Of a DNA stretch of 64,000 nt, positions 1-64,000 are shown one piece after another. The DNA comes from Minisyncoccota bacterium (GTDB taxonomy: Bacteria > Patescibacteriota > Minisyncoccia > UBA6257 > 2-01-FULL-56-20). The stretch covers positions 25,533-89,532 of the forward strand of contig JALHNY010000003.1 of the NCBI GenBank assembly GCA_022843285.1, given 5' to 3'. The translations under genes and the position numbers were made by a program. The notes beneath the pieces are model-generated. The model did no database searches. It saw only the letters and a list, made by a program, of their open reading frames with translations, and had not been told where the DNA came from. Positions within the stretch are counted from its first letter, which is position 1. Every line of letters begins with the position of its first letter.

Positions 1-299
1 TGCCCCCTGTCGATGATCTCCTGGAGCACGCGGTGGTGCGCCTGGGGCGTGAGGCGGATGTTCACGAAGCCCGGCGCGGCAACCTCTGCGTTGAGGACGA
101 TGCCCTCAAGCTCGGGATCTCCGACGAGGCTCACGGACAGCTCCGCGGCGATGCCCATCGGGTTCGCCTTCCGCTCCTTGGCGAGCTGCAGCGCGACCGG
201 CGTCGCGAAGTGCCCGTGCTCGGCGAGGTCGGGCACCGTGACGGTGGGGTTCTCGACGCCGGTGAGGCGCGAGATGGCGCGGGCTAGGAGCTCCTGCAT
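1..299 (-). CDS. argS: arginine--tRNA ligase, N-terminal fragment; the gene continues beyond the window start
   Basis: Minus-strand translation from the ATG at 299..297 reads MQELLARAISRLTGVENPTVTVPDLAEHGHFATPVALQLAKERKANPMGIAAELSVSLVGDPELEGIVLNAEVAAPGFVNIRLTPQAHH. This resembles the ArgRS N-terminal domain, including the 'GPGF(I/V)NI' motif. The frame has no stop before the window edge, so it is absent from the ORF track. Confidence 0.6.
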   Translation of the reverse strand, partial: MQELLARAISRLTGVENPTVTVPDLAEHGHFATPVALQLAKERKANPMGIAAELSVSLVGDPELEGIVLNAEVAAPGFVNIRLTPQAHHRVLQEIIDRG

Positions 300-360
300 A
301 CGGGGAATAGTAAAGGAGGGCGCGCCTGTGAGACAGGTCTGAAATTGCTAGAGTTACGGC

Positions 361-816
361 ATGCCACAGGTAACCGGCACCATCGCGGAGAACCGGCGCG
401 CCCGGTTCGACTACGAGATCCTCGAGAAGATTGAGGCCGGCGTCGTCCTGTCCGGGCACGAGGTGAAGAGCGCCAAGCTGGGCCGCCTCAACCTCTCCGG
501 CAGCTACGCCCTCGTGCGCGGCGGCGAGGCGTACCTCTTCAACGCGTCCATCCAGCCCTTCCCGGGCGCGAACGTCCCTCCCGGGTACGATCCCTCGCAG
601 AACCGGACGCTCCTGCTCGAGAAGAAGCAGATTCGTGAGCTCGAGGGAAAGCTGAAAGAAGCGCGCCACACGCTCGTTCCCCTGCGCGCGTTCGTGACGC
701 GCAACCTCATCAAAGTGGAGCTGGGCCTCGCGCGCAGCAAGAAGGGCACGGACAAGCGCGAAACAATAAAGAAGAGGGAGACGGACCGCGAGGTGCGGCG
801 CGCGTTGAAGCGGTAG
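361..816 (+). CDS. smpB: SsrA-binding protein SmpB
   Basis: The 151-aa product aligns with SmpB throughout (…FDYEILEKIEAGVVLSGHEVKS…), including the basic C-terminal tail. It is followed by a terminator and then a tmRNA gene. Confidence 0.9.
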   Translation: MPQVTGTIAENRRARFDYEILEKIEAGVVLSGHEVKSAKLGRLNLSGSYALVRGGEAYLFNASIQPFPGANVPPGYDPSQNRTLLLEKKQIRELEGKLKEARHTLVPLRAFVTRNLIKVELGLARSKKGTDKRETIKKRETDREVRRALKR

Positions 817-819
817 CAA

Positions 820-852
820 AAAGGAGGGCTCACCGGTCCCTCCTTTTGTTTA
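820..852 (+). terminator. rho-independent terminator after smpB
   Basis: Hairpin AAGGAGGG-(loop)-CCCTCCTT followed by TTTGTTT. Confidence 0.6.
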
Positions 853-1079
853 TCCTTTCCTCAAGCCTCTTGAGCAGCGGGTAGAAGAAGTAGAGCAGCA
901 ACCCACCTGCAAGAAAGATAACGAGAAACGTTTCATCGAAGCTGCGCGCGAACTCGGAGTTGGCGCTGCGCATGGATGAAATGAAGTCGCCGTCTGTAAC
1001 GAGCTTCTGAAGAAACATGTGCGCACCTCCACGCGTAACAAGATGTTGGGAGCTACGTTATGTATACCAGGAGCACGTA

Positions 1080-1108
1080 TTGCTGTAAACATAAATTCGT
1101 GGTATAAT
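1080..1108 (+). promoter_or_regulatory. sigma70-type promoter for tmRNA
   Basis: TTGCTG, a 17-nt spacer, then TATAAT ending 8 nt upstream of the tmRNA 5' GGGG. Confidence 0.55.
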
Positions 1109-1116
1109 GCTCTCGC

Positions 1117-1483
1117 GGGGATGCACGGCTTTGATGGCGGACGATCCGCAGCCTGCGCGCCGAGCGCCAACTCGTGAATCTGGCAAAAACAAATACCTGG
1201 CAACCAGCGCGTTGCAGCTCCGGCCTTCGCTTTTGCGTAAGCCCGAGCTTCCCAGCTCCTAGAGGGCTGGCATCGGAACCGATTCGCCTCTAGTCGATCT
1301 TCCGGTGTTACAAAATGAGGCTCGCCCGGTCGCCCGTTTGTGGTACATGGCGCCCGAGTTAAACCCCAGAACCGCTCCTCTACTTCTGTAGAAGAAACTT
1401 CCGTTCCAGCAATGGGACTACGCGCGTAGACGGCTGCGTTCCCGGCCGACCAGACGAGGGTTCGACTCCCTCCATCTCCACCC
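1117..1483 (+). ncRNA. ssrA: tmRNA (transfer-messenger RNA)
   Basis: The 5' end GGGGATGCACGG… pairs with the 3' end …CATCTCCACC as a tRNA-like acceptor stem. The 3' T-arm GAGGGTTCGACTCCCTC closely matches E. coli tmRNA (GCGGGTTCAACTCCCGC CAGCTCC ACCA). The length of ~367 nt is typical, and the gene lies immediately downstream of smpB. An internal short reading frame ends in …AAPAFAFA-stop and is a candidate tag. Confidence 0.8.
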
Positions 1484-1565
1484 GAAAGATATTGACGTAA
1501 CTATTAAAAGTAGTTATTAATATTTTTAGCTTTTTGCTAATACTAAAACGTGAGGAGGAAAACGG

Positions 1566-2276
1566 ATGACCATCCTGTTTTTCATTGTGCTGACCGTGTT
1601 CGTGGCGGTCGCCAACAAGCAAATCGGATTCATTTTAATGAAAGGTTCGATCTTCGAACCGCTCCGTCGCGCAATCGGGCGCAAGGCACCTGCGAGCTTC
1701 TTCGCCGGAAAACTGAAAGAGCTGTTCTCTTGCAAGCTGTGCATGTCAGCCCAAACTGGCTTGCTCTTCTTCGCAACACCGGCTGCTCTCTTCGGCACCA
1801 ACCCCCTGACCGCCATCCTGGCGGGCGAAACGACCACCCTGGTCACAGTCTCCATCGGAGCCCTGCTCTGGTTTACCACCGGAATGTACGTCTCGGCGGC
1901 GACCATGCTCGCGTGGAACGCACTGGAGTACCTGCCGGAGAGAAACCGAATTCTGCAGGAACACTACGAGGCAATCCGATCCCTGGCAGCCAAGAAGGTT
2001 GGCGCCGGAGATGGGGAAATCAGCTTGGAGCTCTTCTGCGAGCTCATCGCGCACCTCGAAAAAGAGTGCGACCCAATATTCTGGTGCGGATTCGAGCGGC
2101 TCGCGTGTCGCAAAGAAACCGCCGAAGAATTTCTGGAAGGACGCTTCGACGCGGATACCGCTCAGAGCGTTCTCGCCAGGCTGAGCCCTCGACTGCGCCA
2201 GTACTTCGCCAAGCGCGAGACCGACGATGCCCAGGAGAGGCTCGCCCTCCAGGCGGAGATATACGCACAAACATGA
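1566..2276 (+). CDS. hypothetical membrane protein with an N-terminal CxxC motif (DUF1360-like?)
   Basis: There is a strong RBS (GAGGAGG) 6 nt upstream of the ATG. The N-terminal third is hydrophobic, contains a CKLC motif, and the C-terminal half is hydrophilic. The family assignment is tentative. Confidence 0.4.
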   Translation: MTILFFIVLTVFVAVANKQIGFILMKGSIFEPLRRAIGRKAPASFFAGKLKELFSCKLCMSAQTGLLFFATPAALFGTNPLTAILAGETTTLVTVSIGALLWFTTGMYVSAATMLAWNALEYLPERNRILQEHYEAIRSLAAKKVGAGDGEISLELFCELIAHLEKECDPIFWCGFERLACRKETAEEFLEGRFDADTAQSVLARLSPRLRQYFAKRETDDAQERLALQAEIYAQT

Positions 2277-2366
2277 ATCACTCACGAAACTCTTCACACG
2301 AAACATTGGGACCGCAGCGCGGTCCCTTGTGCGTTTTGCACAGGTGCGAAGTAGTACAATGAAGTC

Positions 2367-2804
2367 ATGGCCTCATACAAAATTCTTTCCCTCACCGGCC
2401 TCCGCGTGGCCCTTGGAGGACTCTTCTTTTACGCGGGCATTACCAAGGTGGCGAATCCAGACTGGAGCGCTGCGGGGTACCTGAAAGGCGCGGAGAACTT
2501 CACCGGCTTCTTCGGCTGGCTCGCCTCTCCGCAGGTCCTGCCGCTCACGAACTTCCTCAACGAGTGGGGGCTGACGCTCCTCGGCATCTCACTGATCCTC
2601 GGCATCTTCGTCCGGCTGTCAGCACCGCTGGGGGCAGCAATGATGGTCCTGTACTACGTGGCACTCAGCTTCCCGTTCCCGAACGAACACGCCTTCATCT
2701 TTGACGAGCACATCGTGTACGCGCTCGCCCTCCTGGTGCTCGCCTCGCAGCACGCCGGGCGCCACTACGGCCTGGACGCGGTAATCAAGAGCAGGTTCAG
2801 CTAG
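2367..2804 (+). CDS. DoxX-family membrane protein
   Basis: The 145-aa product has four predicted TM helices and begins with the 'LRVALGGLFFYAGITK' pattern typical of DoxX. Confidence 0.55.
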   Translation: MASYKILSLTGLRVALGGLFFYAGITKVANPDWSAAGYLKGAENFTGFFGWLASPQVLPLTNFLNEWGLTLLGISLILGIFVRLSAPLGAAMMVLYYVALSFPFPNEHAFIFDEHIVYALALLVLASQHAGRHYGLDAVIKSRFS

Positions 2805-2899
2805 CTTGACTCGCCTCCGGGTGGGGGTATGTTCTGGGTGGTTCTAACCGTCCCGTCACAGCACGGGGCATAATCCAAACGAATAAGGAGGGACAGAAA

Positions 2900-3943
2900 A
2901 TGTCCGCAAATACAGCAAAAACGGGTGAGAAACGAGTTCACCCGCTCATTACCAAAACCGCCCATGGAATCAGGGACTGGGGAGAGTGGCTCGACCTTTG
3001 GGAAGCAGCCGAATCCTTCCAGACACTGAACGGACTGCTGCACGTCGGGTTCAGCGTGAACCTGCCGTGGCGCACAGAGGACAGGGAGAACGGCAAGGAC
3101 TGGCACGACCGCGTGCTCTTCTACCTGCAGGTTGCAGATCGCTGGAAGGAGCACGGGTGGTGCGTCACCGAGTCCGAAGCAAACGAGCGGTTTTTCATTG
3201 GTCTCAACGAGAAGGGCGAAGGCGTTCACAAGAACGCCGGAGAGCTTCGCGGAAAGCTCAGCGAGAAGGCATTCGCCATGCTGGCGGGTCACTTCTTCAA
3301 CGCCGAGCTCTGGGATTTGTACGAGCACAGGAAGTTTTTCTGGATCTGGAACGGTATCGGATCATCTGAAAGGCTCCTCGCCGAGCTCGCACACTTCTTC
3401 AGGCTGGACGGCTCAGCTGTGCTGGGTTCCCGCATGGTGAACCTGGGATGGCGGGACCAGTCACACCACGAGGTGCGCGCGGAGAAGTTTCTGAAAAACT
3501 TCGCAACGTACCTCTGGGAGTGGCAGGCAGAAGAGCTGTGGACCGGAGACGAAGAGAAAAAGCGCGCGCATCGAGAAAGGGTCGCGGCGCACCGTGCCCG
3601 TCTGGGTGCCGCGAAGCTCTGGGTCGTCGAGTCTCTCGATGCTCTGCACCAGCTCAGCTTTCTCGAGCGGTGGATGGACCGGCTTGATAAGCCAGTCCTC
3701 GGCAAGCTTCAGGAAATTGCCATGCGCACCGAACTGAAGTCGTACAGCCATACAGTCAAAGACCACCGCAAGGTGGCGACGCTCGAAGAGGCTTGCTACG
3801 CTGGATCCGATGCAGCCTGGCTCCTGGCTCGGCACAAGTTGCTGACCCGTGAGGGGAAGCGGCTACGCTCGATTCAGGAAGCCCAGGAGGAGCGAGATAA
3901 GGCTGAGCAGAAGATAAAGAAACTGTCCGCGCAGGCTACCTGA
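2900..3943 (+). CDS. hypothetical protein (347 aa, Trp-rich, coiled-coil C-terminus)
   Basis: Long ORF with a GGAGGG RBS 8 nt upstream. No family recognised. Confidence 0.5.
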   Translation: MSANTAKTGEKRVHPLITKTAHGIRDWGEWLDLWEAAESFQTLNGLLHVGFSVNLPWRTEDRENGKDWHDRVLFYLQVADRWKEHGWCVTESEANERFFIGLNEKGEGVHKNAGELRGKLSEKAFAMLAGHFFNAELWDLYEHRKFFWIWNGIGSSERLLAELAHFFRLDGSAVLGSRMVNLGWRDQSHHEVRAEKFLKNFATYLWEWQAEELWTGDEEKKRAHRERVAAHRARLGAAKLWVVESLDALHQLSFLERWMDRLDKPVLGKLQEIAMRTELKSYSHTVKDHRKVATLEEACYAGSDAAWLLARHKLLTREGKRLRSIQEAQEERDKAEQKIKKLSAQAT

Positions 3944-4029
3944 CGCGGAGCAGCCAGAGGGATCGCACTTGCGGTCCCTTTGCACGTTCCGGCACCAAAT
4001 CCACCGAGCCGGCATGGTAACATGGGCGC

Positions 4030-4575
4030 ATGAGCAGAACCCCATACGCAGCTATCACGGCACTAGCAGCCATTATTGTCATCGGAGGGGCAATCACGTT
4101 CTCCTCCAAAACCCAGCCCGGGAACGAGCCCGCTCCGAACGAGCAGGCGAGCAGCACCCAGAGCGGGGGCACCACCAGCGTTAAGGTAGCCCTGCTGGAC
4201 TACACGGGCGAGAGCGACGGCAAGCAGCGCGGCTGCGACCGGGTGGCCATGGTGGACCGCACCGTGCCCCTGACCCAGGCTCCCCTGACGGCAGCCATGA
4301 ACGAGCTCTTCAATGTGATTCCCGCGGAGCTGGACGGGTACAGCAGCTTCATGCCGAAGACCGCCGCGACGCTGAAGTTCGAGAGCGCCACGGTGGCAGA
4401 CGGCGTCGCGAAGATCTACCTCACGGGCAGCCTCTCCGGACTCGCGGGCGTCTGCGATGATCCCCGCGCAAAGATTCAAATCGAGGAGACCGCGCTCCAG
4501 TTCCCCACCGTGCAGTCCGTGAAGCTGTACCTGAACGGAACGGAAACCGAGCTGCAGCCGAACGAGCAGGGCTAG
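4030..4575 (+). CDS. secreted/lipoprotein-like GerMN-domain protein
   Basis: An N-terminal TM/signal segment is followed by a domain resembling GerMN/Gmad2 (…VKVALLDYTG…AAMNELF…VKLYLNG…). Confidence 0.45.
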   Translation: MSRTPYAAITALAAIIVIGGAITFSSKTQPGNEPAPNEQASSTQSGGTTSVKVALLDYTGESDGKQRGCDRVAMVDRTVPLTQAPLTAAMNELFNVIPAELDGYSSFMPKTAATLKFESATVADGVAKIYLTGSLSGLAGVCDDPRAKIQIEETALQFPTVQSVKLYLNGTETELQPNEQG

Positions 4576-4582
4576 GCGCGAT

Positions 4583-5959
4583 ATGGCAGAGAACAGATCT
4601 CCCTGGCTGAGCCAGCTTCGTGCGGACAGGCCCAGCCACAAGTTGGACCGGGATGGCGACGCGGACGTCGCCATCATCGGCGCGGGCATCGCCGGCATCT
4701 CGACGGCCTTTTTTATTCTCAAGAACACCGAGAAGACGGTGGCAGTTCTCGAGCGGGACAAGCTCGCGCACGGGGCAACCGGCCACAACGCGGGCCAGGT
4801 GGTCAGCTACTTCGAGATCGGCTTTGCGAAGCTGGTGGAGCTCTTCGGACAGGAGAAGGCGAAAGCTGGGCAGCTCGCCGTCGAGGACGCCTGGGGCTTA
4901 ATCGATGAGATGTACCGGGACGCGCAGATGGACATCCCCTTCGCACGCTTCATGGGGCACGCCGGCCTCATGACGCTGGATCAGGTCATGCGGCACATCA
5001 ACAATAACGCGGCACGCGCAGCAGCTGGGCTAGACGTCGAGCGCATGCGCATCGCGGACAGCGCCCCGTTCCTGGGTGAAATTCCAAAAGAGCACGCAGA
5101 CCTGTACGAGGTGGTGCCTCACGCCGAGATTCTCGATGCGCTCGAGACCAAAGTGACCGACTACCTCGCCATGCTCTCGCACCAGAAGGGTGTGATCAAC
5201 AGCGCGCTCTTCTGCCAGGAGGTCGTGGCGTACCTCCAGGGCAAGTACCCGGACCGCTTCACGCTGTACGAGCACTCGCCCGTGGCGAAGGTCATTCTCC
5301 ACGAAGAAAGTGCGGTGCTCGACGTCATCGAGCACACGCTCACCGCGAAGCACGTCGTGCTCGCCACCAATGGCTTCGAGAAGTTCACCATCATCGACCA
5401 GAACAACCTAGTCCTCGATCACAAGTTCCACCAGCTCATCGAGGGAACGGTCGGATACATGTCCGGGTACCTCGAGCCCATGGACAAGCAGCCCGTCGCG
5501 ATCAGCTACTTCGACAAGGGTGAGGAGGACGCCTCGCACAACGATGAGCTCTACTACTACCTCACCCGCCGCCCGTACGAGCAGGGCGAGGCCAGCCAGA
5601 ACCTGATCTCCATCGGCGGTCCCGACGTGGACATGCAAGACTCTCGGGCGTACCGCCGGGATCAGGACTTCCCGGATTCCCTCATAGCCAGCATCGATGC
5701 CTTCGTGAAGAAGACGTACGACCCGGACCCGAACCGGGCCATCGAGTACGTCTTCACCTGGCACGGCCTCATGGGGTACACCACCAACTGGGTCCGCTTG
5801 GTGGGCAAAGAGCCCCGGAACCCGGTCCTGCTCTACAACCTGGGCTGCAACGGGGTCGGCATCCTGCCCTCCGTGTACGGGGGAAGCCGGATTGCGGAAC
5901 TGGTAGCCGGGAAAGAGCTCGAGCCGTCCATCTTCGACGTGCCTGCCAGCCGCAGTTGA
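4583..5959 (+). CDS. FAD-dependent oxidoreductase (DAO family)
   Basis: N-terminal Rossmann dinucleotide-binding motif DVAIIGAGIAGISTA; length 458 aa. Confidence 0.65.
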   Translation: MAENRSPWLSQLRADRPSHKLDRDGDADVAIIGAGIAGISTAFFILKNTEKTVAVLERDKLAHGATGHNAGQVVSYFEIGFAKLVELFGQEKAKAGQLAVEDAWGLIDEMYRDAQMDIPFARFMGHAGLMTLDQVMRHINNNAARAAAGLDVERMRIADSAPFLGEIPKEHADLYEVVPHAEILDALETKVTDYLAMLSHQKGVINSALFCQEVVAYLQGKYPDRFTLYEHSPVAKVILHEESAVLDVIEHTLTAKHVVLATNGFEKFTIIDQNNLVLDHKFHQLIEGTVGYMSGYLEPMDKQPVAISYFDKGEEDASHNDELYYYLTRRPYEQGEASQNLISIGGPDVDMQDSRAYRRDQDFPDSLIASIDAFVKKTYDPDPNRAIEYVFTWHGLMGYTTNWVRLVGKEPRNPVLLYNLGCNGVGILPSVYGGSRIAELVAGKELEPSIFDVPASRS

Positions 5960-6029
5960 CCCGATCTGGCATTGGTGGCTCAATGCAGGCAGTTTGCGAA
6001 GCAAAACAATTCAAGAAGGGAGGAACACC

Positions 6030-6836
6030 ATGTCAAAAGACACGAGCTTTTCCCACTGGTTCGAACTGTGGGAAATTTTTGAGCAGTACCGCGGGGCACG
6101 GCGCACCGTGACAGACGAGTTCATCGCCTCGGTGAACTTCGGTGCAGTGGGGCAGCTACCTTTCCAAATTAGAAAGGTGCTGACCTACATGCAGAACATA
6201 GAGGGTGCTGTCTGGGGCGTGTACTTCAGGGAGCTCAGCAGGACTCCGACCGGGCGCAACCCCGTAATCGGAAAGTTCTTGGAGAACTGGCTGGAAGAGG
6301 AGAGGCGACACGCCGCGCTCCTGGAGCAGGTTCTCGAGGCTGCCGGGGGTGCGGTTCCGGGCAAGCTCATGCAGCCCTGGGACACCAGTTGGGTGGCGCG
6401 CATCATGGGAGAAAATCTGTTCGGCGGCGTGCACATGGCAATGGGCGCGACCAATGAACTGATGACCTCTTTTGCGTACAAGACCTTGGCAAAAATCGTC
6501 CGCCGCGAGCACCCGGAGCTGGCGCGCGTGCTCATTGCCATTGCGACTGAGGAGTCCATGCACTACGCGTTCTACTACAGAGTTGCCCGGGTGTACCTGG
6601 GGCAGTCTCGGCGAGCGCGCTGGGTAGCCGCTCCGATTCTCAACCGCTTCGCGGTTGGCGTCGGGGTGGGGGTACGGGAAGTAGAGGATGCCCACGAGGT
6701 CTTCCGCTTTCTCCTGGAAGGTCACCGCGACGATTTCATCGAAAAGGTGGCGAGGAAAATCAGGCAGCTCCCGGGGCTCGGCGCGTTTGACGCCATGGAA
6801 CGCCTGTACGACAGGGTTTTTGCGACCCAGGCATAA
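6030..6836 (+). CDS. ferritin-like diiron-fold protein (hypothetical)
   Basis: The likely start is ATG 6030, because a GGGAGG RBS sits 7 nt upstream; the ORF track starts it at 5994. It has two E-x-x-H motifs (EEERRHAALLEQ and EESMHYAFY) typical of a ferritin-like four-helix bundle. Confidence 0.45.
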   Translation: MSKDTSFSHWFELWEIFEQYRGARRTVTDEFIASVNFGAVGQLPFQIRKVLTYMQNIEGAVWGVYFRELSRTPTGRNPVIGKFLENWLEEERRHAALLEQVLEAAGGAVPGKLMQPWDTSWVARIMGENLFGGVHMAMGATNELMTSFAYKTLAKIVRREHPELARVLIAIATEESMHYAFYYRVARVYLGQSRRARWVAAPILNRFAVGVGVGVREVEDAHEVFRFLLEGHRDDFIEKVARKIRQLPGLGAFDAMERLYDRVFATQA

Positions 6837-6980
6837 CGGTGGAGCCGCCTCACGAGGTGGCTCCTTCCCATTTTGCACGCTGCCCCCCGGCACGGGCTGC
6901 CGGCGGGAACCTGGACCCATCTTTGACAGAAACCCCCTATTTCCTTACGATTCGGCGGCACCTGTAGTCATTCGACAGCC

Positions 6981-7487
6981 ATTCAGAAATTTCGCGTTAA
7001 CAGCCAGATCACTGCCCCAGAGGTGCGGGTACTTGGAGAGGATGGAGAGCCGGTAGGGGTCTTCCCGCTAAAGGAAGCCCTGGCCATGGCAAAGGACGGC
7101 ATCGACCTCATCGAGGTCGTGCCGCACGCCAAGCCACCCGTCGCGAAGCTCATGAGCTTCGACAAGTTCCGCTACCTCCAGGACAAGGAGGAGAAGCGGC
7201 AGAAGCAGGCGAGCAAGTCATCCGGGATCAAGCAGATTCAGGTGACCGCCCGCGCTGCTGAGCACGACTGGTCCACCAAGATCAAGCAGCTGGATAAGTT
7301 CCTCGAGGAGGGTCACCCCGTTGAGGTCCAGATGAAGCTGCGCGGACGCGAGAAGAGCCCTGGCATGCAGGATTGGGTCAAGGAGCGCCTCGCCACCTTC
7401 CTCGGAATGGTGTCCGTCGAGTTCAAAATCATTCTCCCAGCGCGACCCGGAGGCCGAGGGGTCATCATGCAGATCGGCAAAAAGTAA
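6981..7487 (+). CDS. infC: translation initiation factor IF-3, probably using a non-canonical AUU start
   Basis: The track ORF starting at GTG 7023 (…VRVLGEDGEPVGVF…) matches IF-3. The same frame stays open upstream to a stop at 6924 and reads IQKFRVNSQITAPEVRVL, matching the IF-3 N-terminus (…INGEIRAQEVRL…). ATT 6981 is the classical autoregulated infC start type. ATT 6939 and ATC 7008 are alternatives. Confidence 0.75.
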   Translation: MQKFRVNSQITAPEVRVLGEDGEPVGVFPLKEALAMAKDGIDLIEVVPHAKPPVAKLMSFDKFRYLQDKEEKRQKQASKSSGIKQIQVTARAAEHDWSTKIKQLDKFLEEGHPVEVQMKLRGREKSPGMQDWVKERLATFLGMVSVEFKIILPARPGGRGVIMQIGKK

Positions 7488-7506
7488 CCACACATTCACC
7501 ACCACC

Positions 7507-7680
7507 ATGTCCATGAAGAAGAGCGTCAGCTCACGTATCAGAATCACGAAGAACGGGAAGGTCATGCGTCGCACCATGGCAGTCGGTCATTTCCGCACCC
7601 GCAAGAGCGGCAAAAATTTGCTCCGGAAGCGGATGCCGGTCTCCTCAAACCTGAGTGCCCAGACCCTCAAGACCTACTAG
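7507..7680 (+). CDS. rpmI: 50S ribosomal protein L35 (57 aa; below the ORF-track cutoff)
   Basis: Manual translation gives MSMKKSVSSRIRITKNGKVMRRTMAVGHFRTRKSGKNLLRKRMPVSSNLSAQTLKTY. This is basic and L35-like, and the gene lies between infC and rplT in the conserved operon position. Confidence 0.7.
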   Translation: MSMKKSVSSRIRITKNGKVMRRTMAVGHFRTRKSGKNLLRKRMPVSSNLSAQTLKTY

Positions 7681-7715
7681 CCAAACCCGTACCCACCTTG
7701 TTACAGTAGCCACCT

Positions 7716-8069
7716 ATGCCACGAGTTAAGCGGGGAACCATAGCCCACAAGCGTCGCGAGAAGCTCCTCAAGAAGACCAAGGGCTTCAAGTGGGGCCGCA
7801 AATCCAAGGAGCGTGCCGCCAAGGAGGCCCTCATTCACGCGGGCGTCCACGCCTTCCGCGGCCGCAAGGAGAAGAAGCGCACCAACCGCGGCATCTGGAA
7901 CATCCGGATCAACGCGGCGCTCCGCGCCGGCGAGGAGCCCCTGTCGTACAGCGCTTTCATCAAGCTGCTCAAGGACAAGAACGTTGACCTCAACCGCAAG
8001 GTGCTCGCCGACATGGCGGACAAGCGCCCCGAGGCGTTCGCGGACGTGGTCGCGATGGCCCGGAAGTAA
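7716..8069 (+). CDS. rplT: 50S ribosomal protein L20
   Basis: MPRVKRGTIAHKRREKLLKKTKGFKWGRK… is a clear L20 sequence. Confidence 0.9.
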   Translation: MPRVKRGTIAHKRREKLLKKTKGFKWGRKSKERAAKEALIHAGVHAFRGRKEKKRTNRGIWNIRINAALRAGEEPLSYSAFIKLLKDKNVDLNRKVLADMADKRPEAFADVVAMARK

Positions 8070-8088
8070 GGAGGGACACGCAATAAAA

Positions 8089-8120
8089 GGGAGCCGGCGA
8101 AAGTCGGCTCCCTTTTATTT
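8089..8120 (+). terminator. rho-independent terminator of the infC-rpmI-rplT operon
   Basis: GGGAGCCG-GCGAAAGT-CGGCTCCC followed by TTTTATTT. Confidence 0.7.
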
Positions 8121-8131
8121 CGTGCGCAGGA

Positions 8132-8404
8132 TCACTGGACCAGGACCCCCTCCCCCCGAAGCAGCTGCAGCTTCCTGTCGGCACCGAAGCGGTACCCGCC
8201 GGGGGTGCCGTCACTCCTCACCACGCGGTGGCAGGGAATGCCGGTCACGTGGATGCCGTACCGGTTCATGATGGTGCCCACGGCGCGGGCGGCCTTCGGG
8301 TTGCCCGCCCGGGCGGCAACTTCGCCGTACGTCATCGTCTTCCCAGCTGGAATCTTCGCGACTACCGCGATGACGCGGTCCCTGAAGCTACTTGGCTGCT
8401 GCAC
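8132..8404 (-). CDS. methylated-DNA--protein-cysteine methyltransferase, DNA-binding domain only (MGMT/Ogt C-domain)
   Basis: The 90-aa product carries the PCHRVV active-site motif and the upstream 'NP(K)AARAVG' helix. There is no N-terminal domain. Confidence 0.65.
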   Translation of the reverse strand: MQQPSSFRDRVIAVVAKIPAGKTMTYGEVAARAGNPKAARAVGTIMNRYGIHVTGIPCHRVVRSDGTPGGYRFGADRKLQLLRGEGVLVQ

Positions 8405-9020
8405 CGGCGTGCGGCTTCGGAGCCGTTCCCGACTGGCCGCGACCGCGGCGCCCGCGTCCCCGGCGCGAGAAGCGCTTGCGCGGCTTGCGCGCGCCGCCGT
8501 GCGCCGGCTCGGCCTCGCCGGACTCTTTGCGCAGGAAGTCGTGGGCCTGCTTGAGCACCCGCTTCGTGCCGACGTACTTGGTGCCGATGATCTTCATCGC
8601 GTCCGCGTACAGGAACCACGCGTAGCCGCTGTGCTCGCGGGGTGAGATGACGACATCCGCCTTCTCCGTCTCGGCGAGGTACAGGATGACCGTGTCGTAG
8701 ATGCGCTCGTCCCCGATCTTGAAGTTGTAGCGGAGCTGGGTCTTGAACCCCGGCACGAGCTTGAGGTCTTTCTCCTGAATCCCGGTCTCCTCGCCGAGCT
8801 CGCGGAGCGCGGCGGTCAAGTCGTTCTCCCCCTCCTCGAACTTGCCCTTGGGGAAGTTCCAGTACGTCCCGCGGCGGTACAGGAGCAGGTACTTGGTGCC
8901 CTCCTCCGTCTTGCGGTACACCACAAAACCAGCGACGGTCTGCTTCTTGACCGTCGCTTTACTTGCGGGCGCAGCCGCTCTGGGGCGCTCTCGCTTTTCG
9001 AGCATGGGGACACTATACAC
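8388..9020 (-). CDS. NUDIX hydrolase
   Basis: Nudix box …GEFEEGENDLTAALRELGEETGI…; basic Arg/Gly-rich C-terminal tail. Confidence 0.7.
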   Translation of the reverse strand: MYSVPMLEKRERPRAAAPASKATVKKQTVAGFVVYRKTEEGTKYLLLYRRGTYWNFPKGKFEEGENDLTAALRELGEETGIQEKDLKLVPGFKTQLRYNFKIGDERIYDTVILYLAETEKADVVISPREHSGYAWFLYADAMKIIGTKYVGTKRVLKQAHDFLRKESGEAEPAHGGARKPRKRFSRRGRGRRGRGQSGTAPKPHAGAAAK

Positions 9021-9038
9021 CAGGCCCCCGCTCCCCGG

Positions 9039-9695
9039 CTACCGGGGCTTGATGAAGTTGCTCGTCATGAGCGTCTCCCAGGGCCGGCGGGCGCGCTTCA
9101 GGCCTCCCGGGAGGGTGAACGTGGGGGCGAAGAGGATGCCAATGGCCGCCACGAGGGAAAGGGTGCCCGCCGCCACGAAGACCGCATCGAACCCGTACGT
9201 TGCGGCCAGGACGCCCCCGGAGAGTCCCGCGGCGCCCGTCGCGATGCCCCCGATGGAGCGATCCAGTGCCCACTCGAGGGCCGTGTGCTCCGGGTCCACG
9301 TGGCGCGAGAAGATGCTGCTCCAGGCCGGAATGTAGAACGCGAACGAGACCGCGTGCACGAACTCGATGAGGTACACGTGGGTGACGGTCGTGGCGAGCG
9401 GCATCAGGAAGGCTGCGGCTGCGGCAATCATGAGGCCCATCAGGAGGGCGTGGAACTCGTCCTGCTCGCCCGGCGTGCGATCCAGGTACGACGCAATGGG
9501 AACCTGGAGGATGGAGCGCGTGAACCAGAAGATCGCCACCGCGATGCCGACGGCTGCGAGCGAGCCGCCCGCAACCTGCTCGGTGACGAAGACGCCCATG
9601 ATGGGGTTAATGAGGCCCCACCCGGCGAGGAGCGCGAGGTCCGCGAAGATGAGCGCGGAAATGATGCGTCCAATTTTAATCTTGCTGATCGTCAT
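9039..9695 (-). CDS. six-TM membrane protein resembling one half of an MFS transporter
   Basis: The 218-aa product has six hydrophobic helices and a 'YLDRTPGEQ' loop resembling MFS motif A. There is no room upstream for a second half. Confidence 0.35.
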   Translation of the reverse strand: MTISKIKIGRIISALIFADLALLAGWGLINPIMGVFVTEQVAGGSLAAVGIAVAIFWFTRSILQVPIASYLDRTPGEQDEFHALLMGLMIAAAAAFLMPLATTVTHVYLIEFVHAVSFAFYIPAWSSIFSRHVDPEHTALEWALDRSIGGIATGAAGLSGGVLAATYGFDAVFVAAGTLSLVAAIGILFAPTFTLPGGLKRARRPWETLMTSNFIKPR

Positions 9696-9701
9696 GTGCC
9701 T

Positions 9702-12146
9702 CTAGTGTACCAGGGAAAAAGCTCCGTCCTGGAACGTGAGCGCCACGCTCTTGCCGCGCTCGAGGCTGCCCGCAATGAGGAGCGGCGCGAGCACGCCGTC
9801 CAGAGCAGACTCGGCAGCGCGGCGCAGGGGCCGCGCGCCGTACTGCGGGTCGTACCCCCTCCTCACGATTTCGGCGAGGGCCACGTCATCGGCCGTGACG
9901 GTGATGCCGTACTTCTCCATGACCAGGTCGCCAATCTGGCGGAGCGTCTCTCGTGCAATGCTCTTCATGTGGTCCGGCGAGAGGTCGCGGAAGATGACCA
10001 CGCGCGTGAAGCGGTTGAGGAGCTCCGGCGAGAACACGTCCGCGAGCTTCTCGCGCACGTACCCCTCGAGGGAGGCGACGCTCTCGCCCCGGCGAAGCGC
10101 CTCGCGGAGGATGTCCGCCCGGGCGTTGCTCGTCGCGACCACCAGCGCGTCAGAGAAAGAGACCGTGCGCCCCATGCCGTCCGTGAGGCGCCCGTCCGAG
10201 GTCACCTGCAAGAGGAGCTTGAGCGCTTCGGGGCTCGCCTTCTCCACCTCATCCAGGAGCACCAGGCGGTGCGGCGAGACGCGCAGGGGTTCCGTGAGCG
10301 CTCCGGGATCCGTCGTGGTGCCAATCAGCCGCGCCACGCTGCCGCTCTCCGAGAACTCGCTCATGTCCAGGCGGGTGAACGCGTCCTTGCCGTACACCAC
10401 GTCCGCGAGCACCTTCGCGAGCTCGGTCTTGCCGACGCCCGTGGGACCCACGAACAGGAAGCTCGGCGGGGCGCTGCCGGGCGTGAGCCCCGCGCGGTAC
10501 GCCCGCACGGATTCCGCCACGGCGGACACCGCCTCATCCTGGCCGAAGACCCGCGCGCGCAGGCTGTCCTCCAGCTGCATGAGGACGCTCGCCTCCTCCG
10601 GTGCCGCAGCGCCCACCGGCACGTGCACCTGCTTGCCGATGACCCGCTCCACGTCAGAAGCAGCCACGCGGCTCTGCCCGGACGCGCGCACGGCCTGCGC
10701 CGTCTCGGCGAGGAGGTCCAGCGCGCTGCCGGGAACCGCGCGTGCGGGCGCGAGGTACTTCGCCGCGAGCGTCGCTGCGGCGCGCAGCGCGGACACGGAG
10801 ATGCTGACGCGCTCTACCCGCTCCACGTCACGGGCAGATCCCGCGAGGACGCGCACGACCTCGTCGGTGGTGAGCTCGCCGAGACGCACCACCTGGAACG
10901 TGCCCGCGACGTCGCCGCGGGTCTCGAGGATCCGCGCGTACGCTTCGGGGGTCGTGGCCGCCAGGACGGGGAACGTGTCCGCGGTCAGAATCGGGAGCAA
11001 GACGTCCGCGGCGGCAACGTACGCGCCGCTCGCCTGCGCGAGGTGGTGGAAGTCGGGCATGTAGAGAATGACGTTCCCCGCGATCACGATCTCGTCAGCC
11101 ACGCGCTTGATGAGCGCGGCGGGATCTGAGCCACCCGCGGCGAGAATCGCCGCGACGTCCACGCGGACCAGGCGGCGGTCCAGGAGCGGGGCCGGTGCGG
11201 TGCCCGCGACGATCTGCCTGGCCACCTCCCCGGCGACCGTCTCCTTGCCGCCGTTGGTCGGCGCGACCAGGAGCGCGTGCGGGTGCGTGGGCTTGGCGAG
11301 CGCCGCGAGCGCGGTGGCGAGCGCCTCCTGGTGCCCGACCAGGAGCGGGAGGGCACCGACGCGGGCTAGGTCGGTCAGGTCGCTGGACACCGAGTCCAGC
11401 GCCGGCGTCGGGCGGCTCGTCCAAGCGCGGTTCATGATGTGGTGCGGCACCACGCGCGGAACCGCCCTCACCTTGCGCGCCTCGAGGGCCGTGGCGCGGG
11501 CAGCGTAGGCGAGCTCTTCTGGCTCGAGCCTGGCCCGCGTCGCAGCGCGCGCAACGTTCTCGTCACCGGAGGCGATGAGTCCGAGGAGCAGCGCGAGCGG
11601 GGTCACGCCAACCTGGTCCAGGAGAACGGCGGCATCCGCGGCGCCTGCCACCACCGCGGCGAGCTGAGCCTGGAGGTCAACCTCGGAGGCGTCCGCGAAC
11701 TGCTCGGCTGTGGCGAGCGCGTCCACGTCAGCCTCCGTGCGGGAGAGCGCACGGGAAACCGTCTGGTCGCGGAGCAGCTGCGCCAGGAGCGCGACGGTGA
11801 ACGGCTGTCGCGTGATTCGCGCGGCATCGTAGCCTCGCTCGAGAACGCGGTACGCGGCGGGCGTCAGGGCGGGCGCCAGGTTCGGGCTGGCGGCAGCTGC
11901 CAGGGTTGCGAGCGTGCGGTCCGGGTACCCCCGGTACCAGATGCGCTCCGCAAAGAAGAGCAGCGCGAAGATGCCGAGGCCGCGGAGCGTCGGCACGTCG
12001 CTCATGACCCCGATAAGGGATCCGGCCGCGAGGAGGGCGAGCGTCGCTCCCCGCACGGTGCGCACCAGGAGGCGACCCGGCAGCGAGAGCGTCAGGCGCG
12101 GCTCCTCGTACGTGGCGCCCCTAGAGAGAAAGGACTCCTGCTGCAT
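9702..12146 (-). CDS. ClpA/B/C-family AAA+ ATPase with a degenerate first nucleotide-binding domain and N-terminal TM helices
   Basis: The second AAA module is intact: Walker A FLFVGPTGVGKTELAK, Walker B LVLLDEVEKA, sensor 2 GARPLRR. The first module has a non-canonical Walker A (APTNGGKETV) and a Walker B-like segment (NVILYMPDFHHL). Clp_N-like repeats are present, and two hydrophobic helices lie near the N-terminus. Confidence 0.7.
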   Translation of the reverse strand: MQQESFLSRGATYEEPRLTLSLPGRLLVRTVRGATLALLAAGSLIGVMSDVPTLRGLGIFALLFFAERIWYRGYPDRTLATLAAAASPNLAPALTPAAYRVLERGYDAARITRQPFTVALLAQLLRDQTVSRALSRTEADVDALATAEQFADASEVDLQAQLAAVVAGAADAAVLLDQVGVTPLALLLGLIASGDENVARAATRARLEPEELAYAARATALEARKVRAVPRVVPHHIMNRAWTSRPTPALDSVSSDLTDLARVGALPLLVGHQEALATALAALAKPTHPHALLVAPTNGGKETVAGEVARQIVAGTAPAPLLDRRLVRVDVAAILAAGGSDPAALIKRVADEIVIAGNVILYMPDFHHLAQASGAYVAAADVLLPILTADTFPVLAATTPEAYARILETRGDVAGTFQVVRLGELTTDEVVRVLAGSARDVERVERVSISVSALRAAATLAAKYLAPARAVPGSALDLLAETAQAVRASGQSRVAASDVERVIGKQVHVPVGAAAPEEASVLMQLEDSLRARVFGQDEAVSAVAESVRAYRAGLTPGSAPPSFLFVGPTGVGKTELAKVLADVVYGKDAFTRLDMSEFSESGSVARLIGTTTDPGALTEPLRVSPHRLVLLDEVEKASPEALKLLLQVTSDGRLTDGMGRTVSFSDALVVATSNARADILREALRRGESVASLEGYVREKLADVFSPELLNRFTRVVIFRDLSPDHMKSIARETLRQIGDLVMEKYGITVTADDVALAEIVRRGYDPQYGARPLRRAAESALDGVLAPLLIAGSLERGKSVALTFQDGAFSLVH

Positions 12147-12480
12147 AGAGCAAAACGGCGGGAATGAGGAGCGACCAAGCCGCGAAGGCCGCGGCGAAGC
12201 CTACCGCGAGCACGAGGTGGAGCGCCGCGCCGCCGAGCAGTCGCCCGAGGCGGAAGATGGGCCCGATGATGCGCCCGACCACCGAGTAGTCCCCGTACAG
12301 GGGGCGAAACAGGAGCTGCAGCATCGCCCTGCTGGCAACGGCATCCTCGAGGCGCCGCGAGTGCGTGCGGTACGTGCGGAGGAACGCCCTGCTCCCATCT
12401 GCGTACCAGTGCCGGAAGAAGCCAATGGTGCGGGCAATGGCGAGCTGCACGAGGTACGAGAGCGCGAACGTGCCCTGCAT
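12121..12480 (-). CDS. small hypothetical membrane protein
   Basis: The 119-aa ORF fills the gap between the UDG and Clp-like genes and overlaps the Clp start by 26 nt. Its C-terminus is hydrophobic. It may be spurious in this GC-rich DNA. Confidence 0.25.
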   Translation of the reverse strand: MQGTFALSYLVQLAIARTIGFFRHWYADGSRAFLRTYRTHSRRLEDAVASRAMLQLLFRPLYGDYSVVGRIIGPIFRLGRLLGGAALHLVLAVGFAAAFAAWSLLIPAVLLYAAGVLSL

Positions 12481-12492
12481 GGGCTCAGTATA

Positions 12493-13068
12493 TCAGGCGC
12501 CAGCCTCCTTTTTTCTCGTCTCGCACGCGGCGAGCACCGCGGGCAGGCGATCGAAGGTCAGCTCAAACTCTTTCATCACCGAGGGGTTCCGGAGCGCCGC
12601 AGCCGGGTGGAACATCGGCATCACGAACCGCCCGCCGATTTGGAACACCTTGCCCTGGTCACGGCTAATTTTCGCCTCGGGCAGGAAGTGGCTCATGGAG
12701 AAGCGCCCGAGCGGGACAATAACAGCTGGGCTCAAAACACCGAGCTGCTCCACCAGGTACGGCTGGTACGCCGCAATCTCTTCGGGGAGCGGGTCACGGT
12801 TCTCCGGCGGACGGCGCTTCACAATGTTGGTGATGTACACGTCTTCTCGCCTCCAACCGATGCGCTCCAGGTTCTTGTTGAGGAGCTGCCCGCCACGCCC
12901 AACGAACGGCCGCACCAGCTCGTCCTCTCTGGCGCCAGGCGCCTCGCCGATGAAGACGACCCGCGCGTCGGGGTCTCCCTCCCCAAAGACCAGGTTCGTG
13001 GAGAGCGGCAGCGAAGTATCTCGGGCCATGCGCTCGCGAATTGCATCCAGCTGCTGCTCCCTCGTCAT
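12493..13068 (-). CDS. uracil-DNA glycosylase, family 4
   Basis: Motifs GEAPGAREDELVRPFVGRGGQLL and HPAAALRNP are characteristic of family-4 UDG. Confidence 0.8.
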   Translation of the reverse strand: MTREQQLDAIRERMARDTSLPLSTNLVFGEGDPDARVVFIGEAPGAREDELVRPFVGRGGQLLNKNLERIGWRREDVYITNIVKRRPPENRDPLPEEIAAYQPYLVEQLGVLSPAVIVPLGRFSMSHFLPEAKISRDQGKVFQIGGRFVMPMFHPAAALRNPSVMKEFELTFDRLPAVLAACETRKKEAGA

Positions 13069-13130
13069 GCGTAGATTGTACAGAAACTAAAGCGGACCGA
13101 CTGGGAAAATCGGTCCGCTCTGGCGAGGGG

Positions 13131-13631
13131 TTAGCACGCCGAGACTTGGATCACCTCCTTGGTGGCAGGAGCCAGGGTCCCGGCGAAGGCGTTGCCGAGG
13201 AGGGCGCGCATATCGGCGAGCTGGTCATCACGAACGGGTGTTCGCGAGAAGATCGCCTTGCGCTCCAGGCGATGGCGCACGCGGTTCAGCTTGCGGAGAA
13301 CGGCGTTGCGGTCGCGCGGCGTGCAGTGGTCCCACTCCTCGACCATCGTGTAGAGGTCATTCTCGGAGAGCCCCAGGAGCGTGGCGAGCGTCACGCACGC
13401 CTCCCCCAAGTTCTCCTCATTCGAGAACCACCTCATGAAAGCTGACGGGTGCGTTCCCGTAATCGCCGCAGCAGCGACAATCGCGAGGCATCCCCTGTTA
13501 TCGGGCGTGCACCACTCCTTTTGGAGGAGGGAGCTACCCGCAGCTTGGATTGCGGAGATAGCAGCCAGGTGCTGGTTCGCTGGCAACCTCATGCCGGCTA
13601 GCAGTTTGGCAATCTTTTTGACTCGTGACAT
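13131..13631 (-). CDS. hypothetical protein (166 aa)
   Basis: ORF with two C-x-x-D-N-R-G-C / H-C-T-P-x-D-R-N repeats. No family recognised. Confidence 0.4.
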   Translation of the reverse strand: MSRVKKIAKLLAGMRLPANQHLAAISAIQAAGSSLLQKEWCTPDNRGCLAIVAAAAITGTHPSAFMRWFSNEENLGEACVTLATLLGLSENDLYTMVEEWDHCTPRDRNAVLRKLNRVRHRLERKAIFSRTPVRDDQLADMRALLGNAFAGTLAPATKEVIQVSAC

Positions 13632-13692
13632 ACGTCACCTCCAGATTGTAAAAATTTTGAAAACAGCCTTTCAGCTGGTCCCAGTATAGCAG

Positions 13693-13764
13693 TGCCCCCG
13701 GATGGACTCGAACCATCGTTACGGGTTTCGGAAACCCGCGTCCTATCCTCTGAACGACAGGGGC
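13693..13764 (-). tRNA. tRNA-Arg (anticodon CCG)
   Basis: The reverse complement, GCCCCTG…CGGGT-TTCCGAA-ACCCG…GATGGTTCGAGTCCATC-CGGGGGC-A, folds as a cloverleaf with a 7-bp acceptor, D-arm, U33-CCG-A37 anticodon loop and T-arm. Confidence 0.85.
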
Positions 13765-13777
13765 ATACGCCGAGAGC

Positions 13778-14892
13778 CTAATCCAGCCCCAGGGCAGGCG
13801 CAACGAACCGCGCCACGTGGAAAATGGCAGCCAGGGTGAAGAGCGCGGACAGCAGGTTCACCGCCAGCTGCTCTCGGCCCCGGAGGCGGAGAGCCTTGCG
13901 CGCCACCTGCAGGATGGCCACGTACTGCGTGGCGAGAAACACGCCGCCCACGAGCTCCACGCTCTGCAGGAAGCTGTTGAAGCCGGCGAGCACCAGGAGG
14001 TACGGCAGGAAGAGTGCCACGGAGAACGCCATGCTGCGCGGCCAGCCGAGGCCCCTGCGGAAGGCGCTCTTGATCTCGAGATTCATGGGCAGGTACGAGG
14101 TCACGATGGCTGCCAGGCCAAAAACCATGAGCGCGCCGACTTGCCACCCGGGGAGGTGGAGCACCCCCGAGATGGTGTCCGGGGTGACCGGATTGCTCGC
14201 CGAGCCGAGGGTCAGCGCGAAGGCCAGGTACGCGATTGCCACGGAGACGGTGCCGATGCCGATTGCCTGCCGGCGGTACCCGCGCTTCGCCCCGACCGCC
14301 GCAATGGCCGGCTCGATCGCCGTCCAGCCGGCCAGCGCGAAGAGAATCGGGCCGAACGGGAGCAGCACGTTGTCCCAGTTCACCGCAACGAACGAGGTGA
14401 ATGAATCGGAGACCGGCACGGTGAGCACGAAGAGCAGAATCATGGCGAGCATCACGGCGGTCACGAGGAGCTCAACCTGCATCAGCCTCCTGAAGCGGAA
14501 CAGGAGCGGCGCGGAGCACAGCGCCCAGAAGATGAGCATCGCCGAGTGGTCCGTGAGGTCCGTGATGCTGCTGAGGAACGTGGCGCCGAGCACCAGGTAC
14601 GCGGACAGCGTGAAGATGATGCCTAGGATGGTCGCGACGAACGTCACCTTGGCCGCGCCGTACCCCAAGTGCTCGCGCGCGAGCTCGAGCAGGTGCGTGC
14701 CGGTAGGTCGCTCGCGGAGCACGCGCCAGTACAGGATGTGCGCGTAGATGACCGCGGCCGAGAGGCCCGCCAGGAAGATGACGAACGGGAAGAGGCCGGA
14801 AGCCTTGGCGAGGTACGGGAGCGCGAAGATGCCCGCGCCGAGCGTGGTCCCGGCGAGGGTCCCCGCGGCTACGAGTCCGGGGTTACGAAGCA
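13778..14892 (-). CDS. amino-acid permease-like polytopic transporter (aromatic amino acid/Trp-Tyr permease-like)
   Basis: About 11 TM helices. The start was moved to the internal Met (MLRNPGLVAAG…) because the 55 codons upstream overlap the preceding gene and look non-coding. Confidence 0.45.
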
Positions 14893-15518
14893 TCGGACGA
14901 GGCATCCAGCCTGCCCTCTGCCACCGCATCCAGGCGGGCCCGCTCTGCATCGATAGCGGCGACCAGTGAGGCAACGAGGGCGAGCGGGTCTCGCTCGAAC
15001 ACCACCGTGCGGTTCCCGCGGTGGCTCGCCGAGAGAATGTCCGGGAGCATGTCCGCAACGCCGCCGCTGCCGAGCAGCACGCCCTGCGGGAGCCCGTCCT
15101 CGAACGAGGTGGTGAACTCGTGGAGCGTGCCCGTGCGCCCGCAGATGGTGATCACCGCATCAGCCGCGCGCGAGACGAGCAGGTCACGGCCGGCGTAATC
15201 GAAGCCGGTGTAGATGATGAGGTCGTGGTAGTCCGTCGGCAGGCGGTACGTCTTCACGTGGTGGGCGCGGCTCGCTGCCGGAGAGAGGCCGAGCACGAAA
15301 CCGCCCGCCTCCTTGGCGGCGCGCGCGGCCCAGTACGGGACGCCGCTCGTCGCGCCGGTCACGAGGATCATCCCGCGCCGGGCAATCTCCTGGGCAATCT
15401 TGACCGTGTCATCGAAAGCCGTGACGGAGCAGTGCCCGGTCTCTGCGGCTCCAGAAATCGCAATGGCGTAGGGCTGCTTGCCGCTCTGGAAGTTGGGGAG
15501 GTCTTTGAAGTCAATCAT
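14883..15518 (-). CDS. TIGR00725/LOG-like Rossmann-fold nucleotide-binding protein
   Basis: Motifs …ILVTGATSGV… and …ICGRTGTLHEF… (PGGxGTxxE-like). Confidence 0.45.
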   Translation of the reverse strand: MIDFKDLPNFQSGKQPYAIAISGAAETGHCSVTAFDDTVKIAQEIARRGMILVTGATSGVPYWAARAAKEAGGFVLGLSPAASRAHHVKTYRLPTDYHDLIIYTGFDYAGRDLLVSRAADAVITICGRTGTLHEFTTSFEDGLPQGVLLGSGGVADMLPDILSASHRGNRTVVFERDPLALVASLVAAIDAERARLDAVAEGRLDASSDAS

Positions 15519-15530
15519 GTGGTGCTTGGA

Positions 15531-16877
15531 TTATAGCGTGACGGTGTCCCCCATTTCTGGGACCACCGCGCTGAGGCCCAGCTCGGTCCGGATGGACTCG
15601 GCGAGCGCTCCCGCGCGGTCCAGCTCTCCGTGCGTCACGAACACGTGCTTGACGGTGTCCTTGGTGGCAGCAATCCACTCCAGGAGCTTGGGCTGATCGG
15701 CGTGCGCAGAGTAGGAGGTGATGTTGCGCACCTGCGCGTTCACCGGAATGAGGTCGCCGAAGATGTCCACCTCGCGCGCGCCCTCGAGGATGCGCCGGCC
15801 GAGGCTGCCGACGGCCTGGTACCCGATGAAGAGAATCGTGCTTGCCGGATCTGCGAGGTAGCGGTGCTCGTGGTGCAGGATGCGGCCGCCGTGGCTCATG
15901 CCGCTGCCCGCGATGATAATCTTCGGAGCTGCGACCTCGTTGATCGCCTTGGAGAGTTCCGACGTCAGCGTGAGGTGGAGGCCGGGGAAGTTGAAGATGT
16001 CATCACCCTCCTGGATGCTCCGCTCCGCCTCCTCGTTGTAGTACCGGCGGTACTTGTGGTAAATCGCCGTGAGCTTGATCGCGAGCGGGCTGTCCAGGAA
16101 GACCGGCACGCGGGGGATGCGCCCCTCCGCGAATAGCTCGTTGAGGTGGTAGAGCAGGTCCTGCGTGCGCTCCAGTGCGAACGCAGGAATCATGAGCACG
16201 CCGCCGCGGCTCACCGTCTCGCGAATCACCTCCTCGAGGTACTCCCGCCGCTTCTCCTGTGGGTCGTGGTTCTCGTTGCCGTACGTGGACTCCATGACGA
16301 CGTAGTCCGCCTTAGCCGGGAACACCGTGGGACGAATGATGGGCGCCGGGTAGTTGCCAATGTCGCCGGAGAAGACCACCGTCTTGCCCTCCGCGCGAAT
16401 GGCGATGCTCGAGGAGCCGAGGATGTGCCCCGCATCAAAGAAGCGCGCGAAGATCTCGCCGTGCTGGAGGTCCGTGTCGTACTCGACGCTGTGCCAGAGG
16501 CGCATGACGGACTCCACGGTGCCGATGGTGCAGAACTGGGCCTGCCCGCGCCGCTCTGCTTCCTGGCAGAGGAGCTTCTCCGAGTCGAGGAGAATCAGCT
16601 CCGCGCAGTCGCGGGTGGCTGGCGTCGAGTAGATCTTGCCGCGGAAGCCCTCGCGGTACAGCTTCGGCAGGCGGCCGACGTGGTCCAGGTGCGCGTGCGT
16701 GATGAACACCGCCTCAATCTCCTTCGGCTCGTACGGAAACGCCTTGAAGTTTTCATCTCCCGCGAAGGAGCTGCCCTGGAACAGTCCGCAGTCTACGAGC
16801 ACCTTGTGCCGTCCTGTCGTGAGCAGGTAGTTGGACCCGGTGACCTGCCCGGTTCCTCCGCAGAACGTAAGGTTCAT
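15531..16877 (-). CDS. beta-CASP family metallo-beta-lactamase ribonuclease (RNase J/CPSF-like)
   Basis: HxHxDH motif (FITHAHLDHVG) plus C-terminal beta-CASP and RNA-specificity segments. The start is set at the internal Met (MNLTFCGGTGQVTGS). Confidence 0.7.
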   Translation of the reverse strand: MNLTFCGGTGQVTGSNYLLTTGRHKVLVDCGLFQGSSFAGDENFKAFPYEPKEIEAVFITHAHLDHVGRLPKLYREGFRGKIYSTPATRDCAELILLDSEKLLCQEAERRGQAQFCTIGTVESVMRLWHSVEYDTDLQHGEIFARFFDAGHILGSSSIAIRAEGKTVVFSGDIGNYPAPIIRPTVFPAKADYVVMESTYGNENHDPQEKRREYLEEVIRETVSRGGVLMIPAFALERTQDLLYHLNELFAEGRIPRVPVFLDSPLAIKLTAIYHKYRRYYNEEAERSIQEGDDIFNFPGLHLTLTSELSKAINEVAAPKIIIAGSGMSHGGRILHHEHRYLADPASTILFIGYQAVGSLGRRILEGAREVDIFGDLIPVNAQVRNITSYSAHADQPKLLEWIAATKDTVKHVFVTHGELDRAGALAESIRTELGLSAVVPEMGDTVTL

Positions 16878-16954
16878 GCTGAGATTGTACAGGAAAGGCG
16901 TAGCGGTTTCTCGCGCGTTCCATCGCGCGGCGCGATGCGCTCCACGCCGTGCTA

Positions 16955-16983
16955 GTGACAAATGTCGCATTTCATGCTATAAT
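16955..16983 (+). promoter_or_regulatory. sigma70-type promoter upstream of the 17042 gene
   Basis: GTGACA, a 17-nt spacer, then TATAAT, followed by an AGGAGG RBS. Confidence 0.4.
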
Positions 16984-17041
16984 TGCACCAGCAAGCCTAC
17001 GGGGCTACATCTTTATCAATAATCAATAAAGGAGGTTGCCA

Positions 17042-17524
17042 ATGCAGCAACTCGTCATGGACAAGGTAGAAACCGGATCGCAGTTCGGAGTGGTGAGCGA
17101 CGACGTCCGCAAGACGGTCGAGTTCACAACGAAGGATACGTTCCTCGTCTGGGAGGAGAACGCGCAGCGTGCCTGCTACTTCGAGATCGTTCGCGATCCG
17201 ATGGGCAGAGCAGTCCTCGCGGGACACCGCGGTGACGTGAGCGTTGCAACGCATAGCTCCATTAACGTGGGGGACCGTTGCAAGACGCGCGAGAGCTACA
17301 CGGGACAGTCACCCCACAGCAAGGTGGCGGCGCTCGTCGTCAACGCGCTGCGAGAGAGACTTATTCCCCGGGTAGAGCTACCGGCTCTTCCTGAAAATCC
17401 AGCTCCTTCCGAACGTCACTCCATCAAGTCACCGCCCACCGGCGGCTGGCAGTGCCCGCACTGCGGCGCACAGAACCCCGGCGATCCGTGCTTCAACTGC
17501 GACAGGAGAGCAGATGAAGAGTGA
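17042..17524 (+). CDS. hypothetical protein with a C-terminal zinc ribbon (CPHCG…CFNC)
   Basis: The ATG is preceded by AGGAGG (7-nt spacer). The product has four Cys in a C-x2-C…C-x2-C arrangement at its C-terminus. Confidence 0.45.
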   Translation: MQQLVMDKVETGSQFGVVSDDVRKTVEFTTKDTFLVWEENAQRACYFEIVRDPMGRAVLAGHRGDVSVATHSSINVGDRCKTRESYTGQSPHSKVAALVVNALRERLIPRVELPALPENPAPSERHSIKSPPTGGWQCPHCGAQNPGDPCFNCDRRADEE

Positions 17525-17568
17525 TCTCCGCAACAAAGTACGAAGCCCCTCTGGGGCTTCAAGCTTTT

Positions 17569-18150
17569 TTATACCTTCCGCAGGAAGCGCAGTGCGGCTT
17601 TGAGCCTCTCCTCAACTCCGGACACCTCGTCTCCCACGAGCTTCAGGGCGGCGGCGACCTCGTCTCGCTTGTACCCCAGGGAGCGGAGCGCCTCCATGAT
17701 GTCCGCATCGGCTCCAATCTGGTCCGCCGAGGCGAGCCCCGTGTACTCCGCGACCTTTCCCTTGAGTTCCAGGACGATGCGCTCCGCGATCTTCTTGCCG
17801 ACACCCGGCACCTGGACCACCACGTCCGCCTTCCCCTCCTCGATGGCTGCCGCCAGGGCGGAGATGGGAACGGCGTCCACGACGGCGAGGGCCAGCTTGG
17901 ACCCGATGCCCGTCACCGAGGTCAGGAGGAGGAAGAAGTCTTTGGTTTTCTGGTCCGGAAACCCGTACAGATCCATGACCCCCTCGGCGAGGTGCAGGTG
18001 CGTGAAAATCGCCACTTCCTGGGAAATATCCAGGGAATCCGCGAACTTTCTGGGCACGGAGACCAGGTACCCAACCCCAGAAACGTCCAAAACCACCCTT
18101 CCCTCGGAGACGTCGGAAACGGTGCCAGATAGCCGGGCAATCACGCCCAA
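17569..18150 (-). CDS. ruvA: Holliday junction branch-migration protein RuvA
   Basis: Product of 193 aa with RuvA domains I-III (…LTSVTGIGSKLALAVV…, C-terminal domain III). Confidence 0.85.
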   Translation of the reverse strand: MGVIARLSGTVSDVSEGRVVLDVSGVGYLVSVPRKFADSLDISQEVAIFTHLHLAEGVMDLYGFPDQKTKDFFLLLTSVTGIGSKLALAVVDAVPISALAAAIEEGKADVVVQVPGVGKKIAERIVLELKGKVAEYTGLASADQIGADADIMEALRSLGYKRDEVAAALKLVGDEVSGVEERLKAALRFLRKV

Positions 18151-18190
18151 AAGGTACCATTACCTTGCATTTTTCCCCAATCCCCTTACG

Positions 18191-18466
18191 ATGGCTCCCA
18201 TGCCAAACACGTCATCTGCCCGCAAGGCAATGCGCCAGGCGGCCACCAACAAGGCCCGCAACGTCATCCGCAAGGAGGCGTACAAGAAGGCGGTCAAGGA
18301 TGCCCGCAAGACCATCTCCAAGGATGCCTCTGCGGCTGCCGATCCGATGAAGACCGCCTTCAAGGCGCTGGATAAAGCAGCCAAGAGGGGCGTCATCAAA
18401 CCCAACAAGGCTAGCCGCCTCAAGAGTCGCGCCGCAAAGGCTCTTGCCAAGGCGACCGCGAAGTAA
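18191..18466 (+). CDS. rpsT: 30S ribosomal protein S20
   Basis: This is the C-terminal 92 codons of the 288-aa track ORF: MAPMPNTSSARKAMRQAATNKARNVIRKEAYKKAVKD…GVIKPNKASRLKSRAAKALAKA. It is a typical S20 and is followed by a terminator. The remainder of that long ORF is antisense to ruvA and is rejected. Confidence 0.8.
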   Translation: MAPMPNTSSARKAMRQAATNKARNVIRKEAYKKAVKDARKTISKDASAAADPMKTAFKALDKAAKRGVIKPNKASRLKSRAAKALAKATAK

Positions 18467-18470
18467 GAAA

Positions 18471-18498
18471 GAGAGCTCCCGGTGGGAGCTCTCTTTCC
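18471..18498 (+). terminator. rho-independent terminator after rpsT
   Basis: GAGAGCTCCC-GGTG-GGAGCTCTC followed by TTTCC. Confidence 0.65.
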
Positions 18499-18499
18499 A

Positions 18500-18853
18500 T
18501 CAGTACTCGAACAGCACCTTCCGGAAGTTTTTTACTTTTCCGGACACAGCATCTACCTCGATGCCCTCCTGCGCGTAGAGCTCCATGCGCTCCGCGCGGT
18601 GTGACGCGTCTGCCCACACGCGCCCGTCCGCGTACACGATGCGGTGGAAGGGAATGCCGCGCTCGCCGGCATCGTGCGCCTTGCCGAGAATCGCCGTGAC
18701 GCTCTGCGATGCCATTGCGCCGCCACCTGCGGCTCGTGCGATGCGGCCGTACGTGGTCACGCGACCCGGCGGCACCATGAGTGCCTTCTTCACGACCTGC
18801 TCGCTGAACCTGCCCACCCTAGTAGATGGCGAGGGCCACGAGCGCCTCGTCAA
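18500..18853 (-). CDS. MGMT-fold alkyltransferase-like (ATL) protein lacking the catalytic cysteine
   Basis: It has the MGMT DNA-binding fold with PFHRIV in place of PCHRV. The real start may be the internal Met (MVPPGRVTTYG…). Confidence 0.5.
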   Translation of the reverse strand: MTRRSWPSPSTRVGRFSEQVVKKALMVPPGRVTTYGRIARAAGGGAMASQSVTAILGKAHDAGERGIPFHRIVYADGRVWADASHRAERMELYAQEGIEVDAVSGKVKNFRKVLFEY

Positions 18854-19607
18854 AGTCCCATCCCCCGGTCTTCACCGCGACGTCACCGCGCGCAGCGGCG
18901 AGCGGGTTCGCGCTGTACGAGGCCATCGCAAAAATCTTTGCGGGAGCGTCACCGGTGGCCTCGAGGTGAGCCAGCGTCGCGAGGCGCCCGGCGGGGTCGC
19001 CCGATCCGAGCTTGCGAAACTCTCCCCAGCTCGGCGTACCCCCGCTGGGTGCTGCGGCGATGGATCGCTCCATGCGCTCCGCGCGAAACTCCGCGGGCGT
19101 CGCGGCGAGAACGTCGAGCTCGGTTGCCACGCCCCAGCTGTCTCCCGAGAACGCCGCGGCGAGCCTCTGCACCTCGGTGCGCGTGAGCTCGCAGTTCCTG
19201 TGCTGAGCTTCTCGTGCCACGAACGTGACCCACGCGTCGCCGGCGAGCTTCGGGAAGGACTCCTGCTTCACGTCGTCTTCCGTGAGGCGCGCGTACGTCT
19301 TCGCGGGCTTGTCCGTGTCGGCAACCAGAATGAGGTGGTCCCTCTCGCTCGTCGCGGTGCGGTTCACGAGCACCTTCAGCTGGCCGGGCGTGAGCTCGAG
19401 CGCGCCGCTGAGCACCACGAGCGTGCGCGGGGAGAACAGCGACGTGCTCGAGAGCACCTCGTTCACGCGGTCTGCGGCGTCAGGTTCAGACTCGGCGTCG
19501 AAGCGGCGAATGCCGGAGCCGGGGTACTTGGAGAGGAACTGCCGGATAGCCTCTGCCAGGCGCTGCGCGCGCCGATAGCTGTCCGCGCCGTGCAGAAAAA
19601 TCGTCAC
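18819..19607 (-). CDS. holA: DNA polymerase III delta subunit-like protein
   Basis: The pattern IFLHGADSYRRAQRL…SLFSPRTLVVLSGA…LILVAD…ELDVL follows the HolA N-terminal and middle-domain consensus. Confidence 0.5.
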   Translation of the reverse strand: MTIFLHGADSYRRAQRLAEAIRQFLSKYPGSGIRRFDAESEPDAADRVNEVLSSTSLFSPRTLVVLSGALELTPGQLKVLVNRTATSERDHLILVADTDKPAKTYARLTEDDVKQESFPKLAGDAWVTFVAREAQHRNCELTRTEVQRLAAAFSGDSWGVATELDVLAATPAEFRAERMERSIAAAPSGGTPSWGEFRKLGSGDPAGRLATLAHLEATGDAPAKIFAMASYSANPLAAARGDVAVKTGGWDFDEALVALAIY

Positions 19608-20611
19608 AGGAGGGGGCCGCGATCTGGGTGAGCAATCTCGAGGTGGTCGTAGCCGGCGGGCAGGAGAACGCGCCCCCCGGAGGTGCGCTGCAGGAAGCCC
19701 ACGGACATGAGGAACGGCTCGTAGATGTCCTCGATGACGCCCCGGTCCTCGGAGAGGGCTGCGGAGAGCGTCGCAATGCCGACGGGGCCGCCCCCGTACT
19801 TCTCGGCAATGGTGCGCAGGAGCATGCGGTCCTGGGGCTCCAGGCCCCGGTGGTCTATGTCCAGGAGCTTCAGGGTGCTCTGCGCCGCCTCGAGGTCGAT
19901 GGCGTCCTTGTCCGCGACGTGCGCGTAGTCACGCGCGCGGCGCAGGAGGCGGTTGGCCACGCGCGGGGTCGCGCGGGCAGCACCCGCGAGGAACGCTGCC
20001 GCCTCGGGTGTCACCGATACGCCGAGCAGCTCAGCGTTGCGCTCGATGATCTGCTGGATCTCGCTCGGCGCGTAGTAGTCGAGGCGGAGGATCGCGCCGA
20101 AGCGGGTGCGGAGCGGGTGCGAGAGCAAATTCTCGCGCGTGGTGGCGCCGAGCAGCGTGAACGGGGGGAGGTCGAGCACGAGGCTGCGCGCGGACGGACC
20201 CTTGCCTACAATGATGGGCAGCTTGCGGGACTCCATCGCCGGGTACAGCACCTCCTCGATGGCGCGGTTCATCCGGTGAATCTCGTCGATGAAGAGAACG
20301 TCGTTCGGCTCGAGGTTCGTGAGGAGTGCGGCGAGGTCACCCGCGCGCTCGAGCGCGGGGCCGGACGTGAGGCGGAGCTGCGAGCCGAAGGCTTTCGCGG
20401 TGAGGAGCGCGAGCGTGGTTTTGCCGAGACCGGCGGGACCCGCGAAGAGGAGGTGGTCCATTGGCTCGCCGCGTTTCGCGGCTGCATCAATCATGACGCG
20501 CAGATTGCGCTTCACCGTAGATTGCCCGACGTACTCCTCCCAGGCACCAGGCCGGAGAGCCTGATCTACTGATGTTTCCTCAGCTGAACCGGAGGGTACT
20601 GGTTGGTCCAT
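19604..20611 (-). CDS. ruvB: Holliday junction ATP-dependent DNA helicase RuvB
   Basis: Walker A GPAGLGKTTLA, Walker B VLFIDEIHR, and the winged-helix C-terminus. The start is set at the internal Met (MDQPVPS…), 4 nt from the holA-like stop. Confidence 0.9.
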   Translation of the reverse strand: MDQPVPSGSAEETSVDQALRPGAWEEYVGQSTVKRNLRVMIDAAAKRGEPMDHLLFAGPAGLGKTTLALLTAKAFGSQLRLTSGPALERAGDLAALLTNLEPNDVLFIDEIHRMNRAIEEVLYPAMESRKLPIIVGKGPSARSLVLDLPPFTLLGATTRENLLSHPLRTRFGAILRLDYYAPSEIQQIIERNAELLGVSVTPEAAAFLAGAARATPRVANRLLRRARDYAHVADKDAIDLEAAQSTLKLLDIDHRGLEPQDRMLLRTIAEKYGGGPVGIATLSAALSEDRGVIEDIYEPFLMSVGFLQRTSGGRVLLPAGYDHLEIAHPDRGPLL

Positions 20612-20652
20612 ACGGGCTAAAAGTACCAATTTCAGGGCAGCTGGCACCATAT

Positions 20653-20681
20653 TGACAAATGGGTGTAACTGTATTAGTATA
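20653..20681 (+). promoter_or_regulatory. strong sigma70-type promoter with no annotated downstream gene
   Basis: TTGACA, a 17-nt spacer, then TAGTAT on the plus strand. The next plus-strand gene is 2.5 kb away. Confidence 0.45.
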
Positions 20682-20975
20682 CCCACGTTAGCTCATGGAG
20701 CACCGTTCTTTCTGATCTGGGGGCAGGATGTTGATCTTAGTCTCAGGATGGTCCGGTTTCGGCGGGATCTCTCCTCGGATTGCATCCATTTCTCCCAACC
20801 TGCTTGGGAGTTACCACTCTTTCGCGTGTCCCCAGATCAGAGGGAATGTCATTAAGACAATGAACGTACGCTCGGTGCTACGTAGCACGAGCCCAAGAAA
20901 ATTTAAGACATAAACCTGAACTCAATTGAGAAGAGCCCCGCTGTGAAGCGGGGCTCTTGCACTGCCCGTGTTCGT

Positions 20976-21446
20976 TTAGCTGATCATCTTCTCCGCGCGG
21001 AGCGCGCTGACAATCTTCTGCGTGATGTCGGAGAGCGGAACCTGCCGGTACGGAGCGGGAGAGAGCCACCTGGAGTCGGTGATCTCTGCGCCGTACCTGC
21101 CGACGTTGCCGACGTACGTGCTGCCAGGATTGAGCACGTACGTTCGCACGACAATCTCGCGGTGGCTGTGCGGCGTGATGCCGGTGAACACCCTCCAGAA
21201 CGACGCATCGTCGAAGCTCCACTGGAAGCTGGGGAGCTCTTCGCGGAGCTCTCTCTCGAGGCACTGGCGGTCTGACTCTCCCGCTTCCGGCTTGCCCCCG
21301 GGGAGAATCCAAATGTCCCGCTTCTGCAGGAGCAAAAGCTCGCGGTACTGGTCGGTGACTATCAGGTTAATGCAGTCCCCGATACCCGCGTGCACCTTTT
21401 CTAAAACCCCCAGCTCCTGGGAGCTGCCCTCTACCGTATGAACCAT
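20976..21446 (-). CDS. NUDIX hydrolase
   Basis: Nudix box ILPGGKPEAGESDRQCLERELREELP. Confidence 0.7.
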   Translation of the reverse strand: MVHTVEGSSQELGVLEKVHAGIGDCINLIVTDQYRELLLLQKRDIWILPGGKPEAGESDRQCLERELREELPSFQWSFDDASFWRVFTGITPHSHREIVVRTYVLNPGSTYVGNVGRYGAEITDSRWLSPAPYRQVPLSDITQKIVSALRAEKMIS

Positions 21447-21511
21447 ATTTCACCTCACTGTTTTCTAGTATCTGCGGCTAGAAAACAGAAAATGTGGGCT
21501 TCCGTCAACCG

Positions 21512-23173
21512 CTAGGCAATCGGGCCCGTGACCTCCTCAACCTCTCGGAGCGTGGTCACGCCGAGAATCGCCTTGAGCACGCCGTCGTGCTGCATCGGAA
21601 TCATGCCCTGCGCGGCGGCGGCCTGGCGCAGGGAGACCTCGGACGTCTCGCGCCCAATCTCAGCCTGGATGGCATCGGTGACCTGCAGGAACTCGAAGAT
21701 GCCGATGCGCCCCTTGTAGCCGAAGTTGTTGCAGATGTCGCACGCACCCGGGATGTACTCGACACCCTTCGCGAGCGCGGCCTCGTACGGGGTGCGGTCC
21801 ACGCGCGCGGGCAGCGCGTCGAGCGTCGCGCGCAGCTTCTCGAGTAGGGACGGATCCATGGGCTGCTCCTTCTTGCAGGTGCAGAGCTTCCTCACGAGGC
21901 GCTGCGCAATGACGACGTTCAGCGCCGGGGCAATCGTCGCCGGGCGCACGCCGAGGTCGATGAGGCGCGGCACCGCTCCGAGCGCGGAGTTGGTGTGGAG
22001 CGTCGAGAACACGAGGTGACCCGTGAGCGCAGCCTGCAGCGCAGTCTCGGCCGTCTCCCCGTCACGAATCTCACCGACGAGAATCACGTCGGGGTCCTGG
22101 CGGAGAATGGAGCGTAGTCCGGAGGCGAACGTGTACCCGCCCTCCGGGTCGACCTGCGTCTGGTCGATGCCCTCGAGCTTGTACTCGATCGGGTCTTCAA
22201 TGGTGATGACCTTCACCTCGGGGGTCGAGATGTGGCGCAGGAAGCTGTACAGCGTCGTCGTCTTACCGGATCCGGTCGGACCCGTGTTGAGAATGATGCC
22301 GTTCGGGCGCGCGAGCTCCTTCAGGATGAGGTCCTGGTCATCGGGGCGCAGGCCGAGCGCCGTGACGTCGACCGCGAGGGACCGCGGATCGAGAATGCGC
22401 ATGACGATGACCTCGCCCGAGTCCGCGGGAATGATGGAAACGCGCACCTCTGCCGATGCTCCATCCGCGAGCTTGATGGTGAAGCGGCCATCCTGCGCCT
22501 CGGACCGCACGTTGAGCTTCAGGCGGCTGAGCAGCTTGATGCGGTTATCGAGCCCCACGAACGCGTGGCGCGAGAGGTGGAAGACGTCGTGGAGCAGGCC
22601 GTCGACGCGCAGGCGCAGCAGCGCGCCGTCATCCTTGGCTTCAAGGTGAATGTCGGAGGCGCCGCTCGCGAGGGCACCCGAGGCCACCCAGTTGAAGAGG
22701 TCCGTCGTCTGCACGTCATTGAAGTCGGCGGTCTCGAGCTTCTCCTTGAGCTCCTGGAATGATTTCGGCTGCCCCTCTCCCCCGACCTTCACCTCGCCGG
22801 TAATCTCTTCGGTGGGCTTAGCCGTGTACTGGTAGAAGGCGTGCGCCTCGTCGATGCCGGAGCCGGACGTCACGAAGACTTTCAGGTGGTACCCGCGCTC
22901 TTCGAGCTTCTTGAGCATCTCCTGCACGGCGGGGTCGGTGGGGTGCTCCGCGGCAACCGCGACGTTGCGGTCCCGCATCTCCACGGTGGCCATTCGCAGC
23001 TTCTTCGCCTCGTCCTCGGAAACGAGCTGGAGCGCGTTGATGGACACGGGCGCGCGCCTGATGTCGACGTACGGCACGTGCATGGCCTCGGCGCGGTGGG
23101 CCGCGTCACGCTCCTCTGCCTCCCTCCGGATGGAGGAGACTTTGGCGGCAACGTCTTCGGGAAGGTCGGTCAT
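21512..23173 (-). CDS. pilB: type IV pilus/type II secretion assembly ATPase (PilB/GspE family)
   Basis: Walker A GPTGSGKTTTLY, Asp and His boxes, and an N-terminal GSPII_E_N-like domain; 553 aa. Confidence 0.85.
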   Translation of the reverse strand: MTDLPEDVAAKVSSIRREAEERDAAHRAEAMHVPYVDIRRAPVSINALQLVSEDEAKKLRMATVEMRDRNVAVAAEHPTDPAVQEMLKKLEERGYHLKVFVTSGSGIDEAHAFYQYTAKPTEEITGEVKVGGEGQPKSFQELKEKLETADFNDVQTTDLFNWVASGALASGASDIHLEAKDDGALLRLRVDGLLHDVFHLSRHAFVGLDNRIKLLSRLKLNVRSEAQDGRFTIKLADGASAEVRVSIIPADSGEVIVMRILDPRSLAVDVTALGLRPDDQDLILKELARPNGIILNTGPTGSGKTTTLYSFLRHISTPEVKVITIEDPIEYKLEGIDQTQVDPEGGYTFASGLRSILRQDPDVILVGEIRDGETAETALQAALTGHLVFSTLHTNSALGAVPRLIDLGVRPATIAPALNVVIAQRLVRKLCTCKKEQPMDPSLLEKLRATLDALPARVDRTPYEAALAKGVEYIPGACDICNNFGYKGRIGIFEFLQVTDAIQAEIGRETSEVSLRQAAAAQGMIPMQHDGVLKAILGVTTLREVEEVTGPIA

Positions 23174-23217
23174 GGTGCGTGTTGCTGGCGCAGGTCGTAC
23201 GTGGATAGTATACGGCT

Positions 23218-23748
23218 GTGGCAGGACACTCGCACTGGGCAGGCATTAAGCACAAAAAAGCGCTCACGGACGCAGCCAGGGCGAAGTCGTTCTCGAAGCT
23301 CTTGCGCGCCATCTCGGCAGCGGCTCGCACTGAGCCCAACGTGGATTTCAACCCGCGCCTGCGGACCGCGGTGTCCAAAGCGCGCGAGGCGCAGGTGCCC
23401 GCGGACACCATCCAGCGTGCCGTGGATCGCGCTGCCGCAGCAGCAGAAAATCTCGAGGAGCTGCTCTTCGAGGCGTACGGGCCGGGTGGCATCGCCCTCA
23501 TCATCGAAGTCACGACGGACAACAGGAACCGCGCCATTGCCGAAGTGAAGAGCACGCTCAGCAAGAACGAGGGCAAGTGGGCTGCGCAGGGAGCCGTGCA
23601 GTGGGCATTCCAGAAAACGGAAGCCGGAGACTGGGAGGCGCAGTTCCCGCAAGAGGTTGGGCAGGGTGACGCGAAGCTGCTCGGCAAGCTCGTGGATGCC
23701 CTCGAGCAGCTGGAAGACGTGCAGGCCGTGACCACCAACGCCTCATGA
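23218..23748 (+). CDS. YebC/PmpR-family protein, short form lacking the central domain
   Basis: MAGHSHWAGIKHKKA…DFNPRLRTAV…YEAYGPGGIALIIEVTTDNRNRAIAEV… It is 176 aa against ~245 aa for typical YebC. Its stop overlaps the ruvC start (ATGA). Confidence 0.6.
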   Translation: MAGHSHWAGIKHKKALTDAARAKSFSKLLRAISAAARTEPNVDFNPRLRTAVSKAREAQVPADTIQRAVDRAAAAAENLEELLFEAYGPGGIALIIEVTTDNRNRAIAEVKSTLSKNEGKWAAQGAVQWAFQKTEAGDWEAQFPQEVGQGDAKLLGKLVDALEQLEDVQAVTTNAS

Positions 23749-24218
23749 TCGTCCTCGGCGTGGACCCCGGATCGCGCAGGATCGGGTACGGCGTTATCGA
23801 GCAGGGCGCCAGGCCCAGGCTGCTGGGAGCCGGCCTCGTACCCGTGACCGCGGGAAAAGACGCGCCGGCCCTGGTCGAGCTCCGGAAGAACCTGCTCGCC
23901 ATTATTGAGCAGCACCAGCCCGATCTGGTTGCCGTGGAGAAGCTCTTCTTCACAAAAAATCGCACCACCGGCATCGCCGTGGGGCAGGCGCGCGGCGTGA
24001 TCATCGAGTGCGTCGAGCAGCGGAGCATTCCCATTGCCGAGCTCACGCCCAACGAGGTGAAGCAGGGCGTGACGGGCTCAGGAAACGCGGACAAGCGTGC
24101 AGTTGCAAAAATGGTGCAGCTCATCGTGGACTGCGGAAACCTCAAGCTCATCGATGACGCGACCGATGCAATTGCGATTGCGCTCGTTGCGGCGCAGCGC
24201 GCGCGGACGGGGAATTGA
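23745..24218 (+). CDS. ruvC: crossover junction endodeoxyribonuclease RuvC
   Basis: MIVLGVDPGSRRIGYGV… with catalytic Asp/Glu residues in conserved positions. Confidence 0.85.
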   Translation: MIVLGVDPGSRRIGYGVIEQGARPRLLGAGLVPVTAGKDAPALVELRKNLLAIIEQHQPDLVAVEKLFFTKNRTTGIAVGQARGVIIECVEQRSIPIAELTPNEVKQGVTGSGNADKRAVAKMVQLIVDCGNLKLIDDATDAIAIALVAAQRARTGN

Positions 24219-24272
24219 CAACAGCTGGGCGTGACTTAAGGTACTATCCGTTTACTAATTTTTACCTAACAC

Positions 24273-24506
24273 ATGGGACCACGTTCAACAGGATTTGATG
24301 AGCTGGAAGCCGGGTACCCGGCAATCACCGACGACGAACCCGGAGAGCCGGCATTCGCCGCGGAAGATGACGAGGACGGCGACGAAGCTCCCGCATCTGG
24401 CAAGGGCGAAGTCGAAATGGATGAGCTAGAAATGGCGGAGCAGGATTACCTCAGGGAAATTCACTCCGGAATGGTGGTCTCAGAGGAAGAGGATCTCGCG
24501 GTGTAA
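24273..24506 (+). CDS. small acidic hypothetical protein (77 aa)
   Basis: The ORF is followed immediately by a strong terminator. It is very acidic (D/E-rich) and there is no clear RBS. Confidence 0.3.
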   Translation: MGPRSTGFDELEAGYPAITDDEPGEPAFAAEDDEDGDEAPASGKGEVEMDELEMAEQDYLREIHSGMVVSEEEDLAV

Positions 24507-24515
24507 CCCGGCAAA

Positions 24516-24555
24516 AGAGCCGCGGAGCCATAGACAGGCTCCGCGGCTCTTTTTA
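24516..24555 (+). terminator. rho-independent terminator
   Basis: AGAGCCGCGGAGCC-atagacag-GGCTCCGCGGCTCT followed by TTTT. Confidence 0.7.
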
Positions 24556-24557
24556 CT

Positions 24558-27044
24558 ATGAGTCTCATGCACCATCCGCACGAAAAGCCCCACGAGAAGG
24601 GCTTGCTGGGAAAAATTCACATCAGCAAAGAGTTCTCTGGAAAGAGTCGCACGCACAAAATTCTGGTGGGAGTCGGCCTCCTCGCCGGCATCGGCGTCGT
24701 GCTCGGTGGCATTCTCGTGCTCGCGGTCGCGGCGACGCTCCCGTCCGACAGCGAAATTGCGAACCTCAAGATTCCGGAATCAACCAAGATCTTCGACCGC
24801 ACCGGGGAGGTGCTCCTGTACGACATGAGCGAGAACCAGCAGCGCGTGGTGGTTCCCCTCTCCGAGTTTCCGCAGCAGCTGAAGGACGCGACCATCGCGA
24901 TTGAGGATCCCCGATTCTACTCCACGCCGGGCATCGACCTGCTCGGCATCGGGCGCGCCATGATCAAGAACATCCTCGCGGGTGAAATTGTCGAGGGTGG
25001 ATCCACGATTACCCAGCAGCTCGCGAAAAAAGTTTTCCTCACCGATGACCGCACCTTCACGCGAAAGGCGAAGGAGGCGCTCCTGGCCATCAAGCTGTCC
25101 AGGTACTACACCAAAGATGAGATCCTGGAGCTGTACCTGAACCAGATTCCGTACGGCCCCACCATCAACGGCGCGGAGACGGCGGCGCAGATGTACTTCA
25201 ACAAGCCGGTCCGGGAGATCTCACTCGCGCAGGCAGCGCTGCTGGCTGCGCTCCCGCAGTCTCCGGTGCGCTACTCGCCGTGGGGCAAGAACACCGACCA
25301 GCTCTTCGCGCGCCAGAAGCGCGTGCTCAAAGCGATGCTCGACCAGGACAAAATCACGCAAGAGCAGTACGACCAGGCGGTCGCGGAAGAGATCACGTTC
25401 AAGGAGCGCTTCAACAGCATCAAGGCTCCGCACCTCTCCCTGATGGTGCAGGACTACGTGGTCGAGAAGTACGGCGAAGAGGCGGTGGGTCGCGGCGGGC
25501 TGCGCATCACGACCACGCTGGATTGGAAGATGCAGGAAGCTGCCGAGAAGGCGGTCCTCGAGGGAGCCAAGCGCAACGAGAGCCTGTACGGGGGAACCAA
25601 CGCGGCGCTCATGGCCATTGACCCCAAGACGGGACAGGTGCTCGCGCTCGCCGGCAGCCGCGACTACTTTGACGAGTCCATAGACGGCAACTACAACGTG
25701 CCCTTCCAGGCACTCAGGCAGCCCGGATCGACCCTGAAGCCGCTCGTGTACATGGCGGCGTTCATGAAGGGCTACACGCCCAGCACGCAGGTGTACGACG
25801 TGCCCACCGAGTTCGTGTCCGGAGACCCCAACTGCCCGGCAATCCCGAACTTCGCGAGCGGCGAGGGGAGCTGCTTCCACCCCCAGAACTTTGACGGCGC
25901 GTTCCCGGGTCCGGTGTCCCTCCGCTCCGCGCTCGCCCAGTCTCGCAACGTGCCCGCCGTGAAGGCCCTCTACCTCGTGGGGCTGCGGGACATGCTCGGT
26001 CTCGCGGAGCAGCTCGGGCTCACCACGCTCGGGTCAGCGGAGCGTCTCGGCCTCTCGCTCGTCCTCGGTGGCGGCGAGGTGCACCTCGCAGACCTCGTGC
26101 GCGCGTACAGTGTCTTCCCGGGAGACGGGTCCATCCATGACCGCGCCGTGATCTTGGAAATCAAAGACGAGCAGGGTGAGGTGCTCGAGAAGTTTGAGGA
26201 CAAAGTCACGAAAGTTGTGGATCCCGAGTACCCGCGGATGATCAACAGCATTCTCACGGACGTGAACGAGCGCGGCCGCCTGCTCGGATCCAGCTTGAGT
26301 TCCACCATTTTCGACGGGTACGACGTGGCCCTGAAAACCGGCACCACGAACGACTACCGGGACGCGTGGGCAATCGGGTACACGCCGTCCATCGTGGTCG
26401 GCGTCTGGGCGGGCAACAACAACAACCGCCCCATGGTCTCGCAGGGATCGAGCCTCGTTGCGGCAATCCCGATTTGGTCCCAGTTCCTCCGAGAGGCGCT
26501 CCCACTCTTCCCGCAGGGAGAGGCGCTCGCAAAGTCGAACGGGCCGACCACGGGCAAGCCAATTCTCGACGGCAACCCGATGCCGGACGGCACGGCGCAC
26601 AGCATCTTGCACTGGGTAGATCGCTCTAACCCGACCGGCCCCCCTCCGAGTAATCCCGGATCAGACCCCCAGTACAGCAACTGGGAGACGGCGGTGCAGG
26701 TCTGGGCCGGCAACATGTCAAGCTCGTCTACCTCCACCACTCCCGGATCTGCGGCAATCTCAATCTCCCTCCGTGAACCCTCCGGACCCATTTCTGGACG
26801 TGAGGTTGAGTTCTCGGGAACGGCGAACCTCACCCAGGAAGCGGGAGACGACGAGATTGATGAGGTCGTCATTCTCTGGAACGGCAGCCAGGTGCGCCGC
26901 TTCCGTGGAAACTTCGGCAGCAGCTATGATTTCTCTGGAAGCTTCCGGAATAACGATGGCGAGGGGAGCCACACGTTCGTCGTCCTGGTGCGCACCAAAA
27001 CGGGAGCGGAGAACTCCCGGAGCATCGAGGTCACAGCCGAGTAG
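24558..27044 (+). CDS. class A penicillin-binding protein (bifunctional glycosyltransferase/transpeptidase) with an extra C-terminal domain
   Basis: GT51 motif IAIEDPRFYSTPGID; transpeptidase motifs STLKP, SRN and KTGTT; single N-terminal TM helix; 828 aa. Confidence 0.85.
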   Translation: MSLMHHPHEKPHEKGLLGKIHISKEFSGKSRTHKILVGVGLLAGIGVVLGGILVLAVAATLPSDSEIANLKIPESTKIFDRTGEVLLYDMSENQQRVVVPLSEFPQQLKDATIAIEDPRFYSTPGIDLLGIGRAMIKNILAGEIVEGGSTITQQLAKKVFLTDDRTFTRKAKEALLAIKLSRYYTKDEILELYLNQIPYGPTINGAETAAQMYFNKPVREISLAQAALLAALPQSPVRYSPWGKNTDQLFARQKRVLKAMLDQDKITQEQYDQAVAEEITFKERFNSIKAPHLSLMVQDYVVEKYGEEAVGRGGLRITTTLDWKMQEAAEKAVLEGAKRNESLYGGTNAALMAIDPKTGQVLALAGSRDYFDESIDGNYNVPFQALRQPGSTLKPLVYMAAFMKGYTPSTQVYDVPTEFVSGDPNCPAIPNFASGEGSCFHPQNFDGAFPGPVSLRSALAQSRNVPAVKALYLVGLRDMLGLAEQLGLTTLGSAERLGLSLVLGGGEVHLADLVRAYSVFPGDGSIHDRAVILEIKDEQGEVLEKFEDKVTKVVDPEYPRMINSILTDVNERGRLLGSSLSSTIFDGYDVALKTGTTNDYRDAWAIGYTPSIVVGVWAGNNNNRPMVSQGSSLVAAIPIWSQFLREALPLFPQGEALAKSNGPTTGKPILDGNPMPDGTAHSILHWVDRSNPTGPPPSNPGSDPQYSNWETAVQVWAGNMSSSSTSTTPGSAAISISLREPSGPISGREVEFSGTANLTQEAGDDEIDEVVILWNGSQVRRFRGNFGSSYDFSGSFRNNDGEGSHTFVVLVRTKTGAENSRSIEVTAE

Positions 27045-27046
27045 TT

Positions 27047-28153
27047 CTAGGAAACCAGGGGGGCGAGCACGTAGCGGTACGTCCCCTCTCCAGACCCGCG
27101 CAGCAGCGCGGGTTTGTCGACGTTGATGCCCATGGTCACGCGCTCGGCGGAAATAGCGCGCAGGCCGTCACTGAGCTGGCGCCAGTTGAAGGTCACGGCT
27201 GGGAAGGAACTCGTCACGTGGGCCTCCACGGATGTCGAGTGCGATCCGACCGCGTCACTGCCCGCAGAAATCGTCAGGGAAGCGTTTTCCCCCTCGCCGC
27301 TGGGCTCAATGGTGATCTCGCTGCCCTTAGCCGCGAACACGCTCGCGAGCTTGAGCGCTGCGGCGAGAGCTTCTCTGTTCACCGTGAACTCGGCAATGAA
27401 GCTGGGCGGGATGATCTGCTCGTAATCCGGGAACTGCGCCGAGATGAGGCGGGTGGTCACCTGCCAGCGCGGAGTCTCGAACGTAGCCTGGTGCGTCTCG
27501 AAGTAGCACGCGACGTCCTCGTCATCGTGTATGACGCGGGAGAGCTCTGAGGCTACCTTGGCGGGTATGAGCGCGCGGACGGATTTTTCTGGTAGCACCG
27601 CTCCGTCCACGGATGCCTCCGCGAGGCGGAAGCTGTCTGTTGCCACAAAACGCAGCATCCCTGCCTCTGTGGTGACGAGAACGGCAGCTAGCTCGGGTGA
27701 GAAGTCCGCGGCTCCCTGAGCGGCAAATGAGACCCGTGAGAGGGCCTCCCTGAACAGGGCACCCGGAATGGAGATCTGCAGCGCATCTGCGCCGCGAGTG
27801 GGGATGCTCGGAAAGTCATCTACGGGAGCACCCGCGAGCGTGCCGTTGTAGTGGTCCGTGGTGATGCCCAAGCCTGAACCCTGGGCCTCCAGTGTGACCC
27901 TCTCATCCGTGAGGGCACCCACGAGGCTGCCGAGGAGTGCGGTGGGTACGGATACCTTCCCGTGATCTACAACCTTGGCGGCCACGGTGGCGCGTACCGC
28001 GAGCTCGAGGTTGGTGGCGGTCAGTACGAGCTGGTCCCCCTCAGTCTCGAGGAGCACGTTGCGGAGCGCCGGGAGCTGGGCTCCCGAGCCGCTCGCACGC
28101 TCCACCAATCCCAGGGCTGCCGACAGGGTGTCGCGCAAAGTCACAGCTTTCAT
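27047..28153 (-). CDS. dnaN: DNA polymerase III beta subunit (sliding clamp)
   Basis: 368 aa, MKAVTLRDTLSAAL…, in the conserved position downstream of dnaA. Confidence 0.85.
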   Translation of the reverse strand: MKAVTLRDTLSAALGLVERASGSGAQLPALRNVLLETEGDQLVLTATNLELAVRATVAAKVVDHGKVSVPTALLGSLVGALTDERVTLEAQGSGLGITTDHYNGTLAGAPVDDFPSIPTRGADALQISIPGALFREALSRVSFAAQGAADFSPELAAVLVTTEAGMLRFVATDSFRLAEASVDGAVLPEKSVRALIPAKVASELSRVIHDDEDVACYFETHQATFETPRWQVTTRLISAQFPDYEQIIPPSFIAEFTVNREALAAALKLASVFAAKGSEITIEPSGEGENASLTISAGSDAVGSHSTSVEAHVTSSFPAVTFNWRQLSDGLRAISAERVTMGINVDKPALLRGSGEGTYRYVLAPLVS

Positions 28154-28278
28154 GCCGTAACTATAGTAGTAATAAATATATTGTTGTAGTTGTTAGTCCT
28201 GGGGATTCTGTGTACAAAATCCGTTGCCGATTTTAGGGGTAGGCGGGGGCTGGGAGTGCCGGTTTTTTGCCGTGTGGA
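28154..28278. other. dnaA-dnaN intergenic region with an AT-rich tract (candidate oriC DNA-unwinding element)
   Basis: The ~40-nt stretch ACTATAGTAGTAATAAATATATTGTTGTAGTTGTTAG is unusually AT-rich for this GC-rich genome. A DnaA-box-like TGTGGACTA lies at its dnaA-proximal end. Confidence 0.35.
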
Positions 28279-29622
28279 CTAGTGCTTGGAGAGCAGCTCA
28301 CGCACCCTGAATATCTTTTGGTTGAGGATTGCGTTCTGATCAGCTTCGCGTGCAATCTTCTCGTAAGAGTGGATAGCTGTGGTGTGGTCCCTCCCCAGCT
28401 TTTCCCCGATGGTCGGGTACGAGAGGTCAAGCATGTCGCGCAGGAGGAACATGGCAACCTGCCTCGGCTCCACAATTTCCTTGCGCCGCGAGCGGCCCAC
28501 CAGATCTTCCGTTGCGATGTTGTACACCTCAGCTACGGCGCTGATGACCTGCGTGTCGGTGACGGGCTTGGTGAGCGCGCGCATCGTTTTTTCAATGATT
28601 TCCTCGGCAATGGCAGCCGTGACCTCGCGGCCCCGCTTCTCCTGGAAGAACAGGAGCTTGGTGAGGATGCCCTCGAGCTCGCGGACGGACTTCTTCATCT
28701 TGCGGGCAATGACCTCCACCACGTCGTCCCCGAGGTGGCTAGATCGCTCGTCGAGCTTGCTGCGGATGATGGCTACCCTCGTCTCGAAATCGTACGCGGT
28801 AATGTCCGCGATCAGTCCGCCCTCAAATCGGCTGCGGAGGCGCTCCTCGAGGGTCGGGATGGCGTACGGGGGCCTATCGGACGAGATGATGATCTGCTTG
28901 TTCATCTCGTGGAGGGCGTTGAAGGTGTGGAAGAACTCCTCTTCGGTTTTGTCCTTTCCGCCGATGAACTGAATGTCGTCAATGATGAGGACGTCAGCTT
29001 CGCGGTACTTTTTTCGCATATCATCGGTGCGGCGGTTGCGGATGGACCACACGACGTCGTGCGTGAACTTCTCGCTCGTCATGTACTGCGGCCTCAGTGC
29101 CGGGTTCCGCTTCCTTATTTCGTTGCCGATTGCCTGAATGAGGTGAGTCTTGCCGAGACCCACTCCGCCGTACACGAAGAACGGGTTGTACTTGGTGCCG
29201 ACGTCATCGACGATGGCGAGCGCAGCAGCGTGGGCCAGCTCGTTCGATTGGCCCACGATGAATGAGTCGAGCGTGTAGCGCGTGTTGAGGCCAGTTGCCG
29301 CGTCAATCTTGAGATCGAGCTGCATTGAAGAAACCGGAACGTTAGCCTTTGCCGGACGCTTCGGAGCGGGAGCCGTGGAGCTGTTGATGACCACCTCGAT
29401 GTGCTTCACCTCGGGGTTCAGGGTGCGGACGATCCCCAATATGTCCTTCTCGTACTTGTCCTCAACCCATGACTTCGCGAAGGCGTTGTCCACCGCAACG
29501 CCGAGGGTGTCCCCAGAGAGGTGAGCCACGGTGGTGCTCTTCAGCCACATGCTGAAGTTGGTCCTTGAGATGCGCTTCTCCATCTCCTTGAGGACAGAAG
29601 ACCAGAGCTCGTTATGTTCCAT
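28279..29622 (-). CDS. dnaA: chromosomal replication initiator protein DnaA
   Basis: 447 aa with AAA+ Walker [11 protein letters not shown], Walker B, sensor motifs, and a C-terminal DNA-binding domain. Confidence 0.9.
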
Positions 29623-29768
29623 TTCGTGTGTTCAAGAGTGTCTGGGTGGTGGAGCGTGTTGGGACTATTGTATGGCCCGCAGGCCCCGCGTCAAAGTTTT
29701 CCACAGCCCCGAAATGTGGTCTGAATCGTCCATTTACAGCCAAATATGCCTCGTGTATGCTCTGCCCC

Positions 29769-29903
29769 ATGTCTCAGACCTACCAGCCCAAGAAGCGCAA
29801 GCGGGCGAGGACCCACGGGTTCCTCGTCAGGAGCGCCACGCCTGGTGGTCGTCGCGTCCTGGCGCGCCGCCGCCGCAAGGGTCGCGCAAAGCTCTCCGTC
29901 TAA
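29769..29903 (+). CDS. rpmH: 50S ribosomal protein L34
   Basis: [44 protein letters not shown], which is the in-frame tail of track ORF 29628..29903. Confidence 0.9.
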
Positions 29904-29924
29904 GGGCTCTGGTAACCTTTACCC

Positions 29925-30245
29925 ATGGTTCCCCGCTCCCTGCGGGCTGATCCCCGCGCGCTGCTCGCCGGGCAGGCCCAAGTAATCAGGCTCCCATGGG
30001 GTGTAGCCCGGTTCTCGCCCGGAAACACGGGTCTGGCGGTGGTAGTTCCGAAGAAAGCTGCAAAGCTATCCGTCGTGAGGCACCTGGCCAAGCGTCGCGT
30101 CGCGGGTGCGCTGCTGGGAAGCTTGCCGAATGGCTTCCAGGTCATGGTGACCCTCAACGCCGCGGGGGTATCCGCACGGGGAGAGAAGCTCCGGGCGTGG
30201 TGCCACGAGCTCGGGGAACGTATACTCCAATCCACCCATGCTTAG
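29925..30245 (+). CDS. rnpA: ribonuclease P protein component
   Basis: …GLAVVVPKKAAKLSVVRHLAKRRVAGAL… resembles the RnpA core. It sits in the conserved rpmH-rnpA-yidC order. Confidence 0.65.
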   Translation: MVPRSLRADPRALLAGQAQVIRLPWGVARFSPGNTGLAVVVPKKAAKLSVVRHLAKRRVAGALLGSLPNGFQVMVTLNAAGVSARGEKLRAWCHELGERILQSTHA

Positions 30246-30945
30246 CATCTACCACACGCTCATCGCGAACCCGCTCCTCAACATTCTCGTCGGTTTGTAC
30301 GAGACTGTTGCACTGGAAGACCTGGGGGTCGCCATTATCATTCTCACCATTCTGGTGCGCCTCGCCTTCTACCCGCTCTTCCAGAAAGGGCTGGAGCAGC
30401 AGGCGAAGATGCAGGAGCTGCAGCCAAAAATTAAAGAGCTCCAGGCGAAGCACAAGGGAGACCACGCGGCGCACTCGCGCGCACTCCTCGATCTCTACAA
30501 GGAGCACAAATTCAATCCGTTCTCGAGCGTGCTGATGCTCCTGATTCAGATTCCGATTCTCATTGCTCTGTACCACCTGTTCCTGAGCATCTTCTCTCCG
30601 GACGTCCTATCGCGCCTGTACGCGTTCGTCCCGAACCCCGGTGCTCTCAACCAGACGGCATTCGGGTTTCTCAACCTGACCGAGTCCTACTTCACGCTCG
30701 TCGCGGTAACCGCGCTCCTCCAGTTCGTGCAGGCGCGGATGGCAATGCGCGGCGTGAAGTTCAACGACAAGGCGCAGCAGATGACGAGTCAGGTGCTCGT
30801 CTTCGTGGCGCCGGTCATTACGCTGGTGATCTTCGCGACGCTTCCCGCCGCGGTGACCCTGTACTGGCTGGTCTCATCGCTGCTGTCCGTGGGGCAGCAG
30901 TACCTCGTCTCGTACCGTCGCGCCAATGCAGAAGCTACCTCCTGA
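30238..30945 (+). CDS. yidC: membrane protein insertase YidC (short, Gram-positive type)
   Basis: 235 aa with five TM helices and a coiled-coil loop (…QAKMQELQPKIKELQAKHK…). Confidence 0.85.
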   Translation: MLSIYHTLIANPLLNILVGLYETVALEDLGVAIIILTILVRLAFYPLFQKGLEQQAKMQELQPKIKELQAKHKGDHAAHSRALLDLYKEHKFNPFSSVLMLLIQIPILIALYHLFLSIFSPDVLSRLYAFVPNPGALNQTAFGFLNLTESYFTLVAVTALLQFVQARMAMRGVKFNDKAQQMTSQVLVFVAPVITLVIFATLPAAVTLYWLVSSLLSVGQQYLVSYRRANAEATS

Positions 30946-31357
30946 GCAGTTCGTAGAAAAAACCCTGAAGTTGCTGGGTTTTGAGGACGTTAAGGTCTCG
31001 GTAGACGAGGACGGGCGCCGGGGCGCGCTGGTTATCGAGGGGCTGGATGGCGAGCACCTGCAGGACATGATCATGGCCACGAACGCCCTGGTTGCCAGGC
31101 ACGCAGAGAAGCACAAAGAGAAGGCCCCCTTCTTCGATATCAACGGGTACCGCGCCCAGCGCGAGGAGCTCATCTCTTCAATTGCGGCAGCGGCGGCGGA
31201 GAGGGTTCTCCAAAAAATGGAGGCCATCAGTCTCCCTCCCATGAACTCGTACGAGCGCAGGCTCATCCACGAGCACGCCTCTCAGGTTCCCGGAGTCAGC
31301 AGTGAGAGCGCCGGCGAGGGCAAGGAGCGCCACGTGGTTATTTCCCCCGAGGCCTAG
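30926..31357 (+). CDS. jag: Jag/KhpB-like R3H-domain RNA-binding protein
   Basis: C-terminal R3H-like segment …YERRLIHEHASQVPGV…; conserved position after yidC. Confidence 0.7.
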   Translation: MQKLPPEQFVEKTLKLLGFEDVKVSVDEDGRRGALVIEGLDGEHLQDMIMATNALVARHAEKHKEKAPFFDINGYRAQREELISSIAAAAAERVLQKMEAISLPPMNSYERRLIHEHASQVPGVSSESAGEGKERHVVISPEA

Positions 31358-32496
31358 ATTGCAGATTTGTACAGTGCGCCGGTGATGCGGTCTAGGTAGT
31401 AGACGGTGCTGCCAACCACCTGCAGGTCGGTGGCATCAACGGGAGCTGGCGTTGCAATGGTGAAATCTACGGAACGGGTTTCCAGGTTCACGCCCACGAG
31501 GACGTCATCGCTGAAGAACTCCTTGCGGTAGTAGGCGTCCGGGAGTGTTTTTCTCTGCAGGTCATCTTGGTCACGAGGTGCGCCGCAAACAACGTAGGGC
31601 GTCTCCTCATCCTCACCCGTGGGCATGCCAAAGAATGTGCACTTGTCTGGGATGGTGGTGAAAGAGAGCACCGCCTGCTCGATGCCGCCCACGATGAGCT
31701 TGGTGCGTCCGCCAGATCGGTACTGGTTAGCCTGGAAGGCCAGTGCGGTCTGCGCCGCGTCGTCCCACTTCGCTGCGTAGCCGAGCTTGCCCCGTGCAGC
31801 AATGGTCACGCGACCAGACGCCACGTCTACCGCCCAGGTAGAGCCGGCGCTCTGGTAGTTGGGCTTATCGGTCACGAGGATGGTCTGGGCATTGGGCCAG
31901 TCAATGGCTACGTCGCCCAGGGCGAGAGCCACCACCGTCCGAACGGTGCGGCCGAGTGCCGTGTCGTAGATGCCGATGGCAGTCTTTCCGGTAGCTGTGT
32001 CAGGCGTGAGCGTGGCGAGCTGGCTTCCCGAGGGCGCCCACGTCGCATCGCGGAAGGTGCCGGGGACAACGCGCCAGGTTGCGGAGGCAACCTCAAAAAT
32101 GTTGACCTGAGTGCGAGGCTGGTTACCCGTGAGCACCAGAATGCGGCTCCCATCGCCCGAGAAAGATGCGGATGCAAAATTCTCAACCGGCTTGTTGGAC
32201 AGGCTGGTGACCGTGGTGCTGGCAACGCGATCTATCGTGCCGTCCCTGTGCACTGCGACCACGCTCTCATCCGCGTACACGTAGTAAGCAGCAATGTCAG
32301 AAACGGGGATGGTCGCCTCGGCTAGGAACTCTCCGTTGCCCGGGTCTGCGGGGTTAAACTCCCCTCCAATTTCGGGGAGGTTACCGGCTGCGTCCCCCGC
32401 CCCGCTTGAGCCGCCGAGGAGCCAGTACCCCGCCAGGCCGATGAGGGCCAGCACGAGCAGCAAGACCAGAATGATGATTATTCGACGTCGGTTCAT
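31354..32496 (-). CDS. membrane-anchored hypothetical protein, possibly a beta-propeller
   Basis: N-terminal TM helix (IIIILVLLLVLALIGLAGYWLL) and a Thr/Ser/Gly-rich repeat-like extracytoplasmic region. Confidence 0.4.
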   Translation of the reverse strand: MNRRRIIIILVLLLVLALIGLAGYWLLGGSSGAGDAAGNLPEIGGEFNPADPGNGEFLAEATIPVSDIAAYYVYADESVVAVHRDGTIDRVASTTVTSLSNKPVENFASASFSGDGSRILVLTGNQPRTQVNIFEVASATWRVVPGTFRDATWAPSGSQLATLTPDTATGKTAIGIYDTALGRTVRTVVALALGDVAIDWPNAQTILVTDKPNYQSAGSTWAVDVASGRVTIAARGKLGYAAKWDDAAQTALAFQANQYRSGGRTKLIVGGIEQAVLSFTTIPDKCTFFGMPTGEDEETPYVVCGAPRDQDDLQRKTLPDAYYRKEFFSDDVLVGVNLETRSVDFTIATPAPVDATDLQVVGSTVYYLDRITGALYKSAI

Positions 32497-32517
32497 GCTA
32501 AGTGCCCAAATTATAGC

Positions 32518-33447
32518 TTACTTTTTCTTGCAAGCAGGCTGACTTTGGATGCGGGTGATCTGCTCCTGGGTCAGACCGCCCCAGGTGCCCGAGGGGCACC
32601 CCTCGACGTGGAAGTGGTTGCCCGTCGAGCGCCCAGAAGCTTTGAAGCCGCACCCCGCGAATTCGTTCTTGTAGTACTCGTTGAGTGCAAAAACCCCGCA
32701 CGCGGTGAGGGCGTCGTAGAAGTTCTTCACCGCTTCGCAGTTCCTGGCGTAGCTCGCGGGTAGGACGAAGTCAGCAGAGCAGCCCGTGTAGTGCATGACG
32801 GAGCAGTGCTTGAGGCCGCTCACGGGGTAGGCTTCGGTGAAAATGATGCCGCTCGTGGGGACACCCAGCCTGTCAGCTGCGCACTTCACGCCGTTCACGA
32901 TGACCTTGTGGGCCGTGCACTCAGTGGAGACCTGGCACTTGAAGCCAGCCGCTGCAAGGTTTGAGCACCCCTGCGGGTTGCTTATGCAGGTGTCGGTTGC
33001 GGGCGGCACGACGCCGTTGCCCCTGGTGGTTCCTCCCGTTGTCGGCTGCTCCTGGTCCTGCTCAACCACAATCTGGTAGTTCGTGTCCCACCCCTCCCCC
33101 CGCTTGCCCTCGAGGGGCGCGAGGTACGGCAGCTGCAGCGTCGTGAGCCCCGGGTTCACGACGGCGAGGATGGCCCCGGCGCCGACGAGCAGGAGCGCCC
33201 CCACGAGGGCCTGCACGATGCGGTCCCACGCGTCCGCGAGCGCCGCGGGGTTGCCCCGGGAGAGCGTGTACTGGACCGCCCCGTACGCGATGCTCCCCAG
33301 GGCGAGGAGCCCCGCGACGGCGAGCGCGAGCAGGTACGCGTTCTGCACGAACGCGAGGACGCCCCCGTCCTGGCTCGGGTCCAGGGGGCCGGGGAGGCCG
33401 GGGGTGATCTTGGTTGCAGCTGCCCGCGCCGCCTCAATTAGCATCAC
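32518..33447 (-). CDS. double-TM (VirB2/TrbC pilin-like) N-terminus fused to a Cys-rich LAS/M15-type zinc-peptidase-like domain; putative cell-wall hydrolase
   Basis: Two long hydrophobic helices are separated by a short loop within residues ~30-100. The C-terminal domain carries H-x6-D (HYTGCSAD) and H-x-H (NHFHVEG), the zinc-ligand signature of LAS enzymes (M15/VanY-like). It also has many paired Cys. Confidence 0.45.
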   Translation of the reverse strand: MMLIEAARAAATKITPGLPGPLDPSQDGGVLAFVQNAYLLALAVAGLLALGSIAYGAVQYTLSRGNPAALADAWDRIVQALVGALLLVGAGAILAVVNPGLTTLQLPYLAPLEGKRGEGWDTNYQIVVEQDQEQPTTGGTTRGNGVVPPATDTCISNPQGCSNLAAAGFKCQVSTECTAHKVIVNGVKCAADRLGVPTSGIIFTEAYPVSGLKHCSVMHYTGCSADFVLPASYARNCEAVKNFYDALTACGVFALNEYYKNEFAGCGFKASGRSTGNHFHVEGCPSGTWGGLTQEQITRIQSQPACKKK

Positions 33448-34118
33448 TGAACCGGATCCAGGCTCACGCTGGCCTCAGCTCCCTCGCTCTCGGAGAGTGC
33501 ATTCTCCACGGACACGCCCACGTCCGCACCCTGCGTCGGGATTCCATCAACGGTGATGCTCAGTTCTCGCGGATCTCCGCTCGCCTCGGGAACCATCCCG
33601 TTGATGGTCCACGTGTAGAGCAGGTCATCAGCCGATGCCACGTTGAACGAGTACGGTGTTGCCTTGAAGTAGTTCTCCCCGGACCTCAGGAAAGACCCCC
33701 CGGGTGCCTCGATGACCACGCTGGGTTCAGCAAAAGGGACCACCATTGTTGCCTCGGTCGCGCTGAACGGTGCGCCGACAATCTGGACCCGGACATCGAT
33801 GTAGTCATCAGAAAACTCGGAGACGCGGAAGGTCGTCGAGAAGAGCCCCGGGCCACTCTGGTAGAGGTCGTCGTTGATGAACCAGCGAACCTCGTAGTTT
33901 CTCAGGTCTGCGGGGCGGCCATTCACCAGGGCTTCAACCAGCAGCAGGACGCTGCCACCCACCGGCGATGCCACCTTGCCCGCGTACCCCTCGGGGCTCA
34001 GAGCGTTGCTCCTCCAGGAGACCATGAGATCGCTGCTGGGAGTTGCGGGTGCCTGGGCGAACGCCGGATTCGCCACCGCAAAAGCAAGTGCGACACCTGC
34101 GGTGAGAAACTTGAGCAT
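33444..34118 (-). CDS. secreted hypothetical protein (signal peptide, 224 aa)
   Basis: N-terminal signal peptide MLKFLTAGVALAFAVANPAFA-QA; the start overlaps the upstream stop by 4 nt. Confidence 0.4.
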   Translation of the reverse strand: MLKFLTAGVALAFAVANPAFAQAPATPSSDLMVSWRSNALSPEGYAGKVASPVGGSVLLLVEALVNGRPADLRNYEVRWFINDDLYQSGPGLFSTTFRVSEFSDDYIDVRVQIVGAPFSATEATMVVPFAEPSVVIEAPGGSFLRSGENYFKATPYSFNVASADDLLYTWTINGMVPEASGDPRELSITVDGIPTQGADVGVSVENALSESEGAEASVSLDPVQ

Positions 34119-34157
34119 GATGCTAATTGTACCTTTTCCCGCTACCGGCTCCCAGCC

Positions 34158-34946
34158 CTACCCTGCTGGCTTGGGTGGTTGGCTGCGGCTGGTCGTTTTT
34201 GCTCCCGTGACGTCAACGTCAATGACGTCGGTGAGCTCTGGGAGGTTGTCCCGCTCGAGTTCCTCGTACGGGGCGAAGAACGGGTTGCCCGCTTCTTTAG
34301 AATCGGGGTTGCGGCTTTCAGAAATACCGGTTCTGGCCATCTCGTACGCCTGCTTCATCTTAGATTTCTTCGGCAGGTACCCATCTCCGGCACCCCGGTT
34401 GCCGCTCTCGGGGATAGAGCGCAGGGGTCCGGGCAGGCGCTGGCGGAGGTCGCTGACCTTCTTCTTGTACTGCTCAGCTTTTTTCTCAACCTGCTCGAGC
34501 TTCTGCATGCGCGCCGCCACCCGCTCTCCGGCAGCTGCCGCCTTGGCGCCGGCCATGTTTTTCGAGGGAATGTACTGGACCACCGTAGAGGCAATCTTGC
34601 TCTGGTCTGTTGCGATCACGAGAATTGCGCCAACCAGGTAGAGGGGCAGGTAGTCCACGATGGGGATGTACTCCGCGAAGTACATCACGAGGAACCGCAC
34701 CATGGGGCGCATGGAGGGAATCCCCTTGTAGATCAGGTAGATGAGCAGGATGACCGCCATGGCGGTCGCCAGAATATCCGCAATCGGGATTTCAAATGCG
34801 AGCGTGTCGGCAATGCTCAGGATGTCGAGGATGAGCGAGACAATGATGAGCAGGGCTGCGCCCACTTTGCCTATCTTGTGCGCGTTCCCAGTGTCCTCTC
34901 CCGCATCTGGATTGCCACCGGCGGCCATGGTTTGGTACCGGTCCAT
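34158..34946 (-). CDS. hypothetical membrane protein (3 TM plus coiled-coil/basic tail)
   Basis: Lies immediately downstream of the VirB4-like gene; has hydrophobic helices and a Lys-rich coiled-coil. Confidence 0.4.
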   Translation of the reverse strand: MDRYQTMAAGGNPDAGEDTGNAHKIGKVGAALLIIVSLILDILSIADTLAFEIPIADILATAMAVILLIYLIYKGIPSMRPMVRFLVMYFAEYIPIVDYLPLYLVGAILVIATDQSKIASTVVQYIPSKNMAGAKAAAAGERVAARMQKLEQVEKKAEQYKKKVSDLRQRLPGPLRSIPESGNRGAGDGYLPKKSKMKQAYEMARTGISESRNPDSKEAGNPFFAPYEELERDNLPELTDVIDVDVTGAKTTSRSQPPKPAG

Positions 34947-34949
34947 CGT

Positions 34950-36671
34950 CTACACGAGCCCCGTTTCCTCGAGGAGCTGCTGGGGATTTGTGGTGATGAG
35001 CTTGTCCTCAAAGAAGGACGGAATGATCTGGAGGGCGATGTGGCGCTGCCCGGCGAAGAACAGGCCGGTGCCCACCTCCGCGGTCAGGAGGAGGTTCTTC
35101 TCGGTCTCGGTTAGGTTGAAGGCTTTGCCCACAATGTCGATGGTTGCGGGAGCCTGCTTGAGCAGGAGCTGCACGGACGAGTTCGTGATAATCGGGCGGC
35201 CGTACGGGGAGCGGAGGAAGTCCTCCACGTCCTGCGTGATGGTGGAGACGCCGAGGTAGTACTTGCGGGCGCGCTTCACCAGGCCGAAGAGGAAGTTAGC
35301 ACTGTCCTCGTTCTTCATCATGATCCAGGCCTCATCGATGAAGAGCAGGCGCTTCTGGAACCGGGCGCGGATGAGGTTCCAGATGAAGTTGAGGATGACG
35401 TACATGGCCACGGGGCGGAGCTGCTCCTCGAGGTCACGAATCGAGAACACAATGAGGCGGTTGTTGAGGTCAATGTTCGTGGGCTTGTTCACGAATCCGG
35501 AGAAGCTGCCCTGCGTGTACTTGTACAGGCGCTCGGCAAGGGAGCGGCCGCCGTCGATGCTGCGCAGGACCGTCTCGAGGTCCTCCAGAATCGGAGGCTG
35601 AGCCTTGGAAAAATCCTCTCCGGCAACAATTTCACGGCTGGCGTACGTCTCCGTGATGGCGCGGTCCAGGAGGGCGTCCTCTTCGCTCGTCATCTCGCCG
35701 AGCATGAGGCGCGCGAGGCCGGCGACCGAAACGATGTGGGACCGCAGAACGTCCGAGGCAGACTCGTTGGGTGGGACGATGGGAATGTCGAACGGGTTAA
35801 TCGTGTTGTTGCTGGTCAGCGAGATGTTGAAGAAGCTTCCCCCGAAAGCCTCGGTGAGCTTCTGGTACTCGTTCTCGGGGTCGATGACGATGATGTTGGT
35901 GCCCATCATCAGCGAGCGGATAATTTCCAGTTTCGTCGCGTAGCTCTTTCCAGAGCCGGACTTTGCGAACACCACCTGGTTGGCGTTCTCCAGGCTGAAG
36001 CGATCGAAGATGACCAGGCTGTTGTTGTGCCGGTTGATGCCGTACATGATGCCCTCCTCGCTCATGAGGTCCTCTGCCACGAACGGGAAGAACGAGGAGA
36101 GCGGCCCCGAGTTCATGGGGGTTGTGACGTTGATTTTGTCCTGGGAGAGAGGAATCGTGGATAGGAGGCCCTGGAGCTGCTGGAATAGAGCCGGCTTGAG
36201 GTACACGAGCTTGGCTTCGAGCATGGACGTAATCTTGGATTCGAGCTTGGACAGTGCGACCTCTGAATCAGCGTAGATAGTGATGTACACGCCCACCGTG
36301 AAGAGCTTCTCCTGCGCCTGCTGGAGGGTGTCGCGGAGGCCCTCGACGTCATCGAGGGCAGTCTCGAGCTGCGGGTCGCGCACGAGACCCTTGTCAGCGG
36401 CCGTGTTCATCTGGGCTTCCACCTGGGCTGCCTTCTTGCGGAGCTGCTTGAGTGCCAGGCCCGTGTCGAACGGGTTCACGAACATGGCAATGTCCAACAG
36501 CTCAGGCAGGTTCACGATGGGCTCGAACCAGCCGGTGGTCAGGAACCTCGGGTAGCCGAAGAAGAAGAGAGTCTTCGCGTACTTGGTGCCGATTTTGACG
36601 CTCGACGATCCCACCTCTACGCCTGCGGGTGAGATGATCTGCTTCGCGGACTGGAATGCTGAGTCTGGCAT
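34950..36671 (-). CDS. VirB4/TrbE/CagE-family T4SS ATPase, ATPase portion
   Basis: Walker A VVFAKSGSGKSYATK, Walker B LLFIDEAWIMM, and a 'GYPRFL' segment typical of Gram-positive VirB4 homologues. Its start ATG lies 2 nt after the stop of the upstream ORF encoding the VirB4 N-domain. Confidence 0.8.
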   Translation of the reverse strand: MPDSAFQSAKQIISPAGVEVGSSSVKIGTKYAKTLFFFGYPRFLTTGWFEPIVNLPELLDIAMFVNPFDTGLALKQLRKKAAQVEAQMNTAADKGLVRDPQLETALDDVEGLRDTLQQAQEKLFTVGVYITIYADSEVALSKLESKITSMLEAKLVYLKPALFQQLQGLLSTIPLSQDKINVTTPMNSGPLSSFFPFVAEDLMSEEGIMYGINRHNNSLVIFDRFSLENANQVVFAKSGSGKSYATKLEIIRSLMMGTNIIVIDPENEYQKLTEAFGGSFFNISLTSNNTINPFDIPIVPPNESASDVLRSHIVSVAGLARLMLGEMTSEEDALLDRAITETYASREIVAGEDFSKAQPPILEDLETVLRSIDGGRSLAERLYKYTQGSFSGFVNKPTNIDLNNRLIVFSIRDLEEQLRPVAMYVILNFIWNLIRARFQKRLLFIDEAWIMMKNEDSANFLFGLVKRARKYYLGVSTITQDVEDFLRSPYGRPIITNSSVQLLLKQAPATIDIVGKAFNLTETEKNLLLTAEVGTGLFFAGQRHIALQIIPSFFEDKLITTNPQQLLEETGLV

Positions 36672-36673
36672 GG

Positions 36674-37339
36674 CTACGCGGCGGGGGCGGTTGGCATGGG
36701 AACGTCGGTGCGCTCAATCGTGTCGGGGTTGTAGAAGTTGTAGTACAGCTCTACCAGCTCCTGGTTGTTGAGAATGGTAGCCTCGAGGCCAATCTGGCGG
36801 ATGCCGTCTATGACCGACTCGACCCTCTGCTGGAGCTGCCCCGCGTTCTCCTTGAAGGTGCTCTCGGTGGAAGCTTTCATTTCCTCCTCGTTCTTCTTTT
36901 TTCCGAAGAAGGGCAGCGAGCTCGTCACGCTGCTCGCGGACGGAAGGTTCATCGGGTAGTACGGGACCACCACGATGAACATCTTGCGCATGATGGCGAA
37001 CTGGGAGACGAAGCCGCGAATGAACTCCTGGTACTCGTTCATCTGGTTGCGGAGGAGGCCGCTCGGCTCGTCGGAGCGGCGCTTCTCCAGGAGCGAGAGG
37101 TACTTCTCGATGTTGATCTTGCGAGAGTGAATGACAATCTGGACCTGGTAGTCCAGTGCGTTGAGAAAGTTCTGGTACGCGCGGACGATCACGTTCTGCT
37201 CCTCCTCAGACTTGAGGGCGAAGTTGGTGCCGCCAACCATGACGAGCTGGCACATGCCTCCGCCGCGCAGCATGACGATGTTGTCCCTGATGTCAGAGAT
37301 CTCAACCAGGTCCTGGGAGTTCGCCGCGTTTGAAGCCAT
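36674..37339 (-). CDS. VirB4 N-terminal domain (CagE_TrbE_VirB-like) encoded as a separate ORF
   Basis: …ISDIRDNIVMLRGGG…FALKSEEEQNVIVRAYQNFLNALDYQVQIVIHS… follows the pattern at the start of Gram-positive VirB4 proteins. It ends in TAG and is in a different frame from the downstream ATPase ORF. Confidence 0.6.
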   Translation of the reverse strand: MASNAANSQDLVEISDIRDNIVMLRGGGMCQLVMVGGTNFALKSEEEQNVIVRAYQNFLNALDYQVQIVIHSRKINIEKYLSLLEKRRSDEPSGLLRNQMNEYQEFIRGFVSQFAIMRKMFIVVVPYYPMNLPSASSVTSSLPFFGKKKNEEEMKASTESTFKENAGQLQQRVESVIDGIRQIGLEATILNNQELVELYYNFYNPDTIERTDVPMPTAPAA

Positions 37340-37371
37340 GGAGGTATTATCTGCGATGGAACTGCTGGATG

Positions 37372-37878
37372 CTAGCCGGTGAAATCGACGCGCTTGGCTG
37401 CCCGGAGCTCGCCGGTGACCTGGCGGAACACCTCGAACGTGCTCTCCGCGGCGGGGTCGCGGACGTCTTTCTGCTCGGCTTTGCTGCCGGTTTGGACGTA
37501 CTGCCAGGTCTTTTTGAGGCTGGTGCCCGAGATGATGCTCTCGAGGTTCAAGCTGCCGCTGACCTGGTGCATGGTCTCGGTGTTCTTGGGCATCTGGGGC
37601 TTATCCGGCTGCCAGAGGTAGAGCTGGGGGTTCCAGTAGAAGAGGAAGCCGAGGATGACGAGCTTTGAGAGCTTCTGCCCGTTCACTTTGACGAACGCGA
37701 GGCTGATGCCAGCTCCGCCAACCACCAGGGCGAAGAGGATGAAAAGGAAGCTCTGGAAGAAGAAGTACAGAACGAAGATCAGGGCTGCCGTGATGCAGAC
37801 GTAGATAAACTGGCGAATCGTGAAGGGACCCGCGATTTTATCCTCGGTATCGATGAACTGTGGGATCTGGTACTGCAT
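37372..37878 (-). CDS. PrgI-family / VirB3-like small membrane protein
   Basis: N-terminus MQYQIPQFIDTEDKIAGPFTIRQFIYV followed by two TM helices matches, from memory, the PrgI family found upstream of VirB4 in Gram-positive T4SS loci. Confidence 0.55.
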   Translation of the reverse strand: MQYQIPQFIDTEDKIAGPFTIRQFIYVCITAALIFVLYFFFQSFLFILFALVVGGAGISLAFVKVNGQKLSKLVILGFLFYWNPQLYLWQPDKPQMPKNTETMHQVSGSLNLESIISGTSLKKTWQYVQTGSKAEQKDVRDPAAESTFEVFRQVTGELRAAKRVDFTG

Positions 37879-37908
37879 GGCGCCTCCTGGGCGCTAGTCT
37901 ACCACGCT

Positions 37909-39000
37909 TTACGCCTTCGGAGGTGCCGGAAGGTCGTCTATGGGGGTCGGAGCTCCAGCGTGGGTCGGCGCGGGCGCAGTCGGAGTTTCCGAGTAGTCCA
38001 CGTTCTTTGCGTCCGCTGGAATCGGAGCTTCGAGGACGTCAGTCGCGTGCTTGCGGTTGGCCCCAAACTTTGCGGAGTGCCACGGGGCAATCTTGCTGAT
38101 AATGCTGTCCACGAAGCCGGAAGGGGCTGCGTCAGGCTCTGGCTGCATCGGAACGGAGACCACCTCTGGAGAGGGCGTGACGGGCAGGTCCATTGCCGGC
38201 ATTGGGGTGGTCGCGAGCGGCACCGGGGCGGTCATCGAGAACGCCGGAGGGGCGACGTTCTGCGCGGAGTAGTCGATCTCCTGCAGCTGCGGCGTCTTCT
38301 TCTCCACGAAAATGGACTGGAACTTCGAGTCCAGGCTGGCCGCCGTGCCGAGGTCGATGCGGGCCGCCCTGCGGGGAGGGGCGGATGGCGTAACGCCAGG
38401 CGCAATGTTGCCGCTGCCCATGGGGCCGCCAATGCTCGCCGTTGCAGCAGATACCTGCTGCTGGTTTGCGAGGGCATCGCTGTGGAGCGGCAGGGGGGCC
38501 GGGGCAGCAGAGGTCGGCACGAACGCTGGCACCGAAGCCGTGCCGGCCACCGGGGCGGGCACGACCCGCTGCGGTGCCACGGGGGTGGAGCTCGGCATGC
38601 TCGCGGGTGCGCCGGAGATTGCAGATCCGCGAAGGTCGAGCTGGGGGCCGATGGGAACGGGCACCGTTTTCTTGGTTGCAGCGCCCAGCTCCTCTTCTCC
38701 GATGCCGAAGCGGACCAGGTCGTTGGCAATGGGGAGGAGAATTTTTAGCTTCACCTCTTCGTAGACAGAGCGAGCGAGGGCCGGCGTAATGCCGAGCTCA
38801 GTAGCGAGCCTGCCCTCAAATTCGGAGAGCTTGATGTCGCGCACCTCGAGAGCGAAGAGGAGCCTCGGGAGGGCAGTTTCAGTTTCCGGCAGTGAGAACT
38901 TCTGCTCGATGTCGACGATAGCCTGGTCAACGGCATCGCTCCAGAACCAATCCTGGATTGGCTGCGGTACTGCTCTCAGTTTTTCTTGTGCGGTGGCCAT
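37909..39000 (-). CDS. hypothetical protein with a Pro/Ala-rich low-complexity C-terminal two-thirds
   Basis: 363 aa, a ~110-aa N-terminal globular region then a P/A/S/T-rich repeat region; no TM helix. Confidence 0.4.
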   Translation of the reverse strand: MATAQEKLRAVPQPIQDWFWSDAVDQAIVDIEQKFSLPETETALPRLLFALEVRDIKLSEFEGRLATELGITPALARSVYEEVKLKILLPIANDLVRFGIGEEELGAATKKTVPVPIGPQLDLRGSAISGAPASMPSSTPVAPQRVVPAPVAGTASVPAFVPTSAAPAPLPLHSDALANQQQVSAATASIGGPMGSGNIAPGVTPSAPPRRAARIDLGTAASLDSKFQSIFVEKKTPQLQEIDYSAQNVAPPAFSMTAPVPLATTPMPAMDLPVTPSPEVVSVPMQPEPDAAPSGFVDSIISKIAPWHSAKFGANRKHATDVLEAPIPADAKNVDYSETPTAPAPTHAGAPTPIDDLPAPPKA

Positions 39001-39009
39001 GGTTGCAGT

Positions 39010-41274
39010 TTAGCTAGTTCCCCAGAGCTGGTTAATCGCGTCCTGCTTCGTCTTCACCTCGCCCTTCGAGTCCACCGTCGACTGGAGCTTGGCGCGCGCC
39101 CTCTCGCGGCGGGTCTCGAAGTTGACGCTCTTCTCCAGCGTGTTGAGCATCGCCTTGATCTTCGTTTCGGTGGTGCGCTTGTGGTTCTTGAGGCCCTCAG
39201 CGTCGAGTTTGAGATCCTTGAAGTACGCTTCCCACTTCTTGTCGTCCCCGTTTGCCTTGTCCTCCTCAATCATCTTGCTGAGGAAGTCGAGCGTGCTGTC
39301 GATGTGGTCAATGGTGAGCGGGTTGATGTCACCAATTTTCTTGAGGGTGCCGGTGTTGATGGCGAGCGTGTTGAGCGCCTGCCCGAGCTGGACGCCGCCA
39401 TCGTCATCTTCCTTGGGGCCGAACATGGTGACCTCGTTGGCGATGTTGATGACGTTGTCTGGCTTGATGGCGCCGACGTAGCCCGCGATGGCTTCCTCCT
39501 TGGTGATGACGTCGCTGTCGTCTTTGGCGTCCTTGCGCTTCTTGAGCGGAGCAAACTCTGCCAGGCGAGGATCTGCCTCGAGGACGTCCTTGAGGTTGCC
39601 GGCGTCAGCCTGCCTCTTGAAGAGCTTCTCGAGCTTCTCCTTTTCGACCTGCTCAGCTTTTTTCTTCTTTTCAGGGTCTTCGGTCTCCCCCATCTCGCCC
39701 TTGCTGCGGGTCTTGGCTGCGGTTGAGATGCGCTCATCCATCTGCTTCTTGATGTCCCCGAGGCCCTTCTTGTCTTTGAGGAGCTCGAGAATGGCCGCCT
39801 CGCGGTCCGGGTTCGCAGCGAGCGAGCCACTGCTGAGGCGATCCAGCTCCTTGAGGAGGGCGTCCTTGGTGAGGCCGCCGAGGTCAGTCTTGTACCCCTT
39901 GATGCGCTCCTCGGGACCCTTGCGATCTACGACACCCGCTTTGGCAATGGCAGAGCCGGCCGCGCCCAGGCCGACCATGCGAGCGGCGCGGTTCCCCGAG
40001 GCGAGGGTGGAGAGTCGTGATCCGAAGCGCTGGAGCCTCGAGTTGCCGTCCGCATCCTTGCCCGAGCTGCGGGCACGATCGAGCGCGCGCAGGCCAGCGT
40101 TCTTGGAGCGTGTCGTGACCTGTCGCTTCACGGAGTTGCCCGCGGATTCCATTATTTTCACACCGGTGCCCGCTACGCCGATGCCCATTTTGTGCGCGAG
40201 GTAGAGGCCTCCCCACAGTGCGCCGCCGATGATGCCAGCGGTCATGATTTGATCCACCATCGGCTGCAGGAAGCTGCCCAGAATTCCAGAGAACGCGTTG
40301 AGCACGCCCTTGTTAGCAGATGCCGCTGTTCCCAGTCCGCCTGATGCGTTGATGCCACCAGAAGCGGCGAACACGTCGGCAATGCGGAGACCCAGGTACA
40401 GGAAGAACAGGGCTACCGGGCCGAAGAAGGTCCACTTGATGAACAGGTTCATCCACTTGGATACGTACGACTGGGAGAACGGGAAGATCCAAGCGACCCA
40501 GACACCGGGGAGCATGACCAGCAGCAGTCCTAACCAGATGTACCTCAAGAAGAAAGCTACGATCATCACCCCGAGGAACAGGAGCACCTGGAAAATGAGG
40601 GCAACCGTGATGAAGACGCTGACAATCATCGCGTACATCTGGCCAGCGTTGGCAGCGGCATCGCCAAACTGCTTAGCCCACTCGTCCTTCGGGTCACCCT
40701 TGATGAAACCCTGCTGCGGCTGCGTTGCCGTTGCGAGCCTGTCGGCAAACTCAAAGAACTGGGTGTTGCCGTCTCCGGTGGGCACGGACGCGTTCAGGAA
40801 GAACATGGATAGCTGATCTGAGAACGACAGGGCGGTACCAGCGAGAACCAAGCTGAAGTTCACGCCAACCGCGGCGATGACAATCTTGAGGAGCAGCTGC
40901 CTGACGCCGTACGTGTTCCAGCGGACAATCGTGGCAACAGCCATCGTGATGACGGCAGCGACGAAGAGGATGTTGGCGAATGCCAGGACAATAGAGAAGC
41001 CAACCGATACCGTCGGTGAGTTAACAATGTCGAGGTTGAGCCGCATGACGACGCCCAGGAAGAAAGCCTCGATTGCAATGAAGAGCGCTCCAATTGAAGC
41101 AATGGCCCACGAAATTGCGTACGTCGCGTAGAGGAAGGCACTGAAGATGCCACCCTTGACCGACTCGAAGAGGTCAAAGATGGACCAAGCAGCGTGAGCC
41201 TGCTCGGGAACGAGCAGGAGCAGCGCGCCCAGTGCCGCAGCAGTGCCGAAGCCAAGGATCCTCGCTCTATTCAT
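39010..41274 (-). CDS. VirB6/TrbL-like polytopic T4SS membrane protein with a long charged C-terminal extension
   Basis: Signal-like N-terminus, at least seven TM helices with a conserved-looking GxxxW region, then a ~380-aa Lys/Glu/Asp-rich tail. The start is set at the internal Met (MNRARILGF…), 4 nt from the upstream stop. Confidence 0.5.
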   Translation of the reverse strand: MNRARILGFGTAAALGALLLLVPEQAHAAWSIFDLFESVKGGIFSAFLYATYAISWAIASIGALFIAIEAFFLGVVMRLNLDIVNSPTVSVGFSIVLAFANILFVAAVITMAVATIVRWNTYGVRQLLLKIVIAAVGVNFSLVLAGTALSFSDQLSMFFLNASVPTGDGNTQFFEFADRLATATQPQQGFIKGDPKDEWAKQFGDAAANAGQMYAMIVSVFITVALIFQVLLFLGVMIVAFFLRYIWLGLLLVMLPGVWVAWIFPFSQSYVSKWMNLFIKWTFFGPVALFFLYLGLRIADVFAASGGINASGGLGTAASANKGVLNAFSGILGSFLQPMVDQIMTAGIIGGALWGGLYLAHKMGIGVAGTGVKIMESAGNSVKRQVTTRSKNAGLRALDRARSSGKDADGNSRLQRFGSRLSTLASGNRAARMVGLGAAGSAIAKAGVVDRKGPEERIKGYKTDLGGLTKDALLKELDRLSSGSLAANPDREAAILELLKDKKGLGDIKKQMDERISTAAKTRSKGEMGETEDPEKKKKAEQVEKEKLEKLFKRQADAGNLKDVLEADPRLAEFAPLKKRKDAKDDSDVITKEEAIAGYVGAIKPDNVINIANEVTMFGPKEDDDGGVQLGQALNTLAINTGTLKKIGDINPLTIDHIDSTLDFLSKMIEEDKANGDDKKWEAYFKDLKLDAEGLKNHKRTTETKIKAMLNTLEKSVNFETRRERARAKLQSTVDSKGEVKTKQDAINQLWGTS

Positions 41275-43639
41275 CGAGGGTGGGCAGCGGGATGTTGCAG
41301 GCTCGGTCGCGCAGGTTCTCCTGTGCGGCATCGCGGAGGCCATCAATCTGAGCGACGCGAATGGCAACGCGTGTCAGTACCGAGGCCATGCTCGAGTTGA
41401 TGACGTCCGCCTCGTTCATGTACGTGGCAATGCCCATGGCGGATGTGGAGCTGGCGACGTTGGAGCGGAGTGTGGCCAGCGTCCTCCCCGTGCGGGAGAG
41501 CTCAGTGCGGTCAGTTTCGTTGGTCGGTGCGATCCGATCAATTGCGCCAATGCGCTGGTTCGCGTCCGAGGCGTAGGCGGTGCAGGTGAGGGCCACCGAG
41601 CGCAGCACCGGAACGGTCGAAGACGCCGTGGTGGGCCAGGTTGCCGCAGAGCTCGATGCTTGGTTGATGCGGCTTTCGAGGCTGCCAATGAGCTGGAGAG
41701 CCTGGCTCCTCAGTCCATCGATGTCGGGGTCAGGGTCCCCGCTGCCCGGGAGCGTGCTGGTGCCCGTCGTGCTCGTCGTGCTGGGACCCGGGCCACCGCC
41801 GTCTCCGTTGAACAGGCCCAAGATGCCACGCTCGGCCATGCCGACCAGGCGGGTGATGGCGGCATCAATGAGGACGCCAATGAGCCCCGCCAGATCTTCT
41901 GCGTTGACGATGTTGTCGAGGGAAGCGCCGAGAGCTTTCTCGACCTGGCCAGCCACAGCGCCACCTGGAGTGGTCTGCTGCATGCCACCGGGGCGACAGA
42001 CTTTCACCTCGCAGTACCTGCCCGGTGGCAGTGAAGAGGGAACCGTAGTCGTGCCGCGCGTGATGGTGCTGACCGAGAAGCAGCCGCGTGGACCTATGCC
42101 GACGACGCCCGAACTGCTGGATTGGTTCATGGTTTGGTACTGACCCTCCGTCATGATCTCGAGGTCGTAGCTCACGCACCGCTCCATCCCCTTGTACCCC
42201 TGGTTGGCGGCAGCATTTTGGCTCGCGGCCTCAGCGCTAGCCTGGGACTGTCGGGCAATTTGCTCGTTGGCTAGGATGACAGCTCCGAAGACGTTGTTCT
42301 CGGGGAGGACGGAGCTCAGGAAGCCTGCCCAGCCGCCCGCGCGGAAATCGTCATAGAAGGCGCGGATGTTCTGCACAACCTGATCTAGGGTGCAGGTAAT
42401 CGGGGTTTGGCGCGTTTCGGGTATGAAGGCGCGAGCTCCTCCCGAGGCGAACGTTGAGAAGTTGGTACACAATTGGGGCGCAATCATGGTGAGGGCTTGG
42501 TTGGCAGCCCCCACGCCAGCATCCGTCAGGAACTTCTTCCAGTTCGTGATGAACTGGGGCTTGCCGCCGCCCTGGACCCACTTGATGGTCTGCTGAATCA
42601 TGCGGCCCACAATCTGGTTCTTGAGGATTTGGGTCGCAATTTTTCTGGCCCACTCCACGAGCGTCTGCGTCCAGGTACCGGCAATGCCAACGCCGTTGAA
42701 GATGCTGACGATGATGTGCTTGATGTCCGTGAAAACGAACGCGTGAGCGGAGGAAACGCCGAGCATCGACGCAATCATGAAAGGCTCGCGCGCTTGCGCG
42801 AACATCTCGGGAGCCTTCTCCTCGAACTGCGTTACCGCAAGGTGTACCCGAGCTTCCTCCTGTGCCCGCAGCTCGGGGAACTTTGCGGTGAAGACCACCG
42901 CCTTGAGCGGATCGGTCGCGTAGTTGATGTCGCTGAGCTGCCGGTTGAGCTCGAGGTACGTGAGGAGTGAGCGGTGCATGTCCGCTGCTGGCTCCGGGAC
43001 GGTCGCATTGTAGAGTGCCTCCTGCGCATCGGAAAAGATGAAGTTCGAAGCTTGCATGGAGGCTTCGGTCGGCTCTCCGTAGGAAGCGCGAGCCATCAGG
43101 CCGGAGATGCCGCGATCGCTGTTGATCTTCGACATGGTTTGGTCGAGGGTCGTGAAGTACTCGTCGACCTGCGTCGTCGTGTAGTTGCGCACCACTTTCA
43201 CCCTGCCCTCATCGATGGCGTACGTCGTGGGGGCCATCGCCGCGTCGGTGACGTACTCGTCAACGAATGACTCGATGTCGATCGGGGGTGCGATGCCGTA
43301 CCCCTCTTCCGGCCCGTTCGGGTTCTGCTTCACGAACTCGTACGCCAGGCCCTTGGCGAGAGTATCCGTGTAGTTCTCCCGGGTTGTGATGGTCGGGGAG
43401 AACTCTTTCGCTAGGTCGTAGCCTTCCACGACGCGCCCGCCGGGGATTTCTTCAATGAGCGCCGTGTCTCCAATCTTGGGGACCTGCGACTCGGCATTTT
43501 TTTGCACCGTGCGCGCGATGAGGGCGTCCCCCTCGCTGCGCTGGCGTGCGAGGCTCGTGACAGCGAGCGTTGCAGAGCCAGCCAGAAGGGCGAGGACCAA
43601 GAAGGTCGTTACGAGCCGCCGGAGATCGTGACTCTGCAT
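41267..43639 (-). CDS. large (790 aa) N-terminally membrane-anchored extracytoplasmic protein, hypothetical (first gene of the T4SS-like cluster)
   Basis: Single N-terminal TM helix (LVTTFLVLALLAGSATLAV) and a long Ser/Thr/Gly-containing ectodomain. No family recognised. Confidence 0.45.
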   Translation of the reverse strand: MQSHDLRRLVTTFLVLALLAGSATLAVTSLARQRSEGDALIARTVQKNAESQVPKIGDTALIEEIPGGRVVEGYDLAKEFSPTITTRENYTDTLAKGLAYEFVKQNPNGPEEGYGIAPPIDIESFVDEYVTDAAMAPTTYAIDEGRVKVVRNYTTTQVDEYFTTLDQTMSKINSDRGISGLMARASYGEPTEASMQASNFIFSDAQEALYNATVPEPAADMHRSLLTYLELNRQLSDINYATDPLKAVVFTAKFPELRAQEEARVHLAVTQFEEKAPEMFAQAREPFMIASMLGVSSAHAFVFTDIKHIIVSIFNGVGIAGTWTQTLVEWARKIATQILKNQIVGRMIQQTIKWVQGGGKPQFITNWKKFLTDAGVGAANQALTMIAPQLCTNFSTFASGGARAFIPETRQTPITCTLDQVVQNIRAFYDDFRAGGWAGFLSSVLPENNVFGAVILANEQIARQSQASAEAASQNAAANQGYKGMERCVSYDLEIMTEGQYQTMNQSSSSGVVGIGPRGCFSVSTITRGTTTVPSSLPPGRYCEVKVCRPGGMQQTTPGGAVAGQVEKALGASLDNIVNAEDLAGLIGVLIDAAITRLVGMAERGILGLFNGDGGGPGPSTTSTTGTSTLPGSGDPDPDIDGLRSQALQLIGSLESRINQASSSAATWPTTASSTVPVLRSVALTCTAYASDANQRIGAIDRIAPTNETDRTELSRTGRTLATLRSNVASSTSAMGIATYMNEADVINSSMASVLTRVAIRVAQIDGLRDAAQENLRDRACNIPLPTLDE

Positions 43640-43679
43640 AATCTGCTTAATTGTACGGCAGTGAGCTCTGCCAGCACAA

Positions 43680-44474
43680 TCAAGCTTTTCCAGAGTAGGT
43701 CAGAATTGCCGCGAGCTTCGCAATCAATTCCACCGAGAGGTCCTGCGGCCTGGCGTTAGTGGGGAGGCCCACCTGTTCGAGCGCAGCAGTGACGGCAGCT
43801 TTCTCGGTGCCGTCCCCCGTCAGGTTGTTGGCTAGCACTTTCCGGGGCTGCGTGAAGGCGCGGCGCGCCAAATCTTCGTAGGCGGCTCTGTTCTCCACCG
43901 GATGTTCTCTCCTTATAAAGGAGAGAACAGCAGAATCTACCCTGGGAGGAGGGCTGAAAGCCGTTTTGGGGACCAGGGTCACGATCTCGGGCGTCGCCCA
44001 GGCGCCCACAAAAGCGGCGAGCTTGGTGAAAGATCCAGGACCAGCTGCAATGCGCTCGGCGACTTCCTTCTGCATGAGCAGGGCTGCCCGTCGGGGCGGG
44101 TTAGCCAGTTCTCCCATCTGGCGCACCAGAAAGCTCGTCAGGTAGTACGGAATGTTGCCGGCCAGCTTCCAGTCCCCTTCGAGGGAGTCCGCCACCGATC
44201 CCAGGACCTCGCGGATGTCCCCGTGCACCACCTCGAGGCTGGGGTTCTTCTCCTTATTATTGTGAACCAAACCCGCGGCGAGCTTCACGTCACGTTCAAT
44301 CGCGATAATGCGATGGTGAGGCTCGGCGAGGATGTGGCGCGTGAGCTCGCCGTGGCCAGGTCCGACTTCGACGACCGTGTCGCTCTCACCGAGCTGGAGC
44401 GCACGAACGAGAGCCCGCGCGGGGCCCGGGGTTTTCAGGAAGTGCTGTCCCAGGGGTTGCCTCATGGTTACCAC
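43680..44474 (-). CDS. rsmA: 16S rRNA (adenine1518/1519-N6)-dimethyltransferase RsmA/KsgA
   Basis: …QHFL… SAM-binding VVEVGPGHGELT and NIPYY motifs. Confidence 0.85.
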   Translation of the reverse strand: MVTMRQPLGQHFLKTPGPARALVRALQLGESDTVVEVGPGHGELTRHILAEPHHRIIAIERDVKLAAGLVHNNKEKNPSLEVVHGDIREVLGSVADSLEGDWKLAGNIPYYLTSFLVRQMGELANPPRRAALLMQKEVAERIAAGPGSFTKLAAFVGAWATPEIVTLVPKTAFSPPPRVDSAVLSFIRREHPVENRAAYEDLARRAFTQPRKVLANNLTGDGTEKAAVTAALEQVGLPTNARPQDLSVELIAKLAAILTYSGKA

Positions 44475-46246
44475 AATACGTCTATGTACCGCTCTTCGTC
44501 ATCCAGGTCGAGCCTGCGGCTCCCCCGCTGCCCCGCGGTGACCGTGTACTGTTCGGGAATTTCCAGAATGAATCTGCTCGGAACGTGCACGAAGCTGATG
44601 GATAGGTCCTGGCGCGCCCGGGTCATTGCCACGTAGAAGAGGCGGCGCTCCTCTTCAAGCTCCGCCTCAGATCCCAGAGAGCGGCTGTGCGGCATGGTCC
44701 CCTCGCTCGCTCCGGCAATGTGGACGCGATCAAATTCCAGACCCTTAGCCATGTGCGCGGTCATCAGGGTAATGCCGGCAGCCGAGTTGCCTCCCGATCG
44801 GGTGTCCGTGGACTGCACCAGTGAGACGTGCTCGAGAAAGTCCGTGATGGTCTCAAAGGTTGCTGCGAAGTTGCGCAGCTCAGAGACGTTTGCGATGCGG
44901 TCCTCGGCGTTGTCGAACGTGTCCTCCAGGTGCGCCGCGTAGTGGCTCGCCGAGAGGAACACGTCGATGGCCCTCGTGGGCGTGGGGCTATCGAGCTCGA
45001 GCAGCGCTTCGAGGATGGGCGTACCCCGCTTCTTTTTGAACGTTTTCAGAATGCGCTCCGCGCCGAGAGCGTCATGGTGGTTGGCGGCCAGGCGCACGGC
45101 AGCGAGCACGTCCCGAATTTCTAGGCGGTCGTAGAACTGGACGCCGCCGTAGACGTGGTACGGAACCCGTGCCCGCACGAGGGCGTGCTCGAGGGCGCGA
45201 GCCTGCGCGTTGGTCCTGTAGAGAATAGCCGCTGAGCCTTTGCCAGATTGCACGTACGCTCCCAGCTGCTGTGCAATCCAGGCAGCCTCGTCGAGCTCCG
45301 TGTAGAACTCCGCAACGGTGATGGGGTTCCCCTCCTCCTTGTTGGCGCTCAGCTTTTTCTCTATCTGGTTCCGGTTGTTGGCAATGACGGCGTTGCTGGC
45401 CTCAATGATCGTTTTCGTGGAGCGGTAGTTTTCTTCGAGGCGGATGACGCGAGCCTGGGGCCAGTCCTTCTCGAACGCGAGGAAGATGTCGATGTTGGAT
45501 CCCCGCCAGCTGTAGATGGTCTGGTGGTCGTCTCCCACGACGGTGAGGTGGCTGCGCTCACCGACCAGCGCTCTCACCAGGCGGTACTGAGCCGCGTTGA
45601 TGTCCTGGTACTCATCGATGAGCACGTACCCAATCTCGTTCTGGTAGCGCTCGCGCAGCTGCGGGTGCTCTTCGAGCAGCTGCGCCGGTTTGATGATGAG
45701 GTCGTCAAAGTCGAAAGCGTTGTTCGTCGCGAGTGCCTCTTCGTACGCGCCGAAAGCAGAGACAGTCGCCGCAGCGAGCGGAGACGGATTGCCCGCGAGG
45801 TTCTCAAGTTGCTCCATGCCATTTTTGATGGCGCTGATTTTGTTTCGTAGCGTCGCAGCGGTGACCTTGCCCGGGAGCGTTTTAGCGATGCGACGCAGGA
45901 GCGTCATCGTGTCACCGTCGTCGTAGATGGTGAAGTCACGGGTGCGCGTGCCGAGCAGCGGTGCGTGCTTGCGGAGAAAGCGGGCTCCGAAACTGTGAAA
46001 CGTCCCAATCCAGGGAGCGACTTCCCCGCCAGCGTGCACCGTGCGCTCGCGCATTTCTTTTGCGGCCTTGTTCGTGAAGGTGACGGCAAGGATGCTCCGA
46101 GGATCGACGCCGAGGTCAATGAGGTGGCGGATGCGTTCCGTGAGGGTGCGAGTTTTTCCGGTTCCTGCGCCCGCGACGATGAGCAGCGGTTCAGCTCCTG
46201 CTTCTACTGCGGAGCGCTGCGCGGGGTTGAGGGGTGCTGGTGTCAT
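44468..46246 (-). CDS. UvrD/PcrA/Rep-family ATP-dependent DNA helicase
   Basis: Walker A AGAGTGKTRTL, motif II VLIDEYQD, and later SF1 motifs; 592 aa. Confidence 0.85.
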   Translation of the reverse strand: MTPAPLNPAQRSAVEAGAEPLLIVAGAGTGKTRTLTERIRHLIDLGVDPRSILAVTFTNKAAKEMRERTVHAGGEVAPWIGTFHSFGARFLRKHAPLLGTRTRDFTIYDDGDTMTLLRRIAKTLPGKVTAATLRNKISAIKNGMEQLENLAGNPSPLAAATVSAFGAYEEALATNNAFDFDDLIIKPAQLLEEHPQLRERYQNEIGYVLIDEYQDINAAQYRLVRALVGERSHLTVVGDDHQTIYSWRGSNIDIFLAFEKDWPQARVIRLEENYRSTKTIIEASNAVIANNRNQIEKKLSANKEEGNPITVAEFYTELDEAAWIAQQLGAYVQSGKGSAAILYRTNAQARALEHALVRARVPYHVYGGVQFYDRLEIRDVLAAVRLAANHHDALGAERILKTFKKKRGTPILEALLELDSPTPTRAIDVFLSASHYAAHLEDTFDNAEDRIANVSELRNFAATFETITDFLEHVSLVQSTDTRSGGNSAAGITLMTAHMAKGLEFDRVHIAGASEGTMPHSRSLGSEAELEEERRLFYVAMTRARQDLSISFVHVPSRFILEIPEQYTVTAGQRGSRRLDLDDEERYIDVLW

Positions 46247-46285
46247 GCTTGCACTCAGGCTTGGTGCTGGTAACCTTAAATTCTC

Positions 46286-46873
46286 GTGCTGACCCAGACT
46301 AGCACCCCGGTTCCGATACGCCTAGCAAGGCGAATCATTCTAGGAACGACAATTGCGGGCTTTGTGTACGCCGCGGCCGCCTCTATATATACCGGTATCG
46401 AATTTGGGGTGCAGCAGGGCGTGGACACGGCTCTCTGGCGCCTTGCCAGTGTGGCCGTGCCGCCAAAGGTGCAGGCGCTCGAGCCCACCCCTAAAAAGCT
46501 AGCGTCAAAAGAACCCGTGGCTCCGGCCCCGAGCACTGCCCTCATCAGGCCCGCGAAGGGCATCGATTGGGGCATCATCCACGGAAACAATGGCGTGGAT
46601 ATCGCCAACAAGTGTGGCACCCCCATCGTCGCCGCCGCGAGCGGGACGGTTACTGAGGTGGGATCAGGTTGGAACGGGGGCTACGGAAACGCAATCCGAA
46701 TCAAGCACAAGAAGACGAGCACGTACTACGCCCACCTCTCAGAGATGCACGTGTCCGTGGGGGACGTCGTGGAGCAGGGCGAGGTCATCGGCCTCATGGG
46801 TATTACCGGCAAATCCACTGGATGCCACCTGCATTTCGAGGTACGCGGAGGCAGCAATCCATTCGGCAACTAG
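46286..46873 (+). CDS. M23-family (LytM-type) peptidoglycan endopeptidase
   Basis: …GIDI…GTPIVAAASGTV… and the HLHFEV zinc-binding motifs; N-terminal TM helix. Confidence 0.8.
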   Translation: MLTQTSTPVPIRLARRIILGTTIAGFVYAAAASIYTGIEFGVQQGVDTALWRLASVAVPPKVQALEPTPKKLASKEPVAPAPSTALIRPAKGIDWGIIHGNNGVDIANKCGTPIVAAASGTVTEVGSGWNGGYGNAIRIKHKKTSTYYAHLSEMHVSVGDVVEQGEVIGLMGITGKSTGCHLHFEVRGGSNPFGN

Positions 46874-46886
46874 TTTTTATTTTTTC

Positions 46887-47220
46887 TTAATATGTCGCAA
46901 AATATTGATAAACATGTTTATCAGAGGGTAAATGTTTGTCGACAAACATTTATGTGCAATTTGGTAAAAAGTGTTTAGCGCTAAACACTTTTGTTTCTAA
47001 AATCCGGTAATTTTTGATAAAACACCCTGACAAACATGTTTGTCAGGGTGTTCGATGTTTAGCGCTAAACAAAAATGCTGTTTTTAGATCTAAATTAGGG
47101 AAAAATGTTTAGCGCTAAACAAAATTTCGCAAACAAAGTGTTTAGCGCTAAACAAGTATTTACTGATAAACATGTTTGTCAGGGATTAATAATATGTCGC
47201 GAAATATTGTTTATCAGGGA
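46887..47220. repeat. AT-rich island with an array of 16-30 bp palindromes built on TGTTT/AAACA half-sites
   Basis: TGTTTAGCGCTAAACA occurs four times (~46973, 47055, 47106, 47139). TGATAAACATGTTTATCA / ACACCCTGACAAACATGTTTGTCAGGGTGT / TGATAAACATGTTTGTCA occur at ~46906, 47027 and 47165. AAATGTTTGTCGACAAACATTT is at ~46935. The flanks share a similar sequence (AATATGTCGC[A/G]AAATATTG…TTATCAG[A]GG at 46889 and 47190). Confidence 0.75.
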
Positions 47221-47358
47221 AAATGAAATATTTACAGCTGAATTGCCGTAATAAAGGTACCTAGAGAGGGTTTGCCGGATTGCCAAGGTGTCCGCCCCTT
47301 GGCAATAATTCGTGCGTACAAAACTAAATAGGTACAACTCAATAACAACTTAATAGAC

Positions 47359-48693
47359 ATGCTAAATATCAAAGATATCGGTAAGGCTCTGAAGCAGATT
47401 GCTGATGAGAAGGGCCTCCCCCAAGACAAGGTCCTAGAGGCCATCGAATACGCCATCGCCACCGCGTACAAAAAGGAGTACGGCGGCAAGAGCGAGATCA
47501 TCAAAGCGAACCTGGACATCAACTCCGGGGCTCTGACCTTTTGGAAGGAAAAGACCGTCGTGGACGAGACCATCGTTCGCTTCGTCACCCCCGAAGAGGA
47601 GGCCGCAGAGGAAGAGGCGCGCACGCTCGCACTTCAGCAGGGACTTCGCCCCGCTTCACCTGATGCAGAGGTTGATGAGGATGGGCAGCCCAAGCTCCCG
47701 CGGTACAACCCGGAGCGCCACATGCTCCTCGATGAGGCGAAGGCCATCAAGCCAGACGCAAGCATCGGAGACGTGCTGACCTTCCCGCTTGAAGCTCGTG
47801 AGGACTTCGGGCGCATCGCTGCGCAGGCAGCCAAGCAGGTTGTCATGCAGCGCCTCCGTGAGTCTGAGCGCTCACTCATCCTGGATGAGTGGCGCGGCAA
47901 GGAGGGGCAGATTGTTTCGGGCACCGTCCAGCGCTACGAGCGTGGCCACGTGTACATCGACTTCGGTCGAGCGACGGGCGTCATGTTCTACAACGAGTCG
48001 ATTCCGGGTGAGCACTACCGCACCGGAGATCGTCTGCGCTTCTACGTGCTCGCCGTGCAGGAGGACACCCGCATGCCGGGCATCATCCTGTCCCGCTCGC
48101 ACCCGATGTTCGTGCAGAAGCTCTTTGAACTCGAGGTGCCGGAACTCGCAGAGGGCGCCGTCGAGATTAAGGGCATCGCACGTGAGGCGGGGAGCCGCAC
48201 GAAGGTTGCCGCGCAGTCTCACGCGCCAGGTGTGGATCCGATCGGCTCCTTCGTCGGTCAGCGCGGCACGCGCGTCATGGCTGTGACCAACGAGCTCGGA
48301 CAGGAGAAGATCGACATCATCGAGTGGTCTGAGGAGCCGGAGGTGTTCATCGCCAACTCGCTGTCACCGGCGAAGGTGAACGTGGTGGAAACCATGGATC
48401 GCCGCGAGGCGCGCGTCTTCGTTCCGGAAGATCAGCTCTCACTGGCAATCGGTAAGGGCGGGCAGAACGTGCGCCTCGCCGCGAAGCTCACCGGATGGAA
48501 GATCGACGTTCGTTCGAGCTCTGATCCGGATGCAACTCAGGAGGGTGGCGTCGCCACCAGCGAGGGGGAGACGCTCGCTGACGACGTGGACGAGGCGGTA
48601 GACATTACCTCGGCAGATCCTGAAGAGCTCGCAGAGGAGGGAGCAGAGATTGCCGCAGAGGAGGAGGTGGTCGAAGAAGAGAAGCAGGCCTAA
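47359..48693 (+). CDS. nusA: transcription termination/antitermination factor NusA
   Basis: N-terminal domain, S1 domain and two KH domains (…GKGGQNVRLAAKLTGWKIDV…); acidic C-terminus. Confidence 0.9.
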   Translation: MLNIKDIGKALKQIADEKGLPQDKVLEAIEYAIATAYKKEYGGKSEIIKANLDINSGALTFWKEKTVVDETIVRFVTPEEEAAEEEARTLALQQGLRPASPDAEVDEDGQPKLPRYNPERHMLLDEAKAIKPDASIGDVLTFPLEAREDFGRIAAQAAKQVVMQRLRESERSLILDEWRGKEGQIVSGTVQRYERGHVYIDFGRATGVMFYNESIPGEHYRTGDRLRFYVLAVQEDTRMPGIILSRSHPMFVQKLFELEVPELAEGAVEIKGIAREAGSRTKVAAQSHAPGVDPIGSFVGQRGTRVMAVTNELGQEKIDIIEWSEEPEVFIANSLSPAKVNVVETMDRREARVFVPEDQLSLAIGKGGQNVRLAAKLTGWKIDVRSSSDPDATQEGGVATSEGETLADDVDEAVDITSADPEELAEEGAEIAAEEEVVEEEKQA

Positions 48694-48699
48694 CGAGCA

Positions 48700-49236
48700 A
48701 TGAACGTCATCCACGGCCTAGGAGCAGGGGAAAAGGCTCCAGAGATTGTCACCGGAGTCATTGAGATTCCGAAGGGCAGCCAGAACAAGTACGAGTACGA
48801 TGAGGAGAGGGGAGTTTTCACTCTCGATCGCGTGCTCTACTCGCCGATGCACTACCCGCTAGACTACGGTTTCATCCCGGGTACGCGATCGGAAGACGGG
48901 GATCACCTCGACGTGATGGTCATCGGCTCTGATCCGGTGTTCACGGGGTGCGTCGTTGACGTGCGGCCGGTCGGCCTCCTCGAGATGATCGACAGCGGCG
49001 AGAAGGACTACAAGATTCTCGCGGTCCAGGTGCAGAACCCTCGCCTGGCGCACCTGAGAGACATCCAAGACGTTGAAGCATGGAACGGGCACCTCCTGAA
49101 AGAAATTGCCCACTTCATGGAGTCCTACAAGCACCTCGAGGGCAAGAAGGCGGAAGTCGCAGAATGGCTCGATGCCAAGGCAGCCCAGAAGGAAATTGTG
49201 GACGCCATGGCAGCATTTGCAGCAGAATCAAAGTAA
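48700..49236 (+). CDS. ppa: inorganic pyrophosphatase
   Basis: …[22 protein letters not shown]… family I PPase motifs. Confidence 0.9.
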
Positions 49237-49240
49237 AGTA

Positions 49241-49825
49241 ATGAACCTCATCCCAACAGTTATCGAGAAATCCCAGTTCGGAGAGCGGGCGTACGACATC
49301 TACTCGCGCCTGCTCAACGAGCGCATCATTTTCCTGGGCGGCCCCATCTACGATGATGTAGCCAACACGATCATCGCGCAGCTCCTGTTCCTGGACTACG
49401 CGGATTCTAAGAAGGACATTCACCTGTACATCAACAGCCCCGGTGGTTCGGTGGTGTCCGGCATGGCCATCTATGACGTGATGCAGTACGTGAAGGCAGA
49501 TGTCTCAACCATCTGCGTCGGCATCGCCGCTTCAATGGGGGCGACGCTCCTGGCCGCCGGTGCGAAGGGCAAGCGGCACGCTCTCCCTAACGCGGAGGTG
49601 ATGATCCACCAGGTCATGAGTGGCGGCATCGAGGGGCAGGCTACGGACATTGAAATTGCGGCGAAGCACATCCTGCACACCAAGGAGCGCATGAACGAGA
49701 TTCTCGCGAAGCACACGGGGCAGACTGTCGCGCGCATTGCCAAGGACACCGACCGTGACAACTACATGTCCGCCGAGGAGGCGAAAAAGTACGGAATGAT
49801 CGACTCGGTTATCAAGACGCACTAG
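49241..49825 (+). CDS. clpP: ATP-dependent Clp protease proteolytic subunit
   Basis: [25 protein letters not shown]…GAASMG… with the Ser-His-Asp triad context. The true start is the internal ATG of track ORF 49106..49825. Confidence 0.9.
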
Positions 49826-49839
49826 CGCCCGCACGAGGG

Positions 49840-49872
49840 CAAGAGCCGGCCCCGGGGCCGGCTCTTGTTTTT
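49840..49872. terminator. bidirectional rho-independent terminator
   Basis: CAAGAGCCGGCCCC-GG-GGCCGGCTCTTG followed by TTTTT; it sits between convergent clpP and the HAD gene. Confidence 0.7.
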
Positions 49873-50539
49873 ACCGAGATGCCCGCAGCGCGCTCGCGAT
49901 GTCATCCCACGTCCGGTACCGCTCCGCTTCCCCGTACCCCTTGCTGGTTTTGCCGTTGTCGTAGAGGTAGACGGTGCCGCGGTAGCCGAGATCGGCTAGC
50001 TGCCCGGGGAGTTCCGGGTGATCATCCACGATGCCGATGACGTGCGGGTAGAGCCTCACGAGGAGGCGAGCCTTCCAGCTGTTCTTCTCCTCAAAGGAGG
50101 TCTGCTTGCTGCGCATGATGAGCGGGGCATCCGGAAAGCCGTGCTCGGCGAGCCAGCGCTGCGTGCCCTCGAGCACTGACTCGGGGCGGGCGGTAATGTA
50201 CGCGGCAATCTCGTGCGTATCGCCGAGACCGGCTACAGCTTCCCTAGCTTCTGGGATGACGGGCATGCTCGCGTTGAAGTCATTGGAGTGCACCAGCTCC
50301 TGCAAACGCGCGAGGGCCTCGTCGCTCTTCCAGTACGGGACGTTATCGAACCAGCCGTACTTCGCCACAACTTCTTCCCGCGTCAGTGACTCAGGGTTTG
50401 CGAAAGAATCGAGCATTTCCTGCACCCAGCGTGAGTCCGTGTACGAGAGCGTGTCGTCGATATCCAGGGCTAGTCCCGGCTTCGCGAGCTTCGAGCAGTG
50501 CTCAATGAGCTCATCTTCAGAGAGCGGCGCGTACGGCAT
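49871..50539 (-). CDS. HAD-superfamily hydrolase (5'(3')-deoxyribonucleotidase-like)
   Basis: HAD motif I LALDIDDTL near the N-terminus; 222 aa. Confidence 0.5.
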   Translation of the reverse strand: MPYAPLSEDELIEHCSKLAKPGLALDIDDTLSYTDSRWVQEMLDSFANPESLTREEVVAKYGWFDNVPYWKSDEALARLQELVHSNDFNASMPVIPEAREAVAGLGDTHEIAAYITARPESVLEGTQRWLAEHGFPDAPLIMRSKQTSFEEKNSWKARLLVRLYPHVIGIVDDHPELPGQLADLGYRGTVYLYDNGKTSKGYGEAERYRTWDDIASALRASR

Positions 50540-50541
50540 GG

Positions 50542-51759
50542 CTACGAGACCCTGAAGTGCACGAACCGGTGCTTGCCCACTTTGAGGCGCAGGTCTGCCT
50601 CAATGGGGAGCAGGGCGTCTCCAATCTTTCCTCCGGCATCGAGGTCTGAGATAGCCCCGTTTTCGATGAGGCGGCGGACATCAGTCTTGGAAGAGGCGAG
50701 CCCCGCATCGACGAGGGCTTCGATGAGCGGCGTGCCGGATTTCACGGAGTGCTCGGGGATCTCATCCGGCGTGCCGCCCTCGCTGAATGTGGCGATCCAG
50801 GACTCGCGCGCGGCTTTCGCGGCGCTGTCATCGTGGTACGTGCGCACGATTTCTTCAGCGAGTTCGAGCTTGAGGTTTTTGGGGTTTTCCCCTCCGTTGA
50901 GCCGCTCGTACTTCTCCTCCACCTCGGGGAGGGGGAGGCGGGTGCAGTCCACGAAGACCTGGATGATGCCCTCGTCGGGGAGCGCCATGACTTTGCCGAA
51001 CATCTGGTCCGGAGTCTCGTTGAGCCCGATGCCCGTCCCCGCGCTCTTGCTCATCATTTTCTCTCCGGTCGCGGGGTTCTCGAGCAGGGTCGTGGTGATC
51101 ACAAACTTCTCGCGGCCGAGGTACCGCTTCACGAGCGTCCTGCCGGCCAGCATGTTGAACGTCTGGTCCGTGCCGCCCACCTCGAGGTCAACGTCGAGTG
51201 CCACGGAGTCGTACCCCTGCATGAGCGGGTAGAAGAACTCGTGCACGTACAGGGGCTTCTGCTCCTTGATGCGCTTCTCGAACATGTCGCGCTCGAGCAT
51301 CTGCTGCACGGTGAAGCTGCTCGCGAGATCGGCGAGCTTCTCAAAGTTGAGATCCTTGAGCCACGCGCTGTTGAACTTGAACTCAATCGGGTTGCGCTTG
51401 TCCTCGAAGGGGAGAATTTTGCCAATCTGCTCTTTGAAGGTCGCGAGGTTCTTTTCTATCTCCTCGCGGGTGAGGCGGACGCGCGCTGACATCTTGTCCG
51501 TCGGATCGCCGATCATGGCGGTGAAGTCACCGACCAGCACGACAATCTTGTGGCCGAGGTTGTGTAGCCTTTCGAGCAGGAGGTAGTTGGTCGCGTGGCC
51601 CAGGTGGACGTAGTCAGCCGTCGGGTCGATGCCGACGTACACCTTGAGCTGCTTGCCGGAGCTGAGCGCCTCGCGGAGCTGGTCCGCGTCCGGGTACACC
51701 GTGTCGACGGAGCGCGAGAGGATTTCCTCGATCAGGGTCGGGTCGGTGTTTATCTGCAT
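50542..51759 (-). CDS. tyrS: tyrosine--tRNA ligase
   Basis: HLGH (HIGH) and KMSKS motifs; C-terminal S4-like domain. Confidence 0.9.
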   Translation of the reverse strand: MQINTDPTLIEEILSRSVDTVYPDADQLREALSSGKQLKVYVGIDPTADYVHLGHATNYLLLERLHNLGHKIVVLVGDFTAMIGDPTDKMSARVRLTREEIEKNLATFKEQIGKILPFEDKRNPIEFKFNSAWLKDLNFEKLADLASSFTVQQMLERDMFEKRIKEQKPLYVHEFFYPLMQGYDSVALDVDLEVGGTDQTFNMLAGRTLVKRYLGREKFVITTTLLENPATGEKMMSKSAGTGIGLNETPDQMFGKVMALPDEGIIQVFVDCTRLPLPEVEEKYERLNGGENPKNLKLELAEEIVRTYHDDSAAKAARESWIATFSEGGTPDEIPEHSVKSGTPLIEALVDAGLASSKTDVRRLIENGAISDLDAGGKIGDALLPIEADLRLKVGKHRFVHFRVS

Positions 51760-51790
51760 ACGTGCGATTTTAGCACGCCAGAACGTTCGG

Positions 51791-51861
51791 AGCGGGTAAG
51801 GGGAATCGAACCCCTATCTTCACCTTGGAAGGGTGACGTACTACCACTATACGATACCCGC
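51791..51861 (-). tRNA. tRNA-Gly (anticodon UCC)
   Basis: The reverse complement GCGGGTA…TCACC-CTTCCAA-GGTGA…AGGGG-TTCGATT-CCCCT-TACCCGC-T folds as a cloverleaf. Confidence 0.85.
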
Positions 51862-51950
51862 GTGGTGCCGTAATACTACGAAAACCGAGAAAAAAGGCTA
51901 GGTTACGTTCCCTTACCACCCCGGGCTTTCAGCCGTACAATGCCCTCGAA

Positions 51951-52023
51951 GCACCCATAGCTCAACGGTTAGAGCAGTCGTCTTATACACGACCGGTTCC
52001 TGGTTCGAGTCCAGGTGGGTGCA
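51951..52023 (+). tRNA. tRNA-Ile with a UAU anticodon (AUA-decoding)
   Basis: GCACCCA-TA-GCTC-AACGGTTA-GAGC-A-GTCGT-CTTATAC-ACGAC-CGGTT-CCTGG-TTCGAGT-CCAGG-TGGGTGC-A. All stems pair perfectly, with U33 and A37 flanking anticodon TAT. Confidence 0.75.
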
Positions 52024-52027
52024 CCCG

Positions 52028-52759
52028 CTACGGATTGGTCGCCGGGGTCGAGGTGGTCGGCTCTCCCTCGAGCTCTAGATCAACGGTCGTGGTCGCCGTT
52101 TCGGTGGTACTGGTGCTCGTGGTTGCCATGGGAGCCTCAAAGAAAATTCTGCGCGAGGTGCTGCGGCTGCGCCCGAGGAGCTTGGATGCCTCCACGGTGA
52201 AATCGTTAGGGGTGCCGGGCTGGAGGTTCACCTCCTTCTCCCACGTGCCCGCTTCGGTGAGCGGAACCGCCTCGCCGTTAATCGTCACGCGACTGCCGGG
52301 CGTTGCGGTGCCAGCAATCTTTGCCGGGCTCTCCGTATACACGATGCCATCGCGGTCCGGATCGGTGATGGCAACGTCTGGCAAGCCGAGAATGGCCGCG
52401 AAGCGGAATCCGACGAACGTGAGCAGGAGCAAAATGACGGGCACGCCCCAGAGGAGCCAGCGTGGCGCGCGGTTGCGGGAGAAGCGGTTGCGGGGGAGGA
52501 GGTCTCCGGTGCCGGAGCTCTTCACGGGTTCGGCGCGCTTGATCTGCTGCCACCAGGCCTCGCCATCGAAATCGAGCAGGGTGCCGAGCTTGACGAGGTA
52601 GCCGTGCAGGTAGGGGGCGGCGGGGAGGTTCGAGTGGTCACCCTGGGCGAGCTGCTCGAGGACGGCGATGGGCACGCCAGTGGAATCGGCGGCCTGCTGG
52701 AGGGAGAGCTTGCGTTCGCGGAGCTTGGTGAGGAGGAGTGTGGAGAGGTCTTCGTGCAT
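52028..52759 (-). CDS. RodZ-like protein (N-terminal XRE-type HTH, single TM, extracytoplasmic domain, Thr-rich tail)
   Basis: HTH segment …LSLQQAADSTGVPIAVLEQLAQGD…, a TM helix WLLWGVPVILLLLTFVGF, then a C-terminal domain. Confidence 0.5.
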   Translation of the reverse strand: MHEDLSTLLLTKLRERKLSLQQAADSTGVPIAVLEQLAQGDHSNLPAAPYLHGYLVKLGTLLDFDGEAWWQQIKRAEPVKSSGTGDLLPRNRFSRNRAPRWLLWGVPVILLLLTFVGFRFAAILGLPDVAITDPDRDGIVYTESPAKIAGTATPGSRVTINGEAVPLTEAGTWEKEVNLQPGTPNDFTVEASKLLGRSRSTSRRIFFEAPMATTSTSTTETATTTVDLELEGEPTTSTPATNP

Positions 52760-54922
52760 TTAGGCTTCCAGGAAATCCTCGATCTTATCCATGAAAACCT
52801 CACGGGGTTTCGCGCCGTCTCCGGGGCCGATGAGGTCCCTGGCCTCCATGATGTCCAGGAGGCGGGCAGCACGGGCGTACCCGACCTTCAGGCGGCGCTG
52901 GAGCAGAGAAGCTGAGGCTTTCTGGGCCATCCCGACGGTCGTGACCGCTTCGTGGAGAAGATCGTCTTCTTCCTCATCTTCCATGAAGGTGTCGAGGTTG
53001 TCGAGGGAGTTGGCGGCGGGGCGCTCCTCGCCGTCCTCCACCTCTGTTTCGGGCTGCACCACGTTGTTGTGCTGCTTCACGAAGTCGGTGACCTTGGTGA
53101 TTTCGTCTTCGGTCAGGTAGGCGCCCTGGATGCGCTTCGGCTGCGTGTGCTGCGGGGAAAGGAAGAGGAGGTCTCCGCCGCCGAGGAGCTTCTCGGCGCC
53201 AGAGCCATCGAGGATCGTGCGCGAGTCGATCTGGCTCGCCACCTGCAGCGCGATGCGGTTCGTGATATTCGCCTTGATGAGGCCGGTGATGACCTCAACG
53301 GACGGGCGCTGCGTGGCGAGGATGAGGTGGATGCCGGTCGCGCGCGCCATCTGCGCGAGGCGGATGATGTATCCCTCGACCTCGCGTCCGAAGGTAGCCA
53401 TGAGGTCCGCCATCTCGTCGATGACGATGACGATGTACGGCATGGCGCTGTCCTTGTGCTTGGCGTTGTAGCTGGCGATGTCACGGCTGCCCACCTGGGC
53501 GAAGAGCTCGTAGCGCTGCTCCATTTCCTGGATAGCCCAGCGGAGGACGGCGAGCGCTTTCTTGTTCTCCGTCACCACGGGGAGCGCGAGGTGGGGGAGC
53601 GAGGCGTACATGGAGAGCTCCACGCGCTTGGGATCCACGAGCGCGAGGCGGAGCGTCGCTGGGGAGTTCTTGAACAGCAGCGAGGTGATGAGGGAGTGCA
53701 CGAAGATGGACTTTCCAGATCCGGTCGCGCCGGCAACGAGGAGGTGGGGCATCTTGGCGATGCTCGCAAAAATGGGGTCGCCGGATACGTCGCGCCCGAG
53801 CGGGATGCCGAGCGGGCCGGAAGCCATGAACTCGGGGTACTGCAGCAGGCTGCCGAGGCGCACCATGGCCGCCTGCTTGTTGGGCACCTCGATGCCCACG
53901 AGGCTCTTGCCCGGAATGGGAGCCTCGATGCGGATGGGGTGCGCGGCTAGCGCGAGCGAGAGATCCTGGCCGAGGTTGGTGATGCGCGTGAGCTTCACGC
54001 CCTCTGCTGGCTTGAGCGAGTAGCGCGTGACCTTGGGGCCGACCGTGATCTCGCCCATGTCCACGGCGATGCCGAAGCTCTCGAGCGTGCGCTTGATGAT
54101 GTTCGCGTTCGCGCGCAGGTCACCGGTGGTGGGCTTATCCGCACCCGAGTTGAGGAGATCGAGAGGCGGCGGGGTGTAGTCCGCGGGGAGCCCCTGCAGC
54201 ACCTCACCCTTGCGCTTCTTGGGTGCGGCAGCTTCCTTCCTGCTCGAAGAGGGCGAGGGTTCGTCGTCGAGCTCCTCTCCATCGGCGGCAACCTCGACCT
54301 CCTCTTCAATGACTTCTTCCTCGTACTCCTCCTCCTCGGGTTCTTCCTCGTAAGCCTCTTCGTACTCCTCCTCGTCCACGCTCTCAGCTTCGGTCTTCGT
54401 GAAGAGCGCCGCGATGCGAGACCTCAAATTGAGCGGGCGGTTGGTGGCGATGAGCACACCCGCAAAGAGGATGAGCACGTTGATGACGCCCGCGGCGAGC
54501 CTCCCGAAGGGGATGGTGAGGAAGCCGAAAATCATGCCGAGGTAGCCACCGGCGAGGTGCGCGTACACCTCGAGGAGCGCGAGGCTGGCGAGGCCAGCGA
54601 GGCTCGCGCCGAGCAGGACGGTCTTGAGGATGTTGCGGCGCTCGGAGAACAGGAGGATGGCCGCTGATCCGAGGAGCAGGACGGGCAGCACGAGGTACCC
54701 GAAGCCGAAGAGGGCCGTGACGACATCAGAGATGAACGCTCCGGCGGGGCCAGCCTGCTGCCACTTTGCGAGGAGCAGGAGGGCGGCGACGCCGATGAGG
54801 CAGATTGCCACGACGCTCGCGCGGGTGTCCGGGTGCAGGTCCTCGTACACCTCCTTGATGGGTCTGATGGCGTGCTTGCGCAGGCGAGAGGGTGAGGATT
54901 CCGTGTCCTTCTTTTTAGCCAT
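52760..54922 (-). CDS. ftsK: DNA translocase FtsK
   Basis: N-terminal four TM helices, an acidic linker, a RecA-like motor with Walker A GATGSGKS, and a C-terminal gamma winged-helix (…LLDIMEARDLIGP…). Confidence 0.85.
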   Translation of the reverse strand: MAKKKDTESSPSRLRKHAIRPIKEVYEDLHPDTRASVVAICLIGVAALLLLAKWQQAGPAGAFISDVVTALFGFGYLVLPVLLLGSAAILLFSERRNILKTVLLGASLAGLASLALLEVYAHLAGGYLGMIFGFLTIPFGRLAAGVINVLILFAGVLIATNRPLNLRSRIAALFTKTEAESVDEEEYEEAYEEEPEEEEYEEEVIEEEVEVAADGEELDDEPSPSSSRKEAAAPKKRKGEVLQGLPADYTPPPLDLLNSGADKPTTGDLRANANIIKRTLESFGIAVDMGEITVGPKVTRYSLKPAEGVKLTRITNLGQDLSLALAAHPIRIEAPIPGKSLVGIEVPNKQAAMVRLGSLLQYPEFMASGPLGIPLGRDVSGDPIFASIAKMPHLLVAGATGSGKSIFVHSLITSLLFKNSPATLRLALVDPKRVELSMYASLPHLALPVVTENKKALAVLRWAIQEMEQRYELFAQVGSRDIASYNAKHKDSAMPYIVIVIDEMADLMATFGREVEGYIIRLAQMARATGIHLILATQRPSVEVITGLIKANITNRIALQVASQIDSRTILDGSGAEKLLGGGDLLFLSPQHTQPKRIQGAYLTEDEITKVTDFVKQHNNVVQPETEVEDGEERPAANSLDNLDTFMEDEEEDDLLHEAVTTVGMAQKASASLLQRRLKVGYARAARLLDIMEARDLIGPGDGAKPREVFMDKIEDFLEA

Positions 54923-54991
54923 GTATGAGGCAATTAAATAGGAAAAAGGCGCTCACGGAAAGCGCCCTCCTCATTTTTGGTCTGATTGAAC

Positions 54992-55675
54992 CTACGCGGA
55001 TGCCCCGCGCGAGCTGGGCATCCAGAACTGCCCGGCGTGGCTCTCGAGCCTCTCCAACAGCGACGCTGCCGTCGCGGCAACGCCCGCTTCGAGCGTGCCG
55101 AGCGTGATGCTCGGGACGAACTCTTCAGGCGTGAAGATGCGCGCCGCAGCCTTTCGTTCCGCAGAGGCGTTCGCCAAGCGGAGAGCGATCTGCTCGTCGG
55201 TCTCGTTGCTGGTTGCCTGGCGAGCCCTGAGCCGCTTCCTGAGCACACCTGGCGGCGTGTCCAGAAAGAAGAAGCACCCCAGCGGGAGAGACGGGCGGAT
55301 TGCTTCGATGCCCTGGACGTCAATTTCCAGGAACACGAACTTGCCCGAAAGGATTGCCTCGTGCAGCGGCTCGGCGGACGTGCCGTACCAGTTGCCGTGC
55401 ACCTCCTTGCACTCGAGGAACGCGTTCGCTTCGCGGAGCTCCTCGAACGCCTTTTGGGTCACGAAGTGGTAGTCCACCCCGTCACGCTCGCCGGTGCGCG
55501 GATGGCGCGTGGTGTGCGAGACGCTGAAGTGGATGTGCTGCCCGTATTGCTTGCGGATGTGCTTCACGAGCTCCCCCTTGCCAGCCCCGGACGGGCCAGA
55601 CAGAGAGAAGAGCTTGGTGCCATCAAAAGATACAAACCCGTATTGGCACAGGTTTGCCAAGTTCACGTACGTCAT
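54992..55675 (-). CDS. gmk: guanylate kinase
   Basis: P-loop LSGPSGAGKGEL and GMP-binding motifs. Confidence 0.85.
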   Translation of the reverse strand: MTYVNLANLCQYGFVSFDGTKLFSLSGPSGAGKGELVKHIRKQYGQHIHFSVSHTTRHPRTGERDGVDYHFVTQKAFEELREANAFLECKEVHGNWYGTSAEPLHEAILSGKFVFLEIDVQGIEAIRPSLPLGCFFFLDTPPGVLRKRLRARQATSNETDEQIALRLANASAERKAAARIFTPEEFVPSITLGTLEAGVAATAASLLERLESHAGQFWMPSSRGASA

Positions 55676-55784
55676 AAGTTACCTCTCTTGTATTCAGTTT
55701 TGAAAAATCGTGGGAATACGTAACCACAATTCACGTAGTATGTCCACCCTTCCCCTCGGGGAGTCGTGCCCCTAGAGTGTCCCC

Positions 55785-56375
55785 ATGACCCAGGGGGACA
55801 CTCTCGTGTTCGACATCGAGACGAGCAACTTCTTCACCGATTCCAGCGTGGGGTGGGGCAACTTTGAGGCCATCAGCATATCGGTGGTGGGCGTGTACTC
55901 GTACCAGAGAGATGAGTACGCCTGCTTCGAGGCGCACGAGGAGGGCGCTCTCAGGGAGTGGTTCTCCGGTGCCTCCAAGCTGGTCGGGTTCGCCAGCAAC
56001 CGGTACGACACGCCCGTCCTGAATTTGTACTTCAAGCGGAGCGGTGCGGGAGAACACTTGGACCTCTGGAAGAAGCAGCGGGTGGACCTGCTCGAGGAGA
56101 TAGAGCTCACCACGGGTAACCGCATCAGCCTGTCGCGCCTGGCAGAGGCGAACCTCGGCGTGGCGAAGAGCCAGCACGGCAGCGAGGCAATCACGATGTT
56201 CCGCGAGGGGAGAATTGATGAGCTGAAGGAGTACTGCCTCAAGGACGTGCGCCTCACCCGGGAGCTGTACGATATTTTTGTGTCTAAGAGAGAGCTCATC
56301 ATTCCGGATCGTGAGACCGGCAAGCCGACCACCATCAAGTTCGATGCACCTTCCATCCAGCTACCGCTATTTTGA
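55785..56375 (+). CDS. DEDD-family 3'-5' exonuclease-like protein (RNase H-like fold)
   Basis: Exo I motif LVFDIETSNF, Exo II-like YDTPVL, Exo III-like Y-x3-D (CLKDVRLTRELYD). Confidence 0.5.
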   Translation: MTQGDTLVFDIETSNFFTDSSVGWGNFEAISISVVGVYSYQRDEYACFEAHEEGALREWFSGASKLVGFASNRYDTPVLNLYFKRSGAGEHLDLWKKQRVDLLEEIELTTGNRISLSRLAEANLGVAKSQHGSEAITMFREGRIDELKEYCLKDVRLTRELYDIFVSKRELIIPDRETGKPTTIKFDAPSIQLPLF

Positions 56376-57507
56376 TTACGCGGCCGGTTGGCCGGTGCGC
56401 CCCGAGGCTCTGGAGGCGTACGTCGCCGCGGCGCGCGAGGTGGGAAACCCCGGCTCGGTGCACCGCGCGGGCCAGCTGGCGCTCGAGCGCCTCGACGTTG
56501 CGCGCGATGAGCTGGCGGGCGTCCTGGGTGTCGCTGCCCACGATTTAGTCTTCACCGCATCTGCAACCGAGGCGAACAACCTCGCCATCGCCGGTACCGT
56601 TGAAGCTTTTCGCACGTCGCACCCCGGCGTGCTGCCGCGGGTCGTCATCTCATCTCTGGAGCACGATGCCGTGCGCGTGCCGGTGGAGCGCCTCGCATCG
56701 CTCGGGCTCGCCGAGGCCTCTGTCATCCCCGTGACGCACGAGGGAGGTTTCGATTTTGCGGCGTTCGAAGAGGCGCTGGATGAGCGGGCCGCGCTGGTAT
56801 CGGTGATGCACGTGAGCAACGAGCTGGGAGGCGTGCTGCCGCTCTACGAGATTGCGCGCAAGGTTCGCGCTGCGCGCGGAGGTGGCGCGTGGCCACGGCT
56901 GCACAGTGACGCGGTGCAGGCGCTCCCGTACGTTGCAGACCTGGCGCCGGCACTGGGCGCAGACCTTGCGACGTACGCCGCGCACAAGGTGGGTGGCGTT
57001 GCGGGTGCCGCGGTCCTCGTGGCGCGCGGCGGGCGTGAGCTGCTCGTCCCGCAGGTGAGAGGCGGCGGGCAGGAGCGTGGGGTGCGCTCTGGCACCGAGG
57101 ACGTTCCCGCGATTGTGGCGTTCGCACGGTCTGCCGCGATGGCCAGGGCAGAGTCAGCCGCGGAGGCAGGCCGCCTGCGCGCGATCCGGGAAGTGCTCCT
57201 CTCGCAGCTGGCCAAGCTCGCGCCCGAGGTGCAGGAAAACCTTTCGGGTCTGCGCGAACAGTCCCCGCACATCGTGAGCCTGCACGTCCCGCACGGCCAC
57301 GCGCAGGAGACGGTGGCGCGCATGGATCTGTCCGGCTTTGCCATTGCGGCTGGGCCGGCGTGCTCTGCGAGGTCTGTTGAGGCTTCGCGTGCGGTGCAGG
57401 CTCTCGGGTACGGCAGGCAGCGCGCGGAGCAGACCGTGCGCGTCAGCCTCGGCTCGCAGACGTCAGCGGATGACGTTCGCGCGCTGGCTACGTTCCTCGC
57501 GGGCTAG
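56344..57507 (+). CDS. cysteine desulfurase (class V aminotransferase, IscS/NifS-like)
   Basis: PLP-lysine motif …YAAHKVGG…; the N-terminus YFDYAAGWPVRPE resembles NifS 'IYLDYAATTP'. The start is set at the first in-frame ATG (MHLPSS…) and overlaps the upstream exonuclease gene by ~30 nt. An alternative downstream start cannot be excluded. Confidence 0.7.
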   Translation: MHLPSSYRYFDYAAGWPVRPEALEAYVAAAREVGNPGSVHRAGQLALERLDVARDELAGVLGVAAHDLVFTASATEANNLAIAGTVEAFRTSHPGVLPRVVISSLEHDAVRVPVERLASLGLAEASVIPVTHEGGFDFAAFEEALDERAALVSVMHVSNELGGVLPLYEIARKVRAARGGGAWPRLHSDAVQALPYVADLAPALGADLATYAAHKVGGVAGAAVLVARGGRELLVPQVRGGGQERGVRSGTEDVPAIVAFARSAAMARAESAAEAGRLRAIREVLLSQLAKLAPEVQENLSGLREQSPHIVSLHVPHGHAQETVARMDLSGFAIAAGPACSARSVEASRAVQALGYGRQRAEQTVRVSLGSQTSADDVRALATFLAG

Positions 57508-58835
57508 ATGTCCGCGCCAACCTCGCGCTGCGGCACGCGGCGCGCGTCCGTGGCGACGGTGAAGGAGAACGTGGTGCCGCGGCCGAGCTCAGAGGCGACG
57601 CGCATCTGGCCGCCGTGGGCGCGGACAATGTTGCTCGCGATGTAGAGGCCGAGGCCGGTACCTCCCGCGACCGCTTTGATTGCGTTCTCGGCACGGAAGA
57701 ATTTGGTGAACAGCTTCTCGACGTCACCGGCTGCAATGCCGATGCCGGTGTCTCGCACGCTCACCTGCACGAAGGCGGGGTCTTCGGTCTGCTCTGCCTT
57801 CACCAGAATCTCGCCGTTTTTGACGTTGTAGCGGAGTGCGTTCTCGATCAGGTTGTTGATGACCATGACAATCTTCTCGCGATCTACGATGACCGGGGCG
57901 AGCGCAACGTTGGGGCGCTCGAAGAACAGCTTGATGCCGGCAGCCTCCACGATGGGGAGAGCCTTGGCGAGCTCGGCGTCGAGAATTTGCACCATGTCGG
58001 TCGCCTCGAAGCGGTACCCGAAGCGGCCCTCCTCAATCTTCGCGACGCCGAGCAGGTCTTCGGCGGTGCGCGTCAGCGTCCTCACGGACTCGAGCGTCTG
58101 CGTGACCAGGGCCTTGTCGTCGGGGCCGATGGTGGCGCTCGCCGCGAGCGTCTCGAGCGCCCAGCTGACTTCGGTGAGCGGGGTGCGGAGCTGGTGGCTC
58201 GCGACGGTCACGAACTCACCCTTGCTCCGCAAAATGGCAATGGTGCGGGTGCGGTCGCGAATGACCTTGAGGAAGCCCTTGTGCTCGGGCAGCTCGGTGG
58301 TGCTCACGCGGAGGTTCAGCTCTGGGTCGCTGAACGCGAGGTCGACCACCTGGAGCCGGCCGTCTCCGCTGGACCTCGGAATGACTACCGGGGCGAGCGA
58401 GGGGTACACGACCTGGACGAGGCGGGTGTAGCGGGGATCGGTCTGCGCGAGCTGCGGCGTGATGACGAACTGGGCGAGCTCTTCGCGGCTCAAGCCGAAG
58501 AGCTGCGTCGCGGCGTCGTTGGCGAACACGATGCGGAATAGGCCATCGTACGCGATGACGGGGTCACCCAGGAGCGAGAGTACCGTGGCGGCGTCGCCGA
58601 GGTTCACGGGTGGCACCCCCTTCGGGGCAATGAGCGCCGGTGACGAGGAGTCGCTGCCCGAGAGCCCGGGCAGGACGTCGGTCGCGAAGGCGGTGACGAG
58701 CAGCGCGATGGTGGCGAGCAGCCCCAGGCTCGCGCTCAGTGCGCTCGGGCTGGCGGCCACCAGTGCCCAGGTTGCTCCGATGGCAACCGCAGCAGCGGCG
58801 ATGCGGATTTTTTGAGAGCGGGAGAGTGGGTTCAT
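57504..58835 (-). CDS. sensor histidine kinase (2 TM, PAS, HisKA, HATPase_c)
   Basis: H-box VASHQLRTPLT, G-boxes …DTGIGI… and GGTGLGLYIASNIV. No response-regulator gene is adjacent. Confidence 0.8.
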   Translation of the reverse strand: MNPLSRSQKIRIAAAAVAIGATWALVAASPSALSASLGLLATIALLVTAFATDVLPGLSGSDSSSPALIAPKGVPPVNLGDAATVLSLLGDPVIAYDGLFRIVFANDAATQLFGLSREELAQFVITPQLAQTDPRYTRLVQVVYPSLAPVVIPRSSGDGRLQVVDLAFSDPELNLRVSTTELPEHKGFLKVIRDRTRTIAILRSKGEFVTVASHQLRTPLTEVSWALETLAASATIGPDDKALVTQTLESVRTLTRTAEDLLGVAKIEEGRFGYRFEATDMVQILDAELAKALPIVEAAGIKLFFERPNVALAPVIVDREKIVMVINNLIENALRYNVKNGEILVKAEQTEDPAFVQVSVRDTGIGIAAGDVEKLFTKFFRAENAIKAVAGGTGLGLYIASNIVRAHGGQMRVASELGRGTTFSFTVATDARRVPQREVGADI

Positions 58836-61300
58836 GCGGAGAACGGCTCGAGTGAGCCCCAGCGGCGCCCGGTGCGCACGTCCACGACCAGGGGTACGCC
58901 CAGCTCGGGCATTGCAGCCTCCATGGTCTGACGAATGTGGGGCACGAGTGCCTTAATGCTACTCGTGGGCAGCTCTAGCAGCAATTCATCGTGAATGGTG
59001 AGGAGAATGTGTCCCCGGCCGCCGCTCGCGAGCAGCTCGCGCACGTTGATCATGGCGCGCTTGGCAATGTCAGCGTCGAGGCCCTGGACGGGCTGGTTGA
59101 TCGCGGCGCGCTCGACCTCGGCGGTGCGCCAGCTCGGCGCCCCGCTCGCGAGCTCGGGGAAGTAGCGCCTCCGCCCGGTCAGCGTCTCGGTGTACCCGGA
59201 CTTGCGGGCGTTCTCGAGCACCTGCTCCTGCCACGCTTTCACGGCCCCGAAGCGCTCGAAGTAGCGGGCGATGAAGTCCTGGGCTTGGGCCTTCTTGAGG
59301 CCGCTAGCCTTGGCGAACGCCGTGACGCCCATGCCGTACACGAGGCCAAAGTTGAGGGTCTTGGCGATGCGGCGCTCCTCCTTAGTAATGGTGCCAGCGT
59401 CCTTGCCGAGCACGACCGCGGCGGTAGCGGAGTGAACGTCCTCGCCGTTTTTGAAGGCGCGCGTGAGTTCTGGATCGTGGGACAGGGCTGCGACGATGCG
59501 CAGCTCCAGCTGCGAGTAGTCGAAGCTGGCGAGCACGTGGCCCTCGCGCGCGACGAAGGTGTCGCGGAGCGCGTGGCTCCACCGGCTCTCCTGGGGAATG
59601 TTCTGGAGGTTCGGGTTGCGGGAGGACAGGCGGCCGGTCGCGGCGCCGGTCTGCACGTACTCGGTGCGGAGCGTCCCGCTCGCGTCGAGGCGCGCGAGGA
59701 TTGGTTCCACGAAAGAGCTCCGCACCTTGAAGTGCTCTCGGTACTCGAGGAGCATGCCCACGATGGGGTGGGCATCGCGGAGCTCGTCCAGAATCTCAGC
59801 GCGCGTGGACTCCTTCTTCTTGCCGGGCATGGAGAGGTTGAGCTTGCGGAACAGGACGTCAGCAACCTGCTTGGGCGAGTTGAGGTTGAACGGCGCGCCC
59901 GCGAGTTCGTGAATCTCCTTCTCGAGGGAGTCGCAGGTTACCGCCACCTGGTCTGCGAGAGATTCGAGCGCCTCTCGGTCCACCTGGATGCCGCGGCTCT
60001 CCACCTCGGCGAGCAGGCGGATGGCGGGCAGCTCGAGGCTCTGGTACACCCCGAGCATGTTTTCCTTCGCGAGCGCCGCCAGGAGCTTCTGCCGGAGCTC
60101 GGCGAGAGTCGCGGTGTCACCACCGGCGACGACGCTGCGCACGGCCTGGTCCTCGTACGCTTTGAGGTCTGGGTAGAGCAGCCACGCCGCGATGCCCAGG
60201 TCGTCGTACGGGGCCTCGAGGTCGCGGCTCTCAGACCAGAGCACCTGGAGCGCTTCCTTGAGCCCGTACCCAGCCACAATGTCACCTGGTTTGCGGGCGG
60301 AGGGGTCCTCCATGAAGTCTTCCAGGTTGACCACGGGTTCAGCCGCGCCGCTGACCGGCACGTCCGTGCGGGCAAACGTTGACGGGGCGGCGGGCGCCTT
60401 GCGCGCGACCCGCTTCTTGGGTTGCGCGGCGAGCGGATCTCGGGGTGCGAGCGCGTTCGCCAGGCTCAGGAAGCCGACTTCGTGGAAGTAGTCGCGCAGC
60501 TCGCGGCGGTTGAGCTCGGGCCGCGCGAGTGAGGCCAGGCTCGGTACGTCCACGGGCACGTCGCGGCGGAGCGTGGTCAGGTACAGGGACGCGCGGAGTT
60601 GGGTGCCATCGTCTGGAAGCTTCGCGGCAAACTTCGGGAGGGCTGTGAGGTTGGCCAAGATGTCATCGATGGTTGGGTAGTCTTTGAGAATCTGTGCAGC
60701 AGTCTTGGGTCCCACGCCCGGGACGCCCGGGACGTTGTCCGAGGTATCACCGACGAGCGCCTTGTACGCGGGAACCTGCTCCGGCGTGATGCCGTACTTT
60801 TCAAAGACCGCGTCGCGATCGAGGACAGTCGTGTCCGTGATGCCCTTCTTTAAGGAGCGGGTCACGACGCGCCCGTCATCCACGAGCTGGAGCAGGTCAG
60901 AGTCACTGCTGAGAATTTCGATGCTGAGGTCAGCCTCATCCTGGAACTTGTCCACGATGGTGGCGATGACGTCGTCCGCTTCGAACCCCGCGAGCTCTAT
61001 GAGGGGAATGCCGAACTTTGCGAACAGCTCTTTGGCCTCATCGATTTGCGCGGCGAGGTCGTCCTCCATGGGCGCGCGGTGCGCCTTGTAGTTGGCATCC
61101 AGCTCTTTGCGGAAGGTCACGCCGCGCGCGTCACCCGCCACGATGACGTAGTCGGGCAGGCTGCGGAGCATTGCCAGAATGAGGCGCGCCAGGCCGTACA
61201 CCGCTTGGATCGGGCGACCGTCTGGCGTGGAGAGGGGCGGGAGCGCGTGGTACGCCCGGTGAATGATGGAGTGCGCGTCTATGATGAGGAGCTTCTTCAT
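58832..61300 (-). CDS. polA: DNA polymerase I
   Basis: 5'-3' exonuclease domain (MKKLLIIDAHSIIHRAY…), polymerase motifs A (…DYSQLELRI…) and C (…HDEL…); 822 aa from the internal Met start. Confidence 0.9.
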   Translation of the reverse strand: MKKLLIIDAHSIIHRAYHALPPLSTPDGRPIQAVYGLARLILAMLRSLPDYVIVAGDARGVTFRKELDANYKAHRAPMEDDLAAQIDEAKELFAKFGIPLIELAGFEADDVIATIVDKFQDEADLSIEILSSDSDLLQLVDDGRVVTRSLKKGITDTTVLDRDAVFEKYGITPEQVPAYKALVGDTSDNVPGVPGVGPKTAAQILKDYPTIDDILANLTALPKFAAKLPDDGTQLRASLYLTTLRRDVPVDVPSLASLARPELNRRELRDYFHEVGFLSLANALAPRDPLAAQPKKRVARKAPAAPSTFARTDVPVSGAAEPVVNLEDFMEDPSARKPGDIVAGYGLKEALQVLWSESRDLEAPYDDLGIAAWLLYPDLKAYEDQAVRSVVAGGDTATLAELRQKLLAALAKENMLGVYQSLELPAIRLLAEVESRGIQVDREALESLADQVAVTCDSLEKEIHELAGAPFNLNSPKQVADVLFRKLNLSMPGKKKESTRAEILDELRDAHPIVGMLLEYREHFKVRSSFVEPILARLDASGTLRTEYVQTGAATGRLSSRNPNLQNIPQESRWSHALRDTFVAREGHVLASFDYSQLELRIVAALSHDPELTRAFKNGEDVHSATAAVVLGKDAGTITKEERRIAKTLNFGLVYGMGVTAFAKASGLKKAQAQDFIARYFERFGAVKAWQEQVLENARKSGYTETLTGRRRYFPELASGAPSWRTAEVERAAINQPVQGLDADIAKRAMINVRELLASGGRGHILLTIHDELLLELPTSSIKALVPHIRQTMEAAMPELGVPLVVDVRTGRRWGSLEPFSA

Positions 61301-61749
61301 GCGTGCCAGGTGACGGTGATGGTGCGCTCCTCTGGTGTAGAGCCGTGAGCAAACGAGACGTCGACGGTGGGGGAGAACAGTGCCCCACCGACCTCGGGCC
61401 ACTCGACGACGATGACGTTAGCGGGATCAGCTGCGGCGCCCGTGAGGTCCAGCGCACCCAGATCTTCTGCGGACGTGAGGCGGTACGCGTCCACGTGGTA
61501 CGCGTTTTTGAGGTGCGCTACCTCGAGCGGGTAGCGCTGCACGAGCACGAAGGTGGGGCTCGTGACGGTGTCCGCGATGCCGAGCGCCCGGAGGAAGCCC
61601 TGCGTGAAGGTGGTCTTGCCCGCGCCGAGGTCGCCGCGGAGGGTCACGATGGTGGCGCGTTTGCCGGGTGCAGATTTGACGCGTTCGGCAACCTGCCCGG
61701 CGAGGTGCTGGGTTTCACTGGCTGAGTGCGTGGTGACGGTCTCGGGCAT
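61297..61749 (-). CDS. tsaE: tRNA threonylcarbamoyladenosine biosynthesis protein TsaE (YjeE)
   Basis: P-loop LRGDLGAGKTTFTQG; 150 aa; overlaps the polA start by 4 nt. Confidence 0.8.
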   Translation of the reverse strand: MPETVTTHSASETQHLAGQVAERVKSAPGKRATIVTLRGDLGAGKTTFTQGFLRALGIADTVTSPTFVLVQRYPLEVAHLKNAYHVDAYRLTSAEDLGALDLTGAAADPANVIVVEWPEVGGALFSPTVDVSFAHGSTPEERTITVTWHA

Positions 61750-62209
61750 ACCGGAAAGCTGCCGTGGCTAGCGCAGTCAGGATACCAGCCGTGCAGGTCG
61801 CTGTCCCCAAGATTGCGGGCAGGGGAGATTCCGGGCTGAGGTTCGCAATGGCGGGGACGGGGGCAGCCGCAAAAGCAGCTTGCCCGGGCGTCGAGCTTGC
61901 CCACGTGCCTCCGGCCACGTGAAACCCGTGACCCTCGGGAGCGCTCCCGGGTGCGGAGACGTCCTGCCGAAAACCGGGCAGGGTCAGGGACGCTGTCGCC
62001 TCCCGGTTGCGGATGGCTGCCGTCCCGGTTCGCACGATGCTGCAGCTGCCGGGCGGTAGCGCGCCCGTGAGGTACAGCGACCGCTTGCCAATCTCGAGGG
62101 TAGCACGACTGAGGTTTCCCCCAGCTTCGTCTGCGCAGATTTCCACCCACTCGTTGCCCCGATCTGCGCCAGCGGGGTTGGCGAAAAGCTCTGTGATTCG
62201 GACTGCCAT
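61715..62209 (-). CDS. lamin-tail-domain (LTD) protein with a C-terminal hydrophobic anchor
   Basis: MAVRITELFANPAGADRGNEWVEI… matches the LTD N-terminal signature (I-x-E-x-x-x-N-P…EWIEL). The start is set at the internal Met, and the gene overlaps tsaE by 35 nt. Confidence 0.45.
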   Translation of the reverse strand: MAVRITELFANPAGADRGNEWVEICADEAGGNLSRATLEIGKRSLYLTGALPPGSCSIVRTGTAAIRNREATASLTLPGFRQDVSAPGSAPEGHGFHVAGGTWASSTPGQAAFAAAPVPAIANLSPESPLPAILGTATCTAGILTALATAAFRYARDRHHALSQ

Positions 62210-62253
62210 GTGCCCAGTGTGACCGCGCGGGGAAAGGAGCGTATCCTTGAGGC

Positions 62254-62472
62254 ATGAACGAAATGCAGGAGGTCCTCGCCCGGCTCGAGAAGGTAGAGGC
62301 AAAAATTGATGCCGTGTACTACTCCGCGGAGAAGACCCGGAAGTACTTTCTCTGGACGCTGATTATCACGGCGGTGACCATCGTGCTGCCGCTCCTCGCG
62401 ATGGTGGTGCTCATCCCGTACTACGTGAGCACGCTCGATCTCAGCGGCATCGACGGCCTGATGCTGCAGTGA
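62254..62472 (+). CDS. small hypothetical membrane protein (72 aa)
   Basis: GAGG 3 nt upstream of the ATG, one or two TM helices, and a downstream hairpin. Confidence 0.3.
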   Translation: MNEMQEVLARLEKVEAKIDAVYYSAEKTRKYFLWTLIITAVTIVLPLLAMVVLIPYYVSTLDLSGIDGLMLQ

Positions 62473-62476
62473 TAGC

Positions 62477-62512
62477 CGAGAGAAGGGGGAGCGCGTCTGC
62501 ACTCCCCCTTCT
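62477..62512. terminator. stable GC hairpin (possible terminator)
   Basis: GAGAAGGGGGAG-(12 nt)-CTCCCCCTTCTC with a weak T-tract. Confidence 0.35.
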
Positions 62513-62517
62513 CTAAC

Positions 62518-62594
62518 TTGGGTGTCCGACCGGACTTGAACCGGCAACCGCCAGATCCACAATCTGGAGCTCTAACCAATTGAGCTACGGACAC
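62518..62594 (-). tRNA. tRNA-His (anticodon GUG), with encoded G-1 and CCA
   Basis: The reverse complement G-GTGTCCG-TA-GCTC-AATTGGTTA-GAGC-T-CCAGA-TTGTGGA-TCTGG-CGGTT-GCCGG-TTCAAGT-CCGGT-CGGACAC-C-CA has the extra 5' G pairing with C73 that is diagnostic of tRNA-His. Confidence 0.85.
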
Positions 62595-62627
62595 CACGCC
62601 GCGGTACTGTAGCACGGGTCCTCGTTA

Positions 62628-63173
62628 GTGACAAAGTGCCATTTCCGTGTTATAAAGACCTCCGTGGAAGCTTACGCAGCGAGTGTCCTCGCGCAGGTGC
62701 AGCTGGCTGGAGAAGCCGCGCCCTCAATCGCTTACGTGCTCATCGCCTTCGGGACGGCGGTTTTTGGCAACCTCATCGCGCTGCCAGCCATCTTGCTGGC
62801 GCTCGGCGGAGCGTTCGGGCCGGGAGGCGTGATCCTGGCGATTCTTGCCGCCCTGGCCGGGCAGCTCTTCGGTGATGCGACGTGGTACACGCTCGGACGG
62901 CTCTCGGTGGGCACGCGCTTCGGCGCGTGGGTGCAGAAGAAGCTCCCCCTGCACGAGCGCATCGCGCGCTTCTTTGAGACGGGCAGCGTGTACGTGCTCA
63001 TCACGTCGAAGCTCCTGACGACGCCCACCATCCCGATTCTCTTTTTGCTCGGGTGGCACCAGGTCCCCCTGCAGCGCTACGTGCGCCTCTCGCTCATTTC
63101 TGCTCTGGCGTGGCTGGTGGGCATGGTGCTCATGAGCGCCGTGGTGTACTCGGGCATCCGGCTCGTTTTCTAG
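62628..63173 (+). CDS. DedA/VTT-like membrane protein (hypothetical)
   Basis: 181 aa, 4-5 TM helices, Gly-rich re-entrant-like segment. The family call is tentative. Confidence 0.35.
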   Translation: MTKCHFRVIKTSVEAYAASVLAQVQLAGEAAPSIAYVLIAFGTAVFGNLIALPAILLALGGAFGPGGVILAILAALAGQLFGDATWYTLGRLSVGTRFGAWVQKKLPLHERIARFFETGSVYVLITSKLLTTPTIPILFLLGWHQVPLQRYVRLSLISALAWLVGMVLMSAVVYSGIRLVF

Positions 63174-63188
63174 TGGTATACTGCACGC

Positions 63189-63356
63189 ATGCCGGCAGTT
63201 CTCAACCAGCAGCGTGTAGATGAGATTCTCGCTGAGCTTGATGCGCGCCTCGCGCAGATCAAGCTCAGCCACCGCGCCGCTCTCGAGAAGATGCTCGAGG
63301 ACCTGCGCTCCAAAAAGCTCGAGGACCTGCGCAAGGCGTTTCCCACTGCCCAGTAA
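63189..63356 (+). CDS. small hypothetical protein (55 aa; not in the ORF track)
   Basis: ATG…TAA frame encoding MPAVLNQQRVDEILAELDARLAQIKLSHRAALEKMLEDLRSKKLEDLRKAFPTAQ, helical and coiled-coil-like. Confidence 0.25.
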   Translation: MPAVLNQQRVDEILAELDARLAQIKLSHRAALEKMLEDLRSKKLEDLRKAFPTAQ

Positions 63357-63359
63357 AAC

Positions 63360-64000
63360 ATGCCCACACCAAACGAAGATCTCGAGAAGGTAGGTTCCAC
63401 AGAGACCGTCCCCGTCCCCGCATCACCTGAAAAGGCGGAAGGCGGCGCTGAGAGTCAGATTGCCACGAGGGTAGAGAGCAGCGCGCGCGAGGCGGACGCC
63501 GTCTCCGAGGATTTCAAGCAGTCTGCAGCTGAGGTGGCGGAGGGCGATCCGGAAGCGGTCGCGGGTGCCGAGCAGCAGGTAGCGGCAATCACGGAAAGCA
63601 CGAAGGCACAGATTGAAGAGGCGCGGCAGAAAGCGGCGGATGATCTCCAGGCGGAAATCCACTCGATGCGCGAGGACATCGCGATGGTGACGCGCGAGGA
63701 TGACTTCGGGCAGGAGAACAGCATGTCAGACCGCGTGTATGACCGCCTCAGTCAGGACCTGAAGGGCAAGGAGGCGGAGCTCGGGCAAATTGTCATGGAG
63801 GGCGATGTCCCGGGCATGAGCAAGTTTGATGCGGAAAGTGCGCTCTCTGCTCTGCAGAGCAAGACCCTCGAGGAGGGTCTGGTTGCCGTGAACGAGGCTG
63901 CGGACGAAGACAGGATGGATGTGAAGGAGAGCGTGCTGCAGAAGAGCAACGAGATCAGCGCCCGCCGCGAGGAGGTAGCCGCGGCGCTGGAGAAAGTTTC
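63360..64000 (+). CDS. acidic coiled-coil hypothetical protein, 5' portion; runs off the window end
   Basis: The frame is open from the ATG at 63360 to the window end (MPTPNEDLEKVGSTETVPVP…). It is absent from the ORF track because no stop falls inside the window. Confidence 0.4.
   Translation, partial: MPTPNEDLEKVGSTETVPVPASPEKAEGGAESQIATRVESSAREADAVSEDFKQSAAEVAEGDPEAVAGAEQQVAAITESTKAQIEEARQKAADDLQAEIHSMREDIAMVTREDDFGQENSMSDRVYDRLSQDLKGKEAELGQIVMEGDVPGMSKFDAESALSALQSKTLEEGLVAVNEAADEDRMDVKESVLQKSNEISARREEVAAALEKV

What the first reader, a model, noticed from the sequence alone, without database searches (positions are those of the whole stretch)
46874..47358. AT-rich 480-bp island upstream of nusA packed with perfect palindromes on TGTTT/AAACA half-sites
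In a ~62% GC genome this intergenic region is strongly AT-rich and contains four copies of the perfect 16-bp palindrome TGTTTAGCGCTAAACA. It also contains three copies of the AAACATGTTT-centred palindrome, each extended to 18-30 bp (for example ACACCCTGACAAACATGTTTGTCAGGGTGT), and one AAATGTTTGTCGACAAACATTT. This is about eight operator-like inverted repeats in ~300 bp, framed by a shared flank (AATATGTCGC[A/G]AAATATTG…TTATCAG[A]GG at 46889 and 47190). The half-site is shared, but spacing and orientation differ: TGTTT-N6-AAACA versus AAACA-TGTTT. This suggests dimeric DNA-binding proteins binding in two registers, or a REP/BIME-like structured repeat. The location is neither at oriC nor at an obvious mobile element, and no known operator consensus (LexA, Fur, CIRCE, cre, NrdR, DnaA box) matches. 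It could be a multi-operator regulatory hub for the nusA-ppa-clpP operon, a nucleoid/replication-associated site (for example a terminus or parS-like region), or a genome-wide repeat family.
Basis: seen in the sequence. Interest (0 to 1): 0.7.

Follow-up and report, generated by a model that had tools for sequence, protein, structure and literature searches.

The report
parS-like palindrome array near the origin
An AT-rich 480-bp spacer upstream of nusA in an uncultured Patescibacteria (CPR) genome holds a conserved array of protein-binding palindromes resembling the bacterial centromere site parS, 17 kb from dnaA; it may be a centromere-like site of a kind not described before, or an unusually large operator array.

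Summary
The region 46874-47358 is 33% GC in a 62.5% GC window. It holds five TGTTT-N6-AAACA 16-mers, three AAACATGTTT-centred palindromes and two flanking GTCGCRAAATATTG boxes. None of these occurs elsewhere in the 64 kb.

All the palindromes are built from one half-site, TGTTTRKC, placed head-to-head (16-mers) or tail-to-tail. The same island sits at the same locus in eight or more related Paceibacterota/Liptonbacteria genomes (NusA 65-90% identical). The motif cores are invariant there, while spacers, copy number and the central hexamer change. About 70 more distant relatives lack the island.

- **Not REP, RNA or guide array:** it is not a REP element, a known RNA, or a CRISPR/TIGR array.
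- **Not oriC:** it has no DnaA boxes. dnaA, dnaN and rpmH lie 17.3 kb away in the same window.
- **parS likeness:** the 16-mer matches parS at 12 of 16 positions (identical arms and central CG). No canonical parS and no ParA/ParB gene was found in the window.

My best reading is a phased, multi-dimer DNA-protein platform. It is most likely a centromere-like, origin-proximal site (about 0.4). A transcription-factor operator array for the nusA-ppa-clpP operon is the main rival (about 0.3). The binding protein is unknown.

The parts
46874..47358 (.). AT-rich intergenic island (33% GC) between the M23 peptidase gene and nusA
46888..46907 (+). Left G-box TAATATGTCGCAAAATATTG (core GTCGCAAAA at 46894-46902)
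   Evidence: Direct repeat D5. The same box bounds the island in L002 and L004, and two copies occur in Liptonbacteria L209.
46906..46923 (.). P1: tail-to-tail palindrome TGATAAACA|TGTTTATCA
46929..46952 (.). S16-1: TGTTTGTCGACAAACA (46933-46948, half-sites B-B) inside a 24-bp palindrome
   Evidence: (I18)
46972..46987 (.). S16-2: TGTTTAGCGCTAAACA (half-sites A-A); the palindrome extends over 46967-46992
   Evidence: (I15)
47021..47052 (.). P2: 32-bp perfect palindrome AACACCCTGACAAACA|TGTTTGTCAGGGTGTT. A same-species short-read assembly (L001) breaks here.
   Evidence: (I7)
47056..47071 (.). S16-3: TGTTTAGCGCTAAACA
47106..47121 (.). S16-4: TGTTTAGCGCTAAACA
47139..47154 (.). S16-5: TGTTTAGCGCTAAACA (TGTTTAGCGATAAACA in the same-species contig L001)
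47163..47184 (.). P3: CTGATAAACA|TGTTTGTCAGGG, tail-to-tail palindrome with one mismatch
   Evidence: (D4)
47190..47215 (+). Right G-box TAATATGTCGCGAAATATTG followed by a lone half-site TGTTTATC (47208-47215)
   Evidence: D5
47243..47285 (+). C-boxes TTGCCGTA (47243) and TTGCCGGA (47272), abutting the -35-like TTGCCA. The same TTGCCGNA motif is repeated 4-10 times in the islands of L206, L209 and L109.
47280..47309 (+). Promoter-like TTGCCA-18 nt-AATAAT. It is also an inverted repeat, ATTGCCAAGG..CCTTGGCAAT (47279-47306). It is conserved as TTGCCT-18-AATAAT in L002 and L004 and is the likely nusA promoter.
47310..47358 (+). Conserved nusA leader (..GTACAAAAC.TAAATAGGTACAACTCAATAACAA..)
47359..49825 (+). 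nusA (47359-48693), ppa (48700-49236) and clpP (ORF to 49825): the operon downstream of the island
27047..29904 (.). Origin region for reference: dnaN(-), dnaA(-), rpmH(+). The dnaN-dnaA spacer has a 40-nt AT-rich stretch. A DnaA-box-like TTTTCCACA is at 29697.

Best explanation
The island is a DNA-level platform that assembles many copies of one sequence-specific DNA-binding protein, possibly with one or two partner proteins. I think it most likely acts as a centromere-like, origin-proximal organising site, the functional analogue of a parS cluster. Because of where it sits, it would also influence the adjacent nusA-ppa-clpP promoter.

**Shown.**
- The unit is an 8-bp half-site, TGTTTRKC. Two half-sites head-to-head make the 16-mers. 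Two tail-to-tail make the CTGACAAACA(N0 or N4)TGTTTGTCAG palindromes that bracket the array and, in some genomes, interrupt it.
- The cores are under strong purifying selection, while spacers, copy number and the central bases turn over.
- Arrays grow by local duplication.
- 16-mer centres tend to lie whole helical turns apart.
- The island lies about 17 kb from dnaA.

**Inferred.** Dimers occupy 5-9 sites on one face of bendable A/T-tract DNA and build a higher-order complex. That complex marks the origin region for segregation or condensin loading, as ParB-parS or RacA-ram do. It may also repress or insulate neighbouring promoters, as KorB and plasmid centromere-binding proteins do.

The binding protein is unidentified. 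It could be a ParB/Noc/KorB-type protein with altered specificity at the central bases, or an unrelated helix-turn-helix or ribbon-helix-helix (RHH) protein.
For: **1. Real sites under selection.**
- 72 of 72 half-sites from 7 genomes keep TGTTT and C8, with position 6 = A/G/C and position 7 = G/T.
- Between the window, L002 and L004, only 6-16% of spacer 8-mers are shared, against 56-93% of motif 8-mers. The flanking genes are 68-82% identical.

**2. Conserved at the same locus.** The island is present in L002, L004, L206, L208, L209-211 and L109 (NusA 65-90% identical). It survived the loss of comM, the dksA-like gene and yraN on its flanks in the window clade.

**3. Array behaviour typical of centromeres or iterons rather than fixed operators.**
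- There are 4-7 16-mers per genome.
- Liptonbacteria strains differ (6 versus 7 copies, with 43-bp tandem units).
- 16-mers are homogeneous within a genome but differ between genomes (AGCGCT, AGCGAC, CGCGCT).
- The distance from the nearest site to the downstream start codon varies from 53 to 220 bp.

**4. Helical phasing.** 16-mer spacings give R = 0.40 and Rayleigh p about 0.009 at a 10.5-bp period. The palindrome-to-16-mer distance is 26-27 bp (one 29) in the window clade.

**5. parS likeness.**
- The 16-mer TGTTT-AGCGCT-AAACA matches consensus parS, TGTTTCAC-GTGAAACA (PMC7383237), at 12 of 16 positions. The Liptonbacteria form TGTTTCGCGCGAAACA matches at 14 of 16.
- A scan of 185,579 species genomes for two TGTTTNNCGNNAAACA sites 10-40 bp apart returned canonical parS for 281 of 300 sites.
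- Those canonical tight arrays are likewise locally AT-rich, with 35-50 bp spacing.

**6. Origin-proximal.** The island is 17.3 kb from dnaA in the window and 17.5 kb in the L004 genome. parS sites are almost always close to oriC (PMC7383237). No canonical parS with up to 3 mismatches exists in this 64-kb origin region.

**7. Clustered extra sites.** The only extra sites seen in about 150 kb of related sequence lie 4-5 kb from the main array (L004 at 14249, L206 at 14231).
Against: - **No ParA or ParB found.** None was found in the 64-kb window or within about 10 kb of the island in any relative (Pfam; tblastn). By contrast, 23 of 32 canonical tight parS arrays lie within 1.5 kb of parA/parB. 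I could not establish whether this clade has ParB at all.
- **Centre differs from parS.** The centre (AGC/GTC instead of CAC) differs at the positions ParB and Noc read most specifically. Different centres coexist within one array (L206, L208), which is unlike the strict ParB-parS match.
- **Tail-to-tail palindromes.** These have no counterpart in ParB systems.
- **Housekeeping genes near origins.** Housekeeping operons such as nusA are enriched near origins anyway, so closeness to dnaA is weaker evidence than it looks.
- **Phasing statistic.** It uses related, non-independent genomes.
- **Patchy distribution.** About 70 Paceibacterota lack the array at nusA, which is unexpected for an essential centromere unless the site has moved or changed there.
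Confidence: 0.4

Rival explanations
1. Operator array for a clade-specific transcription factor. The factor controls the nusA-ppa-clpP operon and, ancestrally, the divergent comM / yraN-nusA promoters. Dimers bound at phased sites loop or coat the upstream region to repress or activate.
For: - The island is always immediately upstream of (yraN-)nusA-ppa-clpP.
- In L206, L208, L209 and L109 the last site lies 53-101 bp upstream of the yraN start. In L109 TAAACA-17-TTTAAT would make the 16-mer overlap a -35 element.
- In those genomes the island lies between comM and yraN, a functionally linked transformation pair (bioRxiv 10.1101/2024.02.06.579203). That would suit a shared control region.
- The 16-mer has the 5-N6-5 layout with TGT...ACA ends and AAA/TTT flanks seen in CRP-family sites (own knowledge).
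- Both extra sites (L004, L206) are 50-90 bp upstream of a start codon.
Against: - Eight or nine sites spread over 300 bp is unusual for an operator.
- In the window clade the nearest site is 110-150 bp upstream of the likely -35 element.
- Copy number and position relative to the promoter are not conserved.
- The island persisted after comM and yraN were lost.
- No other promoter in 64 kb carries a site.
- About 70 other Paceibacterota have nothing comparable upstream of nusA.
- No candidate regulator gene is adjacent.
Confidence: 0.3
2. The hairpins work at the RNA level. The palindromes would be transcribed as stem-loops: terminators or insulators between the M23 gene and nusA, or a NusA-sensing attenuator leader.
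For: - The tail-to-tail palindromes have 8-16-nt perfect arms. Their outer parts differ between species yet stay complementary (ACACCC/GGGTGT, AACGG/CCGTT, AATCC/GGATT).
- The left palindrome of L002 scores as an intrinsic terminator after the M23 gene.
- Changing the centre of the palindrome from 0 to 4 nt is easy for a hairpin loop.
- NusA autoregulation through terminators in its own leader is known in E. coli and B. subtilis (own knowledge).
Against: - The 16-mers show no extended or compensatory pairing. Most hybrid 16-mers pair only 5 bp, and outer extension is mostly 0.
- 16-mers occur in both orientations within one array (L002).
- Sequence, not just pairing, is invariant.
- The palindrome centre is uniform within each clade (0 nt in 9 of 9, 4 nt in 8 of 8). 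That points to protein geometry rather than a free loop.
- The promoter-like element lies downstream of the array in the window clade.
- No Rfam family reaches its threshold.
Confidence: 0.08
3. The island is the replication origin or its unwinding element, displaced 17 kb from dnaA.
For: - It is by far the most AT-rich stretch in the 64 kb around dnaA.
- It has multiple repeat classes, including helically spaced TTGCCGGA repeats in relatives.
- The dnaA-rpmH spacer is only 148 bp and has a single DnaA-box-like site.
- A skew breakpoint fit is only slightly worse at 45-47 kb than at its best position.
Against: - The island has no DnaA box with up to 1 mismatch, in the window or in 8 of 9 related islands.
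- The DNA-contacting residues of DnaA domain IV are canonical (RDHTT..H, and the R399 equivalent). The protein should therefore read TTATCCACA-type boxes, not TGTTTRKC.
- GC skew is positive on both sides of the island, and the best breakpoint is 34-35 kb.
- The dnaN-dnaA spacer has its own 40-nt AT-rich stretch plus two 2-mismatch boxes.
Confidence: 0.05
4. A REP/MITE-like or other mobile repeat, or the scar of an integrated element.
For: - It is an AT-rich island in a GC-rich genome, bounded by 20-bp direct repeats.
- The extra 16-mer plus palindrome pair in L004 looks like an insertion of about 75 bp relative to the window.
- A short-read contig breaks inside the island.
- The neighbourhood contains T4SS-like genes.
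Against: - There are no further copies in 64 kb.
- The position is fixed and syntenic across genomes with NusA 65-90% identical.
- No transposase, integrase or RAYT gene is nearby.
- There are no matches in 2.9 million viral contigs.
- The motif cores are under purifying selection.
Confidence: 0.04

Closest known systems
Chromosomal parS clusters bound by ParB (Spo0J)
   Same: - A 16-bp palindrome with identical TGTTT/AAACA arms and a central CG.
- Several copies.
- Origin-proximal (17 kb from dnaA).
- Tight canonical arrays are also AT-rich, with 35-50 bp spacing.
   Different: - Positions 6-7 of each half-site are AG, GT or CG instead of CA, giving 12-14 of 16 matches.
- No parAB genes are adjacent or anywhere in 64 kb.
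- Additional tail-to-tail palindromes and G- and C-boxes are present.
- Mixed centres occur within one array.
Noc-NBS and the ParB/Noc specificity switch (PMC7383237)
   Same: NBS (TATTTCCC-GGGAAATA) shows that a ParB-family protein can be retargeted by changing two bases per half-site. The Saccharibacteria locus L094 carries TGTTTCCCGGGAAACA, a parS/NBS hybrid.
   Different: NBS sites are dispersed around the chromosome and avoid the terminus. They are not a single array. No Noc-like gene was seen here.
KorB operators (O_B, TTTAGCSGCTAAA) of IncP plasmids
   Same: The arms TTTAGC/GCTAAA are identical to the A-type half-sites. KorB is a ParB-family protein that is both a partition protein and a promoter-proximal repressor (own knowledge).
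   Different: O_B is 13 bp with a central base, whereas here the arms abut (12 bp). The relatives use hybrid centres (AGCGAC). This is a chromosomal context with no korA, korB or incC.
Plasmid centromeres made of iterated sites (F sopC, R1 parC, and the pSM19035 omega heptads in direct and inverted orientations)
   Same: - Many copies of a short site in one AT-rich intergenic stretch.
- Copy-number variation and tandem-unit growth (43-bp units in Liptonbacteria).
- One half-site used in several orientations.
- A dual centromere and promoter-control role.
   Different: No partition ATPase or small centromere-binding protein gene is adjacent. Sites are separated by variable spacers rather than being contiguous.
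RacA-ram sites of Bacillus subtilis
   Same: These are non-ParB, origin-proximal inverted repeats serving as a second centromere-like system (own knowledge).
   Different: ram sites are GC-rich 14-mers spread over hundreds of kb. They are not a 300-bp array.

Membership tests
ParABS (parS site) | 16-bp palindrome matching TGTTNCACGTGAAACA within about 2-3 mismatches | tested here: not met
   No match with up to 3 mismatches in the window. The 16-mers differ at 4 of 16 positions (2 of 16 in Liptonbacteria L209).
ParABS (parS site) | Located close to oriC | tested here: met
   The island is 17.3 kb from dnaA in the window and 17.5 kb in GCA_964484655.1.
ParABS (parS site) | Cognate ParB (and usually ParA) encoded in the genome | tested here: inconclusive
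   None was found in 64 kb (Pfam) or in the flanks of any CPR locus (tblastn).
ParABS (parS site) | ParB binds the site and loads or spreads in a CTP-dependent way | not testable with these tools
   This needs biochemistry or ChIP.
Tight parS array cassette (array-parA-parB) | Array lies directly upstream of parA-parB | tested here: not met
   23 of 32 canonical arrays with 3 or more sites lie within 1.5 kb of parA/parB. Here the neighbours are the M23 peptidase gene and nusA.
KorB O_B operator | 13-bp TTTAGC(G/C)GCTAAA | tested here: not met
   The arms are identical but have no central base (TTTAGCGCTAAA). Relatives have TTTAGCGACAAA.
REP/BIME elements | Many copies dispersed in intergenic regions genome-wide | tested here: not met
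   All copies in 64 kb are inside the island. Relatives carry them at the syntenic locus. The whole genome was not available.
oriC | Cluster of DnaA boxes next to an AT-rich unwinding element | tested here: not met
   The island is AT-rich but has no DnaA box with up to 1 mismatch. The DnaA DNA-reading residues are canonical.
oriC | Strand-composition switch at the site | tested here: inconclusive
   Skew is positive on both sides. The best breakpoint is 34-35 kb, and 45-47 kb fits only slightly worse.
CRISPR / TIGR guide arrays | Regular period with variable spacers and an adjacent cas or tas (Nop-domain) gene | tested here: not met
   Spacing is irregular (25-96 bp). Spacers are duplicated in Liptonbacteria. 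No such gene is nearby.
CRP/FNR-type operator | TGTGA-N6-TCACA (or a family variant) read by a Crp-family regulator | tested here: inconclusive
   The 5-N6-5 layout and TGT/ACA ends are shared, but the arms are TGTTT. No Crp-family gene is in the window (Pfam calls).
Known RNA family (Rfam) | Match at the family's gathering score | tested here: not met
   the best score is 32.7 bits against a threshold of 140, with hits on both strands.

The most novel reading that the evidence does not exclude
This Paceibacterota/Liptonbacteria clade uses a re-specified centromere. It would be a third natural specificity class of the parS/NBS family (TGTTT-RKCGMY-AAACA), concentrated in a single origin-proximal array with bracketing tail-to-tail sites. 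It would be read either by a divergent ParB-type clamp encoded away from the site or by a non-ParB protein. That would make it the first chromosome-segregation site defined for the Candidate Phyla Radiation.
Probability: 0.3. Interest if true: 0.75.

Novelty: new variant of a known kind. Interest (0 to 1): 0.55.

Why it matters
Almost nothing is known about how the ultra-small, uncultured CPR/Patescibacteria organise and segregate their chromosomes or regulate core genes.

A conserved, easily recognised DNA platform next to the origin gives a concrete handle. The island can be used as bait for DNA-affinity capture or DAP-seq with candidate proteins from the MAGs. It can also be used to test heterologous focus formation or plasmid stabilisation.

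If the binder is a ParB relative, the natural series CAC, CGC, AGC/GTC at the specificity positions would extend the ParB/Noc model of how DNA-binding specificity evolves.

If the binder is a transcription factor, this would be one of the first defined cis-regulatory systems in CPR. It would control nusA-ppa-clpP and, ancestrally, the ComM/YraN transformation pair.

Tried and rejected
- **oriC:** rejected for the reasons given under rivals.
- **GC-skew breakpoint regression:** inconclusive.
- **Known RNA families:** nothing in Rfam at gathering or E-value thresholds.
- **TIGR-Tas arrays, known from CPR (PMC12045711):** rejected because there is no 36-nt period, no dual spacers and no Nop-domain gene.
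- **Coding potential:** the 48-aa ORF at 47105-47251 has no family and is not conserved. No remnant of yraN, the dksA-like gene or comM is present in the window.
- **Viral contigs:** no array.
- **First genome-wide pattern scan:** it was too permissive.
- **Metagenome scan with NusA:** it returned only distant relatives (39-65% identical). All lacked arrays.
- **Candidate binder in the window:** Pfam and NCBIfam scans of about 55 ORFs found none. The HTH_25 protein at 52028-52759 looks like RodZ.
- **Literature:** searches for the motif strings and for ParB/parS in Patescibacteria returned nothing.
- **Motifs compared from memory and set aside:** LexA, Fur, CIRCE, CtsR, ClgR, PadR, the 434 operator, MatP, SlmA, dif and boxA all differ in spacing or in the arms.
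- **Promoter reading of the palindromes (CTGACA as a -35 element):** not above the shuffle expectation, and the geometry is not conserved in L206/L208.
Full report
**Observation.**
- Region 46874-47358 is 33% GC in a 62.5% GC window. Only two other, shorter stretches of the 64 kb fall below 45% GC.
- The island contains four exact TGTTTAGCGCTAAACA (46972, 47056, 47106, 47139). The expectation is 0.01 per window. It also contains one TGTTTGTCGACAAACA (46933).
- There are three AAACATGTTT-centred palindromes: 46906-46923, the 32-bp perfect palindrome 47021-47052, and 47163-47184.
- Two copies of TAATATGTCGCRAAATATTG (46888 and 47190) frame the array.
- No TGTTT-N6-AAACA or AAACATGTTT occurs anywhere else in the window, even allowing mismatches.
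- Upstream is an M23 peptidase gene. Downstream are nusA, ppa and clpP.

**Organism and wider context.**
- NusA and DnaA homologues place the window in Patescibacteria/CPR, class Paceibacterota, near Candidatus Liptonbacteria.
dnaN is at 27047-28153, dnaA at 28279-29622, followed by rpmH, rnpA and yidC.
- The island is therefore 17.3 kb from dnaA. In the related genome GCA_964484655.1 the distance is 17.5 kb.
- Between the origin and the island lie a T4SS-like gene cluster, ksgA and uvrD.
- No ParA, ParB or obvious regulator is encoded in the 64 kb.

**Anatomy.** Comparison with relatives shows that every palindrome is built from one 8-bp half-site, TGTTTRKC.
- *16-mers ("S16").* Two half-sites head-to-head give the 16-mers. 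The window has AGC·GCT four times and GTC·GAC once. L002 and L004 carry the non-palindromic hybrid TGTTTAGCGACAAACA in both orientations. L206 and L208 mix all combinations. Liptonbacteria use TGTTTCGC.
- *Tail-to-tail palindromes ("P").* Two half-sites tail-to-tail give CTGACAAACA-TGTTTGTCAG. These bracket the array and sometimes interrupt it. Their centre is 0 nt in the window clade (9 of 9) and 4 nt in L206, L208, L209 and L212 (8 of 8).
- *Invariance.* Across seven genomes, 72 of 72 half-sites keep TGTTT and the C at position 8.
- *Other motifs.* A G-box (ATGTCGCAAAATA) and TTGCCGNA repeats recur in the islands.
- *Likely nusA promoter.* In the window clade one TTGCCGGA abuts a conserved TTGCCA/T-18-AATAAT element (47280-47309), the likely nusA promoter. 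A conserved leader follows it.

**Evidence of function.**
- Between the window, L002 and L004, spacer 8-mers are shared at 6-16% and motif 8-mers at 56-93%. The flanking genes are 68-82% identical. The motif cores are therefore selected while the rest drifts.
- The island is present at the same locus in genomes whose NusA is 65-90% identical: L002, L004, L206, L208, L209-211 and L109. In the last four lineages it lies between comM/dksA-like (minus strand) and yraN(UPF0102)-nusA.
- The window clade has lost comM, the dksA-like gene and yraN, yet kept the island.
- Copy number varies from 4 to 7. Liptonbacteria strains differ by one unit and show 43-bp tandem units. This is growth by local duplication.
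- Centre-to-centre distances between neighbouring 16-mers cluster near 32, 42 and 52 bp. The Rayleigh test gives R = 0.40 and p about 0.009 at a 10.5-bp period, with n = 29 values from related genomes. The palindrome-to-16-mer distance is 26-27 bp in the window clade.
- About 70 more distant Paceibacterota (NusA 39-65% identical) have no repeats or palindromes upstream of nusA. L212/L213 retain only the P sites and carry a LAGLIDADG gene in the spacer.

**What it is not.**
- *REP/BIME.* All copies are in one locus. Two relatives each have one extra site 4-5 kb away.
- *A known RNA.* No Rfam family reaches its threshold.
- *A TIGR or CRISPR-like array.* The spacing is irregular, there are no variable dual spacers, and there is no Nop-domain gene.
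- *oriC.*
  - The islands lack DnaA boxes, apart from a single box in L212.
  - The DNA-reading residues of DnaA are canonical.
  - Skew is positive on both sides, although a breakpoint fit cannot place the origin precisely.
  - The dnaN-dnaA spacer offers its own AT-rich stretch.
- *Mainly an RNA hairpin array.* The 16-mers show no compensatory extension and occur in both orientations. The P elements do have long arms that covary, and in L002 the left one scores as the terminator of the M23 gene. A secondary hairpin role for the P elements is therefore possible.

**Comparison with parS.**
- Consensus parS is TGTTTCAC-GTGAAACA, and parS is almost always near oriC (PMC7383237).
- The 16-mers share both arms and the central CG, giving 12 of 16 matches and 14 of 16 in Liptonbacteria.
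  - 281 of the 300 sites were canonical parS.
  - The CPR loci were L109 (the same island) and L094. L094 is a Saccharibacteria locus with TGTTTCCCGGGAAACA/TGTTTGTCGGGAAACA and many TGTTTAACA direct repeats around tRNA-Pro.
- Canonical arrays with three or more sites are also AT-rich with 35-50 bp spacing, but 23 of 32 lie within 1.5 kb of parA/parB. No ParA or ParB lies near any CPR island.
- The window has no canonical parS with up to 3 mismatches.

**Interpretation.** That this is a selected, multi-site DNA-protein platform is well supported (about 0.85). Its function is inferred.
- *Centromere-like, origin-proximal organising site (0.4).* I favour this because of the array behaviour, the parS likeness, the closeness to dnaA, the clustering of the extra sites, and the lack of fixed geometry relative to a promoter.
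- *Transcription-factor operator array (0.3).* The main rival is an operator array for nusA-ppa-clpP and, ancestrally, for the ComM/YraN transformation pair (bioRxiv 10.1101/2024.02.06.579203).
- The two are not exclusive. KorB and plasmid centromere-binding proteins do both.
- RNA hairpins (0.08), oriC (0.05) and a mobile repeat (0.04) are minor alternatives.

**Novelty.** No paper in the searchable library contains these motifs or discusses parS in Patescibacteria. I class the island as a new variant of a known kind, a centromere or operator-type array. The binder is unidentified, which keeps the score moderate.

Noticed in passing
window 27047-30945: Replication-origin gene set: dnaN(-), dnaA(-), rpmH(+), rnpA(+), yidC(+). 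The dnaA-rpmH spacer is only 148 bp, with one DnaA-box-like TTTTCCACA (29697). The dnaN-dnaA spacer (28154-28278) has a 40-nt AT-rich run and two boxes with 2 mismatches, and is the probable oriC.
   Followed up: partly
window 31354-43639: A block of minus-strand genes with T4SS-like components: a TraG/VirB4-like ATPase at 34950-36671, PrgI at 37372-37878, and two proteins of about 790 aa without Pfam hits (TrbL_3 in the L002 homologue). It lies between the origin and the island and is syntenic in L002, L004 and L206.
   Followed up: partly
L094 4050-4770 (Saccharibacteria contig CAYNAP010000017.1): Two AT-rich arrays flank tRNA-Pro and lie next to a yraN (UPF0102) gene. They hold about ten direct repeats of (GA)ATGTTTAACAA at roughly 13-bp spacing, plus the 16-mers TGTTTCCCGGGAAACA, TGTTTGTCGGGAAACA and TGTTTGTCGAGAAACA. 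This may be a related system in a different CPR class. The repeat also contains the boxA-like string TTTAACAA.
   Followed up: partly
L004 14249-14290 and L206 14231-14278: A single extra 16-mer plus palindrome or half-site lies 4-5 kb from the main array, on the far side of tyrS in both genomes even though tyrS is inverted between them. It is absent from the window. In L004 it looks like an insertion of about 75 bp between tRNA-Gly and tyrS.
   Followed up: partly
L212/L213 4830-5470: In this lineage (NusA 67% identical) the island has the tail-to-tail palindromes but no 16-mers. It contains one perfect DnaA box (TTATCCACA at 4887) and a LAGLIDADG homing-endonuclease ORF in the spacer.
   Followed up: no
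L206 6990-9918, L209 2745-5877: In relatives, comM and yraN are transcribed divergently from the island. They encode the helicase/nuclease pair recently implicated in resolving the transformation D-loop. The window clade lacks both genes, at least within 64 kb.
   Followed up: partly
window 51951-52025: tRNA-Ile with a UAU (tat) anticodon, next to tRNA-Gly(tcc). This is an uncommon way for bacteria to read AUA, which is usually done by a lysidine-modified CAU tRNA.
   Followed up: no
L001 5143-10012 versus window 51760-52760: A contig from the same species (identical NusA) carries a type I restriction-modification cluster (hsdM, hsdS) after tyrS. The window has tRNA genes and the RodZ-like gene there. 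This is strain-level variation right next to the operon.
   Followed up: no
window 1117-1651: A tmRNA gene (1117-1483) is followed by the second AT-rich stretch of the window (1426-1651, minimum 37% GC). It contains no TGTTTRKC sites.
   Followed up: no
loci L006-L125 (genome-contig scan): Tight arrays of 3-7 canonical parS sites at 35-50 bp spacing, in locally AT-rich DNA about 85-300 bp upstream of parA-parB, are common in Collinsella, Lachnospiraceae, Streptomyces and others. One Nitrosopumilus-labelled contig (L070) also has one.
   Followed up: partly
window 47279-47306: The likely nusA promoter doubles as a 10-bp inverted repeat, ATTGCCAAGG/CCTTGGCAAT. The outer ATTGCC/GGCAAT is invariant in L002 and L004, and the inner pairs differ. 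It could be another operator or a 5' hairpin.
   Followed up: partly
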